Source of the DNA: Planctomycetia bacterium
GTDB lineage: Bacteria; Planctomycetota; UBA8108; SXIK01
Direction: 5' to 3'
DNA length: 64,000 nt
NCBI GenBank assembly: GCA_005772855.1
Contig: SXIK01000066.1
Location: 1,532-65,531, forward strand
The notes beneath the pieces are model-generated. The model saw nothing but the letters and a program-made list of their open reading frames with translations, was not told the origin of the DNA and searched no databases. The translations under genes and the position numbers were made by a program. Shown here piece by piece: positions 1 through 64,000 of the stretch. Every line of letters starts with the position of its first letter. The first letter of the stretch is position 1.

Positions 1-356
1 ACGCCGGCAGACTGGCTGCGCTCCATGACTTCTTCGACCGTGAAGCTTGGAAACCACAAGTCTTTCTCGCTGAAACCCGGGGCGAAGGGATATTTCGCAG
101 TGTCCGCACTCCAGACGTGCACGTGCCCGTCGACGATACCCGACTCGGCCTCGGGCGGCTGACTTCGGCCCTTCAAGTCGCGAGTACTGCCAAGAATACC
201 AGCCCCGGCGGCCAACGATGCCATGGAGGAAATCCAGCGACGACGCGTGTACGGCGGCCGTCCGGCTGCCAGGTCAGCATCCCGGGGATTGGACTGCTCC
301 GTTCGAGGGGACTTGCAGCCAAAATCGGCGATGCTGGAGGGATTGGTCTGGGTCAT
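1..356 (-). CDS. Amidohydrolase-2 family metal-dependent hydrolase, probably Tat-secreted; N-terminal portion only, the gene continues beyond the window start
   Basis: My own minus-strand translation; it is not in the ORF track because there is no stop in the window. The protein starts MTQTNPSS, carries a YTRRRWISSMASLAAGAG twin-arginine-like signal, then GIVDGHVHVWSADTAKYPFAPG, which resembles the Amidohydro_2 metal-binding N-terminal motif. The listed + ORF 117..380 is its antisense shadow. Confidence 0.45.
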   Translation of the reverse strand, partial: MTQTNPSSIADFGCKSPRTEQSNPRDADLAAGRPPYTRRRWISSMASLAAGAGILGSTRDLKGRSQPPEAESGIVDGHVHVWSADTAKYPFAPGFSEKDLWFPSFTVEEVMERSQSAG

Positions 357-455
357 GAGTCTGTAAAACCTTCACGGTGAAGCGCAATGCTTCGAGCAAC
401 GTTAACCTGAAATACTTATTGCTGGATTGCCCTCGGTCGGGACAAACACTCCAGC

Positions 456-1283
456 CTATATTCTCTTGAACATCTCAATGACCTTCTCGAGTGACTTGAT
501 CTCATAAATCTTCGGCATCATCTTCGCCTCCGATTCCTCCATTTCGCGAGAACGCCGAAGCACCGCTTCAATCTTGGATTGCGGGATGCACACGACCCCG
601 TCACGATCACCCACGATGTAATCGCCAGGAGAGACGGTCACACCTCCACAGACGACAGGGACACTGTGCGCCAGGCTGGTGGCGCGCCCGAGCAAGCTTG
701 CAGGGCTAATGCTGCGGCTGAAGACCGACAACCCCACGCCCTGGATCTGCTCGACGTCGCGCACGGCGCCGTCGACAACGACCCCTTCCATGCCTCTCAC
801 CTTGGCGGTCGTCGCCATCAATCCACCGAGTCCTGTAATATTCAGATCACCCATGGCCACGACCAAAATGTCCCCTGGACCCGACTTGTCGATGAGTTGC
901 ACTTCGTAGCGCGGCCCCAGGTTTTTTTCCGGCCCCCGCTCGCTTACGGGCCCGTACAGGACTGTCCTGGCTCGGCCCGCTATTCGACCCTGGAGATTCA
1001 CAGGGCGCATGTCGTGAGACATGAACCCACGGCTGGTGACAAGCTCATCAATAGCATCTGCCAGCGTTGCGGTGGGAATCTGACGGAGCTGAGCCAGGAT
1101 ATCCGGCTGCGCACTGGGCTCCTGCGTCTTGGGCTTCGGAGAATCAGCCTGTTGGGCCAGCAACTCCAGAGGGTTTAAACCAATAAATTTCATGCCCGAG
1201 AAGGACAGAACGGCTGTCAAAAGGACCAGCAACAGAACCCAGCGCCGCCGACTCTTCCCTGAATTCATGATTCCACTTTGCAT
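456..1283 (-). CDS. RraA-family protein (ribonuclease-activity regulator A / 4-hydroxy-4-methyl-2-oxoglutarate aldolase-like) with an N-terminal hydrophobic anchor or signal
   Basis: ORF 456..1295. Conserved RraA-like blocks GDILVVAMGD and GGLMATTAKVRGMEGVVVDGAVRD; hydrophobic N-terminus RRRWVLLLVLLTAVL. I moved the start to the second ATG (MQSGIM), which has a GGAGA-type RBS about 8 nt upstream. Confidence 0.7.
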   Translation of the reverse strand: MQSGIMNSGKSRRRWVLLLVLLTAVLSFSGMKFIGLNPLELLAQQADSPKPKTQEPSAQPDILAQLRQIPTATLADAIDELVTSRGFMSHDMRPVNLQGRIAGRARTVLYGPVSERGPEKNLGPRYEVQLIDKSGPGDILVVAMGDLNITGLGGLMATTAKVRGMEGVVVDGAVRDVEQIQGVGLSVFSRSISPASLLGRATSLAHSVPVVCGGVTVSPGDYIVGDRDGVVCIPQSKIEAVLRRSREMEESEAKMMPKIYEIKSLEKVIEMFKRI

Positions 1284-1386
1284 GCTTTTCTCCATTTTAC
1301 GAACCTGGAAATACTGAGGACGCCGTCTGGCGGCCGTTGCGGGGGAGGTTTCCCTCTCCCCCCGAGGAATAAAATATCGACGCTAC

Positions 1387-2517
1387 CTACTTCTTGGGGC
1401 CCAGCTTCGACTGCCTGTGGGCATCGCTTGCGGCATTGAGAGTGGCGAGGGCGCTCGGGGGCAGTTTCAGAAGGGTGCCGCGAAAGTTTTCCTCGACATG
1501 CTCCGGACTTTCGGCCCCGCCGAGGACACTGCTGACCTGCGGATGGGTCAAGACCCAGGCAATGCAGATTTGAGACCGAGTGGCACCCAACTCACTGGCC
1601 ACCTTGTCCATGGCCTGCACCAGTGGCACCATTTTCGCCTCCGGCACAGCTCCAGACGAAAGCTTGCCGGTGTCCTGGGGGCTGAAAGCCATGAGCCCAA
1701 TACCCGTCCGGCTGATAACTTCAAACATCTCGGGCTCGAGACGTTCGCGCATGGAGATGTTGTAACTATCCTCGATGCCTACAAAGGGAGCCCTGCCTGC
1801 TTTCTTGCCCAACTCATGAAACTCGACCACCCTCTCCGGCTTGTGATTGGAGACTCCCCAGTAGCGGATTTTCCCCGCACGGACAAGTGCGGTCATCGAA
1901 TCGGCAATATCAACGGCGGGAGTCACCTCGTCGGGGTTGTGGACCAAGTAAAGGTCAATATAGTCGGTACCCAAGTTCTTGAGACTGCCCTCTACCTTCT
2001 GGAGCAACACTTCGCGCGACAGCGGCAGTGAATCTCCAACCTTGTACTTGCTGGGATCAGGGTCGTTTGAGGGCGGGTGACTCGGGGTCACCTTCGTGCA
2101 GACAACAACCTTGTCGCGCCTGCCCGCGATTACTTTGCCGAGAACCTGCTCGGAGCCACCCCAACCGTAAGCCTCGGAGCTGTCGAAGAAGTTAATGCCC
2201 ACATCCAGGCAGCGTTGCAACACTTTCCGGGCTTCCGGGTTATCGGTGCGCGGGAGCTTTCGGAAGGCCGTGCCCTGACAGTACCGACTGACGCAGAGAT
2301 CCGAGGAGCCGAAACGCACGAGGCCTGGGGACGGGCAAGGTTTCTGGGTCTCGGCGGAGAGCAGACCACACCCTGGCTGGAGCGCACCCAAAAAGGCCGT
2401 ACCTGCCACAGCGCCCACCGATTTCAAGAAATCGCGCCGGTCGTGACCGCGCGCCAGACGCTCGACACTTTCAGCCGGCTGCGACGCCGCGTGGTCTTTG
2501 AACGATGAATCCGACAT
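1387..2517 (-). CDS. Aldo/keto reductase family oxidoreductase with a twin-arginine (Tat) signal peptide
   Basis: ORF 1387..2526. Tat motif DRRDFLKSVGAVAGTAFLGA; AKR blocks GINFFDSSEAYGWGGSEQVLGK and VVVCTKV. The first in-frame ATG is MSDSS; the ORF's initial codon is a GTG. Confidence 0.85.
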   Translation of the reverse strand: MSDSSFKDHAASQPAESVERLARGHDRRDFLKSVGAVAGTAFLGALQPGCGLLSAETQKPCPSPGLVRFGSSDLCVSRYCQGTAFRKLPRTDNPEARKVLQRCLDVGINFFDSSEAYGWGGSEQVLGKVIAGRRDKVVVCTKVTPSHPPSNDPDPSKYKVGDSLPLSREVLLQKVEGSLKNLGTDYIDLYLVHNPDEVTPAVDIADSMTALVRAGKIRYWGVSNHKPERVVEFHELGKKAGRAPFVGIEDSYNISMRERLEPEMFEVISRTGIGLMAFSPQDTGKLSSGAVPEAKMVPLVQAMDKVASELGATRSQICIAWVLTHPQVSSVLGGAESPEHVEENFRGTLLKLPPSALATLNAASDAHRQSKLGPKK

Positions 2518-2833
2518 CGGGCGCACCTCGCGAATTTGTGACTGGTTTCAAACCTGGGGAAACTGAACGTGCCATGCCCCATGACACCTCAGACTGGACA
2601 TTCCTGATCAGAAGGCAAAGACACCCACACTCCGTACGGCTGTCCGGGTCGACTTGTCGGTGTTAAGCCGCTTGCTTCATCACCAGAAAAAGTGAGGTCC
2701 ACCGCGTGGCGGCCGTAAAAACTACGTCTATTTTTGAAACAGGATAATGGGGAAACTCGATGCCCTGCAAGGGAAAAGGAGCCGAGCCCAAGTCGAGTTC
2801 CCCAGCTCAGCTCACGTACAGCCCCGCAACGGG

Positions 2834-5704
2834 CTACTCTGCCACCACTCTCGCCTCGCCCCAGTCGGCAAGGTCGTCGTTGGAACCATCACCGGCACCC
2901 TCGACGAGCAGGCTCAGAGTCTTGCCGCCACGGATCGGCACGCTCAGAGGCATGGGCCCATTCGAACCGCCACGCACGACGGGACTGCGATATCGCTCCT
3001 CCCCGTCGACGAGCACGACGAAGACCACGCTCCCCTCAAAACGTGAGGCATCGTCCACACCAACGAGCGCCTCAAAACTCAGATAGAGTCCGTCAATCCT
3101 GTAGTCCACACGAGATGGCGACCGCGTCCCGAGTCCACGCGACAGCTTCCTACCTCCGACGGAGAGCGGGCCATTGGTCGCCGAACGGCGCCTGAAAAGC
3201 GCCTCGACATCGCGGCCCGGTGTGGCAATGCTCCATGCGTCAAGGTACGCATCCCTGGCTGTAGGAAACGAGAAGGCCATCGGAGCCGTCCTCTGGCCGC
3301 CTGGCAGCGTCGAGACTGCGTAGGAGCATGAACCGCCCGGCAGCACTTCGGAATCCATGAACACGCTGCCCGTGGTGCGACCCAACTCCTTCCCATTCCG
3401 CCACACAATGAAACGTTCGACATCACGCCAGCCGTCAAGCCCCTCGCCCATGCGCCACGACAGGATCGGCCGCCTTTCACCCTCGTCAAACCCAATGCGT
3501 AGATCGGTCGGCGGCTCCAAGCTTGCCACTGCCCTCAGTGGACCCGCCTGAGTGAATCTCACGAGAAAGCTCACGCGGTCGCCGCCACTGGCACTCACCC
3601 GGAGTATGAGATGCCCTCTCACGGTGCTGAACTGCACAATGCCAGGCTCTGCCGTGGCGTTCAAGACGCCGTCCCCTGGCCTCAAGGCGACATGGACTCG
3701 CGCCTCCTTCGCACTCTGCATTTCGCGGGGAAAGGTGAGGGCGCCGCGAAGCTCGGAGCGGGCAGGGTCCCACACAACGCCGTCGAGCTGCACCGCGGTC
3801 GCAAGGTAATGCCCCGACACGGCGACAACTTGCGGATGTTCCTTCTCCGCATGAAGGGCTACGAGGCGAGATCGGCCCGGGAGAAGCAAGACATCGAGCC
3901 GGCTTCGAACAAGTCCCACAAAACGCTCCTCCACGACGTCGAAGCCAAGAAATCGTCCCGAAGGGGCGGTGCCGAGACCCAGTTCCCGGGGAACAATGGC
4001 CAGGCTTGCGGACGAGAGGCTCTCCAGGTTGAAGAGGCCCACGAGGTCTCCCCCCTGCGGCAGCTTCAAGTCCCACACCGCAGGCACAGCCTGCATCCGG
4101 AAGAAGTCGATGGGCACGATGGGAAAAGGAGGCCAGGCGGGACGGAAAAGCTCCTCCGCCCACGCCGGCGACTTCACGCTGCCATCGTGCAGGATTCCCC
4201 GCCCCGTCAAGGCGGCAAAGAGTACGCGGCTTCGATCCAACTCTTTTCTCTCCTCGTCGCTTCGGCCCTCGCTCCAGGCCGTCCAGGGAAAACACTCGCT
4301 GAGCCACGAGCGACGATGGAGCCAATAGGCCGCCGTTGTCGCCATGACTTCCTCGAGCAGAGGATCCACTCGACCCAGGCCTTCGGGGCGGCCAGGCCTT
4401 GCTGAGTCGAGGCTGCCAGACAACTCCAGAGGCGTGCCCCAGTCGCCCGCGAAGAAGGATCCCTCGCCCGCACCCTCTCGCATTGCAAGGATAGAGGCTC
4501 CCAGCGCCAACGCCGGGTCCCTGCTCGAATCCGAAAGGTTTCGCCGCTCGCGGAGGTAAAAGGTAAGCGCGTCTTTGAGTCCACCGAGGCGAAAAATCAA
4601 GGCTCCGTTCTCGCGCAAGCCCCGAAAAAGCTCCTTCAAGTAGTCGACTCCGGACCGGGAGGTGGCGTCGACGACGTAACGACCGAGGAACCCGCCGTGC
4701 ACGGCCGCGCCCGCCTTGTCCCTCACGAAGGCCTCTGGCCGCTCGCGGAAGACTTTCTCCTCGCCTTGACCATGAGGCACAAGCCAGAGCGCGGGGCTGA
4801 AGTCGGCTTCCTTGAGACTCGAAAGATCTCTCGCGATGGCAAGCCATCGCTCCACATCATCCTTGCCAGAACCCAGGGGCCACTTGCGATTCAATCCCCC
4901 AAACGCCGTTCCACCCGACTTGCCCTGCCAACCGTCACCGATCTCGAGCAAGCGTCCAAAACAAGCCATTGGCGGAAGCTTCAGGGTCTCACGAACGAGG
5001 TCTTTCCCGCCCGGAAGGCTCCAGCCAGCAAGGTGGCTGACGGAACCAGAATCCAGGACAGGCTCTCTCGGGGCGGGGAAAGCAGCTTCGATCCTTCGGC
5101 ACGAAAAGACGGCGATCTCCTTGCCCCTGGGAATCCGCCCTGCAATACGCATCTTTCGCCCCTCCGCCTTCAGGAACGTCAAGCCCGAGAACGTGAGGCC
5201 GTGAAAGACACCGCTGAAGTCAAGGCCAACGCGGCCTTGCGGATCAAGGAGCCCGGTGGCGACATCCGCGCCGCTCCCCCGAAAGCTCAGGAAAACAACC
5301 CCTTCGACCCCCCGCGACGCGAAACGAACGGGTGCCGCGCCCTCGAAGCCGGGAAACGCGGTCTCAATCTCGATGGTCATCGCGCCGCTTTCAGGGTCCG
5401 AGAGGAGGAGGCCTGTCACCACGGAAGCCTCCTGGCCTTCGGCCCCTGGCTTCAAGAAACGAAGAGTCAGATCCCCCGCAACTCCGACGCTGAAAGATGA
5501 ATCGAGCGAGATCGCAATCGGTTGTCCCAAGTGAATCACTCTCAAGCGTCCGGCCCCCCAGGGCAAGACACCTGGCGGAAATGGCTTCCAGCCCTCCTCC
5601 GCCGATATCCGCGCCGTCAAATCCGTGGCTGACGACTCGGCCCGGAGCGCGAAGAGAGGAGCCAGCGCGAATAGACACGCCGACACGATTCGGTTTCTTT
5701 TCAC
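2834..5704 (-). CDS. Secreted 956-aa glycoside-hydrolase-like protein with a C-terminal NPCBM/NEW3-like carbohydrate-binding module
   Basis: Signal peptide MKRNRIVSACLFALAPLFALRA. The C-terminal roughly 150 aa (YRIDGLYLSFEALVGVDDASRFEGSVVFVVLVDGEERYRSP...GKTLSLLVEGAGDGSNDDLADWGEARV) fits the NPCBM domain pattern, which accompanies GH27/GH36/GH31-type enzymes. The central region is compatible with a (beta/alpha)8 hydrolase, but I cannot assign a family by eye. Confidence 0.65.
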   Translation of the reverse strand: MKRNRIVSACLFALAPLFALRAESSATDLTARISAEEGWKPFPPGVLPWGAGRLRVIHLGQPIAISLDSSFSVGVAGDLTLRFLKPGAEGQEASVVTGLLLSDPESGAMTIEIETAFPGFEGAAPVRFASRGVEGVVFLSFRGSGADVATGLLDPQGRVGLDFSGVFHGLTFSGLTFLKAEGRKMRIAGRIPRGKEIAVFSCRRIEAAFPAPREPVLDSGSVSHLAGWSLPGGKDLVRETLKLPPMACFGRLLEIGDGWQGKSGGTAFGGLNRKWPLGSGKDDVERWLAIARDLSSLKEADFSPALWLVPHGQGEEKVFRERPEAFVRDKAGAAVHGGFLGRYVVDATSRSGVDYLKELFRGLRENGALIFRLGGLKDALTFYLRERRNLSDSSRDPALALGASILAMREGAGEGSFFAGDWGTPLELSGSLDSARPGRPEGLGRVDPLLEEVMATTAAYWLHRRSWLSECFPWTAWSEGRSDEERKELDRSRVLFAALTGRGILHDGSVKSPAWAEELFRPAWPPFPIVPIDFFRMQAVPAVWDLKLPQGGDLVGLFNLESLSSASLAIVPRELGLGTAPSGRFLGFDVVEERFVGLVRSRLDVLLLPGRSRLVALHAEKEHPQVVAVSGHYLATAVQLDGVVWDPARSELRGALTFPREMQSAKEARVHVALRPGDGVLNATAEPGIVQFSTVRGHLILRVSASGGDRVSFLVRFTQAGPLRAVASLEPPTDLRIGFDEGERRPILSWRMGEGLDGWRDVERFIVWRNGKELGRTTGSVFMDSEVLPGGSCSYAVSTLPGGQRTAPMAFSFPTARDAYLDAWSIATPGRDVEALFRRRSATNGPLSVGGRKLSRGLGTRSPSRVDYRIDGLYLSFEALVGVDDASRFEGSVVFVVLVDGEERYRSPVVRGGSNGPMPLSVPIRGGKTLSLLVEGAGDGSNDDLADWGEARVVAE

Positions 5705-6135
5705 AACTTCGATATCTCGTCAAAAAACTGATCGGCCAGGGACCGAGCAGCACCCTGAATAAGCTGGGAGCCCATCGAGGCAATGAGGCCGCTCAGGTGG
5801 GCATTGCTCTCATAGATGAGCTCGGTCTTCAAGCCTTCCGCTGCAGACATGAGACGAACGACCGTCACACCCTCGACGGACCCGCTGAATCCCTTCGCGT
5901 AGAGCTCGAATCGATAACCTTCTCCCTCCACGACGTCCTTTAGCTCGGCCTCGCCGCGAAAGCGACTGCGGATAAGCCCGACGCCAACCCTGATTGACAC
6001 CCGGAATCGCCGCGGGCCGATCTCCTGAAACTCTTCGCACCTCGGCAGGCACTTCCTGAGAATCTCGGGATCTATCAGGAGTCGCCAGAGGTCTGCGGGC
6101 GTTCGATTTACCAGGACCTGGCCGTTCACTTTCAT
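5701..6135 (-). CDS. CoxG-like SRPBCC-fold protein (carbon-monoxide-dehydrogenase subunit G family)
   Basis: ORF 5701..6261, trimmed to MKVNGQVLVNRTPADLWRLLIDPEILRKCLP.... Typical CoxG start and length (about 145 aa). The start lies about 5 nt downstream of the FAD-subunit stop. Confidence 0.8.
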   Translation of the reverse strand: MKVNGQVLVNRTPADLWRLLIDPEILRKCLPRCEEFQEIGPRRFRVSIRVGVGLIRSRFRGEAELKDVVEGEGYRFELYAKGFSGSVEGVTVVRLMSAAEGLKTELIYESNAHLSGLIASMGSQLIQGAARSLADQFFDEISKL

Positions 6136-6139
6136 CGAA

Positions 6140-7003
6140 TCACACTCCAATCCTCGAGATCGCCTTGCGCAGAGCTCTCGCGGTGCAGACGTCAGCGAGG
6201 TGCGAACGGTATTCGGCCGAAGCGGCGCCGTCCGACAAAATTTCCCTGCCGAGAGCAACACCTCGAATCATTTCAGCGAAAGCTCCAGGCAACGGCTCAC
6301 GACCCAGAAGCTGCTCCTCGATGACCGCCAGCCGAAAAGCTCTCTCCGCCACGCCAGTAACGCCGATTCTCGCACTGGCAATGCGCCCATCTTCCACCAA
6401 AATCTGCGCCGCAACGCCGGCCAGCGCGAAGCCGCTGGCGACATGGCGAACCCTGACGTAAGCCGCCGTCCGTGCCCAGCTGCGGGGCACATCGATCGCG
6501 AGTACGAGCTCATCGGGCTCGAGAGCCGTCTCGAAAGCACCCTGAATGAAGCCTTCGACCGGGACGGAACGTTCACCGCGTGGGCTCGCCACCACGACTT
6601 GCGCCTCGAGCGCAAGCAATGCGGCTGGATAGTCCGACGCAGGATCCGCCTGGCACACGGAACCGACAAGGGTCCCAAAATTTCGTACCTGAGCGTCCCC
6701 GACTTGTGACGCAACCTCCGCCAGGAGTGGAGATCGCCCTCTGGCAAGCTCCGAAATCTCGAGGTCGCGATGGGTAACAAGCGCTCCAATTCGTAGACCA
6801 CCATCCTCGAAGGGATCGATAGCAGAAAGGCCCGCCATGCGCCTCAGATCAAGGAGCACCTTCGGGCAGACCTCCCCCTGTTTCATTGCCGGAATAAGGC
6901 TGTGTCCGCCGGCAAGGACTTTCACGTCCTCTCGGTACTTGGCGAGCAGCTCGAGCGCCTCCTCAACCGACAGCGGCGACCTGTACTCGAAGGCCGGAAG
7001 CAT
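6140..7003 (-). CDS. Molybdenum hydroxylase FAD-binding (medium, CoxM/XdhB-like) subunit
   Basis: ORF 6140..7027. FAD-binding fold blocks FEYRSPLSVEEALELLA, VKVLAGGHSLIPAMK and the CO_deh_flav_C-like C-terminus. Start set to MLPAFEY, which overlaps the large-subunit stop in ATGA fashion. Confidence 0.85.
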   Translation of the reverse strand: MLPAFEYRSPLSVEEALELLAKYREDVKVLAGGHSLIPAMKQGEVCPKVLLDLRRMAGLSAIDPFEDGGLRIGALVTHRDLEISELARGRSPLLAEVASQVGDAQVRNFGTLVGSVCQADPASDYPAALLALEAQVVVASPRGERSVPVEGFIQGAFETALEPDELVLAIDVPRSWARTAAYVRVRHVASGFALAGVAAQILVEDGRIASARIGVTGVAERAFRLAVIEEQLLGREPLPGAFAEMIRGVALGREILSDGAASAEYRSHLADVCTARALRKAISRIGV

Positions 7004-9336
7004 CAGGCGCCTCCCGTCCCGCGGCACGAGCGAACGATGCGCCAGATCTTCTCGGGCGTCGCTGGAGGATCCACGTGAAGAACGCCCAGCGGACGCAGGG
7101 CATCGACAACCGCATTCATGACGGAGGCAAATGCGGCCATCGTGACCGTGTCACCGAGGCCCTTGGCCCCAAGCGGGTTGAGCGTGGTCGGTGTCGGCAG
7201 GCTTGAAATATCAAATCGAGGCACCCCCTGAGCCCTGGAGACGGGGCGTTCCATGAAAGTCCGCTGAAGGGGCTGGCCATCGTCACCCCGGGGAGACCCG
7301 GCCAGAAGCGCGAGCTCAATGCCGAGTGCAATTCCGCCGCGCACTTGCGCCTCGACCAGGGCCGGGTCAAGCTCCCGGCCAAGGTCTCGGACATTACAAC
7401 AACGCTCAACGGAGACTTCACCCGTTTCAGAATCGATGACGACCTGAGCCACGTGAATGGAAATCGGATGTGTCGAGCCTTGCGGCTCGAATACGAACGT
7501 TTCCTCAAGCAATGGCGAGGATCCTGGCTCGAGCTGACTGGCCCCATGGGCAAGAAGACAAAGATCTCGGTAGCTGACCCTGCGGCTGCCCGAGACAAAG
7601 TCGGCGCCATCTCGGTCGACGTACTCGACAGAAGTGCACAAAATGCCGGCCGCCACGCCACGAAGCCTTCGCTCAAGCGCGCGTGCGGCGCCCAGTACAG
7701 CAGAGCCGGTTGTCGCGATCGAACGCCCGCCGAATGAGCCGACTCCAGCTCGCATCGTCTGGGTGTCAGCACGCCCCACGCGTACAGCGTCCGCCTTGAC
7801 CCCCAAGGCATGGGCTGCGATCCGTGCCAATACAGTCTCGTGCCCCTCGCCACAGGCCAGTCCGCCCGTGAAGACCTCCGCCGAACCGTCCGCACTGACA
7901 TGAACCGTGGCGGCCTCCCAGGCCGGCCCGCCGGTCTCCCTGGAGGGCCCCTGCGCCCCGATCCCGACCAGGAGCGCAACTCCCAGGCCCACAAGCTCCC
8001 CCTTGCGACGCCGCGAGCTTGTCTCGTGCCTCAAAACGGCATACTGCGAACGCTCCACCGCCCTGTCAACGAGGCGGGAAAAGTCGCCGGAGTCGTAGCG
8101 AGCACGGGTCACGGTGGTCGCGGGAAGCTCCCTGAAGAGGTTCAGGCGCCGAACCTCCACGCAATCGAGCTCGAGGGCCGCTGCAACGAGGTCCATGGCT
8201 CGCTCGATGATGTAGCCCGCGCCACAGGCGCCCGCCCCGTGGCACGAAGTGGCGGGCGGGTTATTGGTGAAGACCGCCGTCACGGCCATCCGCGCTGCAG
8301 GGATCTGATAGGCGCCACACAGAAGCGTCCCCTCCGCAGAAGGATTGTGTCCAGGAACGATTGGAAGGTACGCGCCAACATCATCGATGCCGTCGTAGGA
8401 GATCGAGAGCAATCGGCCGTCTTCCCGCACCCCCACCTTGAGTTCGCCGGAAGTGGCGCGGGCCTGTGTCGAGAAGGCCAGGCTCTCTTCCCTCGTCTCA
8501 ATCCACTGAACCGGCCGCGGCGCGACGATACGAGCTATCGCGCAGACGACCAGTTCCTCCGGCGTGGCCCCGAGCTTCGAGCCAAACGCGCCGCCGACAT
8601 CGGGAGTGAAGACCCGCACGGCACTCTGGGGGAGCCGCATTGCGCCCGCAAGCTGTGCGCGCAGGAAGTGTGGAGACTCGGTCGAGCTCCAGACCTCAAG
8701 CCGCTTCTCACTCTCGAGCCACCGGGCAACAACACCTCGCGTCTCGAGAGGCGCTGGATGGTATCGAGGCCTGGCAATTCGGTGCGTGAGGACGCGATCG
8801 GCCTTCCGGAAGCCCTCTTCAGTGTCACCACCGGAGACGACGAACTGGTAGGCCACGTTGCCCCCGAGCGAGACATGCACGCAAGGAACGCGCTGAAGCA
8901 GCGCGGATTCTGGCTCCAGTATCCCTGGAAGCGGCTCGAGGTTCACCTCGAGCCCTTCCGCCGCTTTCCGAGCCTCGGCGACAGACTCGGCGACGACAGC
9001 CGCCAGCGGCTCCCCCGCAAAACGAGCCTCCCACTGCGCAAGCGCAGGGCGAGGAGGGCACCGAGTGTTCGGCGGAAGCGGACCGATCCATTCGAGAGGG
9101 TCACACACGAAGGCAAGCTCCGTGTGGGTAAAGACGCCCACGACGCCCGGCGACGCGGACGCTGCGGGAGTTTCGATCGAGCGGATCCGCGCGTGGGCTT
9201 CCAGGCTCCGGACCAGGTGCACGTGGAGAACCTCAGGGGGACGCAGATCCGCAATGAAAAGCCCACAGCCCGACACAAGACGCGGCCCTTCCTCAAGCCC
9301 GGTGCTCTCCCCTTCGATTCGTGCGTTGGTACTCAC
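7003..9336 (-). CDS. Molybdopterin-binding large subunit of a xanthine dehydrogenase/aldehyde oxidase/CoxL-family hydroxylase
   Basis: 777 aa. Ald_Xan_dh N-terminus (RIEGESTGLEEGPRLVSGCGLFIADLRPPEVLHV), GGAFGSK motif and a long molybdopterin-binding domain. I did not find a CODH form-I (AYXCSFR) or form-II (AYRGAGR) active-site loop, so the substrate is unassigned. Confidence 0.9.
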   Translation of the reverse strand: MSTNARIEGESTGLEEGPRLVSGCGLFIADLRPPEVLHVHLVRSLEAHARIRSIETPAASASPGVVGVFTHTELAFVCDPLEWIGPLPPNTRCPPRPALAQWEARFAGEPLAAVVAESVAEARKAAEGLEVNLEPLPGILEPESALLQRVPCVHVSLGGNVAYQFVVSGGDTEEGFRKADRVLTHRIARPRYHPAPLETRGVVARWLESEKRLEVWSSTESPHFLRAQLAGAMRLPQSAVRVFTPDVGGAFGSKLGATPEELVVCAIARIVAPRPVQWIETREESLAFSTQARATSGELKVGVREDGRLLSISYDGIDDVGAYLPIVPGHNPSAEGTLLCGAYQIPAARMAVTAVFTNNPPATSCHGAGACGAGYIIERAMDLVAAALELDCVEVRRLNLFRELPATTVTRARYDSGDFSRLVDRAVERSQYAVLRHETSSRRRKGELVGLGVALLVGIGAQGPSRETGGPAWEAATVHVSADGSAEVFTGGLACGEGHETVLARIAAHALGVKADAVRVGRADTQTMRAGVGSFGGRSIATTGSAVLGAARALERRLRGVAAGILCTSVEYVDRDGADFVSGSRRVSYRDLCLLAHGASQLEPGSSPLLEETFVFEPQGSTHPISIHVAQVVIDSETGEVSVERCCNVRDLGRELDPALVEAQVRGGIALGIELALLAGSPRGDDGQPLQRTFMERPVSRAQGVPRFDISSLPTPTTLNPLGAKGLGDTVTMAAFASVMNAVVDALRPLGVLHVDPPATPEKIWRIVRSCRGTGGA

Positions 9337-9833
9337 AATTCTGCCGTTGCGCCGTCACGAAGATCTCGCACTGGAGCGGCAGCCAGGGAACGGACGGCGT
9401 CCACTATTGGCTGATAGCCCGTGCATCGACAAAACACACCCTCCAGTGAACGGCGAACCTCGTCTTCGCCGGCGACCGGCTTTCGCTCAAGGCACTCCTT
9501 CGCCGCCAACACGACTCCGGAAGCGCAGAAGCCGCAGGTGAGGGCGCACTCCTTCAGAAGTGCCGACTGAACGGGGTGCAAATTTCCGTCAACAAGAAGG
9601 CCTTCAAGGGTCGTCACTTGAGCCCCGTCCGCCTGAACCGCCAGGCGAGTGCAGGCCTTCAAGGTCAGACCATCGAGGGTGACAAGACAGGCGCCACATT
9701 GCGAGGTCTCGCAACCCACATGGGTACCGAACAACCCCAGATGGTCCCGGAGAAAGTCTACGAGCAGGGTCCGCGCCTCAACTTCTCTTCGGTAAGCGCG
9801 ACCGTTCACGCTGACGGCCACCGGATACTTCAT
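9333..9833 (-). CDS. [2Fe-2S]-binding small subunit (CoxS/XdhC-like) of the molybdenum hydroxylase
   Basis: Plant-type ferredoxin cysteines (CETSQCGACLV) plus a second cluster motif (CGFCASG...CRCTGY). It overlaps the large-subunit start by 4 nt, giving the operon order S-L-M-G. Confidence 0.9.
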   Translation of the reverse strand: MKYPVAVSVNGRAYRREVEARTLLVDFLRDHLGLFGTHVGCETSQCGACLVTLDGLTLKACTRLAVQADGAQVTTLEGLLVDGNLHPVQSALLKECALTCGFCASGVVLAAKECLERKPVAGEDEVRRSLEGVFCRCTGYQPIVDAVRSLAAAPVRDLRDGATAEL

Positions 9834-10407
9834 CGGACCTCCCCATTCAGAAGCATTCGGGGAGACATTTTAGTACACCGCCTCACAAATGAGTCACGGA
9901 ATTTTTTTCCCGGAAAAAAACCGCCCGGGACGGGGAGAGTCCGCAGTGGAAAAAAGTCCCCCACCACGGACATCATCCTTGTCTACGAAGCCAGCTGGGA
10001 GTGAGCGGTCGATCGACGGAGGCGGCCGTTCAGTTTGCGCATTTCTAGCCGTACCAGATCTCGCTTCTCGAGGTATCGGGTGTACTCCAGGTGAACCTGA
10101 GCAGTGAGGTCCTCGGCGCTTTGCCGAATGGCGACCTCCAGACTCTTGAGGGTTTCGACTGACGTCGTGTTTGTCTTGGCGTTAATGGCTTTGGCTCCCT
10201 TTGCGAGCCTACCCTATCCACCCCTCATGAAGATCGCGTGAACGGCGTGAGAAATCGGCGGGAAGGTCCAGGTCCACCACGGCCCGGCCTGACGGTGTAC
10301 CACAGATGTATCGGGAATCCGTTGCGGGCCACCAAGGGGCAAAAAAAGCCCTCCCCACGCCCGGGAAGGGCTTCATGTCAATATCTTGTATCGGACTTGC
10401 GACCGGA

Positions 10408-11850
10408 TCAGAAGGAAAGCTGGAGCTGCGTCCTCCAGAGGAGACCCTGCTCGCCCGCTGCGATGCCGGCCGCAGAGGAGTTGAATGAGGAGCTCGTGTC
10501 GCCGTCACCCGTGGTGCCGAGCGTACCGTCGAGGTCCTCGGTCGAGTCGGGGATGCTGCGCGAAATATCAATCCACGCAACGTCCGTCTGCAGCTTGATC
10601 CTGTGGTTCCCAGAAATATACCAGTTAATTCCGGGACCAGCCTCGAAGCCGTTGCCTTTCTGCATGTTGTCACCCCAGACGAATGCGGCCCGACCGGTGA
10701 GCTCAACATCATCAGAAACCATCAATCCACCCTGGACGTACAACCCGTGCGCGAATTGCGAGCTTCCGTCGCCAAGCGGGATAGCCGCGTTCCCACTCTT
10801 GTAGTCGACCCAGCGCATGACGTACTCCGACTGAAGGGAGATAACCTCGTACTTGAACTGGGTATCCACACCAAACTGGTAGATTTTCACACTCGGACCA
10901 TCGACCCCAGATCCAGATGAGTTGTTATTCTGATCCGTGGCGGCAGAGGCACCCACGACGAAGAGGCTCTTGTTTCCGGGGTTGCCCTCCTCGTACTTGC
11001 CCTTCTCCACCTTGTCGCCCCAGAACTGAAAGTCGAGTTTTCCAACCAAAGCCGGAATATTGTCCACCGCAGAGGGAGGCACATTGCCGCTGTCGAAGCC
11101 GTTGGTGATGGCGAAAGCATAAAAGACCGTGGGAGCATCCCCCTTCACGTCGCCCAGGTCGCCTCGGATCCAGGCACCGAGATTACGATCAATGCTGAAA
11201 AATTCCGTCGTCAAGTTGCGCTCCACCATTTGGAGTCTGCCGGAACTCACCGCTTCCTGACGCATGAAGTAGGGCTTGAATTGCCCCACGCCGATTCCAA
11301 GCGCCCCCTCGTTGCCAGCCCCGGCGAGCAAACCCCCTGCCCAGTACTCAACATAGGCATCCAGAGTCTTCCAGGCACCGGCGCCATCGGTATCGCCGTC
11401 CGCCTGAAACTTGTAGGTCAGATCCCTCGTGAACACGTTGCCCTCGGCGACCAAGCGAGCTCTCTCAATCTCGAGGGCGCTGTCGTCAGACTTGCCCGCC
11501 TCGTCCGTATCGACAGAGTCCCCCCGCACTTCCCTGGCGAAGTAGGAGTACCGAAACTGAAGCTGGACACCCAGCCGCAGCAGGTTGTCTCCTGTCCTGT
11601 CCTTGAGGTAGAAGCCATCTTTCTTGTCATAGCCAGCCAGGACCACGGATTCCTGACTCTCCTCGGCACCTCCATTGCCGCTGTGGCGCTCGAGATCCGG
11701 CAATCGGGCGAGGCTCCCCAGGGCCCTACCATCTGACCTGACCTCACTCACGTTCGAGTCATCCGCCTGGAGGACCCCGGACGTAACCGAACCGGCAACT
11801 AGCAGCGCCAGTCCAACAGAAATCGCAGATCTGGAAGGTTGATGCACCAT
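10408..11850 (-). CDS. Outer-membrane beta-barrel porin, phosphate-selective porin O/P-like
   Basis: ORF 10408..11982, trimmed to MVHQPSRSAISVGLALLVAGSVTSGVLQA (signal peptide) with a GGAGAGAGAAG RBS upstream. Alternating amphipathic beta-strand pattern (LRLGVQLQFRYSYF...), many Gly/Asp/Asn turns and a C-terminal aromatic (...LQLSF) typical of outer-membrane barrels. Confidence 0.65.
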   Translation of the reverse strand: MVHQPSRSAISVGLALLVAGSVTSGVLQADDSNVSEVRSDGRALGSLARLPDLERHSGNGGAEESQESVVLAGYDKKDGFYLKDRTGDNLLRLGVQLQFRYSYFAREVRGDSVDTDEAGKSDDSALEIERARLVAEGNVFTRDLTYKFQADGDTDGAGAWKTLDAYVEYWAGGLLAGAGNEGALGIGVGQFKPYFMRQEAVSSGRLQMVERNLTTEFFSIDRNLGAWIRGDLGDVKGDAPTVFYAFAITNGFDSGNVPPSAVDNIPALVGKLDFQFWGDKVEKGKYEEGNPGNKSLFVVGASAATDQNNNSSGSGVDGPSVKIYQFGVDTQFKYEVISLQSEYVMRWVDYKSGNAAIPLGDGSSQFAHGLYVQGGLMVSDDVELTGRAAFVWGDNMQKGNGFEAGPGINWYISGNHRIKLQTDVAWIDISRSIPDSTEDLDGTLGTTGDGDTSSSFNSSAAGIAAGEQGLLWRTQLQLSF

Positions 11851-12037
11851 CTTCTCTCTCCTAAAAAAAGTACCAGTTCCACCGCGATGCCGCGCGGCCC
11901 AAGTGATCCACCCTGAACGGCGACATCCAAGAATTGGGCGGCATGGTAATCGTTTTGAGAGCCCGTGGGAACATCCTGCCACGAGAATCTGGGAAGACCT
12001 CGCAGGAAGCCAGATCGCGGATTCCAGGATCCGGACG

Positions 12038-13654
12038 TTATCGGAACCTCAGCAGCCCTGGAGACGGATCCTCGCCGCCACGGAGCGAATGAGCTTCACA
12101 CGCAGCGTAAATCGGCTTGAGCCGGGCGTAGACCTTTACAGCCTCGGGCCGGGGCTTGATCCGGCTCTCCCTGAGAGGCTCGGCAAAACCGGCGACGACC
12201 TTCTCCCACGGCAGGCTATTCCCATCGGTGAGGCCATCGGCGTGGTAAGCCCTGAGGGCAGCGCCCAGAGCGGCCGAGTTGGATATCTGGAACTGGTAGA
12301 CCTCTGCATCCAGGACATCCGCCATGACCTGGAGAATGTCGCGGTTGACAGCGGAGCCTCCGGTCGCGTGCACGGTGCTGATACTCACTCCCATCCACTG
12401 CGAATGATTGGAAATCGCCATCATCTGCGCCTCGACGACCGCCCGCACATTTCCGGCGCCGTCCCTGGGGTCAAGGTGATATCTCCGCACGCCCGGCTGG
12501 TGAACGCGAGGCGTGATCTCTGGCTTGAACCAGGGAAGCATCACCCCTCCCCGATTGCCCGGGGGAGTGCTTCGAAGAGCCATCGAGAAGCCCTGCCAGT
12601 CGAGGCCGTGCTCCTTCCGCACCTCGTCCCGGGCAAGCCCACCGTTCTCGAAGCAAATAAGGCTCATGTAGTCACCCGTGGGCGATCCGAAGACGTGCCC
12701 GCTGCCAGTCGGGTCGACGATCGGCCTGGGCAGGAAGCCAAAAAATGTTGTCGAAGTTCCCAGCGAAATGGCAACCTTGCCCTGCTTCACCAGACCGACC
12801 CCGATCAAGCTGCAAGGGTTGTCACCCGACCAACTGATCACCTTCGTCCTGGGACTGAACCCGTATCGCCTCACCCAGTAGGACGAGAGGTTTCCGACCA
12901 TGGACCAGGACTCCTTGAGATCGGAAAGCTTTGTCTCAAGGCCCTCTGCCGTCGCCCGGAGAGCCGCGGGAGCCCACAGCTTCGAGACAATGCCCATCAA
13001 GTTCATGCCGGCACCATCCCCCGGATCGATCGGTGCGTGCTTGCCCGCAAGGAGCGAGGCCATGAAGGAGCTGACGAGGTGAATCTTGTCGGTGCGGGCA
13101 TAGCCCCGGGCATCCTCTTTCGAAAACTTCCGGATCTGGGGTCCTGTGAAACGTTCGAAGGCCCGAGAGCCCGTCAAGGCCGCCAGGACCTTGTCGCCTC
13201 CAATGGCCTCGGTGATCTCCCTGCATTCCTCCGCCGTGCTCGAATCCATCCAGATCGGCGAGGTCCTCCTGGAAAGTAGAGTCTCTATCTGGTCGGCAAG
13301 AGGCCTCGCTGGATCGAGCGCCTCGAGGGCCGCGGTCGCGCGGTTGTTCAAGTAGACGCTTCCGTGCTGCTGACCGGAGCCGGAGATGGCGCACACTTGC
13401 TCCAGCGGGATCCCGCTTTCCTTCGCCAGGATGCCCATCAGCACATCGAGCGCTTCGACCCACAAGAGCGGCGGGGAATGTGCCACGAGCGGGTTGTCGG
13501 CGGGAAGGACACCGTTCCTCGTGCCGTACGCGGGGAAATGCACATCGAACTCGAGGGAATGCTCGAAGATCCGCCGACGTCGGGAGCCATCAATCTCGAT
13601 GGCAAGCACGGTCAAGCTCTGTGTACTCGAATCGAAACCCAGATAGATTGACAT
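12038..13654 (-). CDS. FGGY-family carbohydrate kinase, xylulokinase-like
   Basis: ORF 12038..13972, trimmed to MSIYLGFDSSTQSLTVLAIE..., the canonical FGGY N-terminus. FGGY_N and FGGY_C blocks (GSGQQHGSVYL, GTSTTFFGF, GGSAVNRDILQVMADVL). The roughly 100 codons upstream of that ATG are low-complexity and begin at a GTG, so they are unlikely to be coding. Confidence 0.8.
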   Translation of the reverse strand: MSIYLGFDSSTQSLTVLAIEIDGSRRRRIFEHSLEFDVHFPAYGTRNGVLPADNPLVAHSPPLLWVEALDVLMGILAKESGIPLEQVCAISGSGQQHGSVYLNNRATAALEALDPARPLADQIETLLSRRTSPIWMDSSTAEECREITEAIGGDKVLAALTGSRAFERFTGPQIRKFSKEDARGYARTDKIHLVSSFMASLLAGKHAPIDPGDGAGMNLMGIVSKLWAPAALRATAEGLETKLSDLKESWSMVGNLSSYWVRRYGFSPRTKVISWSGDNPCSLIGVGLVKQGKVAISLGTSTTFFGFLPRPIVDPTGSGHVFGSPTGDYMSLICFENGGLARDEVRKEHGLDWQGFSMALRSTPPGNRGGVMLPWFKPEITPRVHQPGVRRYHLDPRDGAGNVRAVVEAQMMAISNHSQWMGVSISTVHATGGSAVNRDILQVMADVLDAEVYQFQISNSAALGAALRAYHADGLTDGNSLPWEKVVAGFAEPLRESRIKPRPEAVKVYARLKPIYAACEAHSLRGGEDPSPGLLRFR

Positions 13655-13682
13655 ACAGGTGCGACTCAGCTTACCGAACCTG

Positions 13683-16600
13683 CTACTTCGTCTCCAGCGG
13701 AAGTTCAATGATGACGAGACTGCGCGCGAAGGAGCGAAAGATCTTCCCGTCTCGCTCGATGAATTCCGCTGGCAGAGTTGGTGGCTTCGTGGCACGCACA
13801 GCCAGTTCGGGCAGCTCCCGTTCAAACGCGAGATCCCTCGAGTGCACACTGATCCCGACGTCCAGCTGGTCGAGCGCGAGATAAACGGCCGGTCTCGAGG
13901 GGAGGTCGAGCCCTGGCTCGTCGAATACTCCCGAGGCCGAGTCGAAAGCGAGTGGAAGTGTGAAGGTCCCACCCTCGAGTTTCCCCTGCTCGAGGGCCGC
14001 CGAGCGCGTCATATTCTCCCCGGGAAGCCTCAGAATTGCGTCACCCGAGAGCTTCCGTTGCGCCGGGGAAAAGCCCTGCACGGTAATCGATAGCCGCCTC
14101 GCGAGGCTCGAGTAAGTTGCGCTCCCCGTGAGCGGCTGCTTGAGCACTGCTTCTCCGAGCAGGTGAATTTGACGCCGGCCCCAGGGTTGGGCGTGGATAT
14201 CAAGCCGCGCCACGCCGCCATCCACGGAGGAAATCGCAAGCGGCACCAGCTCCGCCGAAGCAAGACCGGGCGACCATCGGTTCCGGGAGCTCTCCATTTC
14301 GACCGAGAACGCGCTCAGGCCTCGCCCCTGGCAGTAAAGGGCATGCTCCTGCCGACCGGAGGACCGCAGATCGATGCGCGCAAAGGCGACGCCGTGTCGT
14401 GCCCCCGATCCAAAGAAGGCCACGCGGGTCAGGGTGGCGAAGCTCGGCCTCAGGTGAAGCGAGGCGTGAAGCACGGGGAGCAGCGCGACAAACCCTGACG
14501 GCAGCACGAGGATCCATAGCGGAATCCACTTGCGGCGCAGCCTCCTGCGAAGCGCGAAGAAGCCCAGGGGCCCGACCAAGAACACGTAGGCGACAAAGAA
14601 ACCCAGCACGGCAAAGAGGGAGGTCGAGTCGCGCAGCTCGAGCAGCTCGGGCGTGCTCCGCGATAGCCCCGAGAGATACTCGGATCGGGGCATGCCCTCG
14701 CTCCAGATGGAGTTCCAGAGCTCTTGATTCAGGGACAGGACCGTGGGGTCAAGGCTCAGGTGCGCAACCCGGCCGAAGGCCACCGGGCGGACAGAGAGGA
14801 TCGGCAACTTCGACGGCTCGGCCCGCGTGTCGATTTCTCCCCACTGGGTCGAATCCTCAAGCTCCTCAAGGCAAACGAGCGTGCCTGCAACGTCCACACG
14901 GGCGGATCTGCGTACGGCGAGAAGCGTCGACCAGCCTTCGATGGACTGCGCCGTCCCTGGGTCCATCGAGCCGAAAAAGACGACGGCACCTCCCCATCGC
15001 ACGAAATCGAGTAGCGCCTGACGCTGAGCGCGGGTCCACCGCGACAGGTCAGCCCACTGGACGAGCACCGTGTCCACCTGCTTGTAGGCGCGTGGATCCT
15101 CCGGAAGCCAGAAGGCTGGCGTTACCATCCAATTCTCTCCCTGGGTTCGAGCACGGGCGATCCTCTCCTTGTCCTCGCTCACCAACAGATAGTTGCGTGT
15201 CTCCTGCCGAGAGTTGCGCGACAGGAGCCCTGGCACAGGGATCGCGAGTTCGATCACGCCCTCGGGGGCGACCAGAGCGATCGTTCCACCTCCAGAGCGG
15301 ATCTGGCGGCCCCATTCGAAGCCCTCCGACCATCGCAGGGCTGTCCTGGTTCCGGCAGGCGCGACAAAGGGCCTGGGAGGCGGCGCCTCTCCACCACGAA
15401 GCTCGAGCCTCAACGTACCACGGATCTCCCTGCCGCTTGAATTCTCAAGGACCAGTGTGAAGAAGCTCGGGGATTCGACGCCATTCGTCTCGAAGAGTCG
15501 GCCGTTGAATCCGTACGTCAGATCCAACTTGAGTGGCAGCTCCGGCTGCTGCGCCCGGGCCGTGTTCGTGCAAGGGCCAAGGAGTGCGATGAACAGGAGC
15601 ACCACCACCGCCGGGCCCGCGGCCGGCCCGGACGGAGGGCTCTCCGGGCGCTTCGGCAAGTTACGGCGAGTCCAGATTGTCCAATCCGCAAGGATGATGG
15701 CGCCGAGCGCGAGCAGGAAAATAGCGGCAATCCCTCCGTGCCACGTCAGATACCGGCCAAAGGCCTCGTCGGGGTCCAATCGAGGGGCCATGGAGTCTTG
15801 CACCAGAAGGGTCAGGATCGGCGTCACGAAGATGAATGGGTACAGGCCGCGGGGAAGCCAGCCCTCGCCAAGCCCCATGAGAAGTAACGGCGGCCCGATC
15901 AGGACCGCGCCCGCGGAGAGGAGTATCACAAACCGCAAGGCCGCCTGCGTCTCGACGAAACGGGCGACGACCCTCCCGAGAAGGTACGTGTTGACGACGA
16001 AGATGGTGATGGCCCCAAGAAGCTCGTGCCAGGCGCGCTCGAACCGTTCGAGCGCGGCCGGTTGAGGCGCCGCCATCGAGGGTCCGACGCTCTTCAGGGC
16101 GCACTGGAGAACCCCCCAGTGCTGGGCAAGGAAAACCACAATGAGAAATAGCAACGTGTTTGCCTGGAACACCCCTCGTGAAACCTTGAAACGTCCGATC
16201 CGTTCTGTCCAGGTCAGTTTTTCACGAGCGTCACCGAGTGCGAGTAACCCCAGGAAAAGCACCAGGCTGGTACCCAGAATGGAGAGCACAATATGGGGAT
16301 TCGCATCCAGCCTGAGGCCCCCTGCCTGAATCCTGGGCGCGCCGTCAAAACAAAGACCCAGGATAGCGGCCCAGAGAAAGATGATCCATCCGATGAGCAA
16401 GACCCGGCGCAGTGGGTAGTCAAACCCGTCGAGCCAGCGGGGCCGATTCTCGTAAAAGAATGCGATTTCAACGCGCCTCGTCTGGGTGAATCGCGCCTTA
16501 CGAAAGAAGCGTCGCTTGCCGTCGCCGGCAAGCACGATGTTGCCGAAGTTGTTGAGCCCGGGAAGGAACCGGTGCGCCGGCCCCAGGAGTACGAGCCCGA

Positions 16601-17363
16601 CGAAGGGCGCCGAAACGATTCCCCATAACAGGTAGGGATAGATTTCCGTTGGTATGCGGTAGAGGTAGAGGACTGCGTCGCTGTCCCACAATCTGGAGAA
16701 GAGCGTGTTCTGGTAGAGCTCGCTGACGAAACACCGCACCGGCGTGATCCAGCCGATGACATTGGGAACGGGCGCGAACCCCAGGAGCATTCCGAGGCCA
16801 AAGGTGAAAATCGTCGCCGGGACTCCAATCCATTCGCGCTCGAGCAGGAACATCCCCAGGGAGACGGCTATGATGACGTTCGAGTAGACCGCCAGCACTG
16901 CATAGCCCCCCCAGAGGCTCCAGAACGGCACTCCTCCCAGCATGTAGGAATAGAGCTGAAATGGCAGGCTCACGAGCAGGAGCCCCAGCGCAAAGACCCA
17001 GGCAAGCAGCCAATTTCCGAGCTGGATTCGCAGCGGTGAAACGCCGGTGACGACCACCTGATCAAACACCTTGTCCATTCGAGGCCCGTCGATCGCGCCT
17101 GCCAGCCGGATCGGCAAGAGCACAACCAGCAGGCCAAGGAGCACCAGGAAATTGACCGAGGAGAGGTGAGCTCCGGCGTACCCCTCCGAGACCGAGGCGT
17201 CGTCGGACAAAAGAACAGCCGAAAACGTGATCACGTCCGCGAGAAGGAGAGCGCCCGTGGCGAACACAAAGATCAGCCCCAGTCGGGGCCCGGTGAGCTG
17301 AGTGGAGATCTGACGACCGATGAGCGGGTTCTCCAGAAAGAAACGCTTGAGCTGCGAGATCAT
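13683..17363 (-). CDS. 1226-aa fusion protein: N-terminal multi-span ABC-2-type permease domain plus C-terminal GldG-like ABC-auxiliary extracytoplasmic domain
   Basis: Start overlaps the ABC ATPase stop (ATGA). At least 10 hydrophobic helices in the first roughly 600 aa. The C-terminal about 600 aa are soluble-looking and similar in character to GldG/ABC_transp_aux proteins (VLVQWADLSRWTRAQRQALLDFVRWGGAVVFFGSMDPG). Confidence 0.7.
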   Translation of the reverse strand: MISQLKRFFLENPLIGRQISTQLTGPRLGLIFVFATGALLLADVITFSAVLLSDDASVSEGYAGAHLSSVNFLVLLGLLVVLLPIRLAGAIDGPRMDKVFDQVVVTGVSPLRIQLGNWLLAWVFALGLLLVSLPFQLYSYMLGGVPFWSLWGGYAVLAVYSNVIIAVSLGMFLLEREWIGVPATIFTFGLGMLLGFAPVPNVIGWITPVRCFVSELYQNTLFSRLWDSDAVLYLYRIPTEIYPYLLWGIVSAPFVGLVLLGPAHRFLPGLNNFGNIVLAGDGKRRFFRKARFTQTRRVEIAFFYENRPRWLDGFDYPLRRVLLIGWIIFLWAAILGLCFDGAPRIQAGGLRLDANPHIVLSILGTSLVLFLGLLALGDAREKLTWTERIGRFKVSRGVFQANTLLFLIVVFLAQHWGVLQCALKSVGPSMAAPQPAALERFERAWHELLGAITIFVVNTYLLGRVVARFVETQAALRFVILLSAGAVLIGPPLLLMGLGEGWLPRGLYPFIFVTPILTLLVQDSMAPRLDPDEAFGRYLTWHGGIAAIFLLALGAIILADWTIWTRRNLPKRPESPPSGPAAGPAVVVLLFIALLGPCTNTARAQQPELPLKLDLTYGFNGRLFETNGVESPSFFTLVLENSSGREIRGTLRLELRGGEAPPPRPFVAPAGTRTALRWSEGFEWGRQIRSGGGTIALVAPEGVIELAIPVPGLLSRNSRQETRNYLLVSEDKERIARARTQGENWMVTPAFWLPEDPRAYKQVDTVLVQWADLSRWTRAQRQALLDFVRWGGAVVFFGSMDPGTAQSIEGWSTLLAVRRSARVDVAGTLVCLEELEDSTQWGEIDTRAEPSKLPILSVRPVAFGRVAHLSLDPTVLSLNQELWNSIWSEGMPRSEYLSGLSRSTPELLELRDSTSLFAVLGFFVAYVFLVGPLGFFALRRRLRRKWIPLWILVLPSGFVALLPVLHASLHLRPSFATLTRVAFFGSGARHGVAFARIDLRSSGRQEHALYCQGRGLSAFSVEMESSRNRWSPGLASAELVPLAISSVDGGVARLDIHAQPWGRRQIHLLGEAVLKQPLTGSATYSSLARRLSITVQGFSPAQRKLSGDAILRLPGENMTRSAALEQGKLEGGTFTLPLAFDSASGVFDEPGLDLPSRPAVYLALDQLDVGISVHSRDLAFERELPELAVRATKPPTLPAEFIERDGKIFRSFARSLVIIELPLETK

Positions 17364-18307
17364 GAGACGATCCCCTTCGTGCGTTCGAGGAAAATAGCCT
17401 CGAGGTCCACTTTCTCTTGCGAGAAGCTCACGACCTCAATATCCGCCGAGATCAGGGCCCTGAGCACCTGGCTCGAATGCCGTCCGGCCATCCGCCCCTC
17501 GATCCGGGGGCCGCCAGACGTGGTCAGCGTGGCCACCTCCACTCCCTCCACAGCCTTGACGGCCTCGAGCGTCCTTTGCGCATCCTCCTCCGCAACCTCC
17601 ACGAAGAACCCGAAACGCTGTGCCCTGAGCTCCTTTTTCACGACGCTCAGGGAACCGCTCCACACTACCCTGCCCAGCTCGACTATGGCAGCGTGGGTGC
17701 ATATCTCCTCCAGATCAGCAAGGATGTGGCTCGAGATGATGACCGTCTTGCCCATGCTGCCGAGCTCCTTGAGAAGCGAGCGGATCTCGATACGGGCCCG
17801 GGGATCAAGCCCGCTTGCAGGCTCGTCAAGAACCAGCACCTGCGGATCGTGAAGCAAGGTCTTCGCCAGGGCGAGGCGCTGGCACATGCCAGTCGAGAGA
17901 GTGTTCGCGGTCTCGTGGCGCACGCCGATCAAGTCCGTGAGCTCGAGCACTGCATTGACCCGACTCGTCAGCTCCCGACCTCCAAGGTCGTGGGCGCGGC
18001 CAAAATACTCAAGGTATTCCTCGCAGCTCAACGTACGAAATTGGCCAAATTGATCGGCCATGTAGCCCAGGATCCGCCGCGCGGCCCGCACCTCCCGGGA
18101 AAGGTCCTCACCGCCGATGGCAATCTTGCCGGTGTCCGGCTTGATGAGCGTACTGATCATCTTCAGGGTGGTTGTCTTGCCAGCGCCGTTGGGCCCAATG
18201 AGCCCAAAAATGCTGCCACGAGGGACCTCGAGATCCATGTCATCAACTACTATTTTGCCGTCGTAAGACTTTCGAACCTTTGCGAGTTGAATCATGGCCG
18301 AGTACAT
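17360..18307 (-). CDS. ABC transporter ATP-binding protein (ABC-2 / GldA-like subfamily)
   Basis: Walker A GPNGAGKTT, Q-loop, signature LSTGMCQRLALA, Walker B VLVLDEPASGLD and H-loop SSHIL. Confidence 0.9.
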   Translation of the reverse strand: MYSAMIQLAKVRKSYDGKIVVDDMDLEVPRGSIFGLIGPNGAGKTTTLKMISTLIKPDTGKIAIGGEDLSREVRAARRILGYMADQFGQFRTLSCEEYLEYFGRAHDLGGRELTSRVNAVLELTDLIGVRHETANTLSTGMCQRLALAKTLLHDPQVLVLDEPASGLDPRARIEIRSLLKELGSMGKTVIISSHILADLEEICTHAAIVELGRVVWSGSLSVVKKELRAQRFGFFVEVAEEDAQRTLEAVKAVEGVEVATLTTSGGPRIEGRMAGRHSSQVLRALISADIEVVSFSQEKVDLEAIFLERTKGIVS

Positions 18308-18433
18308 TCTTCTGCTTCCACCGGAGTCGCAAGTCTGAAATAATCACAAAGGTTTCGAGCATCGCAGCAAGGTTCTCTGCCCGCGCCCGGCCTCGGCGCC
18401 CGGCCGGAGCGCCTCCCCACGAACTGAGAAGGC

Positions 18434-19465
18434 ATGGAAAAAGTCAACGTCGGCGACATCGAGCTGGTCCTCACTCAACCTGTGCAACAGGACCTCAATT
18501 GGATCGGGCAGGAGGATCTCGTCGAGCAAATTCTCGCCTCGTGGCTAGTGGCCGGTGAAAAAGACCTGCCGCTTTGCCCCAGGCTCATTGGCAAGCCAGG
18601 CGTGGGCAAGACAACCCTGGCATGCTTCGCCGCCCGCTCGGCCGGCCTCGAGACCTATATTCACCAGTGCACGGTGGACACCCGCCCCGAGGATCTGCTC
18701 GTGACCCCGGTCCTCTCGAGGAGCGGTAAGATCTCTTATCACGCGAGCCCCCTCGTCTCGGCAATGATCCGGGGCGGGGCCGTCATCCTGGACGAAGCGA
18801 ATCGCATGAGCGAAAAGTCCTGGGCCTCGCTCGCTCCCCTTCTCGACCACCGCCGGTACGTCGAGAGCATTGTCGCAGGCATCCGCATACCAGCGCACCC
18901 CGCTTTCCGTGCCTGCATCACCATGAACGAGGACGCCTCCACCTACGAGATTCCCGACTACATGCTCTCACGCATCCAGCCGTCTGTCAGCGTGGAGTTT
19001 CCGGAAAAGGAGGAGGAACTCCGCATCTTAAAGTACCACCTACCGTTCGCGGAGGAGGCAATCCTCGAGATGACGGTGAGCTTCCTCGAGGAGGCGCACA
19101 AGTATGGCCTGGGCCACTCCACAAGGGACGGAATCAACATCGCCCGGTATTCATTCAAGATGGCAGAGCGAGAACGCCGGCGCGGCGTTCCCGAGCACGA
19201 GATGACAAGCCTCAAGGACCGCTTCACCCGGGCCGTCCAGAAAATCCTTGGCGAGGATGCGCTCGCCTTCAAGAGTCAGTCCGTCGAGGAGCCTCCGCAA
19301 CAGCTCATGGACTTGCGGGATTTCTTTACTGCGCTCGACGACATGAATGTCAACGAGTCGAAGCCACCGAAGAAGCCCGAGAAACCCAAGCGAAAAGGAC
19401 GGGGACGGAAGCCCCGGCCGAAGCCGGAGGACGGCGCCGGCGACTCCGGGGACGAGCCCTTCTGA
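18434..19465 (+). CDS. MoxR-like AAA+ ATPase (AAA_5/CbbQ-NorQ-GvpN-like) with a Lys/Arg/Pro-rich C-terminal tail
   Basis: Walker A LIGKPGVGKTTLA; Walker B AVILDEANRM; sensor-1 ITMNEDAS. Tail KPPKKPEKPKRKGRGRKPRPKPEDGAGDSGDEPF. It is divergent from the ABC operon and stops 2 nt before the next gene. Confidence 0.85.
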   Translation: MEKVNVGDIELVLTQPVQQDLNWIGQEDLVEQILASWLVAGEKDLPLCPRLIGKPGVGKTTLACFAARSAGLETYIHQCTVDTRPEDLLVTPVLSRSGKISYHASPLVSAMIRGGAVILDEANRMSEKSWASLAPLLDHRRYVESIVAGIRIPAHPAFRACITMNEDASTYEIPDYMLSRIQPSVSVEFPEKEEELRILKYHLPFAEEAILEMTVSFLEEAHKYGLGHSTRDGINIARYSFKMAERERRRGVPEHEMTSLKDRFTRAVQKILGEDALAFKSQSVEEPPQQLMDLRDFFTALDDMNVNESKPPKKPEKPKRKGRGRKPRPKPEDGAGDSGDEPF

Positions 19466-19467
19466 TC

Positions 19468-21405
19468 ATGCTCGAGAGCAAGGACGGAATCCTCTGGCTA
19501 CGGGACATCGCGTTTGTCCCCTCGATCCATGGCCGCGTGGCCTTCGCCCGGGAGACCCGGCGCGTCTTTCTCGGCGGGCGCTTTCCCACGGTGGCGGTGG
19601 AGCTGCCCGAGTCGCTCGGACCACGGACGATAGAGGGCATCGAGCGGCTTCCCAAGATCACCACCGTTTCTTACGAGGAGTCGAATGGCACACGCTGCTT
19701 CTTCCCCATCGACCCGTGCGACTCCATCATTGAGGCCTTGCGATTGGGCCTGGGCGAAAGCTGCGCGCTGGAGCTCATCGACTGCGACGTGGAAGACTTT
19801 CAACGCACTGAGCTTGTCCTGCCCGATTCCTACGCCGTGAACTCCCTCGGCCTTGCCCGGTTCTACGAGGCTGTGCGGCCGACGCTGCAACTCCCAGCCC
19901 CCGGCTCGCAGGATGATCAAAGGGAGCGCCACATGGCTGGCCGTCTGCTCGACATCCTGAATGGTGGCCCGCGCGGGCTGCCCGCCCTCTGCGTCATTGG
20001 ACTGGGGCACATGGAAGGCGTCGCCCGACACCTCGAGGCTGCGCTGAGTGAGGGGAGGAGCGTCCTCGGAGAGATCTCCACAGTCCCCCCGCCCTTTGAT
20101 GTTGAGATCCACGAGGTCAGCGACGAGGAGTCCCTCTACCACATACTGGGAGAGCTCCCCTACACCACTTATCTCTACGAGCTCCAGCGCTCCTCCATCA
20201 CGCTAGACCCATTCGAGGCAGTCGACAAGATCAAGGAGCTCCTGCTTGAGGCCCGCGACCGTTACCACACGAAACACTCGCAGGAGTACGAGAAGATCTC
20301 CCTCGGATCGTTCCAGAACCTGCTTCAGCTCGTCCGAAACCACTGCCTCCTCGGGAAGCGCCTGACGCCAAGCCTCTACGAGATGGTAATCGCAGCCAAG
20401 GGCATCGCGGGAAGCGAATTTGCGATTGACGTGATCGAGACCGCAAAGCGATATCCACCCGCGCACCCGAGCGAGGAGCCGAACACCGCGCATGAGCCCG
20501 GCGAAGCCTATACCGACACCTCCGGTGAGAGCGGAAGCCTGGGCGAGGAAGCGCTGTTCGAAGATTCCGTCGACCCCCCCGAGACAGGGAGCAACTCAGG
20601 TGTCGAGGCGATTCAAGTCAAGAAGCGCTACGTCGACGAGGCGAAGATCTGGAAGCGTGTCAGGCTTGAGCCTCCCCCACCCCCCAGGGATGTGAAGCGC
20701 TGGCGATCCACCTGGAACCCCAACGGCAACTGCTCGTGGACACCCGAAGATGTGCTCATCGAGAACTTCGCCGGTCACATCCGGAGCCGCGCCCTCCTCG
20801 AAAGCGGCGTCACGCAGGAGCACCTCGAGGAGTTCAAGACCTCCCTCAAGGACGGTATCCACGTCCGCGAGACCATTCGAAACCTGCACCTGGGAAAGAT
20901 CATCGTCAAGGAAACACCGCCCCCAAGGGGGCAGGTCGGCGCCGTCGTCATCATTTACGAGCCGCCAGACCCCACGCGCTTCCCGTGGCACATCACCTGG
21001 CTCCCGGAGTTCGAATGGGAGAGCGTGCTCGCCTTCTACGCCACGGCCTATTCCGACAAGCTCATCGGGCCCGGGATCGCCCGCTCGCTTTACGGCGGGC
21101 AGCTGTTCGTCCGTCCGGACCATCTCATTGAGGACGTCTGGTCCGACACGACGCTCAATGAAGCTCGCGACGATGCCGAAAGGCTTGTTCTTGCAGGGGT
21201 ACTGCACTCAAGCGATGCGTACGTGGCCTACGTTGCGGCAACTGCGCCAACACCACGCATGAAGGAATACGCTCACCGTTGGGGCAAGAAGATCATCTAC
21301 CTTCCTCTCTCGGGCTTCAGCCGTAGCACCCTACAGAAGCTGCGCCGCTTCCACGTCTTGAACGGCAAGCCAGTGCGAGGCTGGGCCAATTTGTATATCC
21401 GTTGA
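19468..21405 (+). CDS. 645-aa partner protein of the MoxR-like ATPase; function unknown, no recognisable VWA/MIDAS
   Basis: Begins 3 nt after the AAA+ gene stop, so they are likely translationally coupled. I found no DxSxS MIDAS motif. The N-terminus (ILWLRDIAFVPSIHGRVAFARETRRVF) loosely resembles the N-terminus of DUF5682-type proteins that accompany AAA_5 ATPases, but I cannot confirm that by eye. Acidic mid-region, conserved aromatic C-terminus. Confidence 0.7.
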   Translation: MLESKDGILWLRDIAFVPSIHGRVAFARETRRVFLGGRFPTVAVELPESLGPRTIEGIERLPKITTVSYEESNGTRCFFPIDPCDSIIEALRLGLGESCALELIDCDVEDFQRTELVLPDSYAVNSLGLARFYEAVRPTLQLPAPGSQDDQRERHMAGRLLDILNGGPRGLPALCVIGLGHMEGVARHLEAALSEGRSVLGEISTVPPPFDVEIHEVSDEESLYHILGELPYTTYLYELQRSSITLDPFEAVDKIKELLLEARDRYHTKHSQEYEKISLGSFQNLLQLVRNHCLLGKRLTPSLYEMVIAAKGIAGSEFAIDVIETAKRYPPAHPSEEPNTAHEPGEAYTDTSGESGSLGEEALFEDSVDPPETGSNSGVEAIQVKKRYVDEAKIWKRVRLEPPPPPRDVKRWRSTWNPNGNCSWTPEDVLIENFAGHIRSRALLESGVTQEHLEEFKTSLKDGIHVRETIRNLHLGKIIVKETPPPRGQVGAVVIIYEPPDPTRFPWHITWLPEFEWESVLAFYATAYSDKLIGPGIARSLYGGQLFVRPDHLIEDVWSDTTLNEARDDAERLVLAGVLHSSDAYVAYVAATAPTPRMKEYAHRWGKKIIYLPLSGFSRSTLQKLRRFHVLNGKPVRGWANLYIR

Positions 21406-21447
21406 GGCGAGAATGAGAATGGGGCCCGTCGTCCCTGCGCACTTTCG

Positions 21448-21768
21448 TCAGTTCCGGCTCGGCCCCTGCTTCTTGCGGCGACCCGGGGTACGGCTGCGTG
21501 GATCATGATCCGGCCCCACCGGCATTCCGGTCGTCTCACTGGCCACCGCCGAATCGCCATTGGAGGAGGTCTCGAGGCTTGCCCGTGGGGAGCCGAGATT
21601 CTGCTCGAGCCACGCCTCGATGATCGACTTGCGAAAGCGCCACTCCTTCCCAATCTTCGCTCCAGGAAGCTTGCCCTGCTGAGCCCAACGATAAATTGTC
21701 TGCCGCTTCAGCTTCAAGAAGGTGGCGAGCTCGTCGATTGTCAAAACCTCGTCATCGAAAACGGACAT
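21448..21768 (-). CDS. Small helix-turn-helix DNA-binding protein (excisionase-family HTH_17-like)
   Basis: LTIDELATFLKLKRQTIYRWAQQGKLPGAKIGKEWRFRKSIIEAWLE matches the excisionase/MerR-like HTH_17 pattern; basic disordered tail. Confidence 0.75.
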   Translation of the reverse strand: MSVFDDEVLTIDELATFLKLKRQTIYRWAQQGKLPGAKIGKEWRFRKSIIEAWLEQNLGSPRASLETSSNGDSAVASETTGMPVGPDHDPRSRTPGRRKKQGPSRN

Positions 21769-21832
21769 AGGAATGCCTCCCGCGGTACCGGCAATCGAGA
21801 GCTTGATTTTTCGGATGAATAACTGAAGTACC

Positions 21833-22366
21833 CTATTCCAGACGCGTGAGCGAGCATAACCCAGAGACGGGAGACGTTACCAGTGGGAGACTCGGATTCC
21901 GTCGGAGGAACTCCTCAGCCCAGCGATATCCCCTCAAGAGATCCAGGCACGGCTCGCCAAGAATCGCTGTAGCCGCGAAAAGCGCCTCGATGCTCGCAAG
22001 GCCACCGTCAGGGTCCTCGTGGATTTTCGAGACGCGAGGATAAGCCGTCAGGATGCCCCGTGGCAGCGAACGATGCTCGAGCCTTGCGCCGTCGAGAATC
22101 TTCAATCGGCTAACGAGCTTCGGGAGGCGAGCCCAGGTGGAGTCGAGCAGCACAAGCGCCCCTTCACCCGACAGGAACGAATGATCGGCTCTCGTCAGAG
22201 TTGGACCGTCGATTGAGAGCAGGATGCCCGAGCCCACCTCAAGCTTCGCTGGCGCCCACGCCGGGGACTCAAGCCGTTGAAAGGTAACGTCGGGGCGACC
22301 TTCGAGGGGCGTCAGCGAGCACTTCCGTCGGTTCTCCTTGTGGTCCTGTATGACCCAGATCCGCAC
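21833..22366 (-). CDS. DTW-domain protein (TapT/Tsr3-like aminocarboxypropyltransferase family)
   Basis: N-terminal VIQDHKENRRKCSLTPL and a downstream LLDSTWARL (D-T-W) motif, as in DTW/Tsr3 acp-transferases; about 177 aa. Confidence 0.65.
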   Translation of the reverse strand: MRIWVIQDHKENRRKCSLTPLEGRPDVTFQRLESPAWAPAKLEVGSGILLSIDGPTLTRADHSFLSGEGALVLLDSTWARLPKLVSRLKILDGARLEHRSLPRGILTAYPRVSKIHEDPDGGLASIEALFAATAILGEPCLDLLRGYRWAEEFLRRNPSLPLVTSPVSGLCSLTRLE

Positions 22367-22384
22367 GACGCCATACCTCCGTGC

Positions 22385-23527
22385 TCAGACGGCCTGACGC
22401 TGCAAAATGAGCGCATCAAGCTCGAGCTTCAACCGGTCCAGCACCTCGTTGTAGCCGAACGTTCCGATCTCGACGTCCTTCTTCTTGAAGTTCACGTGGC
22501 GCGAGCCGCACCAGAGGCCCAGGTCGGCTTGGTCGGTCTCGCCCGGGCCGTTCACCCTGCAACCCATGACTGCGATCGTGATGTCATGCTCCTTGGCGTA
22601 GTGGGTCAGTTCCTTCACCTGAACCGCGAGCTCGACAAAGGCCTCGTTCTCGACTCGAGAGCAACTCGGGCAGGAGATAATGTTAAGGCCTCCGGAAAGC
22701 TGAGGGACCGACCGGAACCGACCGTTGCTCATGTCATCGAGAATTTCGAGCCCAGCCACCACCTCCTCATACTTCCTCGGATTGGGAAGCGTGAGCGAGA
22801 CACGAAGCGTGTCACCAATTCCTCGGGTGAGCAGTTGCTCGAAAGCAATGCGCGTCTTGATCACGCCGTCGGGCGGCAGCCCCGCCTCCGTCACGCCAAG
22901 GTGCAAGGGCACCTCCGGCCGCTCCTTGGCGAAGCGTGCGTTCGCCTCAATCACGTTGAGTGGATTTGAGTCCTTGAGCGAGACGACGAACCGCTTGAAG
23001 CCGATCGAGTCGAGGATCTCGGCATGGTCAAGAGCGCACTGCACCATCGCCTGAATGTCGTCGTCCTCATACTTCTCCTTGTAGGCAGGGTCGACGGAGC
23101 CGCAGTTGACACCCACGCGAAGCGCGCAGCCATGCTCGGCAGCCGCAGCCGCGATGAACTTCACCTTGTCCGCCACCGGCTTCGTTTTCTCCACGTGGTA
23201 AAGGTGCCCAGGGTTGTACCTGACCTTGTCGACGTGAGGGGCGACCCGGGTGACCAGGCGGTAGTTTTCCTGGAGGTCCACGACAAGGTTCGCCGGCGTT
23301 CGCCGGCGAATCTCCGCCAGAGCCTCGACGTCCTTGATGTTGTCGCAGGCGACTCGGACCAGGCCGGCGCCAGCCTTTCGGATCGACTCGGCCTGCTCCA
23401 CGGTCGCCTCGATATCCTGAGTATGCGTGGCGGTCATGCTCTGAACGAGGATCGGATGGCCACCACCGATGAAGTGGTTCCCCACTTTCACCTCGCGCGT
23501 GGGGTTGCGCGTGAAGCTCAGGCTCAT
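22385..23527 (-). CDS. ispG: 4-hydroxy-3-methylbut-2-en-1-yl diphosphate synthase (IspG/GcpE)
   Basis: ORF 22385..23611, trimmed to [32 protein letters not shown].... Conserved GcpE core and the C-terminal [4Fe-4S] cysteines (CPSCSR...GCRVNGPGE). Confidence 0.92.
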
Positions 23528-23591
23528 TACTGTGGATTCCTTGTCAAAAAGTGAAGTCGAGGATTGTAAGACTCGCCACGACCGGGGGTCA

Positions 23592-25949
23592 ATGGAGATC
23601 AACGCGTGCAACCGAGTCTTTTTTGCCCTCGCAGCCTTGATGGCCCTCGTCAGCCGGATCGATGCTCAGGCACCACCCCCCTCTGCGGGGCGTCCTGTGC
23701 GCACGATCACTCTGGAGGGACGGGAGCTCTATCCCGAGGAGACCATCCTGGAGAGAGCCGGCATTCGTCCCGGCGACACCTGGACGGAGGCCTCCGAGGC
23801 CCGGGTCCTGGAGCGGCTTGCCGCATGGCCTTTCCTCGCCTCGGTGGGCTTGCCCCGTGTACTTGAAGCGCCCGATGGCGGCGTCGATCTATTCCTTCCC
23901 GTCCGTGAGCTACGGACCACGGGTCGCATCACCTTTCACGGCAACGATTCGCTCCTCTCGGCGACTCTGAAAGAGGCGTCAGGGCTGGCGAAGGGCGCCC
24001 CACTATCGGAAGACTCAGTCCGGGGGGCCGAGGAAGCAATCATCGATCGCTACCAGGACGACGGGTTTCTGCTGGCCTCCGTCGACGGCGTGGCCACGCC
24101 CGGCCCCGGCGGCCGGGCCGACCTGGACTTCACCGTCCACGAGGGCCGCAGGGTCTACTTGAGCGCAGTTCGCCTGGAGGGGGCCTCGCAGGTCCCGGCC
24201 AACGAGGTCCTGAGTCTGATCGAGACTCAGCCGCGCCGTCTCTTCGGACTCATCACGCGCGGCTACTACAGACCCGGCAGGATCGAGGCCGACCTGGATC
24301 GTCTACGCCGAGTCTATTGGTCGAAAGGGTACCTCGAGGTCGAATTGGGCTTCGGAGGAATCGAGCTCAACGAGAAACGCAATGAGGCGACCTTGACAAT
24401 CCAGGTGCGCGAGGGCCCTCGCTACGAGATCCGGAACGTCCGGATCGAAGGCCAACGGCTCTTTTCACGGCAGCACCTTGAGCTGGACGGATCGCTTCCT
24501 TCGGGGGGCTTCTACACAGGCAAGCTGGTTGAGGACACCTACCGAAGAATTCTCCGCTGGTACCAGGAGCACGCCGACATCGCCCCCGTGGTCCGCGTGC
24601 GCCACGAATATCCAAGCCCACTCAGGGTGGACCTGGTCTACGAGATCCGCGAGGAGGAGCACTACTTCACCGGCCTCGTACAAATCACGGGAAACGATCG
24701 ATCGCTCGACCGGGTCTTCCGCCGCGACGTGACGCTCGTGCCCGGCAAGCCTCTCACGGAGAGCGAAATCGAACGGACCAGGGACCGACTCAAGGCCAAC
24801 GGCATTCTGGAAAGTTTCGAAATCCGCCAGAGGCGCACCGACGACCCTCACGTGCGCGACGTTCAGATCGCCCTTACCGAGAAGCGGCAGACGGGAGGGT
24901 TCCGGGCTGGCGGGGGCGCCTCGGCTGGCGCGGGAGAAGTAGCCTACTTCAGCATCCACGAGTCCAATCTCGACATCTTTCGACTACCCGGCGGCGGGAC
25001 GGCGTGGAACCAGGCCTTTCGGGGAGGCGGGCAAACCCTCGACATCGAAGTCATCCCGGGAACACGGGAGTCCCAGTACCAGTTCCGGTTCGTTGAGCCT
25101 TATCTCTTCCGAAGCGACCTGGCACTCGGGCTCGGAGGGCTGACCAGCCTTTACGACCGGAGGAGCTACGACGAGTCCCACCTACGCGGCGCAGCGACAA
25201 TTCAGAAATTCTTCGACCGAGACCACCGGCTTTCGCTGTCGGTTGGCTACATCGCCGACGCTGTCGCGATCAACAACGTCGACTCGGACGCGCCTCAGGA
25301 CGTCCTCGACGCCGGAGGCCACACGTTTCTCGGGTATCCAAGGGTCGAGCTCAAGTACAACAATGTGGTCAGCAGCTACTTCTCGGGTCCGCGAGGCTTC
25401 ACGGCCACTCTTCGCGCCGACTTCGCCGACTCGGCAACAGGCTCGAGAGTGAATTTCGCTCGGACCACACTCACCGCCGACTGGGCCGTGGGCCTCTTCG
25501 ACGATCGAAGCGACTACCAACACGTGCTTCGTGTGAGTGTCGACGGGGGTTGGGTCGAGGGGCGTGGCGAGGCTCTGCCGCTCTTTGAGCGGTTTTACCT
25601 GGGCGGTCCCCGGTCGTTTCCCGGCTTCAGTTACCGGAGCGTTGGCCCTCGCGAGGGCCGAACGACCCTGGGCGGAGAGGGCATGGTCCACGGAAGCATC
25701 GAGTACTCGCTGCCGATGGTACGCCCCGAAGTACGCCCCTTTGCATTCTTCGGGTGGGGCGACCTCGAGCCCAGTTTCTCCCGGCTCTCCGACGAACGGT
25801 TCCGCACTGCGGCCGGCGGAGGAATTCATTTCCGCCTGAAGCTCGGTGAGCAGCACCTCCCCGCCACGCTTTACTGGGTGAAGGCCCTCTCGAGCGAAAC
25901 CGACGACCGGGAGCAGCTCTTTTCCTTCACGGTGGGCATTAACTTTTGA
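23592..25949 (+). CDS. Omp85-family outer-membrane protein assembly factor (BamA-like) with POTRA repeats and a C-terminal beta-barrel
   Basis: ORF 23469..25949, trimmed to [27 protein letters not shown] (signal peptide; ATG at 23592). Repeated POTRA-like modules ([22 protein letters not shown]..., [21 protein letters not shown]...), a Bac_surface_Ag-type barrel and a C-terminal ...FTVGINF. Divergent from ispG. Confidence 0.85.
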
Positions 25950-27144
25950 GAAGCGCCTCAAGCTCGCTCTGGTGGGGTGGGCCAGTGACCTCGGCGTCAC
26001 TCCCGGTGTGGTAAACGTTGACCTCGCTGCGAATCCCGAAGCGGCTGGCGAGATAGATCCCAGGCTCGATGCTGAAGAGGGTTCGGGGGTGGATGATGCG
26101 CGTGTCGTGCGTCTCGAGGTCATCAAGATTGGCACCGTTGCCGTGACCTTCCTCGTGGATGGAGTGACCCGTGCGATGGAGAAAGTATTTGCCGTAGCCG
26201 GCCTTCTCAATCACCGCACGTGCGACGCGATCCAGCTCATGGCCGCGAATGGGCGTACCCGAGCGAAACGCTTCTCGAGCCTTGGCGATGGCCGCGTCTC
26301 TGGCGTCTCGCACAATCTGAAAGACGGAGCTGATCTCCTCCGGCACTCGATCGCCCACGAAGGTGGTCCAGGTGATGTCGGCGTAGATCGATCCGGGCGA
26401 CTTCTCCTTGGCCCAGGTATCAACGAGCAACAGATCGCCTCGACGCACCGGGGCCGAGTCTGTCTCGGGCACCTCGAAGTGCGGATTGGCTGCGTTGGCG
26501 TTGACACCCACGATGGATGCGTGGTCCTGCGTCAAGCCATGGTCCTGGATCCGTTTCTCGAGGTAGTCAAGAACGTCCCTCTCCGAGATCGCACGATTCG
26601 CCAGGACTTCCCGCTTCACGTGAGCGAACACCTGGTTCATGAGCTCTCTGAGGATGCGGGCCGAGCGCCGGTGCGATTCAAGCTGCGCCGGAGTCAACGT
26701 CGCGTCGAAGAACGAGACCAGATCGGCGCTCGTGACGACCTCCACGCCCATGGATCGCACGAACTCGAGCGTACCTCCATCGACTCGCGACACATAGGGC
26801 ACATCATTATTTGGCGAGTACTGCATTGCAATGCGCCGGGCACTTTTCAGGCTCGCCCTGACCCCTTCCCCAAGCGACTGCCAGGAGAGGTAGATCCGGT
26901 TCTGGCCCGGAAGCGAATCGAGCATCCCAGGCTCAATGGCGTGGGAGATCTTCTGGGGCTCCCCGCGCGCTGGCACGTAGTAGAACCAGCGCCGCGTCCC
27001 GCACCGAGTCGGGTCGAGCCCGAGCACCTTGCGGGAGATCGGATCGGCGCCTCGAAAGTCGTAGAAGAGCCAGCCGTCAAGACCCGCCTCGCGGAGCGCG
27101 GACTGCACGGCCTCGAGAGAAAAAACCCGCGTCATTGGTTCCAT
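25939..27144 (-). CDS. M24-family metallopeptidase (Xaa-Pro aminopeptidase/prolidase-like)
   Basis: ORF 25939..27201; start set to MEPMTRVF. Creatinase/prolidase N-domain, then pita-bread metal ligands (HFEVPE...DLLLVDTWAKEKSPGSIYADITWT...HRTGHSIHEEGHG...SIEPGIY). Confidence 0.85.
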   Translation of the reverse strand: MEPMTRVFSLEAVQSALREAGLDGWLFYDFRGADPISRKVLGLDPTRCGTRRWFYYVPARGEPQKISHAIEPGMLDSLPGQNRIYLSWQSLGEGVRASLKSARRIAMQYSPNNDVPYVSRVDGGTLEFVRSMGVEVVTSADLVSFFDATLTPAQLESHRRSARILRELMNQVFAHVKREVLANRAISERDVLDYLEKRIQDHGLTQDHASIVGVNANAANPHFEVPETDSAPVRRGDLLLVDTWAKEKSPGSIYADITWTTFVGDRVPEEISSVFQIVRDARDAAIAKAREAFRSGTPIRGHELDRVARAVIEKAGYGKYFLHRTGHSIHEEGHGNGANLDDLETHDTRIIHPRTLFSIEPGIYLASRFGIRSEVNVYHTGSDAEVTGPPHQSELEALLKS

Positions 27145-27226
27145 TTGAGGTAAGTTACCGGAGCAGTGGAGGGTGAGCAATGAGCGACACAGGTCAACCA
27201 CCCTGGGCGGTCCAAGATCGGCATCT

Positions 27227-27331
27227 CACCGTCACCGTCACCGTCACCAGTCACCAGTCACCAGTCACCAGTCACCAGTCACCAGTCACCAGTCACCAGT
27301 CACCAGTCACCAGTCACCGTCACCAGTCACC
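27227..27331. repeat. Perfect tandem microsatellite: (GTCACC)x3, then (AGTCACC)x10, then GTCACC-AGTCACC
   Basis: Read directly from the sequence (cacc gtcacc gtcacc gtcacc agtcacc agtcacc ...). Two overlapping + ORFs in the track translate it as HQSPVTS and TVTVTV repeats. It lies in the intergenic region between the divergent genes starting at 27144 (-) and 27606 (+). Confidence 0.9.
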
Positions 27332-27605
27332 AGACTCGAGAAGCTCCACAAACTTCTCGACAATTGCAGTTCCTCCAGGCCACGGCCCGATAAAGCGAAG
27401 TCGGGGCGGCACGGGAGAGGCTCAGTGACTCCGATATGCCGGGAAAGCCACTTTGCAGGTTCCGCCCAAAGCTTCCAGCAGCTTTCCGTTCGATACTGAA
27501 GGCAGGTGAGTAAGACGTCGAAAACGCACCCGGCATTTTTGGCCGAATGCGAAGACGCCGAGAACCTCGCGATCCTGAAGACTTGGCACTGAACTCTGGA
27601 ACCCC

Positions 27606-29621
27606 TTGAGCTTCGAATCCACCCTATCGCCGACACAAGTTCACCTGCTGGAGCAAAAAGCGATCGATGGAATCCTCGTCTACCGAAAGAGGCTTGGATT
27701 CTATCCCGAGGGGCACCCGCGCCTTGTTGAAGCCCTGAAGGCGCTCCAGGTCGCGCTGGTCGAACACGAGAAGGAGACCGGCCTCCCCCTCACACTTTCC
27801 TCTGCCGAGCCCGTGCATTCGGCATCTTCGACTCCGGCCACCAAAGCCCCAATAAATCCCGAAGTGAGCGCGCTTCGAAGGACCCTCCAGCGATTGCTGG
27901 TGCGGTCATTGACTGTCGAGGCCGGAGCGACCCCGGAGGAGCTCCGGAGACTCTGCACACTTCTGGCCCAGGATACCCCGCGAGCCGAGCGCGACCACAC
28001 CCCACTGGCGACGCCGAAGAGCTCGGCATACGTGCACTTTGCCAGCTTCTCCGAGGACGATTCAAGGGACGACTTGACGCTCAAGCCCTCCAGCGTTCCG
28101 GTTTCCCAGGTAGAAAATGCTGTCAAGAGCTTGCCGGCCGACTTGCAAGACGCCGTCTACAAGGCGATCGAGGGTCGCGGCCTGCTCGGGAGGCTCACGG
28201 TCGTCCGCGACGTTCTTTGTGCCTCCAACGCTCCGGACTCGGAGGGCTCTGCGAAGAGGATCAATCTCCTGGGGACTTTGCTCGAGAGAGCGTTCAATGC
28301 ACTCGAACGTTCCCCCGAAGGGAACGTCGATCAGGCCCGCGTGGAGATGATCGTCGAATCGACGGTAAGTTTCCTCGAGGAAAAGGCCCAACAGGTTTCC
28401 GACGCTACAAATTCCCCTGGTCAGGACTCCTCCCTTGGGGGAATTATCAACGAGCAGAAGCAGAAACTCGAATTTCTCTTCAAGAGGTGCTCTCACACCA
28501 ATCCAAAGGGCGCTCCCAAGCTTCCCGAGGCTCCCATTGACAGCCCGGCGGCAAGTGGACCGGAGAAGAAGAGCCCTCCGGCGCCCTGCGCGACTCCCGA
28601 CCCCGGAGCTGAATCAGCCCCCCTGGCGGGGCTGCCGGAGATCCAGCTCTCTCCAGGTGAAAGGCAGGAAGTTCTCAGGGACGCGACTCCCTATCAAAAC
28701 TTCTGCAAGATTGTCTTCGAGGTGCTCTCACGAGATGTCGAGTTGGCCAGACAACCAGCCTGTTGGCCAGCGCTGATCAAACCAGTCATCGAGGCGGCGC
28801 CGTCTGAGGCCCAGCTCGAGAACGCTCTGAGCGAAGCCCTCGAGCTCATCAATGACCGCAAGAGCGAAGCCGCCGAGCGTTTTCTGGGTGAGCTGATGGC
28901 CGGGATCCAGCAACCTGCATTTGTTGGGAAAATGTTGGATGACTTCGTCCTCAGGTGCCCTGGATTCCCCTCCAGCGCAACTCTTCTTCGCCACATCGAG
29001 GAGAAGAACCCGAAGCTCTCGTTCACAATCTGTCAATGGCTTCACAAGAACGGCCGCTCAGGCCTGAAGACTCTCGCGGAATCCAAGCTCCTTTCCCGAA
29101 CTGGGACCCTTGACGGCCTCTTGCGTCTCATCCAGGAGGCGCCGGATTGCTTACTTCAGCCACGGGTTCTCGGGGGGGCGCTCCTGAAACACAAGGACGA
29201 CGACATCTTCGCAGGATTCAAGCAGTATTTCGCAAGGGCAAACGAAGGGGAGGCCGACCGAATCTTCAGGATACTATCCGACTCCATCCATGGAGCCGGG
29301 GAGATCCTTGGCGCCGCGATGGAAAGCTCCAACCCGGCGTTGAGGGTTCTCGCCATCGCCAACCTGTGGAGAGCTGGAACCTCGCGTGCTTTTCGCGTCA
29401 TCGAGGCAATTCTCGTGAAAAACAATCTCGTGAAATCTCCCCACCTGGCCGAGGTCGAGGCCGCGGCGGATTCGCTGCTCAAGCTTCAAGGAGAGACACC
29501 CGAGAACCTACGTCGAAAGATCCTTGGCGAAAAGAGCTTCTTTCGCCACACCTGGCGCAAAGGGATTCGCAAGGCGCTCACAGAAGCCGCAGCCAGGAGG
29601 CAAGGGGGCTTCTCATGTTGA
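27606..29621 (+). CDS. 671-aa hypothetical protein with C-terminal HEAT/armadillo-like repeats
   Basis: No catalytic motif recognised. The C-terminus (AMESSNPALRVLAIANLWRAGTSRAFRVIEAILV...) looks like HEAT repeats. Its stop overlaps the start of the downstream HD-GYP gene (ATGTTGA). Confidence 0.65.
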   Translation: MSFESTLSPTQVHLLEQKAIDGILVYRKRLGFYPEGHPRLVEALKALQVALVEHEKETGLPLTLSSAEPVHSASSTPATKAPINPEVSALRRTLQRLLVRSLTVEAGATPEELRRLCTLLAQDTPRAERDHTPLATPKSSAYVHFASFSEDDSRDDLTLKPSSVPVSQVENAVKSLPADLQDAVYKAIEGRGLLGRLTVVRDVLCASNAPDSEGSAKRINLLGTLLERAFNALERSPEGNVDQARVEMIVESTVSFLEEKAQQVSDATNSPGQDSSLGGIINEQKQKLEFLFKRCSHTNPKGAPKLPEAPIDSPAASGPEKKSPPAPCATPDPGAESAPLAGLPEIQLSPGERQEVLRDATPYQNFCKIVFEVLSRDVELARQPACWPALIKPVIEAAPSEAQLENALSEALELINDRKSEAAERFLGELMAGIQQPAFVGKMLDDFVLRCPGFPSSATLLRHIEEKNPKLSFTICQWLHKNGRSGLKTLAESKLLSRTGTLDGLLRLIQEAPDCLLQPRVLGGALLKHKDDDIFAGFKQYFARANEGEADRIFRILSDSIHGAGEILGAAMESSNPALRVLAIANLWRAGTSRAFRVIEAILVKNNLVKSPHLAEVEAAADSLLKLQGETPENLRRKILGEKSFFRHTWRKGIRKALTEAAARRQGGFSC

Positions 29622-31066
29622 CTCCGGAAAAAACTAGCTGGGCATTGGCCCAGGAGATCTTCCATGCCATCGGAATGGCTGCCGTCGCCTCCCAGACGTA
29701 CTCGGTAAGCCATCGGCGGGTTGCGGAGGCGCTCGAGAAGGCGATCAGCCTGATCGAGCATCTCTTCCAGCAATTGACCAAAGCACAACACATTACCTTC
29801 ATGAGAAGCGGTGATCAGATCGAGTTCCGCAATGTCCCCCTGGCAAGAACAGGATACCTGGGCGATCGCCTTGCAAGGGCACTGAAGGCAAGGGGGTGCG
29901 CCGGGCTACAGCTCGAGCGAGGCATCACCGCACAGGATCTGGTCGCCCTCCTCACCGAGTTGCGCTGCGCCCGAATCCCGGACGGCGGATTCTCCGGGGA
30001 AGGAGAGAAGAATCGGGAGGGCGCAGTTCCAAAGTTCCATCTGGCCAGCCAGGCCGAGATCGACGAGATCCGCGCCAAGAACCTCCTTGGCCGCGGGGCG
30101 ACCTGGGGAACCCATGCCATCCCCGACCTCTCGGTATTCGAGGGAACCGCTCAAAATCTTCTCTCCGCCTACCGCGGGGTCTTCGCAAACCTGGGCCAGC
30201 CGATTCGTTTCAGCAAGGGGCTTCTTGCCGAGACCGTCGATCGAGTGGTGGCACTCCTCGGCTCCGAAAAGGAGCGCCTCGTGCTGGGGGCCAGCGGCGA
30301 ATATTTCGACGACTTCACGTACCGTCACTCGGTGAATGTTTGCCTCATCACGGCAATGCTCGCGAGCGAGATCATCAAGGACCCTCAGACTCTGCGCAGG
30401 ATCTCCGTGGCGGCGCTTCTGCATGATGTGGGGAAGGGCCGCGTGCCCGAGGAGATTCTCCACAAGCCTGGGAGGCTCACTCCTGAGGAGGAGGCCGTGG
30501 TGCAACTGCACCCCGGGCACGGGGCAGAGATTCTCCTCGCCGCGGAGGACATGGACCCCCTTTGCATTGCGGTGGCGTTTGGACACCACAAGGTCCTGGG
30601 ACGAAGCCCTTACCCTGGCACGCTTCGGCCGTATACGTGCGACTGGATCACACGCCTCGTCTCAATCGTCGATGTATACGAGGCCCTCACCGCCCAGCGA
30701 CCCTACAAGCGAGGCATGTCCACCGATGCTGCCTTCAAGATCATGCTGACAATGCCTGGAATGGATTCCCAGACACACCTCCTGAGGCTCCTTTACAACA
30801 CCTTGAGTCCCTTCCCCGTCGGGTCACTGGTTGAGCTATCAACCGGCGAACGAGCTGTCGTCACGGGGCTGAATCCTGAGACCCCCCGGCTCCCGAGGGT
30901 TCGAGTCTTGACCGATCCGTCTCGCCAGGAGTTGGCTGAGCCGCTCGACCTGGACCTCTCCCAACCGAGCACCTCGGCCTACCGAGGGACTCCTCGAGTT
31001 GTGAGTCAGGCAGTCGTCAAGCAGTCGCTGGACCACGACGCTCTCGCCGAAAATATCGAGCCCTAG
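29615..31066 (+). CDS. HD-GYP-type (HD superfamily) protein with a degenerate GYP signature; putative c-di-GMP phosphodiesterase or sensor
   Basis: ORF 29147..31066, trimmed to MLTPEKTSW (ATG at 29615, AGGAGG upstream). HD motif LLHDVGKGRVPEEILHKPGRLTPEE, a second His cluster AFGHHKVLGRSPYPG replacing the canonical HHE..DGSGYP, and a roughly 250-aa N-terminal domain of unknown function. Confidence 0.8.
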   Translation: MLTPEKTSWALAQEIFHAIGMAAVASQTYSVSHRRVAEALEKAISLIEHLFQQLTKAQHITFMRSGDQIEFRNVPLARTGYLGDRLARALKARGCAGLQLERGITAQDLVALLTELRCARIPDGGFSGEGEKNREGAVPKFHLASQAEIDEIRAKNLLGRGATWGTHAIPDLSVFEGTAQNLLSAYRGVFANLGQPIRFSKGLLAETVDRVVALLGSEKERLVLGASGEYFDDFTYRHSVNVCLITAMLASEIIKDPQTLRRISVAALLHDVGKGRVPEEILHKPGRLTPEEEAVVQLHPGHGAEILLAAEDMDPLCIAVAFGHHKVLGRSPYPGTLRPYTCDWITRLVSIVDVYEALTAQRPYKRGMSTDAAFKIMLTMPGMDSQTHLLRLLYNTLSPFPVGSLVELSTGERAVVTGLNPETPRLPRVRVLTDPSRQELAEPLDLDLSQPSTSAYRGTPRVVSQAVVKQSLDHDALAENIEP

Positions 31067-31453
31067 CCCACGGAAATCCTCGGCGCTCCGCTCAAGGGCA
31101 ACGAGACACTCATGGCGCGGGAAGGGTGAGCGTCGTGCTGCCGGGAGGAGTCGACGCGGGAATGATCGTTGCCGCCCCCCCCTCGATCTCGAACGCGCCG
31201 CCGATCAAGCAAGCCGTCTTGAAGCATCGATCGCGGCATCACGCCTTCGAGTATACCGCACGCGGGCAGTGATGAGACCTTTTGCAGCCTGCGAAAGGTT
31301 GCGGCTGCTCGCGCCAGAGGCGCCCGGCGCCCATCAGGCGCCGAGGAGGGGGAGGCCGAGTGTCGCGGCCGTCGTGGGGGAGGGTCCGCCTCCCCCACCA
31401 GCAGAAACGAGCAGCAGACTTGAGATGGTCCTCCTCTGCCCATTCGGAATGTC

Positions 31454-31687
31454 TCATGTGTGGGCGCGCGAGGTATAACAAGCGAGCTGCTTCAGGTCGG
31501 TCACACCTGTAGGCAGCTTCGCCTCATCGACGAGCATGCTGGGAATACCGTCCTCGATCGGGTAGGCGAGACCGCACTTCGTGCAAACGAGCGTTTCGCC
31601 CTCGAGGCGAAGGGGAGCCTTTCCGAGAGGGCAGACGAGAATATCGAGCAAGTCCTGCGGAATTATGGGGTCGGCCACGGTTGCCAT
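31454..31687 (-). CDS. Trm112/YcaR-like small zinc-ribbon protein
   Basis: [58 protein letters not shown] matches the Trm112 (UPF0434) pattern. The track ORF extends to 32059 (201 aa), but the upstream part is low-complexity, and this internal ATG has a GAGGA RBS. Confidence 0.55.
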
Positions 31688-32194
31688 ATTGTCCTCTGCT
31701 TTCAAATTCTTGCCAGCGGTTGCTGCATCTTGATCCAGCCGCCGCCCGCCCTTGAGCCAGCGACGCAGTGTTCGACAATAAATCGTGCCCTCGACACCCT
31801 CGCGAACACTTGGATGCACCGTGTCCTTCAGTTGAGGAGGGAGCTCATGGAAAACAAAAATACTGTCCACGAAAAACAAGGCCAAAGCAATGACTGCGTT
31901 GCCCAATACAGGATCGCAGCCTGATAGAGGCTCGTCCAGCGCTCCGGGGCCGTCCGCCGAGGCGTGGTCCGGAGCATGCGCCCAGCGCGTGAAGGAGGGA
32001 ACGCCTCCAGGGGCACGGTGCGGGGGAGGCCTTCCTCCCCGGCGAGCGAGGAAATTCATTATTTTCGCCCTTCAATCCAGGCAGACACGTCCATTATCCC
32101 CAGCTCTGACCTCCCGGCCTTCAAGTCCCGGTAACGGAGCCGGCTTTGCCGTACAGGTTGGAACATCGTACTTGTCTATGGAGGAGAAATCGCG

Positions 32195-33274
32195 TTGTCA
32201 CGTAACCACACTATCCACCCTGATGCCATTCCAGCTGGCGTCCTGGTCTTCGCCTCCGATTCGACGCACGGACACTCCGTTTCACTCTTGATTCAGCGTG
32301 CAGGCTTCCGCCGAGTTCTCGAGGCCAGCGAAATGGGGCTGGTGGACGATATCGTGGCGACTGGAGTTGTCCGCGCCGTCTTGCTGGCCATCGACGCAGA
32401 GGCCCCTGAAGCCCCTGGCCTCGTGGCCGGCCTGCGAGCCACGGCCGGGAGGTCAGGAAAGCGGCTCGCGATTCTTGTCCTGGCCCCTCACCCACCCCGT
32501 ACCCCTGTCCCCGCACGCGTCCACCTGGGCATCGACCAGCTGCTCCTGGAGCCGTTTGATCCGCTGGAGTTTGCGGACCAGTTCTCGAGGGTATTCGCCG
32601 ACACACAGTACGCTCCGGAGCCACATCCGGCCGCCTGCGAATGCTTGCCACGAACCGCGATTGCCGCACTCGCCCAGGTTGCCTCCTTGATCGAGCAGCG
32701 AGAGGACCCTTCCGGGAAACACACCGAGCGCGTGGGAGACATTTCCGCGGCCATTGCAAGGGGGATGGAATTCGAGGAGCAAGAGGTCGAGACCCTACGC
32801 CTCGCGGCTCAACTGCATGACCTGGGCAAGGCCTCGGTGGGTGACGCCATTATTCTCAAGCCGAGCCGGCTGACCGGGGAGGAGTTCGAGCGCCTCAAAA
32901 TCCACACCCTGGAAGGCGCCAGATTACTCGAGGGCACAGGACTTCCGCTCCTCGATGCGGCCGCCCAAATCGCGGCGCACCACCACGAGGCGTGGAATGG
33001 GTCGGGATACCCCCATGGCCTCAAGGGAGAGGCCATACCGCTCAGGGGAAGGATTGTGGCGCTGGCGGATTTCTTTGACTCGTTGACTCATGACCGAGTC
33101 TATCGACGCGCGCTCCCGAGGGACTTGGTCATCGAGACCGTGAAGACAAACGCCAACGAGCAGTTTGATCCTGAAGTTGTTCGCGCCTTCCTGAAGATCA
33201 GTAGCTCGACGACCGAGAGCCAAGTAGCGCAAGAAGTACAGCTTGTGGCAGTCACGGGGAGCTCCGAAACTTGA
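32195..33274 (+). CDS. Response-regulator-like receiver domain fused to a canonical HD-GYP c-di-GMP phosphodiesterase domain (RpfG-like)
   Basis: N-terminal CheY-like region (VLVFASDS...AVLLAIDAEAP). C-terminal HD-GYP with LHDLGK and HHHEAWNGSGYPHGL. Confidence 0.85.
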   Translation: MSRNHTIHPDAIPAGVLVFASDSTHGHSVSLLIQRAGFRRVLEASEMGLVDDIVATGVVRAVLLAIDAEAPEAPGLVAGLRATAGRSGKRLAILVLAPHPPRTPVPARVHLGIDQLLLEPFDPLEFADQFSRVFADTQYAPEPHPAACECLPRTAIAALAQVASLIEQREDPSGKHTERVGDISAAIARGMEFEEQEVETLRLAAQLHDLGKASVGDAIILKPSRLTGEEFERLKIHTLEGARLLEGTGLPLLDAAAQIAAHHHEAWNGSGYPHGLKGEAIPLRGRIVALADFFDSLTHDRVYRRALPRDLVIETVKTNANEQFDPEVVRAFLKISSSTTESQVAQEVQLVAVTGSSET

Positions 33275-33912
33275 GAGTCTACAACTCACAAAAGGCCCTC
33301 AAACTGCTCAGCTGGGGGAGTGCGAACACGACACCCAACATCCAGGCGATCGCGACCCCATCCGAGGACCCCGTCACGTCGGTTCTCGTTCAACTGATAA
33401 ACAAAGTGCGTGCGGCAGAGGAAGCGGTTCGCGAGGTGGGCTTTTCTCATGAAGCGACTCAGGCCCTGGGAACCAGCAGCACTGCCACGACCGAGATCCA
33501 ATCCCTGCTGCACCATCTCGAAGCCCTTTTGGCCACTACGGGAGTCCACCCTCGAGGGCGAGAGGCTGCGATCAACGGGTCCTTCCGTCTTTACGGTCCG
33601 ATCCAGAAGCTCTCGCCGGTGGAAGTCATCGAGTTCACACGAAACTCACGGAAAACAGGCTGTGTGACCGTAGAGGATGGAGATTTCATTGGGCTCCTGA
33701 GCATTCTCGACGGTGAGGTCATCTACGCTGAGGCCGGTGACCATCTCGGTTTCGAAGCCTTCTGCGAGATCCTCCAGGCCACCGACGGCAAGGTAGAATT
33801 TTTGAGCCTCCCGATCTCTCCCGAGCAAAGAAACATCCAATACCCGACGGTGGAGCTACTCTTCCGGGCCCTGCAGTCGCTCGACGAGCGAAGCTGTGAG
33901 ATGAGACGCTAG
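33271..33912 (+). CDS. DUF4388-domain protein
   Basis: Start overlaps the upstream stop by 4 nt. The C-terminal block GSFRLYGPIQKLSPVEVIEFTRNSRKTGCVTVEDGDFIGLLSILDGEVIYAEAGDHLGFEAFCEIL follows the DUF4388 pattern. Confidence 0.65.
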   Translation: MRVYNSQKALKLLSWGSANTTPNIQAIATPSEDPVTSVLVQLINKVRAAEEAVREVGFSHEATQALGTSSTATTEIQSLLHHLEALLATTGVHPRGREAAINGSFRLYGPIQKLSPVEVIEFTRNSRKTGCVTVEDGDFIGLLSILDGEVIYAEAGDHLGFEAFCEILQATDGKVEFLSLPISPEQRNIQYPTVELLFRALQSLDERSCEMRR

Positions 33913-34062
33913 TCACCGGCTGACCAGGTCCGTGCGGAGGAGTTGCAAGCGCCGACGGGTATCCATGTGCCTGGTTGAGTCCCCGGATTCGTCGCCAAAG
34001 AGTAGCGCGAGCTCTCCTCTACCGATGGTGCGAAGAGACTTTGCAGGTAACATGGCGGGTGC

Positions 34063-35076
34063 ATGCGACGGGCCCTGGCTTTCATCAACCCCCGGCTGAC
34101 CACCCAGAACGTTGGCGACATCTTCATCGAGGATAGCGTGAAGCGGATTCTCGTCCACGACACCGCGAATAGCGTGGACATTGATCCTCGAAGACCCCTC
34201 CATCAAGCCGATTTCGACCGTATCAACCACTGCCATGCGGCCATCATCGTCGGGACCAACCTCTGGTATCGCGAGCTTCGTCGGCCCGGCCGCTGGACTC
34301 TCACGATCGATGACCTTCGCAAGATCCGAGTGCCCGTGATCCCATTTGGAGTGGGCACCTCGCGGCGCTTCGACGAAGATGATGGCTTCGCGACCGAAAC
34401 CCTCGAGCAGCTCTGCTGGATTCACGGGAGCTGCACGGTCGGGAGCGCACGCGATCCACGCACGGCTCAGGCGCTAACTGCAGCAGGCATCCAGAATGTA
34501 GCCATGACGGGCTGCCCCACGCTCTTCCGCTCGCTCGAAGCCTGCTGGGGCCTTGTTCAGAAGCCCCAGGCGAGCCGGGTCGTAGTCACGACCCGAAACG
34601 GCCACAGCCAGAGCGCCCGATCCCTTCTTCGCCACCTCCGCGCACTCGGCCTTGATCCCGTGATCGCGGCACAAAAGCCTCACGACCGGATTCGTCGATC
34701 AGCGAACCCCTTCTCGGGGCCTGCTGCGCCAACTCTTTTTCGCCATGATATCGAGCCCTACCTCAAGCTTGTCAAGGAGACGCTTGGTGCCGTGGGTTGG
34801 CGGCTTCATGGAAACATGCTCCACCTCGCGCACGGCAATCCGGCCATCTTTTTTGCCAACAACAGTCGGGCTCAATCTTTCTGCGAGGCATTCGGACTGC
34901 CTTGCATCTCCGCAGCCGATGGTGAGAAGATCGAACCCGAGCGAATCGCCGAGCACGCCTCGCTCCTTCAGGATCCGCTGACTTTCAGGAAAGTTCCCGA
35001 ACGCTATCAAGCTGCAAGGGGTGCGATGGTACGTTTCCTCGACGCAAACGGACTGGAGCACCGGCTCGGGCCATGA
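34063..35076 (+). CDS. Polysaccharide pyruvyl transferase family protein (CsaB/WcaK-like)
   Basis: N-terminal NVGDIFIEDSVKRIL (the GNxGD-like motif of PS_pyruv_trans), length about 337 aa, Rossmann-like layout. Confidence 0.65.
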   Translation: MRRALAFINPRLTTQNVGDIFIEDSVKRILVHDTANSVDIDPRRPLHQADFDRINHCHAAIIVGTNLWYRELRRPGRWTLTIDDLRKIRVPVIPFGVGTSRRFDEDDGFATETLEQLCWIHGSCTVGSARDPRTAQALTAAGIQNVAMTGCPTLFRSLEACWGLVQKPQASRVVVTTRNGHSQSARSLLRHLRALGLDPVIAAQKPHDRIRRSANPFSGPAAPTLFRHDIEPYLKLVKETLGAVGWRLHGNMLHLAHGNPAIFFANNSRAQSFCEAFGLPCISAADGEKIEPERIAEHASLLQDPLTFRKVPERYQAARGAMVRFLDANGLEHRLGP

Positions 35077-35220
35077 CGGATCTTCGTCTGCGAAGCAGCC
35101 CTGGCCAGGGACCTTTCGAGGAAGAGCTCGCGGAGACAGAAAATCAGACTCCGAGGAAAGCTATGGGATCGCTGCTTGCGCCTTGATTCGAGGCCCGCAG
35201 CGCTTGTACAACGAGCTCCC

Positions 35221-35967
35221 ATGTCGACTACGCTTCGCCAAAGAATCGCCGCCCGCCGCCGGATCTACTTGCTCCGCCACGGGGAGGTAAACTATTTTGA
35301 CTTGCACGGGAAGCCGTTCCCTCACTACGCGGTGGGGCTGAGCAGTCGAGGGATTGAGCAGGCACGGGCAGCCGCCAGGGCCCTGAGAGAAGCCCCCATC
35401 GACCTCGTAATCCACACAGGGCTCCCGCGGACACAAGCCACCGCGGAGATCACTATTGGAGGCCGACCCGTCCCTGTCGAGATTTCTGAAGCCCTCCGCG
35501 AAGTAAACCCTGGACCCTTCGAGCTTTCGCCCCAAGGCTCCAGGCTTGAGACCTACTTCACGTCCGCTTTCAAGGAAGCGCTGACACGCGAGACGCGGTT
35601 TCTCGGAGGCGAGGCCTACGGGGAGTTCGAGGACAGAGTGCTGCCAGCATTTCGACGCATTGTCGAGAGAGTGAGCTGGAAGCATCTCCTGATCGTGGCG
35701 CACGGAGGCACCAACCGCGTCATCCTCCGTCATGCTCTCCACGCGGGAATGGAGAGCATGGGCCGGATCGAGCAGGAGGCAGGTTGCATCAACATCATCG
35801 ATTTACATGAAAACGATCAACTCCTCGTGCGCCAGATGAACTTCACTCCTTACTCCCCACTGAAAACAAACATCTGGGCCACAACCATGGAGCAGATCTA
35901 TCTCGATTACTTCGATGGCTCACCGAGGACTGTCCTCACAGAGGACCCACACGGAGCAGGGAAGTAG
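35221..35967 (+). CDS. Histidine phosphatase superfamily protein (phosphoglycerate-mutase-like)
   Basis: ORF 35176..35967, trimmed to the ATG at MSTTLRQRIAARRRIYLLRHGE (the RHG catalytic motif); a second conserved His sits in VAHGGTNRV. Confidence 0.8.
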   Translation: MSTTLRQRIAARRRIYLLRHGEVNYFDLHGKPFPHYAVGLSSRGIEQARAAARALREAPIDLVIHTGLPRTQATAEITIGGRPVPVEISEALREVNPGPFELSPQGSRLETYFTSAFKEALTRETRFLGGEAYGEFEDRVLPAFRRIVERVSWKHLLIVAHGGTNRVILRHALHAGMESMGRIEQEAGCINIIDLHENDQLLVRQMNFTPYSPLKTNIWATTMEQIYLDYFDGSPRTVLTEDPHGAGK

Positions 35968-36042
35968 CGACGCGAGTGCCGATTTCAAGAGGAAATCACT
36001 CGCCCCGACGCCGAAATCAGAAGCTATTCAGCACCCAAGCAC

Positions 36043-37020
36043 TCACCGATCGACGAAACTGGCCATGGGCCGCGTGTGCTGTGAATCTTCCCAGCCGGTC
36101 GCCTGCGCATGAACCCTGTCACGCCCTTCCTTCTTCGCGTGGTAGGTGGCGCTGTCAACACAGCGAACAAGGTCTTCCGGCCCTTTCATTTCGTCGCGGA
36201 GCTGAGCGACTCCAAAGCTCGCCGTCAGGTGGATGGTTCGTTGACCTGCGGTGATCGCAAGTGCCTTGAGCTTTTCACGCAAGCGCTCCGCGTAAAGTGT
36301 CGCACCCTCAAGGTCCGTTTCAGGCAGAATCAAGACCGCTTCTTCACCCCCATAACGGCACGCGAAGTCAGTACCTCGAGCATTCGCCAGCAGCAAATTG
36401 GAGATCTCGATCAGAACCTTGTCCCCGATCGGGTGACCGTAGGTGTCGTTGATCCCCTTGAAGTTGTCGACGTCCATGAGAACAAGAGAGAGCGGACGTT
36501 GGTAACGGCGTGAGCGGTGAAACTCCCGGATGAGCGTGCTCTGGAAAAAGCCACGGTTATATAGGCCTGTAAGCGCATCCGTGCTAGCACTTCTGAGAAG
36601 AGAGTCTTCCGCCCGAAAGGTCACCTCGTCCCAGAGGTAAAAACCGATGAGCGTTCGCCCCAGGAGGATCTTGTCGCCGTTCGATAGCTCCTTGGTGCTG
36701 ATGCGGACACCGTTCACATAAGTGCCATTCCTGCTGTCCAGGTCAGTCAGGGCGATCTGCGGTTTGGCGACTGGCTCACTCAGGTTCGTGAAAATGAATC
36801 GTGCATGGCGGCGGGAGCAATTTGCGTCGTGAAGAACAATATCGGCGGTGTCATCACGGCCCACCGTGAGCTCCTGTTGCTTGATCTCGTATCGCCGCGA
36901 GGTTCGCCGTCCGTCGAGTACGACCAGGACGGCGTGCTCCCTCCCCGACGGGAGACAGGTGGGATCGAGGCCCCAGGGCTGCTGGGCACCGTTCAAGCTC
37001 TTCGTGTCGGGTATTTTCAT
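36043..37020 (-). CDS. FHA-domain-containing diguanylate cyclase (FHA-GGDEF)
   Basis: ORF 36043..37032; the first ATG is at MKIPDTK. FHA block TVGRDDTADIVLHDANCSRRHARF...DLDSRNGTYVNGVRI. GGDEF domain with I-site RGTD and the active-site variant RYGGEEA (GGEEA in place of GGEEF). Confidence 0.85.
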   Translation of the reverse strand: MKIPDTKSLNGAQQPWGLDPTCLPSGREHAVLVVLDGRRTSRRYEIKQQELTVGRDDTADIVLHDANCSRRHARFIFTNLSEPVAKPQIALTDLDSRNGTYVNGVRISTKELSNGDKILLGRTLIGFYLWDEVTFRAEDSLLRSASTDALTGLYNRGFFQSTLIREFHRSRRYQRPLSLVLMDVDNFKGINDTYGHPIGDKVLIEISNLLLANARGTDFACRYGGEEAVLILPETDLEGATLYAERLREKLKALAITAGQRTIHLTASFGVAQLRDEMKGPEDLVRCVDSATYHAKKEGRDRVHAQATGWEDSQHTRPMASFVDR

Positions 37021-37231
37021 TTCATGCTGCAAAGAGAAGCTCTCCCGGACTTCAATCGGCAGCGTCCAGGGAGGGGGTTGACCCTTTGCTTTTCCCGGCC
37101 TTGCTCAATGGTTTGTTATCACCACTTCCAACAAGCTTCGGCGGTTGCGTTGTAAGATTCCGGTGGGCTGGATGCCAGGGCTAGTCGCGCACCCCAGCGA
37201 CTCGCAAAGCGGACTCCAGAGGGGTCCTGGC

Positions 37232-40200
37232 TTATCGACTCAGCTCAATCATTTGCGCCACCGGGACCGAGGCGAACCGACAACCCTCCGCCATGGTTTC
37301 GATGTCCTTCGCTCCGGTGGTCTTGCGATAAGCCTGAGCTTGAGTGGGCTGCAACGTGCGCAGGATCACGTTGAGTCCAGAACTCGCGTGCTTGAATCTG
37401 ACTTCGGCCTCAAGGAAGCGCTTGTTGGCAAGAAATAGTTTGCCCAGCTGGTACCGTGTCTGCCAGAGGATCTCCGGGTAAGGAGCCTGGGCTGCCATGT
37501 TTTCCGCGAAAAGCAAGTTGCGCTCGGCACGGCTAGGTTGGCCACCTGGGATAACGGATTCCAGAGCCGCAGTGGCAAATAAGTAGCGGCACCGCAGGTA
37601 GGAGAGCTGAAGCTTTTCGGCCAAGTGTAGGCCCTCCTCGAAGTTCAGATAGGCTTGCTCATGTTGGCTCCGCTTGAGACACAGAAGCCCGTGCTCCAGA
37701 TACAGGTGCGCCAAGTCCCTCGCGCTGCCATGAGTCGTCAGCATTTCCGTGGCCTCGGTGAATACTTTCTCGGCATTGTCGAGCTTACCCTCGTCGGCCA
37801 GAACCATTCCCTCAATGAGACGAGCCCAGCCACCCAGCGACGGCAAGTCATGATTCCTTGACGCCTCGAATAGAGACACAATGGCCCTGCGCGCCTCGCC
37901 CGTGCGTCCAAGTCGACACAGGAGGTACCCTTGCTGAGTGGTCAGGCGCGCCACTGCGACGTGGCCCCTGAGGTCTCTGGCAGCCAGGACTCCCTCCGCC
38001 ACATGGTTGAGAGCCATGCCGAGATCACCCCTGTAGAGGGCCAGGTCACTCAGAAGCCCAAATATACCCAGCATGCCGGCATTGGAGCCGCGACCGGCAC
38101 CGCTCATCCTCTCCGCTTCCTCAAGATGTCGCTTCGCGTTTTGCAGCTCACCCTTGTCGCTGGCAACTCCGGCCATTGTGAGAAGGGTCTGCAGAGTCAG
38201 GCGACGCTTCTCGAGTGGCCCCATACGTCGCAACGCTTCCTCAATGACCTCGTGGCAAGCATCATATTCGCCCAGCAATCGGCACACTTCGGCAAGCGTA
38301 CAAAGAGCCGCCACGGAGTGGCACAAGTTGCCGGTTTTCGCGTAGAGGGACACTGCCTCCTCGAGGCTGGCTCGGGCCTCAACCTGGTTTCCTATCAGGT
38401 GGTACAATATGCCAATCTCTCGATGGCAGTCGGCCTGCCCGTCCAACGCACTGGTCTTGCGCCGCAGAAGGAGGCAAAGCTGAAACTGACGCAAAGCCTT
38501 GTGGAAATGTCTCTGATAGAGGTGGTACTTTCCACGACAGTACAGGCTCCAGGCCAACAGCTTTGAATCGTGCTGAGCCTCAATTAACCGCAGGGCCGTC
38601 TGGCAGTGACCGATCGCATTCTCCGAGCTGTTCAAGACAGAGTGATTCTCTGCTATCAGCATGTGGAGCTGCGACAAGAAGTATGGGTCTTTGAGCTCAC
38701 AGTTTGATTTCAAGAGTCGAGTACAGCATCGGAGGCTCTCAACAAGGTTGCCCTTGTAATAATGGAGTTCCGCCAGGGCCATCATGATGGCCGCCAACTC
38801 TGCCGTGGACTCACTGCCCTTGTCGGGTCGAACTGAGCGGTTCAGAAGAGCAGTGGCCTGGTCGAATCGTCCAAGCCGAGCGTAAGCCCGCGCCGCTTCG
38901 AGATAGACGCTGACCTTCTCCTGTCGCTTCAAGTCAGGCGGAAGTCGAGTGAGGTCAAGCAGATCAAGCGCTGCACTGTAGTCGCCGACCTGAAATTTCA
39001 GGGAAGCAATCGCACGCTCAATCTGAAAACGCAGGCTGCGCTCATCCGGTCCAACAAGGCCAAGCACTCGTTCGTAAGTCTCCATCGCCTGGATGGGAGC
39101 AAACTCTCTCGCCAGGTCCTTTGCCGCCTCGATTCCATACCGAATTCCCTTCTCCTTGTTCCCGGCTCGAATGTAGTGGTGAGCCAGGATCCTGGAGGAA
39201 TCCTTCCCAAGCGAGGCGACTCGCGACTCGCAAAGGACACCCGCTTTTTCGTGATACGCGGAGCGTTGCTCCTCCGGAATGCTGTTGTAAAGGATGGCTC
39301 GGGCGCTCGAGTGCACAAAGGAATAAGCACCCGCCCGATTCTCCGCGCCGCCACCCTGCAAAATTCTTTCAAGCGTCAAGACTTCCAAGCACTTCACGGC
39401 ATTCCGTTCGGGAATTCCTGACAGATGGACAGCGACGTCAAGCTCACACACGTCGCCCATGCAGGCGAAGGCTCTTCCTATCTGAAGCACTTCCTCTGGC
39501 AGTTTCGTGATGCGATACTTGAGCTCACGGCGGACCTTACCGGGAAGATCCTCGCTTTCGTAGTCGCTCCCCAGCGCCCAGCCCTGTGCCACCCGTGCAA
39601 TCTTGCCCCGGTGAAGAAGGTGTCGGAGGATGTCAATGACGATCTCAGTGTTGCCATCGCTTTCCTCGAGCACTCTCTGAACGAACGCCTCGGGACATTC
39701 GAGCCCGACGAAGGCGGTGCGCACAAATTCCGCAACCTTCTGCTCATCAAATCGCCGCAACTCAATCTCGAGTACGTTCTCTCGAAAAAACGTCGTGTCG
39801 CAAAGACGCAGGAAATCGCTGCTTCCCAGCTCGGCTCGCTCAAGGACGGTGCCCGTCATGAGAAGCTTTGATCGGGCCACGGATCCCCCCAGCGAGGAAC
39901 GTATCAGAGACTCGAGCAGATGCAAGATTGGCGTGCCGGCCAGGTGCAGGTCGTGAAAGCAAACCACGATCGGAGACTCCTGGCTGGCTTTCAGAAGCGC
40001 GTGAACTGCCTCCTTGAGCACAGGCTCGTACCCCTGGACGGGATTGTCCTTCAAGTCCTGAAGCCTCTGCACAAACCCAAACGCATTTTCGACGAAGGTC
40101 AAGGATCGCACTCTTCCGCGCAACTCGTCAATCGCACCAAGGTCGGCCACAATGCGTTCGAAGCCCTGCCCCGCCCTGGAATGGGCACCACATTCAATCT

Positions 40201-41419
40201 GGATAAATTTTGCTCCTTGCGCCTGTACGATCGCTCTGAACTCCTCGATCAGACGTCTTTTCTGTAACCCTTTCTCCCCACGCACCAGCACCAGTCGACC
40301 CGCCGGAACGGGGGTCACAGCGTCGACACGATCCAATGGCTCTGACTTGTCCACGGCATCGCTTTCGACTTCCTCCTCGGCGCCTATCACGCTGGATTTC
40401 AGGGAGGCCGCGGCAACGAAAATCTCGTAAAGCCTCGCCGACTCCGCCTCTCGTCCAGCAAGACGTGCAGCTTCAAGATAGCTATCAGAAGTCTCTGCCG
40501 TCTCGTACGGAAGCTTGAGCCCAAGAGCTCGGTTTATCGCCTCGATAACTTCAAGCGCGCTTTGAAAGCGATCCTGAGGCTTCTTCGCCATGAGCCTGAG
40601 AATGATGTTGCCAAACTCAAGGGGCAATGACGCCGACAGGGTATGTGGTGGTACGGCAGGCTGCTCAACGTGGCACTTGAGGATTTCAATATTCGAAGCG
40701 CCTCGGAATGGTGGGCTGCCGGTGCACAGGTGGTACAGCACCACGCCAAGTGAGTAGAGGTCCGTACGACGGTCGATCTGAGCGCCAAGGATCGTTTCAG
40801 GAGCAACATAGTAAGGAGTCCCCAGGATTTTCTTGCCGCCCGAGAGTCGCTCCTTTTTCACAAGACCAAAGTCGATGATCTTGACGAGCGGTTTTTCTCT
40901 TGATCCCGGTTGCAGTGAAACCTCTGTAGTCACCAGAATGTTTTCGGGCTTGATGTCCGAGTGTACGAGTCCACGCCCATGAATGTACTCAAGCCCACGC
41001 AAGACTTGGGCAGCAAGCTCAACGAAAGTCAGAAACCCCTCCTGTGACTTCATGTTGAGTTTTTGCGTGGCCTTCATCCAGCTTTGGCCGTTAACAAACT
41101 CGAACGTGAAGAAGAGATCTCCCGATTCGTAATCAATACCAAACTCGTACGCTGGCGTCAGGTTGGGATGTGGAAGCCCCGAAAGCGCCAGGAACTCATT
41201 CTTGAGGATATTAAGGGTACGCCGGTCTATCTTGTCCTTCCTGACTCGCTTCAGAGCTACAGGTTTTTCACCTTGAGAGAGGTCCAGGGCGAGATAGACA
41301 GCCCCCATTCCGCCCTGTCCGAGTAGGCGAATGGACCGATATCGGCCGTTCAGCAACTCCCCTGAATTCGGGTCACTTGCTACTTCTGGCCGGATAACTG
41401 GTGGGGTGGGCAAGCTCAT
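37232..41419 (-). CDS. Multidomain Ser/Thr protein kinase: N-terminal Hanks-type kinase, central STAND/AAA_16-like NTPase module, C-terminal TPR repeat array
   Basis: ORF 37232..41527, trimmed to MSLPTPPV. Kinase motifs GQGGMGAVYLA, VALKRV, HSDIKPEN, DFGL, YYVAPE. A P-loop-like GEKGLQKR (apparently degenerate Walker A) and hhhhD Walker B VVCFHDLH. At least 600 aa of TPR-like helical repeats at the C-terminus. Confidence 0.85.
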   Translation of the reverse strand: MSLPTPPVIRPEVASDPNSGELLNGRYRSIRLLGQGGMGAVYLALDLSQGEKPVALKRVRKDKIDRRTLNILKNEFLALSGLPHPNLTPAYEFGIDYESGDLFFTFEFVNGQSWMKATQKLNMKSQEGFLTFVELAAQVLRGLEYIHGRGLVHSDIKPENILVTTEVSLQPGSREKPLVKIIDFGLVKKERLSGGKKILGTPYYVAPETILGAQIDRRTDLYSLGVVLYHLCTGSPPFRGASNIEILKCHVEQPAVPPHTLSASLPLEFGNIILRLMAKKPQDRFQSALEVIEAINRALGLKLPYETAETSDSYLEAARLAGREAESARLYEIFVAAASLKSSVIGAEEEVESDAVDKSEPLDRVDAVTPVPAGRLVLVRGEKGLQKRRLIEEFRAIVQAQGAKFIQIECGAHSRAGQGFERIVADLGAIDELRGRVRSLTFVENAFGFVQRLQDLKDNPVQGYEPVLKEAVHALLKASQESPIVVCFHDLHLAGTPILHLLESLIRSSLGGSVARSKLLMTGTVLERAELGSSDFLRLCDTTFFRENVLEIELRRFDEQKVAEFVRTAFVGLECPEAFVQRVLEESDGNTEIVIDILRHLLHRGKIARVAQGWALGSDYESEDLPGKVRRELKYRITKLPEEVLQIGRAFACMGDVCELDVAVHLSGIPERNAVKCLEVLTLERILQGGGAENRAGAYSFVHSSARAILYNSIPEEQRSAYHEKAGVLCESRVASLGKDSSRILAHHYIRAGNKEKGIRYGIEAAKDLAREFAPIQAMETYERVLGLVGPDERSLRFQIERAIASLKFQVGDYSAALDLLDLTRLPPDLKRQEKVSVYLEAARAYARLGRFDQATALLNRSVRPDKGSESTAELAAIMMALAELHYYKGNLVESLRCCTRLLKSNCELKDPYFLSQLHMLIAENHSVLNSSENAIGHCQTALRLIEAQHDSKLLAWSLYCRGKYHLYQRHFHKALRQFQLCLLLRRKTSALDGQADCHREIGILYHLIGNQVEARASLEEAVSLYAKTGNLCHSVAALCTLAEVCRLLGEYDACHEVIEEALRRMGPLEKRRLTLQTLLTMAGVASDKGELQNAKRHLEEAERMSGAGRGSNAGMLGIFGLLSDLALYRGDLGMALNHVAEGVLAARDLRGHVAVARLTTQQGYLLCRLGRTGEARRAIVSLFEASRNHDLPSLGGWARLIEGMVLADEGKLDNAEKVFTEATEMLTTHGSARDLAHLYLEHGLLCLKRSQHEQAYLNFEEGLHLAEKLQLSYLRCRYLFATAALESVIPGGQPSRAERNLLFAENMAAQAPYPEILWQTRYQLGKLFLANKRFLEAEVRFKHASSGLNVILRTLQPTQAQAYRKTTGAKDIETMAEGCRFASVPVAQMIELSR

Positions 41420-41560
41420 GGAATCCTGCCCGTAGAATACGATGCGAAAGCCGGACGGGTAAGGCTGCCCTGGAGAAGAGGAACTTCCAAGGCGCCCTGG
41501 CGGCCAGGAAGCGGACAGGCCCGACAAGTGAGGCCATCCTCAAATGAAAGGCTCGGGCTA

Positions 41561-42709
41561 CTATTCAAGTCGCAGATCTGCGACTCGGAGGCCCCTTTGC
41601 ATTCGGCACAGTGTGGGGCAGGCCACTTTGACCGCTATGGGAATGATTTCCTGACCTAGCCGCCATGCCGCCTCCGGGGGTGGTGACTGGGTGGGGTGGA
41701 TCAAGAACACTTGCTCCTCGGCCAATTCCAGGAGACTGGCCTTTCCCGGGATCCAATTGGGTGACGCGCAGGCATATGCTGCCTCCAAACTCGACAGATA
41801 GGCTGCGATGTTCTCGTTTCCTTCAGCAGGCAGAGGAGCCTTCGCCATTCCGTAGCTGCCAAACGCTCCACTTCCGCTACTCCCGGAGCGCTGCAGAAGA
41901 ATCTCCGGAACGAGCGCCGACAAGAGGATGAATTCAGCAGTTCTGCTGGCCACCACTTCAAGATTGGCGGAGACCATGAATGCTTGATCAAAGGCCCTCG
42001 AGTTTTCGATCTCCTGAATTGCGCCGCGGAAGCTGCCCCACGCCTTCGGAAAGGGTCGTGTCAGAAGGTGCAGCACTGTTCGCCCTCTTGAGCCTCGCCC
42101 GAAAAATTCCCGGAGGTCGAGTAGCAAGTCTGGCAATACAGTCACCCAGGGATCTTCTATCCCAATAACAACATGGGCCGTAACCCTGGACTCATGAGAC
42201 TTCGCGAGGTGCTCTGCCAGAAGAGGTAGTGGGCTATTGGTGCCTGCGGTTGCTCTATACAACGCACGTAGATACTCTCCATATCTTGGATTGAAAGTGA
42301 CTTCTGTCTCGCTGTTCGATTCAAAAATCACAGGAATCACCTCCGGGGCCAAGTCTCTGCCGCGGGACGTCTCCAGGTCAAGATAGAAGAGTTGCGGGAA
42401 GGCGCCTGGCTTTCGCTGTTGGGCCAACGCCGCAAGGGTGGCTCGTCCCATTTCGCCAATCGCGATCACTGCCGTCTGAGCATCTGGACCTCCGAGTATG
42501 TCGGCAGCTTCTATCACCCTCCCAAGAGGTAGAGACAGGAGTTGGCCATCGAGCGCGCCTGCGTGAAGGAGCATGGAGCTTGCACCGAGGAGGTCTTTCA
42601 AACTCTCCAGGTCGACAGGTTCCGAAAGCGCCTCTTCGATCAGGCCCCGCAGCTGGCTGAACGCACCGGGTTCACCCAAGCGCAGAGCCACATCTTCCGT
42701 CCAGCTCAT
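41561..42709 (-). CDS. Hypothetical protein, 382 aa
   Basis: The long ORF is on the cluster strand and its stop is 142 nt upstream of the kinase start. Codon usage matches its neighbours; no motif recognised. Confidence 0.55.
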   Translation of the reverse strand: MSWTEDVALRLGEPGAFSQLRGLIEEALSEPVDLESLKDLLGASSMLLHAGALDGQLLSLPLGRVIEAADILGGPDAQTAVIAIGEMGRATLAALAQQRKPGAFPQLFYLDLETSRGRDLAPEVIPVIFESNSETEVTFNPRYGEYLRALYRATAGTNSPLPLLAEHLAKSHESRVTAHVVIGIEDPWVTVLPDLLLDLREFFGRGSRGRTVLHLLTRPFPKAWGSFRGAIQEIENSRAFDQAFMVSANLEVVASRTAEFILLSALVPEILLQRSGSSGSGAFGSYGMAKAPLPAEGNENIAAYLSSLEAAYACASPNWIPGKASLLELAEEQVFLIHPTQSPPPEAAWRLGQEIIPIAVKVACPTLCRMQRGLRVADLRLE

Positions 42710-43326
42710 GGCGCAGACCCCGGGTTGTCATTCCTTTGTCCGCCCCTTGCCCGCTGTCGTGGCCTGGACCCAAGAAGAACGGAAAGCTGCTCGAGGCCTT
42801 GCTTCGCAACGTGCAGCAAGTCACGCCGTACAAGATCGAGCGCAATCTTGATCCGCTCGGCACGTCGGTCAAGGAGGAGAAGTCGCGAACGAAACTTGAA
42901 CCCCACGTGCGCGCCAACTGGGTACTCCGCAAAAGACCTCTCCAGGGTCTTTTCCTCGCCAACGAACGCCTCTATCTCCGGGAGCATTCTTTCCCAGCGG
43001 GACCCAAGTGCTTCGAAGCCATGGGGCACTTCCTCATACTCGACTCCCTTGCCTGAAATAACACTGCTCCCACTCAACAAGGGTGCAAGAAAGAATCGAG
43101 AGATCCTTGCCCAGGCGTCGCACACTCGTTGCCCGCTTCGAGCCTCATCGAGAATTCCAAGGCTGCGAGATGCCTCTCGGAACGCTTCCACCGCTCTGGA
43201 CAGGCTTTCGAGGCGCCGCTCAGCATCCAGCAACCCACCGATGGCAGACACGAGTTCCTCGGGCTTTGCACCGGGAGAATCCACGGTCGAAAGAGACTCT
43301 CTGATAAATCCTGGCAGGCGGCTCAT
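42706..43326 (-). CDS. Hypothetical protein, 206 aa
   Basis: Stop overlaps the start of the downstream 382-aa gene by 4 nt (translational coupling). Largely helical-looking; no motif recognised. Confidence 0.5.
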   Translation of the reverse strand: MSRLPGFIRESLSTVDSPGAKPEELVSAIGGLLDAERRLESLSRAVEAFREASRSLGILDEARSGQRVCDAWARISRFFLAPLLSGSSVISGKGVEYEEVPHGFEALGSRWERMLPEIEAFVGEEKTLERSFAEYPVGAHVGFKFRSRLLLLDRRAERIKIALDLVRRDLLHVAKQGLEQLSVLLGSRPRQRARGGQRNDNPGSAP

Positions 43327-43380
43327 TCGATCAAGACCTCAGGCAAGGTTTCCTTCCCATCTCTTTCCACAGAGGCTGAT

Positions 43381-45477
43381 TCACGTCCTTGCCAACTCGG
43401 CGCTCCGTATGCCGCCAAGAACACGAATGAAGACTGCCTCATCGTTCACTGAATGACGAAGGTCGTTCTCTCGCGAGTATTTCAAGAAATCAGCTCCAAA
43501 GCACCGCAAGAGCTCATCTCGGTCACCAGGGCGCGCCCAGAGCGGGGCCGAGGCCTCGCTCAACCGTTCCAGGAGATCTTCAGGATGGTCGTCAAAGATC
43601 TCCAAGACCTTGTCCACGTCGAGCATCTGGGCCTTCTCTCTTCCCCAGGCAGCCGCGCTTTCCTCAGCCATTTCCGTTGGCGTCAAGGCGCCAGGCAAGG
43701 GAGAAATCCGATTCAGAAGCCCCGGCACGAGCGCCTCTACCGCGGAGCGTCCACCCATCCAATCGTAAATCTTGCGCGAGCCGTCCGCCGGAAAAACGTC
43801 ACCGGAGAAGCCGCGTCCAGCTTCCCAGCTTTCGACTTCAGCAAGCTGAAGTCTCCAGCTTTCCACTGACTCGCGCAGTGAATTAACACAGCGGTCCAGG
43901 AAGACAAGCCCGGATTCTTCTTCCTTTGCAGTCTCCAAATCCGCGGCGAGACTCGCCTTCAAGGAGTCAAGACGCTCCTTCTCCTCAGGCTCCACCTGAT
44001 TCCTGAGCTCCCCCCAGAGCTGAATCGAGATGCCCGAGGTAATTCGGCGCATCTTCTCACGACGGCTGTAGTGCTCCAGCGCACGCGGGACTGGAAAACC
44101 AGCTGTGAAACTGCCTTCAGGAAATTCACCCAGCGTAAACGTCTCCCTGGACCATCGCAGTCGTATGAACCAACCCAGGGCGAATCCAAGGAGAGCCCCG
44201 ATGCCGAACCCGCTGAGATATCCGGCCAGATTCAGCCCGCTCAAAAGAAATCCCAGAAACGACCCTGCCAGAGCACCACCCAGGATGGTGGGAAGGAAAG
44301 GCATGTACACCGGGAGAAGCACCGAGACTCGTGCGATCCAGCTGTCGCGCATCGGCGTCTCGAGCGAAAGGGCCTCGTTTTCTTGACGTATGTTCTCGAT
44401 GCGCTGAGCAGCCTCTCCAAGACGCTCGAAAAGCGCCAACTGCACCCGATCGAGCGCAGTCGCCCACCCGCCAAGGCTCGGAGTCCGAGCTACATCCAAG
44501 GAACTGATCCATTCCACGATATGGTTTTCGATTCTCTTCTGACCGTCAGTTTCCAATGACGCCTTCATCTGAAGCAGCAAGTCAAGGAAGGCGCCACAAT
44601 CAGTACCATCAGGAGCCACGGGCTTTGCCGTGAACGTTCGCGAAAGCGCTCGCTTCAAGTCTCTTTTCAGGAGCCTGCTCAGCTCGTCAGCCAGCGCGTC
44701 CTTGCTGAATCTAAAACGCGACAGCCCCATTGAGCTGAGCCCGACGATGCCTTCCTCCTCTGAACCTCGCCCATGCAAGTCAGCCACCTGGGGAAATGTT
44801 CGCCAAATATCGGCGGAGGCCTCGCTCGCACTTCCCAGAGCGAGGAAGTCAGACAAGAGCTCGGTGAGGTCTTCCCATCGCTCCAGTGGGTGTCCATTTC
44901 GATTGACACGATCGAGGATAATCGAGGGGAAAAGCACGCCTCTTTGCACAAGCCCTTCGAGCCTTCGTAGCCCCTTGAGAGCCTGATCGCGCTCCATGTC
45001 TTCGTCCGTCGACGGCAAGTGAAACAGTGGGAAGATTCCTCTCGCGCGCCCTGCCGCCGGTGGCGCCTCGTTTCGATTATGGATCTTCTCCGCAATCGCG
45101 AAAACGATCTCCCACCCCAGGGTATCGGACAGGCATTCGACCAGATAAATGTCCGGTCCTCCTCTTACTACCTGGAAGCATGTGTCAACCTCGGCCGGAC
45201 GCCGTAGGGCATCGGTACGCACCCGGATATTTCCGATCGCCGCCGATGCATAGGTAAGAGTCTGCCAAAGCTGATTCTGAAGATTCCCTTCGAATGAGGG
45301 GAGCTTGGAGCGCTTTGAGCCCAGCTTCAAATCAATGGACTCTTCGGTGACGGAGAGAAAGGAGAAAACATCTGGAACGACACCCAATCGCCTCCGAATC
45401 GCCACGGGAACCGAGGCGTAAAGATCCGGCGCCAGCTTCCCAAAAAAGCAAAAAATGCTCGGACGGACGGCAATCAC
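43381..45477 (-). CDS. 698-aa hypothetical protein with a central cluster of transmembrane helices
   Basis: Start lies 3 nt after the tubulin-like gene stop. Central hydrophobic segment ARVSVLLPVYMPFLPTILGGALAGSFLGFLLSGLNLAGYLSGFGIGALLGFALGWFIRL, flanked by large soluble, charged, coiled-coil-like regions. Confidence 0.6.
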   Translation of the reverse strand: MIAVRPSIFCFFGKLAPDLYASVPVAIRRRLGVVPDVFSFLSVTEESIDLKLGSKRSKLPSFEGNLQNQLWQTLTYASAAIGNIRVRTDALRRPAEVDTCFQVVRGGPDIYLVECLSDTLGWEIVFAIAEKIHNRNEAPPAAGRARGIFPLFHLPSTDEDMERDQALKGLRRLEGLVQRGVLFPSIILDRVNRNGHPLERWEDLTELLSDFLALGSASEASADIWRTFPQVADLHGRGSEEEGIVGLSSMGLSRFRFSKDALADELSRLLKRDLKRALSRTFTAKPVAPDGTDCGAFLDLLLQMKASLETDGQKRIENHIVEWISSLDVARTPSLGGWATALDRVQLALFERLGEAAQRIENIRQENEALSLETPMRDSWIARVSVLLPVYMPFLPTILGGALAGSFLGFLLSGLNLAGYLSGFGIGALLGFALGWFIRLRWSRETFTLGEFPEGSFTAGFPVPRALEHYSRREKMRRITSGISIQLWGELRNQVEPEEKERLDSLKASLAADLETAKEEESGLVFLDRCVNSLRESVESWRLQLAEVESWEAGRGFSGDVFPADGSRKIYDWMGGRSAVEALVPGLLNRISPLPGALTPTEMAEESAAAWGREKAQMLDVDKVLEIFDDHPEDLLERLSEASAPLWARPGDRDELLRCFGADFLKYSRENDLRHSVNDEAVFIRVLGGIRSAELART

Positions 45478-45480
45478 AAA

Positions 45481-48210
45481 CTACTCCGCCTCCGATTCAC
45501 GCACAGAATCCGTGGAATCGGCCAGGCCCCACTTGCCCAGACGCAAGAAGCGGTCGAGCCCGGACGCCTCGTTCCAGGCCACCTTCGCGTCTTCGCCACC
45601 CAACGAATCCACGTTGCTCTCGTCCTCGCGACAGGCTCCGGCAAGACGGAATGCTTCCTTGGCCCACAGCTCAAGGACACCTGGGATCTCCCGGTTTCGA
45701 TGCCGTTTTCGCAGCTCGAGGAGAACTCTGTCCCGCACGATCCTTGGGTTCGACTGGTAGACTCTCCTGAAAGCCTTGTACGCTCCAGCGCGCCCCTTCA
45801 AATTGGGCTCCTCCGGCGTCACCAGGCCGCGCAACGCGAACTGCGCATCGTCTGTGGAGACGACAAAACCAAGCCGCACCGCCAGACCAAACAGCTCGTA
45901 GACTTCGGCATCGAGGCCGGGATAGGGATTCGCTATCATCCAATCCGAGGAAAGCCATTCGTCGTTTGCACGCCGCCGCTGGTTCGAAAATGCGTACCGC
46001 ACAAAGTCTTCGTGATAGTCTTTCAGCCAGCGGATGTGATGCAACGGGGCACCATGATCCACCTTGAGCAGCGTCACCTGTCCGTAGCCATCGGTGCTGC
46101 ATCGGTCGCTCTCGGGCTCGATGACAGGCTCGATCTCGCTCGATCGGGGGCAACCGATCCTGCGGATACGTTCAACTTGATCCTGTTCACCCTCGATGCT
46201 CCAGTTGACTTGCACCTGGCTTTCCATCTCCGAAAGGCGCTCCCGAATGACGGAGACAGGCATGAGACTGCCCTGTTGACCAAAGTAGGAGCTACACTCC
46301 TCCTGGAACTCCTCGCGGACTTGGTTGGAAACAGCCAGGCAGGTCTCGACAAGCTTTGTTGTTGGAGGGCCCAGATAGAGTGCCGTGGCGAAACGCTTGA
46401 GCCCGCGAATCATCGACTCGGCGACCTCCGCAGGGACGTCGCTCATGCGGTAAAAGCTTCCGCCATGGCGGGAGTGAGGCGTATCACCATTCACCGAGGC
46501 ACGCAGGTTGAGGCGAGTCACGAAGTCCTTCTTGATTCGAAGAGTCTCTTGCCTCTCTAGGCGTTCCTGAAGGTCCCGCACGAAGTTCTGAATCTCTTGG
46601 CGCTCAAGCTTCAAGTGGTGCTCTCGAAGCACAACCTGATCACATCGCCTCCACACTTCAACACGCTGCACACTTTCGGCGTCGTCACGCTGCTGCTTGC
46701 GGATCTCCTCAAAAAACTGCACTTCACCTTCGAGAATCTTGGCCTCCTCCGGATCGATCAACCGAAGGTCGCGAAGCTCCTGCAAGCTCTTCGTGAGGTG
46801 AATCAAGAACGTGCGGAGGAAGGTGGGCTCGACCCCCTGCCGGTTGAAATACTTCGTGAGCTGAGACAAGTTGTTGTCCCATTCCTCGCGGAGCGCAAGC
46901 TCAATGGAGCTTCGCCACGGGTCATGAGTTTCACGACGGATTCGATTGAGGGTCTCTTGATGCTGGTTGATATCGCGGTTGATTTCCGGCAGCTCGACCA
47001 TCCCTTTTCTGCCCATGACCGAGTGGAAGGATGCCAGATCCACAAGCGCGCTCTGCACGTGTCGGTTGGCTTCCTCCTCCAGCCGCTCCAGCACCCCCTG
47101 GCGAAAATCTACGATGAGTGGGTTGGATTCGTCTGTTTCGAGGACTGGAGAGCCTTGCAGGAATTCGGCGATCTTGTGGTTGAAGTAGTCCTTCAGCGCG
47201 CCCCGTGACAGGTCTCGATAGCCTGCTCCGAAGGAGCAGTAGACCGTGGGTTCTCCGTATTGGTCTTTCTGGGAGAGGCAGCTCTCCCAGAGGTTAATCG
47301 CGGCAGCACGATAGCTCTCTCCTTCCTTTCCCAGCGCGCTCAACCCTATGAATCTGCCGATCTCGCGACAGAGATCTTCTCTCACTTGCAAGCTACCGTC
47401 GGGCCGGCCCGCGTTGAGCAGATAGAGGAAGTTGAAAGGGATCATCGGGATGACCTGCTTCTCATCTCGATACTGCGCTTGCCAGCAGCCTTCCTTGAAA
47501 AAATGGTTGATCTCGGAGAGGACTGCAAAGGCATTTCTGCGAAAGTTGAGCTGCCGTGACTCGGAGAGGGCGAATGCCTCGGGCAGGAGCATGTATCCTG
47601 TAACGACAGGGTCCTTGCCCGTGATGCGCTCGGCCCAATCACGGATGTCGTAGACTGCAGGTAGCAGCATTCCGCCGCCAGTACCCCCGGCGCAAGAGGA
47701 GACGACGTGAATCTGAATCCCACTCCTCAGACGTGGGCGAATGAGGCTCTTGTAGTAGTGGAACTCGCGATCTTCAACTTGAGGAGAGCTCAGGCGCCGG
47801 ATCTTGTCCGAAAGGCGACCGTAGACGAGCCTCCCGTCCCGCCGGATGGCGTAGCAAAGGCGCCCAACGTGGCGGATGCCTCCAGCTCCAAGCGTCAACT
47901 CGCCTGGAAGATAGCGGCTCCTGGGGAACCAGGAAATCTCCGGGTACTCCTCCCGATGCGCGAGCACACTCTGCAAGTTGAATCCTCCCAGATCCGAGAA
48001 TTCATCCGCATTGAGGGCGGCCATGTCAGGGCCATTTGCAATCGACATCTGCTCCGTGGTGTCGAGCACCAGGAGCTCGACAAAAGGAATATCAGAAAAG
48101 TCGGGCGTGCTCAACTCACGCTGAAGCAAGGCCTTGACGTGTTTGGCCACGAGCTGACCTGTGCCGCCAAGCCCAAGGATGAGTGTCAGTGGAACCCGCC
48201 GTTCCTCCAT
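45481..48210 (-). CDS. Divergent FtsZ/tubulin-superfamily GTPase, 909 aa, with a long C-terminal charged/coiled-coil extension
   Basis: N-terminal roughly 300 aa carry the superfamily loops in order and plausible spacing: T1 LILGLGGTGQLV; T3 LTLGAGGIRHVG; T4 signature VVSSCAGGTGGGMLLP (compare GGGTG[ST]G). A possible T2 acidic loop is LVLDTTEQM. The rest is rich in Glu/Arg/Gln heptad-like sequence. Confidence 0.7.
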   Translation of the reverse strand: MEERRVPLTLILGLGGTGQLVAKHVKALLQRELSTPDFSDIPFVELLVLDTTEQMSIANGPDMAALNADEFSDLGGFNLQSVLAHREEYPEISWFPRSRYLPGELTLGAGGIRHVGRLCYAIRRDGRLVYGRLSDKIRRLSSPQVEDREFHYYKSLIRPRLRSGIQIHVVSSCAGGTGGGMLLPAVYDIRDWAERITGKDPVVTGYMLLPEAFALSESRQLNFRRNAFAVLSEINHFFKEGCWQAQYRDEKQVIPMIPFNFLYLLNAGRPDGSLQVREDLCREIGRFIGLSALGKEGESYRAAAINLWESCLSQKDQYGEPTVYCSFGAGYRDLSRGALKDYFNHKIAEFLQGSPVLETDESNPLIVDFRQGVLERLEEEANRHVQSALVDLASFHSVMGRKGMVELPEINRDINQHQETLNRIRRETHDPWRSSIELALREEWDNNLSQLTKYFNRQGVEPTFLRTFLIHLTKSLQELRDLRLIDPEEAKILEGEVQFFEEIRKQQRDDAESVQRVEVWRRCDQVVLREHHLKLERQEIQNFVRDLQERLERQETLRIKKDFVTRLNLRASVNGDTPHSRHGGSFYRMSDVPAEVAESMIRGLKRFATALYLGPPTTKLVETCLAVSNQVREEFQEECSSYFGQQGSLMPVSVIRERLSEMESQVQVNWSIEGEQDQVERIRRIGCPRSSEIEPVIEPESDRCSTDGYGQVTLLKVDHGAPLHHIRWLKDYHEDFVRYAFSNQRRRANDEWLSSDWMIANPYPGLDAEVYELFGLAVRLGFVVSTDDAQFALRGLVTPEEPNLKGRAGAYKAFRRVYQSNPRIVRDRVLLELRKRHRNREIPGVLELWAKEAFRLAGACREDESNVDSLGGEDAKVAWNEASGLDRFLRLGKWGLADSTDSVRESEAE

Positions 48211-48296
48211 GGAATCTCCTCAAGATACCGAACAACTTCGAGACTTGGCGCGCAGGTTATCTCTCGAGTCGCATGAGCGCCGGAATTGAGTCATGA

Positions 48297-51200
48297 TCAC
48301 CAATCAACGATGATTGTCGAGTAGTCCACAACACCCGGAACTTTCACGCTGGCTCGCAGCTGGTTTCCGCTTTTCCCTACCCAGCCGTTATAGGGGAAAT
48401 CCTCGCCCGGAGTGAGCGTGACACTTCGTCCGCTCGCCGTGGTAATACGCAGCTTGCCATCCGGCTGAAGTCGAAGCGAGAGAAGTGATTTCTCCCCCTC
48501 GCCCTTCCTTCCAGCGCCATCGTGCAAGACGAACACGTCCGGGCACGAGTCCCCGTTCCGGGCCCCCTCCCCCTGGGCGATGCACACATCGGCGCCCCGT
48601 ATCGGAAGGCGCTTCTCCGTCTCAAGACAAAGCTCTGTGCGCACTTCGGAGAGGCGATCTTGAATCAACTTGAGGCGCTTCGCGTTTCTCTGCGGATCGG
48701 AGAAAATAGAAGTCTCCATGGAGAAATGATCGGTTACCCAGGCCTCCACCTCGGCTCCCGAAACCTTTCCGTTGAGCTCCAGCGGCCCGATCGTTCGATT
48801 CGCAAGTGTAATGCGAAGGCTTCCAGTCAGGCTCTCTCTGGGCTCGGCTTCAAGATCGTGGATCGCCTTGTCCTTCCGGACACTGACACGCTCAAGAACT
48901 TGTTGTCGATCCCGGTAATACCCGAGGCCTCTGATCCCAAGGAATCCCAGAAGCACGACAAGACCGGCCAAGGCCCCGTAGAGAAGTCCTGTGTACGCTC
49001 GCTCCGTGCTCCCCTTCGTCGCCTCGAACTCGAACTTGCGCTGGAGCGGTGTCTTGCCCCTGATATCGAGCTGAAGCGTATGTTTTCCAAAACCTGCCGG
49101 GGTATAGGGGACAAAGACCACGAGGCCCGAGGTCGCCGTGTCGACATCAAGCACCTTCTCGCGTCCGTCCTCGGACACGACGATCGCCGCGACGCTCTTG
49201 CGAAGCGAGTCCTCCGACTCGACCAGCCCGCCGATGCGATACCCCAGACGGATGCTGGAATCCCTGGGAATGCTGAAGACCGGAGGCAAGTCCCTCGTTT
49301 CATAACCTGACGGCCCCTTCTCGAAGCTCATTACCTCCACAAGGGTTCCGCCTCCGCGGACAATATCGAGATCCAGCCCGTCGAACTCGATCGCGTTAGG
49401 CTCGGCCGCCCGATCCGTCAACCGGAGACGAACCTTCACGGCGCTCGTCGAGAGTGGCTTCGTCGAAAACGAGTTGAGAATGAGCACTCCAGGCGGCGTT
49501 CCCTTCTCGGCTTCCCACTGGGTAAATTCGACGTTGAGCTGCTGAGCACCCTCGCCAAGAAGTCCGGGCCGCAAGACAAACAAACGATCAAAGCTCTCCT
49601 TGTCGAGGGACGGCGGCCCGCTGATCTTGACCGAAAGAGGAAGTTTTTGGCCATCATCAAGCTTGATTGTTGTGCCAAGGTCGCGGGACCACTGGAGCTT
49701 GAGGGGCGGCTCCACGAGGAACTTCTCCTCGACCGTCCAACTCGTACCCTGCCCGAGACTGGCTTCGGCACGGACCCTGTAATTACCTTCTTTCTTGGGT
49801 GACCAGACCAGCTCTGTCGAGTCAGAAGAAGCCATCTGGGTGCTGGCTGCATCGACCTCGCCTCCGGAGTAGAGTTGAATCCTGGAATTTCGCTGCGGAG
49901 CCTGCCCTTCGATCGTCACCCGCAAGCGCTCTCGGGCCATGAAGGGCAACACGGTCGCGCCAGCCCCCAGGTCTTGCTCCTCGGCTCGGCTAAAGACGAG
50001 TTGAAGGGTCGACGGGCCAATCGCGACTTTCCGCTGCTCGATGGCCTCGCCCTCCCTCGTGTTCACCGACACCACGAAGCTGTCCTTCAGGCCCTTCTCG
50101 GCGGCGGCGTTGAGGTACGCGGCAAATTCGATCCTCACGCCGAACAGAGCCTCGAGGGTGGCCTCCTTGGGAGGCGGAAGTAGCTCGAACCCCTCAAGCA
50201 CGTTGGCCGGCGTCGTTGAAATGAAGGGTCGCAAGATCAGCTCCTTGCCTGCCTCCTCGCGTTGCGACTTCAATCCACCGCGCACGATGACAGCCCCTTC
50301 GATATACGTACGCTCCCCGCGTCCGATATCCGACGGAGGCGATTTTGTCCAGGCCACCTCGTATTTCAGGGACACGGGGTTCACATCCAGGGTCCCGAGG
50401 GACAACTCAAAGGTGCGTCCACCCGCGTCGCTGATCGTGAGAGCCAGAGTGTTCCTTTTTTCCAGGCTTTCCAGTGAGATCGGCTCCGAACGGAACTTGC
50501 CCTCGGCCTCCGACCAGCGGATGTCGCCCTTGCGCCCGTTGAGATACAACTCGGCGCTCACAACCTTCTCCGTTCCGGTCTTCCCGGTGGCCGACGCAGG
50601 CTCCACGCTCACCCAGATCACTCCTTCGCCCTGGCTACTTGACTGGTCGGTTCCCGCGCCGAGCAGGACCCTCTGGTCGGTGCCTTGCGAGCTCTTCACG
50701 ACCGTTGCCGAGAATGGACAGGGGCGCACGTTGAAAAAACAGGCGGCGATATCCTGCCCTAGCTTGGCCAGTGGCGAGCTGACGACAAGCTTGTGAGTAC
50801 CCGGATCAAGCACCACGGCCTCAAGGGTGCCTATCAAGGCGTCACCTTGCAGGGTCAGGTCAACATGATGAATCTGCTCGGACTCGCCGATCGTGACATT
50901 CGCAGGCTGCGATTGCCAGACGCTGAGAAGATCACGTTGAGTCTGCGCATTCTGGCCGCCCATCGCACGCAAGCGGAAGCGAATGGCTGATCCACGCTGG
51001 CCCAGGAGCACGTCCCCGTCGATGGGCTCGATCACTATTCCGAGCGCCCTGGTGCGTGAGAAGACCTCGTAGTCTTCCGTGATGACTCGATCCATCGATC
51101 CGTCATTCCATTTCATGACGACATGAAGCTTCGCTGGTCCCGTGTGAAAGTCAGTCGTGGCAAACGCGAGCGAATAGTGCCCGTCGAGTTCCTTCACAGC

Positions 51201-53585
51201 CTTGACCTCCTGGGGAGCGCCCACATCCTTTCGAGCCCAGGTGAGAGTGCCAGCAATCGAGCTTTTTACCTTATCAGGAAAGACCTGGCTGGGAGAAACC
51301 CTGAACAGTAGTGGACTGCCAGCCAGTACAGTGGGCTTCCCCGCCTCAGTTTCGAGGGCTCTTCCCCCCTCCGAGGTGAATCCAGCTGTGAACGCTCGGG
51401 GCTTCACCTCAAGCCTGTCACAGCGTTGGTCGCTTGTCGGATCAGGACCCATGGGTCTCTTCTCGGGCCATGCAATCAGATAAATCCCCGGCTCCAGCCC
51501 GCCGAGCTCTCCGCGGTAGTTGGCCGAGATCTCAGCGTCACCAGATCTTGGCGTCTCGCTGACAAGAGTCACCTGCCGGACAAGCACCCAGCTACCGCTC
51601 GCATCATCCCTCTTCAGGAGAGAAATCTTTGAAGGTGCTGATGACTCTGTCTCCCAATACTGGGCGGTGGCAGCCGGCGTGAGGTGATTCATGGTGCGCG
51701 ATCTCGAGATCTGCACAATTTCACCCTGATAGAACGCGCCGAGGTCACGCCCCTGGGCACTATCGGTACCATCCTTCGAGTACTGGCTGCCCGGCGGACG
51801 AAAGTCGTCGCGAAGAACCCTCAGACTAAACAGGGCTTCCTGAACGCCGCCGGCCTTCACTGTCACCTTCGCCTCGTAGAGACCGGGCGTTGTGGGAAAA
51901 ATCCAGTCACTCGAGAAAGTCCGGGGAACGCCACCAGAATCCTTCATGCGAAGTCTGCGTGCGGCGCTCTCGCCGACGGCTCCGAATGTCGCGCTGACCT
52001 CCGTCTCCGCAAGAGACTCCTGTCCTCCGTAAGTGAGCTCAAGCCTCACCTCCTGACCCAGCTCCACATCCACATTGCGCCGGCTCGCAGGACGAGAGGC
52101 GCTTTCGGGCTCGCCCTTCCAATTCTTTCGCACAAACCAGTCGAAGCTCGACGGCACTACCATGAAAGAACGGTCGGGGGCCCGGCTGAGAGGCCGTTTA
52201 CTGACCGCGCTATCAGCCGAGGCCCCCGTGTACACGAGGCTGGCTTTCGTTCTCAGGAAGAAAGACTCCTGAATCTTGGCCTCCCCCTTGGGCGAGGACG
52301 TGGGGATAAAGTAGAGACGGTTTCCAGCTCCCGCTGAAATTTCGGCTGCGGAAAGCGATTTGTTATCAAGAATCTTGCCTTCCGAATCACTCAGCTCGAT
52401 CTTCACACTCGACTTCTTCAACGTGTCCTGAATCGAACGAGCGCGCTCGGGGGTGAGGTCGGCGGGCAAAGAGATCCGGAATCGAATGGGATAGACCTCG
52501 TTCTCGCTGATCTTTGTCTTCACACCCTCGGCAGCGACCGTACCCTCATCTCCAAGGCCTGGAAGCGCCTCCAGCCGAACATTGGAAATCACGAAGACGT
52601 CGCCCGACGCCGGAACGCCGCTGCGGCTGGGCAAGAACTCAACCCATTCCGGCCAACGAACATTCTCTCCCGGGCTCAAGACGACCACGGTACGGTTGCG
52701 ATAGGGGGTGATGGTCGCATCAAACTCGCCGCTGATCAGCTTCGGGTTGTCGAGGTTGATATCCATCTCTCTCGACCCTATTCGGAGCTTCACATCTCGG
52801 GCATTTCTCTGGAAGACGCAGAAGAGTTGCCGGTCCGTTGGCCAGGTGGCCAGACGTGCCGAGATCGGTTCACGGTGGAAGGACATGTGGGGGGCAATCA
52901 GCTCAATCAAGATGTCCTCAATTCCCCGTTCAGGCTGGACTTGTGCCGCAGCACCCCCCGTCTTTCTGGCAAGATCCCGCAACAGGTCCTCCCCGGCCTG
53001 AAGTTGCTTGTCTTCATAGTAGAGCTTCTCGCGACGACGCTTCTCCCGCTCTGCCTTCGGGATCGAAAAGTCGTTGAGGAGGATCGTGTTGATGGCCAGG
53101 CCGATCTCTTGTAAGCCTCTTTTCTCCTCATCGAGACGACCCGCCAGGTTGGGAGCCTTGCCAGCCTGCACGCCGTCAGAAAGAAGGAAGAGATGAACGT
53201 CAGCAGCGCGGCCTTCCGGCTGGACGATCTTGCGGGCAAGGCTCAGCGCCGCGCCAATATCCGTGTCTCCCAGAGGCGGATCCTCCGAGATCAGTTTTCT
53301 GAGCGCTTCAAGATTCTGCGGACGCACCACCTCCCGGGAAAGGACAGCCTCAGGCGTGCCAGCAAAGCGGATAATCGTGAGACGGTGAGTCTCGTCCAGG
53401 CCTTGCACCAGGAGGTCCACCAGGATCTTCTGCGCATCGAAGCGGCAGTTGTAGGGATCATTCTGCGTCATGCTCTCGGAACGGTCGAGAACAAGAACCC
53501 AGTCCGTCTCCGCAGCGGATCTGGTAGTGAGCAGAAACTGCATGAGGGCGGCAGCAGACAAGACGACAAGCCTATTGTGCATCAT
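48297..53585 (-). CDS. Giant (1762 aa) signal-peptide protein with an N-terminal von Willebrand A (MIDAS) domain, long beta-rich ectodomain, single C-proximal TM helix and a cytoplasmic tail
   Basis: Signal peptide MMHNRLVVLSAAALMQFLLTTRSAAETDW. VWA with MIDAS LVLDRSESM...TDIGAAL...LSDG. About 1300 aa of repetitive beta-strand-like sequence. TM helix YTGLLYGALAGLVVLLGFLGIRGLGYY followed by about 270 cytoplasmic residues. The start is 9 nt after the upstream gene stop. Confidence 0.8.
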   Translation of the reverse strand: MMHNRLVVLSAAALMQFLLTTRSAAETDWVLVLDRSESMTQNDPYNCRFDAQKILVDLLVQGLDETHRLTIIRFAGTPEAVLSREVVRPQNLEALRKLISEDPPLGDTDIGAALSLARKIVQPEGRAADVHLFLLSDGVQAGKAPNLAGRLDEEKRGLQEIGLAINTILLNDFSIPKAEREKRRREKLYYEDKQLQAGEDLLRDLARKTGGAAAQVQPERGIEDILIELIAPHMSFHREPISARLATWPTDRQLFCVFQRNARDVKLRIGSREMDINLDNPKLISGEFDATITPYRNRTVVVLSPGENVRWPEWVEFLPSRSGVPASGDVFVISNVRLEALPGLGDEGTVAAEGVKTKISENEVYPIRFRISLPADLTPERARSIQDTLKKSSVKIELSDSEGKILDNKSLSAAEISAGAGNRLYFIPTSSPKGEAKIQESFFLRTKASLVYTGASADSAVSKRPLSRAPDRSFMVVPSSFDWFVRKNWKGEPESASRPASRRNVDVELGQEVRLELTYGGQESLAETEVSATFGAVGESAARRLRMKDSGGVPRTFSSDWIFPTTPGLYEAKVTVKAGGVQEALFSLRVLRDDFRPPGSQYSKDGTDSAQGRDLGAFYQGEIVQISRSRTMNHLTPAATAQYWETESSAPSKISLLKRDDASGSWVLVRQVTLVSETPRSGDAEISANYRGELGGLEPGIYLIAWPEKRPMGPDPTSDQRCDRLEVKPRAFTAGFTSEGGRALETEAGKPTVLAGSPLLFRVSPSQVFPDKVKSSIAGTLTWARKDVGAPQEVKAVKELDGHYSLAFATTDFHTGPAKLHVVMKWNDGSMDRVITEDYEVFSRTRALGIVIEPIDGDVLLGQRGSAIRFRLRAMGGQNAQTQRDLLSVWQSQPANVTIGESEQIHHVDLTLQGDALIGTLEAVVLDPGTHKLVVSSPLAKLGQDIAACFFNVRPCPFSATVVKSSQGTDQRVLLGAGTDQSSSQGEGVIWVSVEPASATGKTGTEKVVSAELYLNGRKGDIRWSEAEGKFRSEPISLESLEKRNTLALTISDAGGRTFELSLGTLDVNPVSLKYEVAWTKSPPSDIGRGERTYIEGAVIVRGGLKSQREEAGKELILRPFISTTPANVLEGFELLPPPKEATLEALFGVRIEFAAYLNAAAEKGLKDSFVVSVNTREGEAIEQRKVAIGPSTLQLVFSRAEEQDLGAGATVLPFMARERLRVTIEGQAPQRNSRIQLYSGGEVDAASTQMASSDSTELVWSPKKEGNYRVRAEASLGQGTSWTVEEKFLVEPPLKLQWSRDLGTTIKLDDGQKLPLSVKISGPPSLDKESFDRLFVLRPGLLGEGAQQLNVEFTQWEAEKGTPPGVLILNSFSTKPLSTSAVKVRLRLTDRAAEPNAIEFDGLDLDIVRGGGTLVEVMSFEKGPSGYETRDLPPVFSIPRDSSIRLGYRIGGLVESEDSLRKSVAAIVVSEDGREKVLDVDTATSGLVVFVPYTPAGFGKHTLQLDIRGKTPLQRKFEFEATKGSTERAYTGLLYGALAGLVVLLGFLGIRGLGYYRDRQQVLERVSVRKDKAIHDLEAEPRESLTGSLRITLANRTIGPLELNGKVSGAEVEAWVTDHFSMETSIFSDPQRNAKRLKLIQDRLSEVRTELCLETEKRLPIRGADVCIAQGEGARNGDSCPDVFVLHDGAGRKGEGEKSLLSLRLQPDGKLRITTASGRSVTLTPGEDFPYNGWVGKSGNQLRASVKVPGVVDYSTIIVDW

Positions 53586-53594
53586 GGTGTTGAA

Positions 53595-55475
53595 CTAGTT
53601 CTTCGGCGGCGCAAGGCCGCCTTCCTCTGTGACGGAATTGGGACTATTCTCGTGGACTTCTCCAGGCGGCGGAGGCCCCGGAGGCTCTGCGGGGGCCACG
53701 TCCAAAGCCTGAGCTGACATCATCGAATACGTGATGGGCGGAAGCCCGAACTTCACTCCCAGGGAATTCACATGAGCCTCAATGGGCTTCAGAATGCCGA
53801 CGTCCGGTTGAAGCGTCCAGGCGTCGCCCAACAACTTTCGCGCCTCGATGACCGCATCGCGATCGACGCTCGATCCTCCGCAAATGGCGACGATCCTGTC
53901 GAGCTTCGCGCTGGCTTCGGCCACGTTCGTCTGCAACTCAAGGCGTCTCGAGAGCGGCTCAAAAATGGGATGGACCGAACGGAGTCGGGCAATCCTCACT
54001 CTGGCTTCCTCAAAGAGCCCTCTCGAGATCGAGTGCGCAATCTCCTTCTCCAGCTCATCGCGCCTCACGCTCGCCAATCGGAGTTGGATCTCATCGCGAA
54101 GATCGGACTCCATCCCGAGCGCCCGTCGCAAGAGCCCGATCGCAACATCCTTCTCCCCTGACGACAGGAGTTCGTTTGCGGTCTGCAAGAGGTGCTTCGC
54201 CACTCGGCCCTGACACTCCCGGTGAAGACGTGCTGCCTCCACCCTCTCGACGTCAGTCCTCGCCGAGTTGAGGAGAACTTCGGACTGCTGAACGAGGTCG
54301 GCCGGCGGGACCCTGAGCTGAAGACCTTCTTCCAGAAGATTGAGCCGCTTGCGGAACGTGTCAAGCAGCCCCTGGCGCTCTCGAATTTCGCGCGCAGCAA
54401 CCAAATCCTTTTCAAGCCGCGCGAGGCGCACGCTCAGAAACTTCAGCGGGCTCACTTTCCGGGGCTCGCTCCTGGAGAGGTCCTCTCTCGCCCGGCTGAT
54501 CTCGGCGGCGGCTCGTGCTGAATGCGCGGTGCCCTGCTCGAGTCGGCCCAGACGGAGACAATCCTCCGCTTCTGCGAGAATATCCTCGATCTGTCCCTGA
54601 ATTCTGGCGAAAGTCTTGGTTTCCGACGCAAAGCTTGCAGGGATATCCCCGTCGCAAAGGAAGAGCGCAAAGCTCGCTGGTTCGCCTCGCCCCGGCGGAC
54701 ACTTTCGCCACTCTGCCCTGGCAACGCGCAACAAGTCCTTTATGTTGGCAATTTCCTCTGCGTTCTCCCCAAGGCTCTGCAAGTGCTGAAGAATTCGGGC
54801 CAGGTTGAGGAGAGCGGCGGGGACACGCTGCGGATCATTGGCTGCGAGAATGAGGTTGTCGCGCCCTGCTGAATCGCCCAGTCGGATTTGTGTCACTGCG
54901 AGGTTGTTGCGTGCGACTGACAAGAACGGGTAACCTCGCTCGATCGCCTTCAGAAAAAGACCCCGGGCGAGGGAAGGATTCTCCGCGTAACGAAGCCATC
55001 CCAGCAAGAAACAGGTCACGGAGAAAATGCTGTCGTTGAACTCGGCATACTCACGCAGCAACTCAAGCTCCCGGAGTACGACAGCACGCCGACCGCTTCC
55101 CTTGCGAAGGAGTTGCACCTTGTCAGAAGCGTCGTGCAGCATGTCATCGAGAGGCGAGAGAGCGGGGCAGTCTCGAATCCGCCGCTCCGACGGGTCGCCT
55201 TCCATCTGGACAAAGTCATCCGGACCGAGCTCCCAGCGAGAGATCATCTCGCGCAAGGTTCGCACGCTCACTCGCCCGCTAGCGCCATCGGCTCCACGGC
55301 GACGGTAAAAAACCGTCCTCACGGCAGAAGGCGGGCTCGGATTGTCAGGGAGAAGGGCTTCGGTCTTCACAGGCTTTTCTACAAGGCACTGATTATAAAT
55401 GAAAGTCGTGGAAGTTCGAGGCGCAGCAGAGGCCCTCTTACCCTGTTTCGCGTTGCCTGCTCCCGAACAAGGCAA
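53595..55475 (-). CDS. Hypothetical 626-aa protein, predominantly alpha-helical/coiled-coil; first gene of the cluster
   Basis: Long ORF on the cluster strand ending 9 nt before the VWA gene start. Heptad-rich sequence (LEKDLVAAREIRERQGLLDTFRKRLNLLEEGLQL...). No motif recognised. Confidence 0.55.
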   Translation of the reverse strand: MPCSGAGNAKQGKRASAAPRTSTTFIYNQCLVEKPVKTEALLPDNPSPPSAVRTVFYRRRGADGASGRVSVRTLREMISRWELGPDDFVQMEGDPSERRIRDCPALSPLDDMLHDASDKVQLLRKGSGRRAVVLRELELLREYAEFNDSIFSVTCFLLGWLRYAENPSLARGLFLKAIERGYPFLSVARNNLAVTQIRLGDSAGRDNLILAANDPQRVPAALLNLARILQHLQSLGENAEEIANIKDLLRVARAEWRKCPPGRGEPASFALFLCDGDIPASFASETKTFARIQGQIEDILAEAEDCLRLGRLEQGTAHSARAAAEISRAREDLSRSEPRKVSPLKFLSVRLARLEKDLVAAREIRERQGLLDTFRKRLNLLEEGLQLRVPPADLVQQSEVLLNSARTDVERVEAARLHRECQGRVAKHLLQTANELLSSGEKDVAIGLLRRALGMESDLRDEIQLRLASVRRDELEKEIAHSISRGLFEEARVRIARLRSVHPIFEPLSRRLELQTNVAEASAKLDRIVAICGGSSVDRDAVIEARKLLGDAWTLQPDVGILKPIEAHVNSLGVKFGLPPITYSMMSAQALDVAPAEPPGPPPPGEVHENSPNSVTEEGGLAPPKN

Positions 55476-55623
55476 AGCTCAAATTTGACCATGAGTTCTC
55501 TCGAAAAGCAAACGTTCGATTTCTTCCGACTCTTGCGCGGGGCGTAGCCCGAATGACTCTCAGGGGCTCCCTGGCCAGGTGGACTGGATGAGAGCCCACG
55601 TCGAGCACAACAGCGGCCATATA

Positions 55624-57198
55624 TTATCGGCCGTACTCGTTTCCAGAGTTTCGGTCAACGCCAGCGTGCGGCCCTGGCCGCTCACCTCGACTGCCTGGAG
55701 TGAAGGATTCGAAAAGCCAGCGGGCTCCAGGCCTCGAGGTAACTCCACGCCGAGAGATGCTCTCGATCACAAGAGCCAGGAAGAGGACTCCGACCTCGAC
55801 CGACACCACAACCTCGTCGAAAAAGGTTCTGCCGCTCTCAAAGCCAAGGCATGACCCTGGATAATGGTAATCGAGCCAAAACCTGACATAGTAGATTGAC
55901 AAGATGCCGGGCGCGAGCAGCCATGCCCGCTTCCGAACGAAAGGCAAGAGAGGCAGGCACCAGGTGAAATACCAGGGGAAGCCAAGGGGTCCGGCCAGGA
56001 AAAGAAGGGTGAGCACCGCGAAGACCGACCTTGCGAGCTCCCCAGGCCTCGTCTCTCGACAGGTACGAGCAGCATGAAGGAAAACGACCGCCAGAACGAG
56101 TAGTCCGACGGCTGCATGAGCGGCGAACCACGGCGACCCCAGAAGCTGAAACCCTCTGTCAATCCACGGGAAGATCGCATCGTTCATCTCCCAGTTCTGC
56201 GCAAAGGCAAGAAGCGTCTCCTGCCGCCGGGCGGCGCCCACGGGAAACGCAAGAAGGGCGGAGAGCGTGACAAGGGTGAAGCCAAGGAGAAAAATTCCGC
56301 CGCGTTTGGGACTCCAGTTTCTGAAAACTATCGGAAGTACGACCACAGCAAAGAGCTTTGTGCCCGTGGCGGCTCCAAGGCACAAGCCGCACACCAGCGG
56401 CCAGCCACGAGCCTGCGCCGCCAGCGTGGCGACAAGAAAAAAAGTCGGAACCGAATCCATGTGGCCGGAGTTCGAGAACTCCTTGAGGACGAGCGGGCAC
56501 CACGCGTAGAGGACCGACAGACCAGGGTTGAGCCCACTTCGGCCAAGGAGAAAAATGAGCGAGGCGATGGTGGCCAGATCGAAGAGACCGAGTATCGCCT
56601 TCATCGCCCCCACCTGCGTCGCCACTCCCCACTCCACGGGCACGAGGGTCGAGTGGGCTCGAAACACCATCTGTGCCCCGGCCGGGTAAATAGTCGCATA
56701 CTGGCGGTTGTTGATCCGATCGAAGATCTCATTGAGCGCTGGCGAACTCTTCTTGAGTGCAACGAGGCGAGCCAGTTGTGCCACATGGCCCGGCAACAAG
56801 GCCTCACCACCCGCCTCGAAGCCTTCAACCTCCACCGGGCTGAAAAGGTACGGGTCGACGCCAGCCTGCAGAACACGGCCATCCCAGAGGTAACGGTAGA
56901 TATCGTCCTCCTGGATCGGATTCGAGGCAATCAGCAGGAGCCGGGCGGCGACAGCCACCCCCAAGACAAGCCGAGGCCGGGGTGGCGATCTGAGGGCCTG
57001 CATCGAGAACGCCGCATAAAAAATGCCCCAGGCGAGCAGCACCATGACAACGATGAGAATCGGCCTCTCCGCATGGCCGACTCCGTGAACGAACTGAAAG
57101 GAAAGGCCGAGAAGCACCGCAGCGAAGGCCAGCGTGACGATGCCCAGAAGGCGCCAAAGATGCGGTTGAGGGAGAAGCGGGCCGGGGGGCGTTTCCAC
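55624..57198 (-). CDS. Polytopic membrane protein, GT-C-fold glycosyltransferase-like (DUF2029/GT87-like)
   Basis: At least 10 hydrophobic helices. An early extracytoplasmic loop with acidic motif PIQEDDIYRYLWDG, typical of lipid-linked-sugar-dependent GT-C transferases. 524 aa. Confidence 0.6.
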   Translation of the reverse strand: METPPGPLLPQPHLWRLLGIVTLAFAAVLLGLSFQFVHGVGHAERPILIVVMVLLAWGIFYAAFSMQALRSPPRPRLVLGVAVAARLLLIASNPIQEDDIYRYLWDGRVLQAGVDPYLFSPVEVEGFEAGGEALLPGHVAQLARLVALKKSSPALNEIFDRINNRQYATIYPAGAQMVFRAHSTLVPVEWGVATQVGAMKAILGLFDLATIASLIFLLGRSGLNPGLSVLYAWCPLVLKEFSNSGHMDSVPTFFLVATLAAQARGWPLVCGLCLGAATGTKLFAVVVLPIVFRNWSPKRGGIFLLGFTLVTLSALLAFPVGAARRQETLLAFAQNWEMNDAIFPWIDRGFQLLGSPWFAAHAAVGLLVLAVVFLHAARTCRETRPGELARSVFAVLTLLFLAGPLGFPWYFTWCLPLLPFVRKRAWLLAPGILSIYYVRFWLDYHYPGSCLGFESGRTFFDEVVVSVEVGVLFLALVIESISRRGVTSRPGARWLFESFTPGSRGERPGPHAGVDRNSGNEYGR

Positions 57199-57254
57199 AG
57201 GTGGGAGTATACGCGGGAGTTCACTCCTGGACGGACGCGTTACAATCTGCCGTC

Positions 57255-58238
57255 ATGTCCAACCCAAAGGTCGGCGTATTACTGGCCCAGCTCGGAACTC
57301 CCGAAGCGCCCACGGCGGAAGCGCTACGGCCCTACCTCAAGGAATTCCTCAGCGACCCTCGCGTGATCGAAGTGAACCGTGCGCTCTGGTGGCTGATCTT
57401 GAACGGCATCATTCTGCGCTTCCGACCCAGGCGCTCCGCCGCGCTTTACCAGCGCATCTGGAGGCCCAACGGCTCGCCTCTGCGCATCTACACGGCGGAG
57501 CAGGCTTGCGCCCTTCAAGGCAAGCTGGGAAGCCAGGTCGCTGTCGACTTTGGCATGCGCTACGGCAAGCCGTCGGCCTCCACGGTCCTCGACAAGCTCT
57601 GCGCTCTGGGAATTGAGAAGTTGCTCATCTTCCCCATGTTTCCCCAGTACTGCGCCGCCACGACAGCCTCGGTTTACGACGCCGTCTTCGATCACTTCAA
57701 GGCAAGGCGAGTTGTGCCTGCGATTCGCTTCGTGCCACCTTATCCAGCGCATCCGGCATACATTGGCGCTCTGGCCACCATCGCGAGGCAGGAGTTTGCA
57801 CGCCTCCCGTGGAAGCCAGACAAGATCCTCTTCTCCTTTCATGGGATTCCAAAGCGCTACATCGACAAGGGGGACCCCTACAAGGCACATGTGGGCGCCA
57901 CCGCCTGCGCGCTCGCTGATGCGCTCGGATTGCAACCTGCCGATTACGAGCTCTGCTTTCAATCTCGCTTCGGCAAGGAGGAATGGCTACAACCCTACAC
58001 AGACGAGAAGCTCGGGGAGTTGGCTCGCTCGGGCGTCAGGAAAGTTGTTGCGTTGTGCCCCGGTTTCACAACAGACTGCCTCGAAACGATCGACGAAATT
58101 GGCCGGGAGTCACGGCACAAGTTCAAGGAGGCTGGAGGTGAGGAGTTGCAACTCGTTCCTTGCCTCAACGATCACCCGGCCTGGATCGAGGCCATGGCAA
58201 CCATCGCACATGAGGAGCTTTCAGGATGGGGAGTTTAG
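57255..58238 (+). CDS. hemH: Ferrochelatase
   Basis: ORF 57201..58238, trimmed to the ATG at MSNPKVGVLLAQLGTPE. Conserved ferrochelatase blocks (RYGKPS, FPMFPQY, SFHGIP) and the C-terminal Cys/His region. Confidence 0.9.
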   Translation: MSNPKVGVLLAQLGTPEAPTAEALRPYLKEFLSDPRVIEVNRALWWLILNGIILRFRPRRSAALYQRIWRPNGSPLRIYTAEQACALQGKLGSQVAVDFGMRYGKPSASTVLDKLCALGIEKLLIFPMFPQYCAATTASVYDAVFDHFKARRVVPAIRFVPPYPAHPAYIGALATIARQEFARLPWKPDKILFSFHGIPKRYIDKGDPYKAHVGATACALADALGLQPADYELCFQSRFGKEEWLQPYTDEKLGELARSGVRKVVALCPGFTTDCLETIDEIGRESRHKFKEAGGEELQLVPCLNDHPAWIEAMATIAHEELSGWGV

Positions 58239-58262
58239 CGCCACGGGAGTGAAACCAGGAGC

Positions 58263-59372
58263 ATGAGAGCGCTTCATGTCTTTTTTTCAAGCGTCAACGA
58301 GCCCCAGCACAAGTTCCTCGGCACCACGAAGGACATCCGGGGCCGAACACAGTATTTCAAGAGGCGTGGCGTCGAATATCAGGAGCTGATTCTGAAAGTC
58401 CGCGAGGAGAAGTATTTCCTCAACGGCCTCAAGCAGGTCGACCTGAGGCAATTCGATGTTGCCATGATCGAGGGAACCTATTTCCCCCGTTCCTTGGCAG
58501 CCATCAAGAAGGTGAACCCAGGCCTGAAAGTGCTCCTGCGGGCCATCAATGCCGAAATCCTCCACTGGCTCCATAGCGCGGAAGCCGCGCTCCGTTTCGA
58601 CACCTGGAAGCGCGTTCTCTTCGACTTGAAGAGCACCATCAACTTCGGCTTGAAGGACATCCGGTGCGCTCGCAGTGCCGACTACATTCTTTCGATCGCT
58701 GAGTGGGAGACGAGACACTACTGGCCAAGCCTTGCCCCCAGTGCCCGAGTCCGCACGCTGCCATACTTTTTGCCCGATTCCTACCTTGAAGAAATTCCCT
58801 CTACCCGTACCAAGTCGACCCGCTGTGTCTGCATGATGACCACGAAGGCGAATCGGCCGTTTCTCGTCGACGCCGCCCGAAACTTCTACCGTCTTGTAAG
58901 CTCCCTCGGCCCCTCCGAGGGCCACTGGAGCTTCGACATCACCGGCGACTTCCACAGGGAGAAGCTACCCAAGTGCCCCCGTATCGAGGTGAAGGGGCTC
59001 CTTGAGAATCCGCTTGAGCTGTTGCGGGAGTCGCGAGCTGTCGCACTCCTCTCCGACTACGGCTTTGGCTTCAAGACGAAGCTCCTGGAGGCCATCTGTT
59101 GCGGTTGCCGTGTGCTCGTCACCGAAAAGCTCTTCGAACGACTGCCACGCGACGTCCAACGGTTTGCGATCGTGGTCGATCCGAATTCGGTGGAGTCCTT
59201 CCGTGACGCGCTCGGCCGCTCGCTCGATCCGTTCCCCCCGGGCGACGTGAACGCGGAGCTGAGGCGGGAGAACTTCGCCGCGCTGGACGCAATCTTCGGC
59301 GTCGAATCTGGTTCCGCGTCCGCGCCGAGGCACCCAGTCCAGCGCCTTCAGGCAATCGTCTCGGCGGGGTAG
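58263..59372 (+). CDS. Glycosyltransferase, GT-B fold (group-1/GT4-like)
   Basis: C-terminal Rossmann half with ALLSDYGFGFKTKLLEAICCGCRVLV (the EX7E-like donor-binding region of GT4 enzymes). Confidence 0.6.
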   Translation: MRALHVFFSSVNEPQHKFLGTTKDIRGRTQYFKRRGVEYQELILKVREEKYFLNGLKQVDLRQFDVAMIEGTYFPRSLAAIKKVNPGLKVLLRAINAEILHWLHSAEAALRFDTWKRVLFDLKSTINFGLKDIRCARSADYILSIAEWETRHYWPSLAPSARVRTLPYFLPDSYLEEIPSTRTKSTRCVCMMTTKANRPFLVDAARNFYRLVSSLGPSEGHWSFDITGDFHREKLPKCPRIEVKGLLENPLELLRESRAVALLSDYGFGFKTKLLEAICCGCRVLVTEKLFERLPRDVQRFAIVVDPNSVESFRDALGRSLDPFPPGDVNAELRRENFAALDAIFGVESGSASAPRHPVQRLQAIVSAG

Positions 59373-61045
59373 ACAAACGGTAACCCTTCGAGAATCCCGG
59401 CGCAAATGACGTCAAGGCCTCTCGCGCGGCCTGGAAGCAGGTCGCTCAGGGAGCGGCATCGAACAAGGAACTCGCCATCCTTCTCGGGTTGTTCGATGAA
59501 GGGGATCGGAATCATACGGCGAAAGAAGAAGTGGTAGGCGTACTTCCTCGCCCTTTGAAGCTTGTCCGGCGAAAGCCTGTCGCGAAGTGGGAGAGTGTCG
59601 AGGATCCGCCGGTACTCGTCGGGCGAGGAAGCGTCGAGCGAAAAGCCCTTACCGCGAATCCACGCCTCGCCTGCCACGATCACGGGAACACCCAGGCTCG
59701 AGACTTCGATGCCTGTCTTCGTATTGAAGATGATCACAGCATTCGAGTGCTCGGAGAGGCTGTAGGTGCTCACCTCGCTCTCGGGCCCGACCATGAAGAC
59801 GTTTCTTGGCAAGGTCGGGAAGACCTTCAGAATCTCGGGCATCAGAAGCTGACGTGAGGGAATTCCGCCCCGTAACTCGGCAGGGTGAACGCGGACCACA
59901 AGGTCAAGATCAGGTCGGTCCTGGAAATAACGGATGGTCTCGAGGACCCACTCCAGCATGCTCGGGAAGGCATTGGATCGATAGTGGAGCCGAGCATCCC
60001 ACAGGACATTCGTGAGGAGCGCAATGGTGGGACGGCTGAAATCGTTGCCGATCTCCCGGGCAATCTTCTTCGCGTCCTCCTGAGGCTCATTGTGGAACCA
60101 GATCCAATCCTGTTTTCCCAGGCGGCGACTCTGGAGATACTCCATGGCGTCGCGCTCGAACTTTTCGGACCAGCACATCCCTTCCCATTCACCTGGAGGC
60201 TCCGAGATCATTGTGTGGTGGTAACTATCCCCGTGGCTGAAGATAAACGAGCTCTTGCGGTACGCGGGGTTCCAGTTGACGACGCGCACGCCCCACCGTC
60301 GGCAGACCTCGCCCACCAAACCCTGCGGGACATAGATCCCGTGGTTGAAGCAGGCCACTTCGTACTTGCCTTCCTCCAGCACCGCCCCGGTTGCAAAGAC
60401 AGTGAGAAGCGCGGAGTAAAGGTAGTGCCGGACAAGCTCCTCCGCGTACGGCTCGCCCTCGAAGTCGCCCCGAGCGAAGTAACGTAGGGCCCCTGCAATG
60501 GCGTGCTCCCCCACCGCCAGGCCTTCGTGCCGATAGTGAGCAACATCGGACACTGGGATTGCCGTTGCGATGTCGCGAGCCCGGGCCTTCTGCTCAAGGC
60601 TCACGGACTTCCCGAGCCAGTGCGTCTTGAGGCCGAGAGGCTCGAAGATCCGCCGTCCGCGCTTCTCACACTGCCCGCAACGAGGCTGCGGCGGGGCTTC
60701 GCGAAGGCCTTTCGGGGAGACCCCACCCCACTCCGTCATCTGGCAGCCTGACAGGGCGCTATCGCAAAGAAAGATACCGACATCCGCACCTCGCAGCGTC
60801 AACGCCACCGCAAGCGAGGTCTCGACAAGCACTCCGAGATGGAATCCTCCCGCGCCAGGAGCGATGAGCACGCGGGGCCCTCCCCGGGCGACCGCCACGG
60901 CCCCCCTCCAAGCGGCCTCGTCGGCGGCAAGGAGCTGGCGCCAGGGATCCCACACGTCGGCCGGATCGCCGGTCATGCCCCTGAAAACCTGGCGGAGACG
61001 GTCGAGCAATGCCACCTCGTGCCTCAAGCCCTTTCCACGTACCAA
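59348..61045 (-). CDS. Capsule-polysaccharide-biosynthesis-like protein (KpsS/KpsC-type family, tentative)
   Basis: 565 aa, cytoplasmic-looking. Overall resemblance to Capsule_synth-type proteins that sit next to GT and carbamoyltransferase genes; family assignment is weak. The N-terminus overlaps the upstream gene stop by about 22 nt, so the true start may be the internal MTGDPADVW. Confidence 0.5.
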   Translation of the reverse strand: MVRGKGLRHEVALLDRLRQVFRGMTGDPADVWDPWRQLLAADEAAWRGAVAVARGGPRVLIAPGAGGFHLGVLVETSLAVALTLRGADVGIFLCDSALSGCQMTEWGGVSPKGLREAPPQPRCGQCEKRGRRIFEPLGLKTHWLGKSVSLEQKARARDIATAIPVSDVAHYRHEGLAVGEHAIAGALRYFARGDFEGEPYAEELVRHYLYSALLTVFATGAVLEEGKYEVACFNHGIYVPQGLVGEVCRRWGVRVVNWNPAYRKSSFIFSHGDSYHHTMISEPPGEWEGMCWSEKFERDAMEYLQSRRLGKQDWIWFHNEPQEDAKKIAREIGNDFSRPTIALLTNVLWDARLHYRSNAFPSMLEWVLETIRYFQDRPDLDLVVRVHPAELRGGIPSRQLLMPEILKVFPTLPRNVFMVGPESEVSTYSLSEHSNAVIIFNTKTGIEVSSLGVPVIVAGEAWIRGKGFSLDASSPDEYRRILDTLPLRDRLSPDKLQRARKYAYHFFFRRMIPIPFIEQPEKDGEFLVRCRSLSDLLPGRARGLDVICAGILEGLPFVYPAETIA

Positions 61046-62871
61046 CGCGAAATCGCCAGGCCGTCGACCCAGCCGTTCAGCAGGTGACCTATCGCATCAG
61101 CCGGGCTTCCGACCATCGGCAGACCGTGCCGGTTGAACGAAGTATTGATCAGGACGCCCACGCCCGTCCGTCGCTTGAATTCCTGAAGAAGTTTGAAGGC
61201 CCATGGGTTGTCTGCCTCGCACACGACCTGTGGCCGCAGAGTACCATCGACGTGCACGACGGCTGGCACCGTCCTTTGGGCATGGTCGGAAGCCTTGACA
61301 GAAAAAGTCATGTGGCGGTAGTCGGTCGAACCCTCCCAGTAAAGGTGCGCATCCGACTCGAGCAACATGGGCGCGAACGGGACGAACAGCTCCCGTCCTT
61401 TCAGGATCAGGTTAATTCGGTCTTTCACGGCCACGAAGCGTGGGTCAGCGAGCACCGAGCGGTTCCCGAGAGCCCGCGGACCCAGCTCCAGTCGGCCCTG
61501 AAAGGTACCAATGACTTTGCCGTCGATGAGCGCCTGCGCGAGGCGCTCGTGGGTGCCTTCCTCGATCCTCAGACGGTGCGCCTCGGATCCCTGCCTGAGG
61601 CGATCCTCGATCACTTCTTCGGTGAACGCATGGCCGAGATACGGCGTCGTGAGGCGGCAAGGCGAGGTGACTGCGCCGGCCTGGTAAAGGGCCTCCATCG
61701 CCGCCCCGACCGAAAGCCCACTGTCCGCAGAGTCGGGAAAAACAAAGAAGCGAGCGGGAGCAAGCTCGTCACGAATGAGCGAGTTCGCCTTCACGTTGAG
61801 CATTACACCGCCCGCGGCGGCGATCGACCTCGAGCCCGTAATTCGGAGCGCATCGCGAGCATACTCGACCATGTTCCTCTGGAAGTGCTCCTGAGCGAAC
61901 CCCGCGAACTGCTCCCGCGACATGCGTCCCAGGAGCTTCTTGAACTCCTCACTCTGACTCACACTAGAGAGCGGGTTCGGCACCTCACGCCCGGGGTTGT
62001 ATTTGTTGTAGTCGCGGAACTTCCAGGTAATCCTGGATCGCAGGACGCCGTCGTGCACGCTCACGATCCCGTCGAAGGGGTTGGGACCCAAGTTCGGCTG
62101 GCCTGCGGCCGCGAGGCCCATCGTCTTGTACTCACCGTCTGCTGGAACAAAGCCGAGCGCCTCGGTCACGGCCTGGTAAAAGGCGCCCAGGCTGTGCTCC
62201 TTCAGGCTCTTGCGGACAAGCTCCATGCGGCCGTCGGGATAGCCACGAAAGGTTGCCGCGCAGATTCCGTCGCCCTTGCCGTCGAGACTCATCACGCAGG
62301 CGTCCTCGAGCCCCGAAAGTCGGAAAGCCGAAGCTGCGTGGGCGCGGTGGTGATGAATGTAGTAATGCGCAATGCGCCCGTCAAGAAGCCCGACTTCCTC
62401 CAGGAACGCTTCCTGGAAGATCCAGTGGCGTGGCGCAAACTCACCCCACTGGCTCCGGACCTCGGCCATTCGCTTCTTGCGCCTTCGATCACCGTTTGAG
62501 AGGCTCTCCTGAATCAGCTGTCTGGCAGTCTCGAGCAAACCCTTGCTCGTCAGTGGCTCCTTCACCCCTTTGGCTTCCCGCGAAGGAGTACACGATCCGT
62601 CAAGTTCGACCACACAATGACGGACATGACTTGGATAAAAAACGTTCTTGGTGGAAATTGCGAAGAGATCAATATCCTTCGCGGTGATCCCGCAGGTCTC
62701 GAGCACCCTGCGGATGGCCTGGCAGGGAAAACCATAGTAGTGCTTCAGGCGGTTGATGCGATCCTCGGGCAAGGCGCAAAGGACTCCATCAGCGTTGCAG
62801 ATCGCGGCAGAGGCGTCATGGGCCCAGTGAATACCCAGGGCAATGGGGCGTTTGAGCTCTCCTCTGAACAT
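61024..62871 (-). CDS. Carbamoyltransferase (NodU/CmcH/NovN family)
   Basis: N-terminal ASKH-like domain with ALGIHWAHDASAAIC and YIHHHRAHAASAF (His-rich metal site). C-terminal YrdC-like domain ...INTSFNRHGLPMV; 615 aa. Confidence 0.85.
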   Translation of the reverse strand: MFRGELKRPIALGIHWAHDASAAICNADGVLCALPEDRINRLKHYYGFPCQAIRRVLETCGITAKDIDLFAISTKNVFYPSHVRHCVVELDGSCTPSREAKGVKEPLTSKGLLETARQLIQESLSNGDRRRKKRMAEVRSQWGEFAPRHWIFQEAFLEEVGLLDGRIAHYYIHHHRAHAASAFRLSGLEDACVMSLDGKGDGICAATFRGYPDGRMELVRKSLKEHSLGAFYQAVTEALGFVPADGEYKTMGLAAAGQPNLGPNPFDGIVSVHDGVLRSRITWKFRDYNKYNPGREVPNPLSSVSQSEEFKKLLGRMSREQFAGFAQEHFQRNMVEYARDALRITGSRSIAAAGGVMLNVKANSLIRDELAPARFFVFPDSADSGLSVGAAMEALYQAGAVTSPCRLTTPYLGHAFTEEVIEDRLRQGSEAHRLRIEEGTHERLAQALIDGKVIGTFQGRLELGPRALGNRSVLADPRFVAVKDRINLILKGRELFVPFAPMLLESDAHLYWEGSTDYRHMTFSVKASDHAQRTVPAVVHVDGTLRPQVVCEADNPWAFKLLQEFKRRTGVGVLINTSFNRHGLPMVGSPADAIGHLLNGWVDGLAISRWYVERA

Positions 62872-63775
62872 GCGGCTCCTCTGACAACCAGTTCCTCCAC
62901 TTCAGACGCAGCGCACACAATCTGTAGGAAGCGGGGGGGGATTGCAAGGCCCCCCCGGCGCGTGGCGTTCACGCAGCAGGAAAGCCCTTCTCACTCCAGA
63001 TTGAAATGAAGCACCCTGGATTGGGCATGAACCACGTCCTGGGTGCAGAGCGCACCAACGGCGCTGGAGGCACGCGGCGCTTATCGAGCACCGAGGAGGG
63101 GGGGCAGGGCAACCAAGGCGGGAGCCCTGACGCCCGGAGGCGCACGCGTGGCGTGCGACCGGAGGGGGGCCCGGCTCACGTGCGGGGCACGTGACGGAGT
63201 GACGCCGCGAGGCAGCCGGTTCGGCGAAGGTCTTCCTGCCCACGAGGAGCATCATCAAACTTTATCTGCACTTGGGCTGGGTGCATGGCACTTCGGGAGA
63301 AGCATTTCTGACACACGCAACATCCAAGTCAACCGCTGTCAGGCGCAACGATCCCGGGAGCTTTACGGCTTTTTTTCGGCGTAAACAAGGGCGAAATACG
63401 CTGTGGTCCCGGCCAGCAGGGGTGCTCACAATCCTGTTCGCCTGCCCTCAGGTGGAAAGTTGACGCTCGGGCTCTCTCCCTTTTCTCCCGGGCTCCTCGC
63501 TTACGAGATCCGTGCCAGCAAGCTGAAATTTCGCCTTTACAAGACCGCAAGCCAATGGCAACATTTCGCCTCCGTGGAGTCGTCGAATCATGCTCAGCGA
63601 AGGTCATGCACCGTTCAAACCGAGAGAGATTCTCCTGAAATGGTGAATGGCGCCCATTCTTACCCCCCCTCGCTCAAGGTCCTGATTTGTCGTCAGCAAA
63701 ACTTGAAGCATTGCCTCCCCATTCGACCAACTGTGCGATCTCTCCAGTGCTGTTCGCTGTCAACAGGAGCCGCAG

Positions 63776-64000
63776 ATGCCTGATGTCTTACCGCGTGTAA
63801 ATCACCCTCGTGACCTCAAGGCATTGAGCCTTGACGAGATGCGCCAACTCGCGGGCGAGATTCGCCAGCGTATCATGGAGGTGGTTAACGCGAACGGCGG
63901 CCACTTGGGCTCCAATCTCGGCACCGTGGAGATGACGATCGCGTTGCACAGGGTTTTTGACTTTCCTCAAGATCGTCTCGTCTGGGACGTCAGCCACCAG
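63776..64000 (+). CDS. dxs: 1-deoxy-D-xylulose-5-phosphate synthase, N-terminal 75 codons (runs off the window end)
   Basis: My own translation from the ATG at 63776 (AGGAG RBS upstream): MPDVLPRVNHPRDLKALSLDEMRQLAGEIRQRIMEVVNANGGHLGSNLGTVEMTIALHRVFDFPQDRLVWDVSHQ. This matches the conserved Dxs N-terminus including GGHLGS and DR[LI]VWDV[GS]HQ. It is absent from the ORF track because there is no stop in the window. Confidence 0.85.
   Translation, partial: MPDVLPRVNHPRDLKALSLDEMRQLAGEIRQRIMEVVNANGGHLGSNLGTVEMTIALHRVFDFPQDRLVWDVSHQ

Follow-up and report, generated by a model that had tools for sequence, protein, structure and literature searches.

Operons that combine vWA and FtsZl1 genes were described in 2010 by Makarova and Koonin, who predicted that they encode a membrane-associated machine (PMC2875224). 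They were reinterpreted in 2020 as conflict systems (Kaur, Burroughs, Iyer, and Aravind; PMC7159879), and exported, membrane-bound vWA proteins have already been described beside FtsZl1/tubulin (PMC2875224, PMC7159879). In the operons of Makarova and Koonin, Tubulin_2/FtsZl1 directly follows a vWA gene whose MIDAS (DxSxS) is usually intact. The vWA protein is in many cases exported or membrane associated, lineage-specific membrane proteins are also encoded, kinases are frequent neighbors, and two further components, an OmpA-like protein and a diverged P-loop GTPase, are frequent without being obligatory. The Planctomycete FtsZl1 genes of that study are kinase fusions with FHA neighbors (PMC2875224). 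The GAP1-N2 conflict systems likewise combine a tubulin homolog with a membrane-bound extracytoplasmic vWA protein; in their actinobacterial version, a single membrane protein combines FNIII repeats, a vWA domain, and a beta-rich domain, and the tubulin theme was reported to be restricted to Firmicutes and Actinobacteria (PMC7159879). The often-exported vWA companion raises the question of how a cytoplasmic GTPase works with a periplasmic partner.

The window (i.e., the whole 64,000-nucleotide stretch of DNA that we analyzed) encodes a Planctomycete VWA protein, an unusually large form of the vWA partner that accompanies FtsZl1 in many bacteria; its layout has precedent. The coordinates place its gene between the tubulin-like gene and the first gene of the cluster, as originally predicted (Table 1). 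An intact MIDAS, a directly following Tubulin_2/FtsZl1 gene, and predicted export with membrane anchoring are shared with the operons of Makarova and Koonin. In contrast to the vWA proteins in the examples seen (approximately 300 to 870 aa), the present protein has 1762 aa and includes approximately 12 beta-sandwich domains as well as a family-specific tail of 209 aa. The diverged P-loop GTPase and the OmpA-like gene are absent here, and the arrangement differs from that of the previously reported Planctomycete kinase fusions.

Table 1. Features of the VWA protein, its cassette, and other genes of the window
Feature	Residues	Position (strand)	Remarks
VWA gene		48297..53585 (-)	1762-aa ORF; ATG start
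Signal peptide	1-25	53511..53585 (-)	MMHNR / LVVLSAAALMQFLLTT / RSAA, followed by E; predicted cut between SAA and E
VWA domain, complete MIDAS	26-225	52911..53510 (-)	Pfam VWA_2 8.5e-14, VWA 3.4e-5
Stalk, predicted periplasmic	226-1525	49011..52910 (-)	~12-13 beta-sandwich domains (AF2)
Single TM helix	1531-1553	48927..48995 (-)	KD 2.24; 14/14 members
Tail, predicted cytoplasmic	1554-1762	48300..48926 (-)	Juxtamembrane helix, then alpha/beta globular domain
Gene A		53595..55475 (-)	626-aa ORF; soluble, mostly helical or TPR-like, Pro-rich C-terminus
FtsZl1 (Tubulin_2)		45481..48210 (-)	909 aa; Pfam PF13809 at 4.1e-40
Gene D		43381..45477 (-)	698 aa; two soluble halves around hydrophobic cluster 381-438 (KD scan)
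Gene E		42706..43326 (-)	206 aa, soluble; 4-nt overlap with gene F; order conserved
Gene F		41561..42709 (-)	382 aa, soluble; last conserved cassette gene
Ser/Thr kinase-STAND(AAA_16)-TPR		37232..41527 (-)	1431 aa; Pfam Pkinase 1.2e-44
FHA-GGDEF diguanylate cyclase		36043..37032 (-)	Directly downstream of kinase; Pfam FHA 1.5e-19, GGDEF 1.5e-45
BamA		23469..25949	POTRA+Omp85

The VWA gene is the second gene of a six-gene cassette with the order A-VWA-FtsZl1(Tubulin_2)-D-E-F and intergenic gaps of 9, 86, 3, 54, and -4 nt. The same order was found in all related Planctomycete loci that reach far enough (i.e., 11 distinct loci, including the window). Co-occurrence with the tubulin-like gene, which had been proposed as a check, was borne out, with the VWA gene lying directly upstream of FtsZl1 in all nine loci whose upstream flank is present. 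The same contigs were also recovered when the VWA and FtsZl1 proteins were searched for independently. Gene A, for which gene callers choose a 556-aa version (start, 55265), is separated from the start of the VWA gene by 9 nt. It lies ahead of the VWA gene in all related loci reaching that far, and its only Pfam match (TPR_17) was weak and below threshold. FtsZl1 has a sequence identity of 70 to 86% across the clade, with invariant glycine motifs (T1 GLGGTGQ and T4 AGGTGGG); protein searches and genome/metagenome scans recovered a tight clade (identity, at least 67%) and no distant FtsZl1 loci. Gene D is present in all loci. No Pfam or PDB match was found for D or F and no family match for E, PDB sequence searches with A, D, and F returned nothing meaningful, and none of A, D, E, and F had a Pfam/NCBIfam match above the curated cut-offs. 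In a KD scan, TM segments were restricted to the VWA protein and D (the hydrophobic cluster of D is probably a TM hairpin), while A, FtsZl1, E, and F contain no strongly hydrophobic segment. Because of their glycine-rich N-terminal motifs, D and F were considered as degenerate tubulin paralogs, an idea that we rejected as neither BLASTP nor hhalign related them to FtsZl1. A promoter/terminator scan returned fewer sites than expected by chance. Both in the window and in its relatives, the cassette is flanked by ferrochelatase and by sugar or envelope genes, and its context is stable and nonmobile.

The VWA family is confined to approximately 15 uncultured Planctomycete sequences, 14 of which are full length and served as the comparison set. 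Their topology was called from rule-based sequence features and the conservation of these features in the 14 members, together with a modeled helix (AF2). All 14 members have a signal peptide, a TM segment, and a tail. In the signal peptides, the n-region varies and is followed by a hydrophobic core of at least 10 residues and a c-region with A/S at position -3, A/G at -1, and E/D at +1, the last of which directly precedes an invariant TDWVLVLDRS strand. In the KD scan (19-residue window), the signal peptide was too weakly hydrophobic to score as a TM segment. The sole strong hydrophobic segment of the protein (residues 1533 to 1551) has a counterpart, likewise single, in each of the other members and lies within one modeled helix (residues 1526 to 1580; block pLDDT, approximately 85 to 91). 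K/R residues are more abundant after the TM segment than before it in all 14 members, as expected from the positive-inside rule. The AxA-type site, the single TM segment, and this charge distribution support a type-I bitopic protein (N-out, C-in), with the VWA domain predicted outside and the C-terminal tail inside. These features uphold the signal peptide, the extracytoplasmic VWA domain, and the single C-proximal TM helix of the original prediction.

The Pfam VWA_2/VWA matches (PF13519/PF00092) span residues 30 to 148 and exceed their gathering cut-offs (52.5 versus 27 bits and 24.6 versus 23.8 bits, respectively). The MIDAS had been described as intact, and all five of its metal ligands (D34, S36, S38, T108, and D137, the first three forming D34-x-S36-x-S38) are invariant in the 14 homologs. 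A PDB sequence search with this domain returned nothing meaningful. The VWA domain is the most conserved part of the protein (mean pairwise identity, 68%), followed by the globular tail (56%), the stalk (47%), the TM segment (30%), and the signal peptide (25%, despite its conserved n/h/c features). A higher level of conservation in the VWA domain and tail than in the stalk is the pattern expected if the head and tail interact with partners and the stalk is a spacer.

The stalk model (residues 226 to 1425; mean pLDDT, 80.5) is nearly all beta, with single helices recurring every 225 to 258 aa, and the stalk contains a conserved Cys949/Cys956 pair. The description of this region as repetitive holds for the modeled structure (AF2), but not for the sequence: an all-against-all hhalign comparison of 150-aa alignment windows gave a best probability of 8% (E, 0.004 before multiple-test correction), and TRF detected no DNA repeats. 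The three best hhalign pairs are offset by approximately 228, 235, and 706 aa, which fits the helix period of the model. The domain annotation that had been suggested for the ectodomain yielded no Pfam domains, and Foldseek matches to the stalk were limited to tandem Ig/MG/FN3 arrays. Many of the top Foldseek matches are alpha-2-macroglobulin/complement members (E, 1e-16 to 1e-18), including the inner-membrane-anchored E. coli ECAM, as might be expected if the protein were a periplasmic scaffold or an alpha-2-macroglobulin-like trap that acts independently of FtsZl1, with the adjacency of the two genes reflecting co-transcription only. However, the TM-scores of approximately 0.1 indicate that these matches reflect a generic tandem beta-sandwich likeness. 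The protein has no CxEQ thioester and no A2M Pfam match, and its model contains no large helical, TED-like domain, so that we rejected membership in the alpha-2-macroglobulin/thioester group. The constant adjacency to FtsZl1 (9/9) and the conserved cytoplasmic tail also argue for coupling and make such an independent function highly improbable.

The tail, which had been estimated at approximately 270 residues, measures 209 aa here and 209 to 211 aa in the family. It is a family-specific alpha/beta domain (AF2 pLDDT, 82.5) whose C-terminus forms the invariant motif NGW-GK-G-Q---SVKV-G. A profile search against 1.84 billion representatives matched only VWA family members. One extra match (P0024) was judged spurious; this 3539-aa RTX-like repeat protein was matched 12 times over a 48-residue stretch. 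Neither a PDB sequence match nor a significant fold match was found for the tail. An FHA-like or other phospho-binding fold, for which a check had been recommended, was not supported; neither an FHA nor a Yop-YscD_cpl Pfam signal was detected, nor a significant structural match with the pThr-binding loops (GR / SxxH / NG). The T3SS proteins MxiG/PrgH/YscD, to which the tail showed only a weak match, are also bitopic with a cytoplasmic FHA-like domain, but in the opposite orientation (the cytoplasmic domain is C-terminal here). The suggestion that the tail faces cytoplasmic partners remains plausible, given that it is more conserved than the ectodomain and that a TM-like segment is missing from four of the other cassette proteins (A, FtsZl1, E, and F).

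The window also encodes BamA and a porin, indicating a diderm cell with an outer membrane. Given the Sec signal and the C-terminal TM helix, the 1500-aa region is therefore predicted to be periplasmic and anchored in the inner membrane. We found no autotransporter, T9SS, PEP-CTERM, LPXTG, or lipobox signal in the VWA protein, which has a Sec signal, is anchored by an alpha-helix at its C-terminus, and should therefore stay in the inner membrane. These findings bear on the proposal of a cell-surface sensor or adhesin with an environment-exposed VWA head feeding a GTPase-plus-kinase signaling module. The intact MIDAS and the long, adhesin-like beta-sandwich stalk are consistent with that proposal, as is the presence of the kinase-STAND-TPR and FHA-GGDEF genes after the cassette, on the same strand, in this genome; kinases and FHA proteins are also found repeatedly in the vicinity of FtsZl1 genes of Planctomycetes (PMC2875224 supplement). 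The outer membrane, the type of anchor, and the kinase distribution oppose it. Although 33 nt separate F from the downstream kinase gene in the window, no kinase homolog was found in any of the six related loci extending past F, indicating that the kinase gene adjoins the cassette only in this genome and is not a core partner, a point on which the original prediction needs changing. The FHA-GGDEF gene is also window-specific, and its product is probably the phospho-reader of the kinase. A surface role is improbable on these grounds, and the picture of the module is corrected in two respects: the kinase is noncore, and the long "ectodomain" belongs to the periplasm of a diderm cell.

The analysis establishes the gene and its domains, how well they are conserved, the features that indicate topology, and membership in the operon. 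The most likely role of the VWA protein would be that of a trans-membrane arm between a periplasmic MIDAS ligand and the cytoplasmic FtsZl1 complex. We assign a probability of roughly 0.55 to the reading that it is an inner-membrane type-I subunit linking such a ligand to the FtsZl1 module. The protein would be exported through Sec and cleaved by signal peptidase I, placing a VWA head with a putatively working MIDAS at the tip of a stalk of approximately 1300 residues and a dozen beta-sandwiches. The head may bind a periplasmic or envelope ligand through its metal site, and the stalk would be a spacer whose length suffices to span the periplasm. On the cytoplasmic side, the tail and the TM-hairpin protein D may tether or regulate FtsZl1 assembly, the VWA protein being the putative membrane-spanning subunit of the six-gene module A-VWA-FtsZl1-D-E-F. 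Such a module could connect a tubulin-family protein with the envelope in a prokaryote, working outside-in/inside-out in the manner of integrins, and its physiological role in this clade may be membrane or envelope organization rather than defense. What counts against this reading is that FtsZl1 has no recognizable T6-H7 elements (PMC2875224), so that its polymerization is putative. The likeness to integrins is a functional analogy, comprising a MIDAS-containing VWA/I-type head, a beta-sandwich leg, a single TM helix, and a cytoskeleton-linked tail. Unlike integrins, the VWA protein has no beta-propeller, PSI, or EGF domain, consists of one chain instead of two different subunits, is located in the periplasm, and has a tubulin-family partner rather than actin adaptors; no integrin Pfam families were matched, and no homology was found beyond the VWA fold.

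A bolder version, which we consider quite unlikely, is a trans-envelope integrin-like machine in which a periplasm-spanning VWA "leg" couples the outer envelope to the tubulin-family cytoskeletal element through a new cytoplasmic docking domain and helps the membrane to invaginate, the cell to bud or divide, or the envelope to sense mechanical force. To our knowledge, FtsZ is mostly missing from the phylum Planctomycetes. If true, this version would answer an objection raised in open review in 2010, namely that FtsZl1 is cytoplasmic while the vWA protein is exported. For the inner-membrane arm, the relationship of the tail to FtsZl1, D, E, and F offers a concrete candidate coupling point. The practical impact is modest, as the family is known from few sequences, all uncultured, and its function is inferred only.

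A tblastn search of plasmids identified comparable modules in Thermales (Meiothermus taiwanensis pMtWR-220, Thermus oshimai pTHEOS01, and Allomeiothermus silvanus pMESIL01) and Nostoc. The Thermales plasmids share the gene order (i.e., vWA, a tubulin-like gene of approximately 905 aa, and a protein of approximately 680 to 700 aa), and their vWA proteins have the same topology as the one described here (signal peptide, MIDAS vWA domain, beta-rich region, one TM segment, and cytoplasmic tail). They measure approximately 555 aa, carry a signal of the lipoprotein type, end in a tail of approximately 100 aa, and represent a miniature version. Together with the locus in the window, they show that the vWA partner can be bitopic with a conserved cytoplasmic tail. 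No homology was detected between the Thermales tails and third proteins and the Planctomycete tail and D, respectively, and the Meiothermus third protein, unlike D, has no evident TM segment (sequence read by eye). Since the Planctomycete tail is family-specific and not detectably homologous to those of Thermales, it is not a universal FtsZl1-docking domain, a further point against the inner-membrane arm reading. The Nostoc vWA protein is membrane-anchored and external.

Outside the present clade, vWA-tubulin modules occur in defense-like surroundings (PMC7159879; Thermales and Nostoc plasmids), which counts against the inner-membrane arm reading. On all three Thermales plasmids, the triad precedes a BrxL-like Lon protease and lies among HEPN, DUF1156, WYL, transposase, and exonuclease genes, while the module on Nostoc pNPUN01 lies beside CHAT and caspase genes. 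The combination of tubulin with a membrane-bound extracellular vWA protein has been grouped with GTPase-centric conflict systems (PMC7159879), and the VWA and F proteins diverge faster (identity, 37 to 62%) than FtsZl1 (71 to 83%). The Planctomycete cassette could accordingly be an anti-phage or anti-invader system as proposed by Kaur et al. in 2020, in which the periplasmic VWA head would sense an invader-derived peptide or envelope damage and, by a signal passed through the membrane, trigger the assembly of the tubulin-like protein and its partners as an effector or abortive response. We consider this unlikely on the basis of gene content and context. Unlike the GAP1-N2 systems, the cassette has no GAP1 or DO-GTPase with zinc ribbons, no HSP70, and no recognizable effector-associated domains; BrxL is absent, no P-loop motif or GTPase Pfam match was found in any cassette gene, and a Walker A motif is missing from A, D, E, and F. 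The chromosomal position of the cassette is the same in every related locus; it adjoins ferrochelatase and genes of sugar metabolism, neither mobile-element nor defense genes were found nearby, and FtsZl1 is highly conserved. No PADLOC-DB 2.0 model was matched by A, VWA, FtsZl1, D, E, or F. The kinase of the window was the only protein to give PADLOC matches, and these were generic kinase ones.

The best-supported reading of the VWA protein is that it forms the trans-membrane arm of the FtsZl1 module: a periplasmic MIDAS head would be carried on a long spacer (the stalk, residues 226 to 1525), and a conserved cytoplasmic tail (residues 1554 to 1762) would contact the FtsZl1 complex, perhaps jointly with the membrane protein D. 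The ORF is a real gene and has 14 full-length homologues (1755 to 1822 aa; 44 to 67% identity; from metagenomes and Planctomycete MAGs) that align end to end. This oversized variant is confined to a small set of uncultured Planctomycetes. Residues 30 to 148 match the VWA families of Pfam (VWA_2, 8.5e-14; VWA, 3.4e-5), and the MIDAS, predicted to be intact, has all five ligands (D34, S36, S38, T108, and D137), which are invariant in the family alignment. Mean pairwise identity is 68% in the VWA domain, 56% in the globular tail, 50% in the juxtamembrane helix, 47% in the stalk, 30% in the TM segment, and 25% in the signal peptide; the constrained parts of the protein are its two ends (i.e., the VWA head and the tail).

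Topology was assigned from conserved, rule-based sequence features, and the predicted signal peptide and single TM helix were found in 14 of 14 members. Residues 1 to 25 vary in sequence (25% identity), but their signal-peptide character is constant: in every member the n-region is basic or neutral, the hydrophobic core runs to at least 10 residues, and A/S stands at -3, A/G at -1, and E/D at +1, directly preceding the invariant strand TDWVLVLDRS, the first of the VWA fold. In a 19-residue window scan these residues fall below TM grade, and the sole TM-grade segment is 1533-1551 (KD 2.24), which all 14 members keep, with K/R commoner after it than before. AF2 places it inside one continuous helix (1526-1580; block pLDDT, ~85 to 91). 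The tail that follows measures 209 to 211 aa (203 to 215 aa across the family) rather than the ~270 residues claimed originally. Given the Sec signal peptide, the alpha-helical C-terminal anchor, and the lack of any outer-membrane or surface-sorting signal on the protein, the N-terminal ~1500 residues are predicted to lie in the periplasm, with the inner membrane as their tether. In the exported part, the nearly invariant cysteines C949 and C956 fit an oxidizing compartment. The window encodes a BamA homologue and a porin-like protein, and the organism therefore has an outer membrane; in such a diderm host, the surface sensor or adhesin of the original prediction is unlikely. A beta-sandwich domain is ~4 nm long, and at that length the extended stalk would span ~45 to 55 nm, enough to reach the outer membrane.

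The ectodomain had been called repetitive, which holds for its modelled structure and not for its sequence. Pfam matches no family within residues 226 to 1525 of any family member, internal repeats were not significant in profile self-comparison (best probability, 8%), and TRF found no DNA repeats. The AF2 model of residues 226 to 1425 (14-sequence alignment; mean pLDDT, 80.5) is nearly all beta and resolves into ~12 beta-sandwich domains. Single alpha-helices recur in it, at model residues 154, 412, 655, 881, and 1104 (period, 225 to 258 aa); this recurrence suggests that the stalk is built of five ancient two-domain units that have since lost their likeness in sequence. Foldseek searches of the PDB retrieved only tandem Ig/macroglobulin/FN3 arrays (alpha-2-macroglobulin family, titin, contactin, and S-layer proteins), with E-values down to 1e-18 yet TM-scores of ~0.1, and these matches reflect a generic likeness among strings of beta-sandwiches. 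That the VWA protein is an independent alpha-2-macroglobulin-like protein is not supported: the protein has no CxEQ thioester, and the stalk model has no helical TED-like domain.

In the AF2 model of residues 1520 to 1762 (mean pLDDT, 82.5), the TM helix continues into the juxtamembrane helix; beyond it lie a beta-hairpin and three helices, and the C-terminal part resembles a beta-sandwich. Foldseek returned no significant match to this model (best E, 0.05). Several FHA domains were among the weak matches (probabilities, 0.10 to 0.28), but with a cut-off as loose as E<=10 none of 13 tails matched an FHA or YscD-type profile, and the GR and NG dipeptides are too closely spaced, without an SxxH loop between them; the FHA fold raised as a candidate is not supported. 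A tail profile searched against 1.84 billion representative proteins found only its own VWA family and one spurious repeat-protein match, and a PDB sequence search with the tail gave no matches. The tail is therefore a family-specific domain without an assigned fold.

The gene lies in a cassette ordered A-VWA-FtsZl1-D-E-F (gaps of 9, 86, 3, 54, and -4 nt), and the minus strand carries every gene between 55475 and 36043. Directly after VWA comes a 909-aa Tubulin_2/FtsZl1 protein (PF13809, 4.1e-40) whose T1 and T4 glycine loops are invariant. In D (698 aa), hydrophobic residues cluster at 381-438 and probably form a hairpin; a hydropathy scan found no strongly hydrophobic (TM-like) segment in A, E, or F. 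None of A, D, E, and F reaches a curated family cut-off in Pfam or NCBIfam, matches a PADLOC model or a PDB sequence, or carries a Walker A motif. Public gene calls give A as a 556-aa product from a GTG at 55265, and alignment with its homologues begins only at about residue 30-50.

Across 11 distinct loci (the window and the related Planctomycete loci L001, L003, L005-L008, L017, L018, L020, and L021), the cassette order is retained wherever the contig reaches. Identity is highest for FtsZl1 (71 to 83%) and lowest for VWA and F (37 to 62%). Of the adjacent GTPase and kinase proposed as partners, the tubulin-like gene is constant (VWA directly upstream in 9/9 loci), while the kinase-STAND-TPR gene has no counterpart in the six related loci that extend beyond F, and its adjacency is therefore lineage-specific. 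In the window genome only, this gene and the FHA-GGDEF gene suggest a Thr-phosphorylation to c-di-GMP relay beside the cassette; with two HD_5 proteins nearby, c-di-GMP signalling genes cluster downstream. The cassette flanks hold housekeeping or envelope-related genes (including ferrochelatase and glycosyltransferases, with galactokinase in relatives), and no mobile or defence genes were found among them in the window and its relatives.

Table. Coordinates of features in the window and in plasmid loci (L011, L015, and L016, Thermales, L015 being Thermus oshimai pTHEOS01; L012, Nostoc punctiforme pNPUN01)
Feature	Position	Strand	Remark
Gene A	window 53595-55475	-	mechanical ORF 626 aa, TTG start
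VWA gene	window 48297..53585	-	1762 codons, ATG start
Stalk helices	window 49311-52910	-	protein residues 379-390, 637-648, 880-891, 1106-1118, 1329-1335
Kinase-STAND-TPR gene	window 37232..41527	-	downstream of F
FHA-GGDEF diguanylate cyclase	window 36043-37032	-	directly downstream of kinase-STAND-TPR gene
HD_5 (HD-GYP-type) proteins, two	window 29147-31066 and 32195-33274	+	near FHA-GGDEF gene
Ferrochelatase	window 57201..58238		cassette flank
BamA homologue	window 23469-25949	+	POTRA x2 + Omp85 domain matches
Porin O/P-like protein	window 10408-11982	-	
vWA, tubulin-like, hypothetical, BrxL-like cassette	L011:7210-15287, L015:5308-13267, L016:5279-14371		three Thermales plasmids
PstS-family binding protein, 298-aa membrane-anchored vWA, tubulin-like protein with C-terminal zinc ribbon	L012:6658-12213		Nostoc plasmid

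FtsZl1 was defined by Makarova and Koonin (2010; PMC2875224). In most of the predicted FtsZl1 operons they found a vWA gene whose product has an intact MIDAS and is often secreted or membrane-bound, alongside kinases, a diverged GTPase, OmpA-like proteins, and lineage-specific membrane proteins. One reviewer saw a paradox in that FtsZl1 is cytoplasmic and yet would work with vWA proteins that are exported (PMC2875224). The kinase and FHA-GGDEF neighbours in the window echo the kinase-fused FtsZl1 with FHA neighbours described in other Planctomycetes (i.e., an FHA-fused diguanylate phosphodiesterase in Pirellula staleyi and an FHA-domain protein in Blastopirellula marina; PMC2875224). Kaur et al. 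(2020; PMC7159879) recast the tubulin-vWA neighbourhoods of firmicutes and actinobacteria as GTPase-centric conflict systems and gave an explicit description of membrane proteins whose vWA domains are extracellular.

We compared plasmids by tblastn with the FtsZl1 GTPase domain as the query. Those of Thermales (Meiothermus taiwanensis pMtWR-220, Thermus oshimai pTHEOS01, and Allomeiothermus silvanus pMESIL01) encode a vWA protein (~555 aa), a tubulin-like protein (~905 aa), a hypothetical protein (~680 aa), and a BrxL-like Lon protease, among HEPN, DUF1156, WYL, TROVE, transposase, and exonuclease genes; neither the literature searched nor the BREX survey checked described this cassette as a defence system. 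In Meiothermus and Thermus, the vWA protein combines a lipoprotein-type signal, a MIDAS vWA domain, a beta-rich region, one TM, and a ~100-aa cytoplasmic tail. The type-I layout therefore recurs across phyla; homology of the Thermales tails and third proteins to their Planctomycete counterparts was not detectable. In T. oshimai the signal is encoded upstream of the annotated start (MFLVDTSGSM), where an in-frame ATG (L015:5197-5307) adds MTRFFPALLWGWALAWAAC, matching the Meiothermus orthologue; RefSeq probably places the start too far downstream. An IS701 element just upstream of the A. silvanus vWA gene may have truncated it. On Nostoc pNPUN01, the neighbour of the tubulin-like gene encodes a short vWA protein that is anchored at its N-terminus and ends in TM helices, and the locus adjoins CHAT and caspase genes, another conflict-like context.

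These defence-like neighbourhoods favour the main rival explanation, that the cassette is a conflict system. For the Planctomycete clade this explanation is weakened: housekeeping synteny is stable there, and the cassette has no PADLOC matches and no GTPase (GAP1-type/P-loop), BrxL, or effector domain. As a trans-membrane arm, the VWA protein has an integrin-like layout, by analogy only. Operons pairing FtsZl1 with an exported vWA protein are an already known, though experimentally uncharacterised, kind; new here are the oversized vWA variant, its family-specific tail, and four unassigned partner genes, and the locus offers a concrete hypothesis, at the level of predicted function, for coupling FtsZl1 across the membrane.

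Elsewhere in the window, a 1226-aa ORF (13683-17363, minus strand) has no Pfam match at E<=1e-5. A MoxR-like AAA ATPase gene (AAA_5/AAA_3; 18434-19465, plus strand) is followed 2 nt later by a gene for a 645-aa protein without a Pfam match (19468-21405, plus strand), and the two may be a MoxR plus vWA-type pair.
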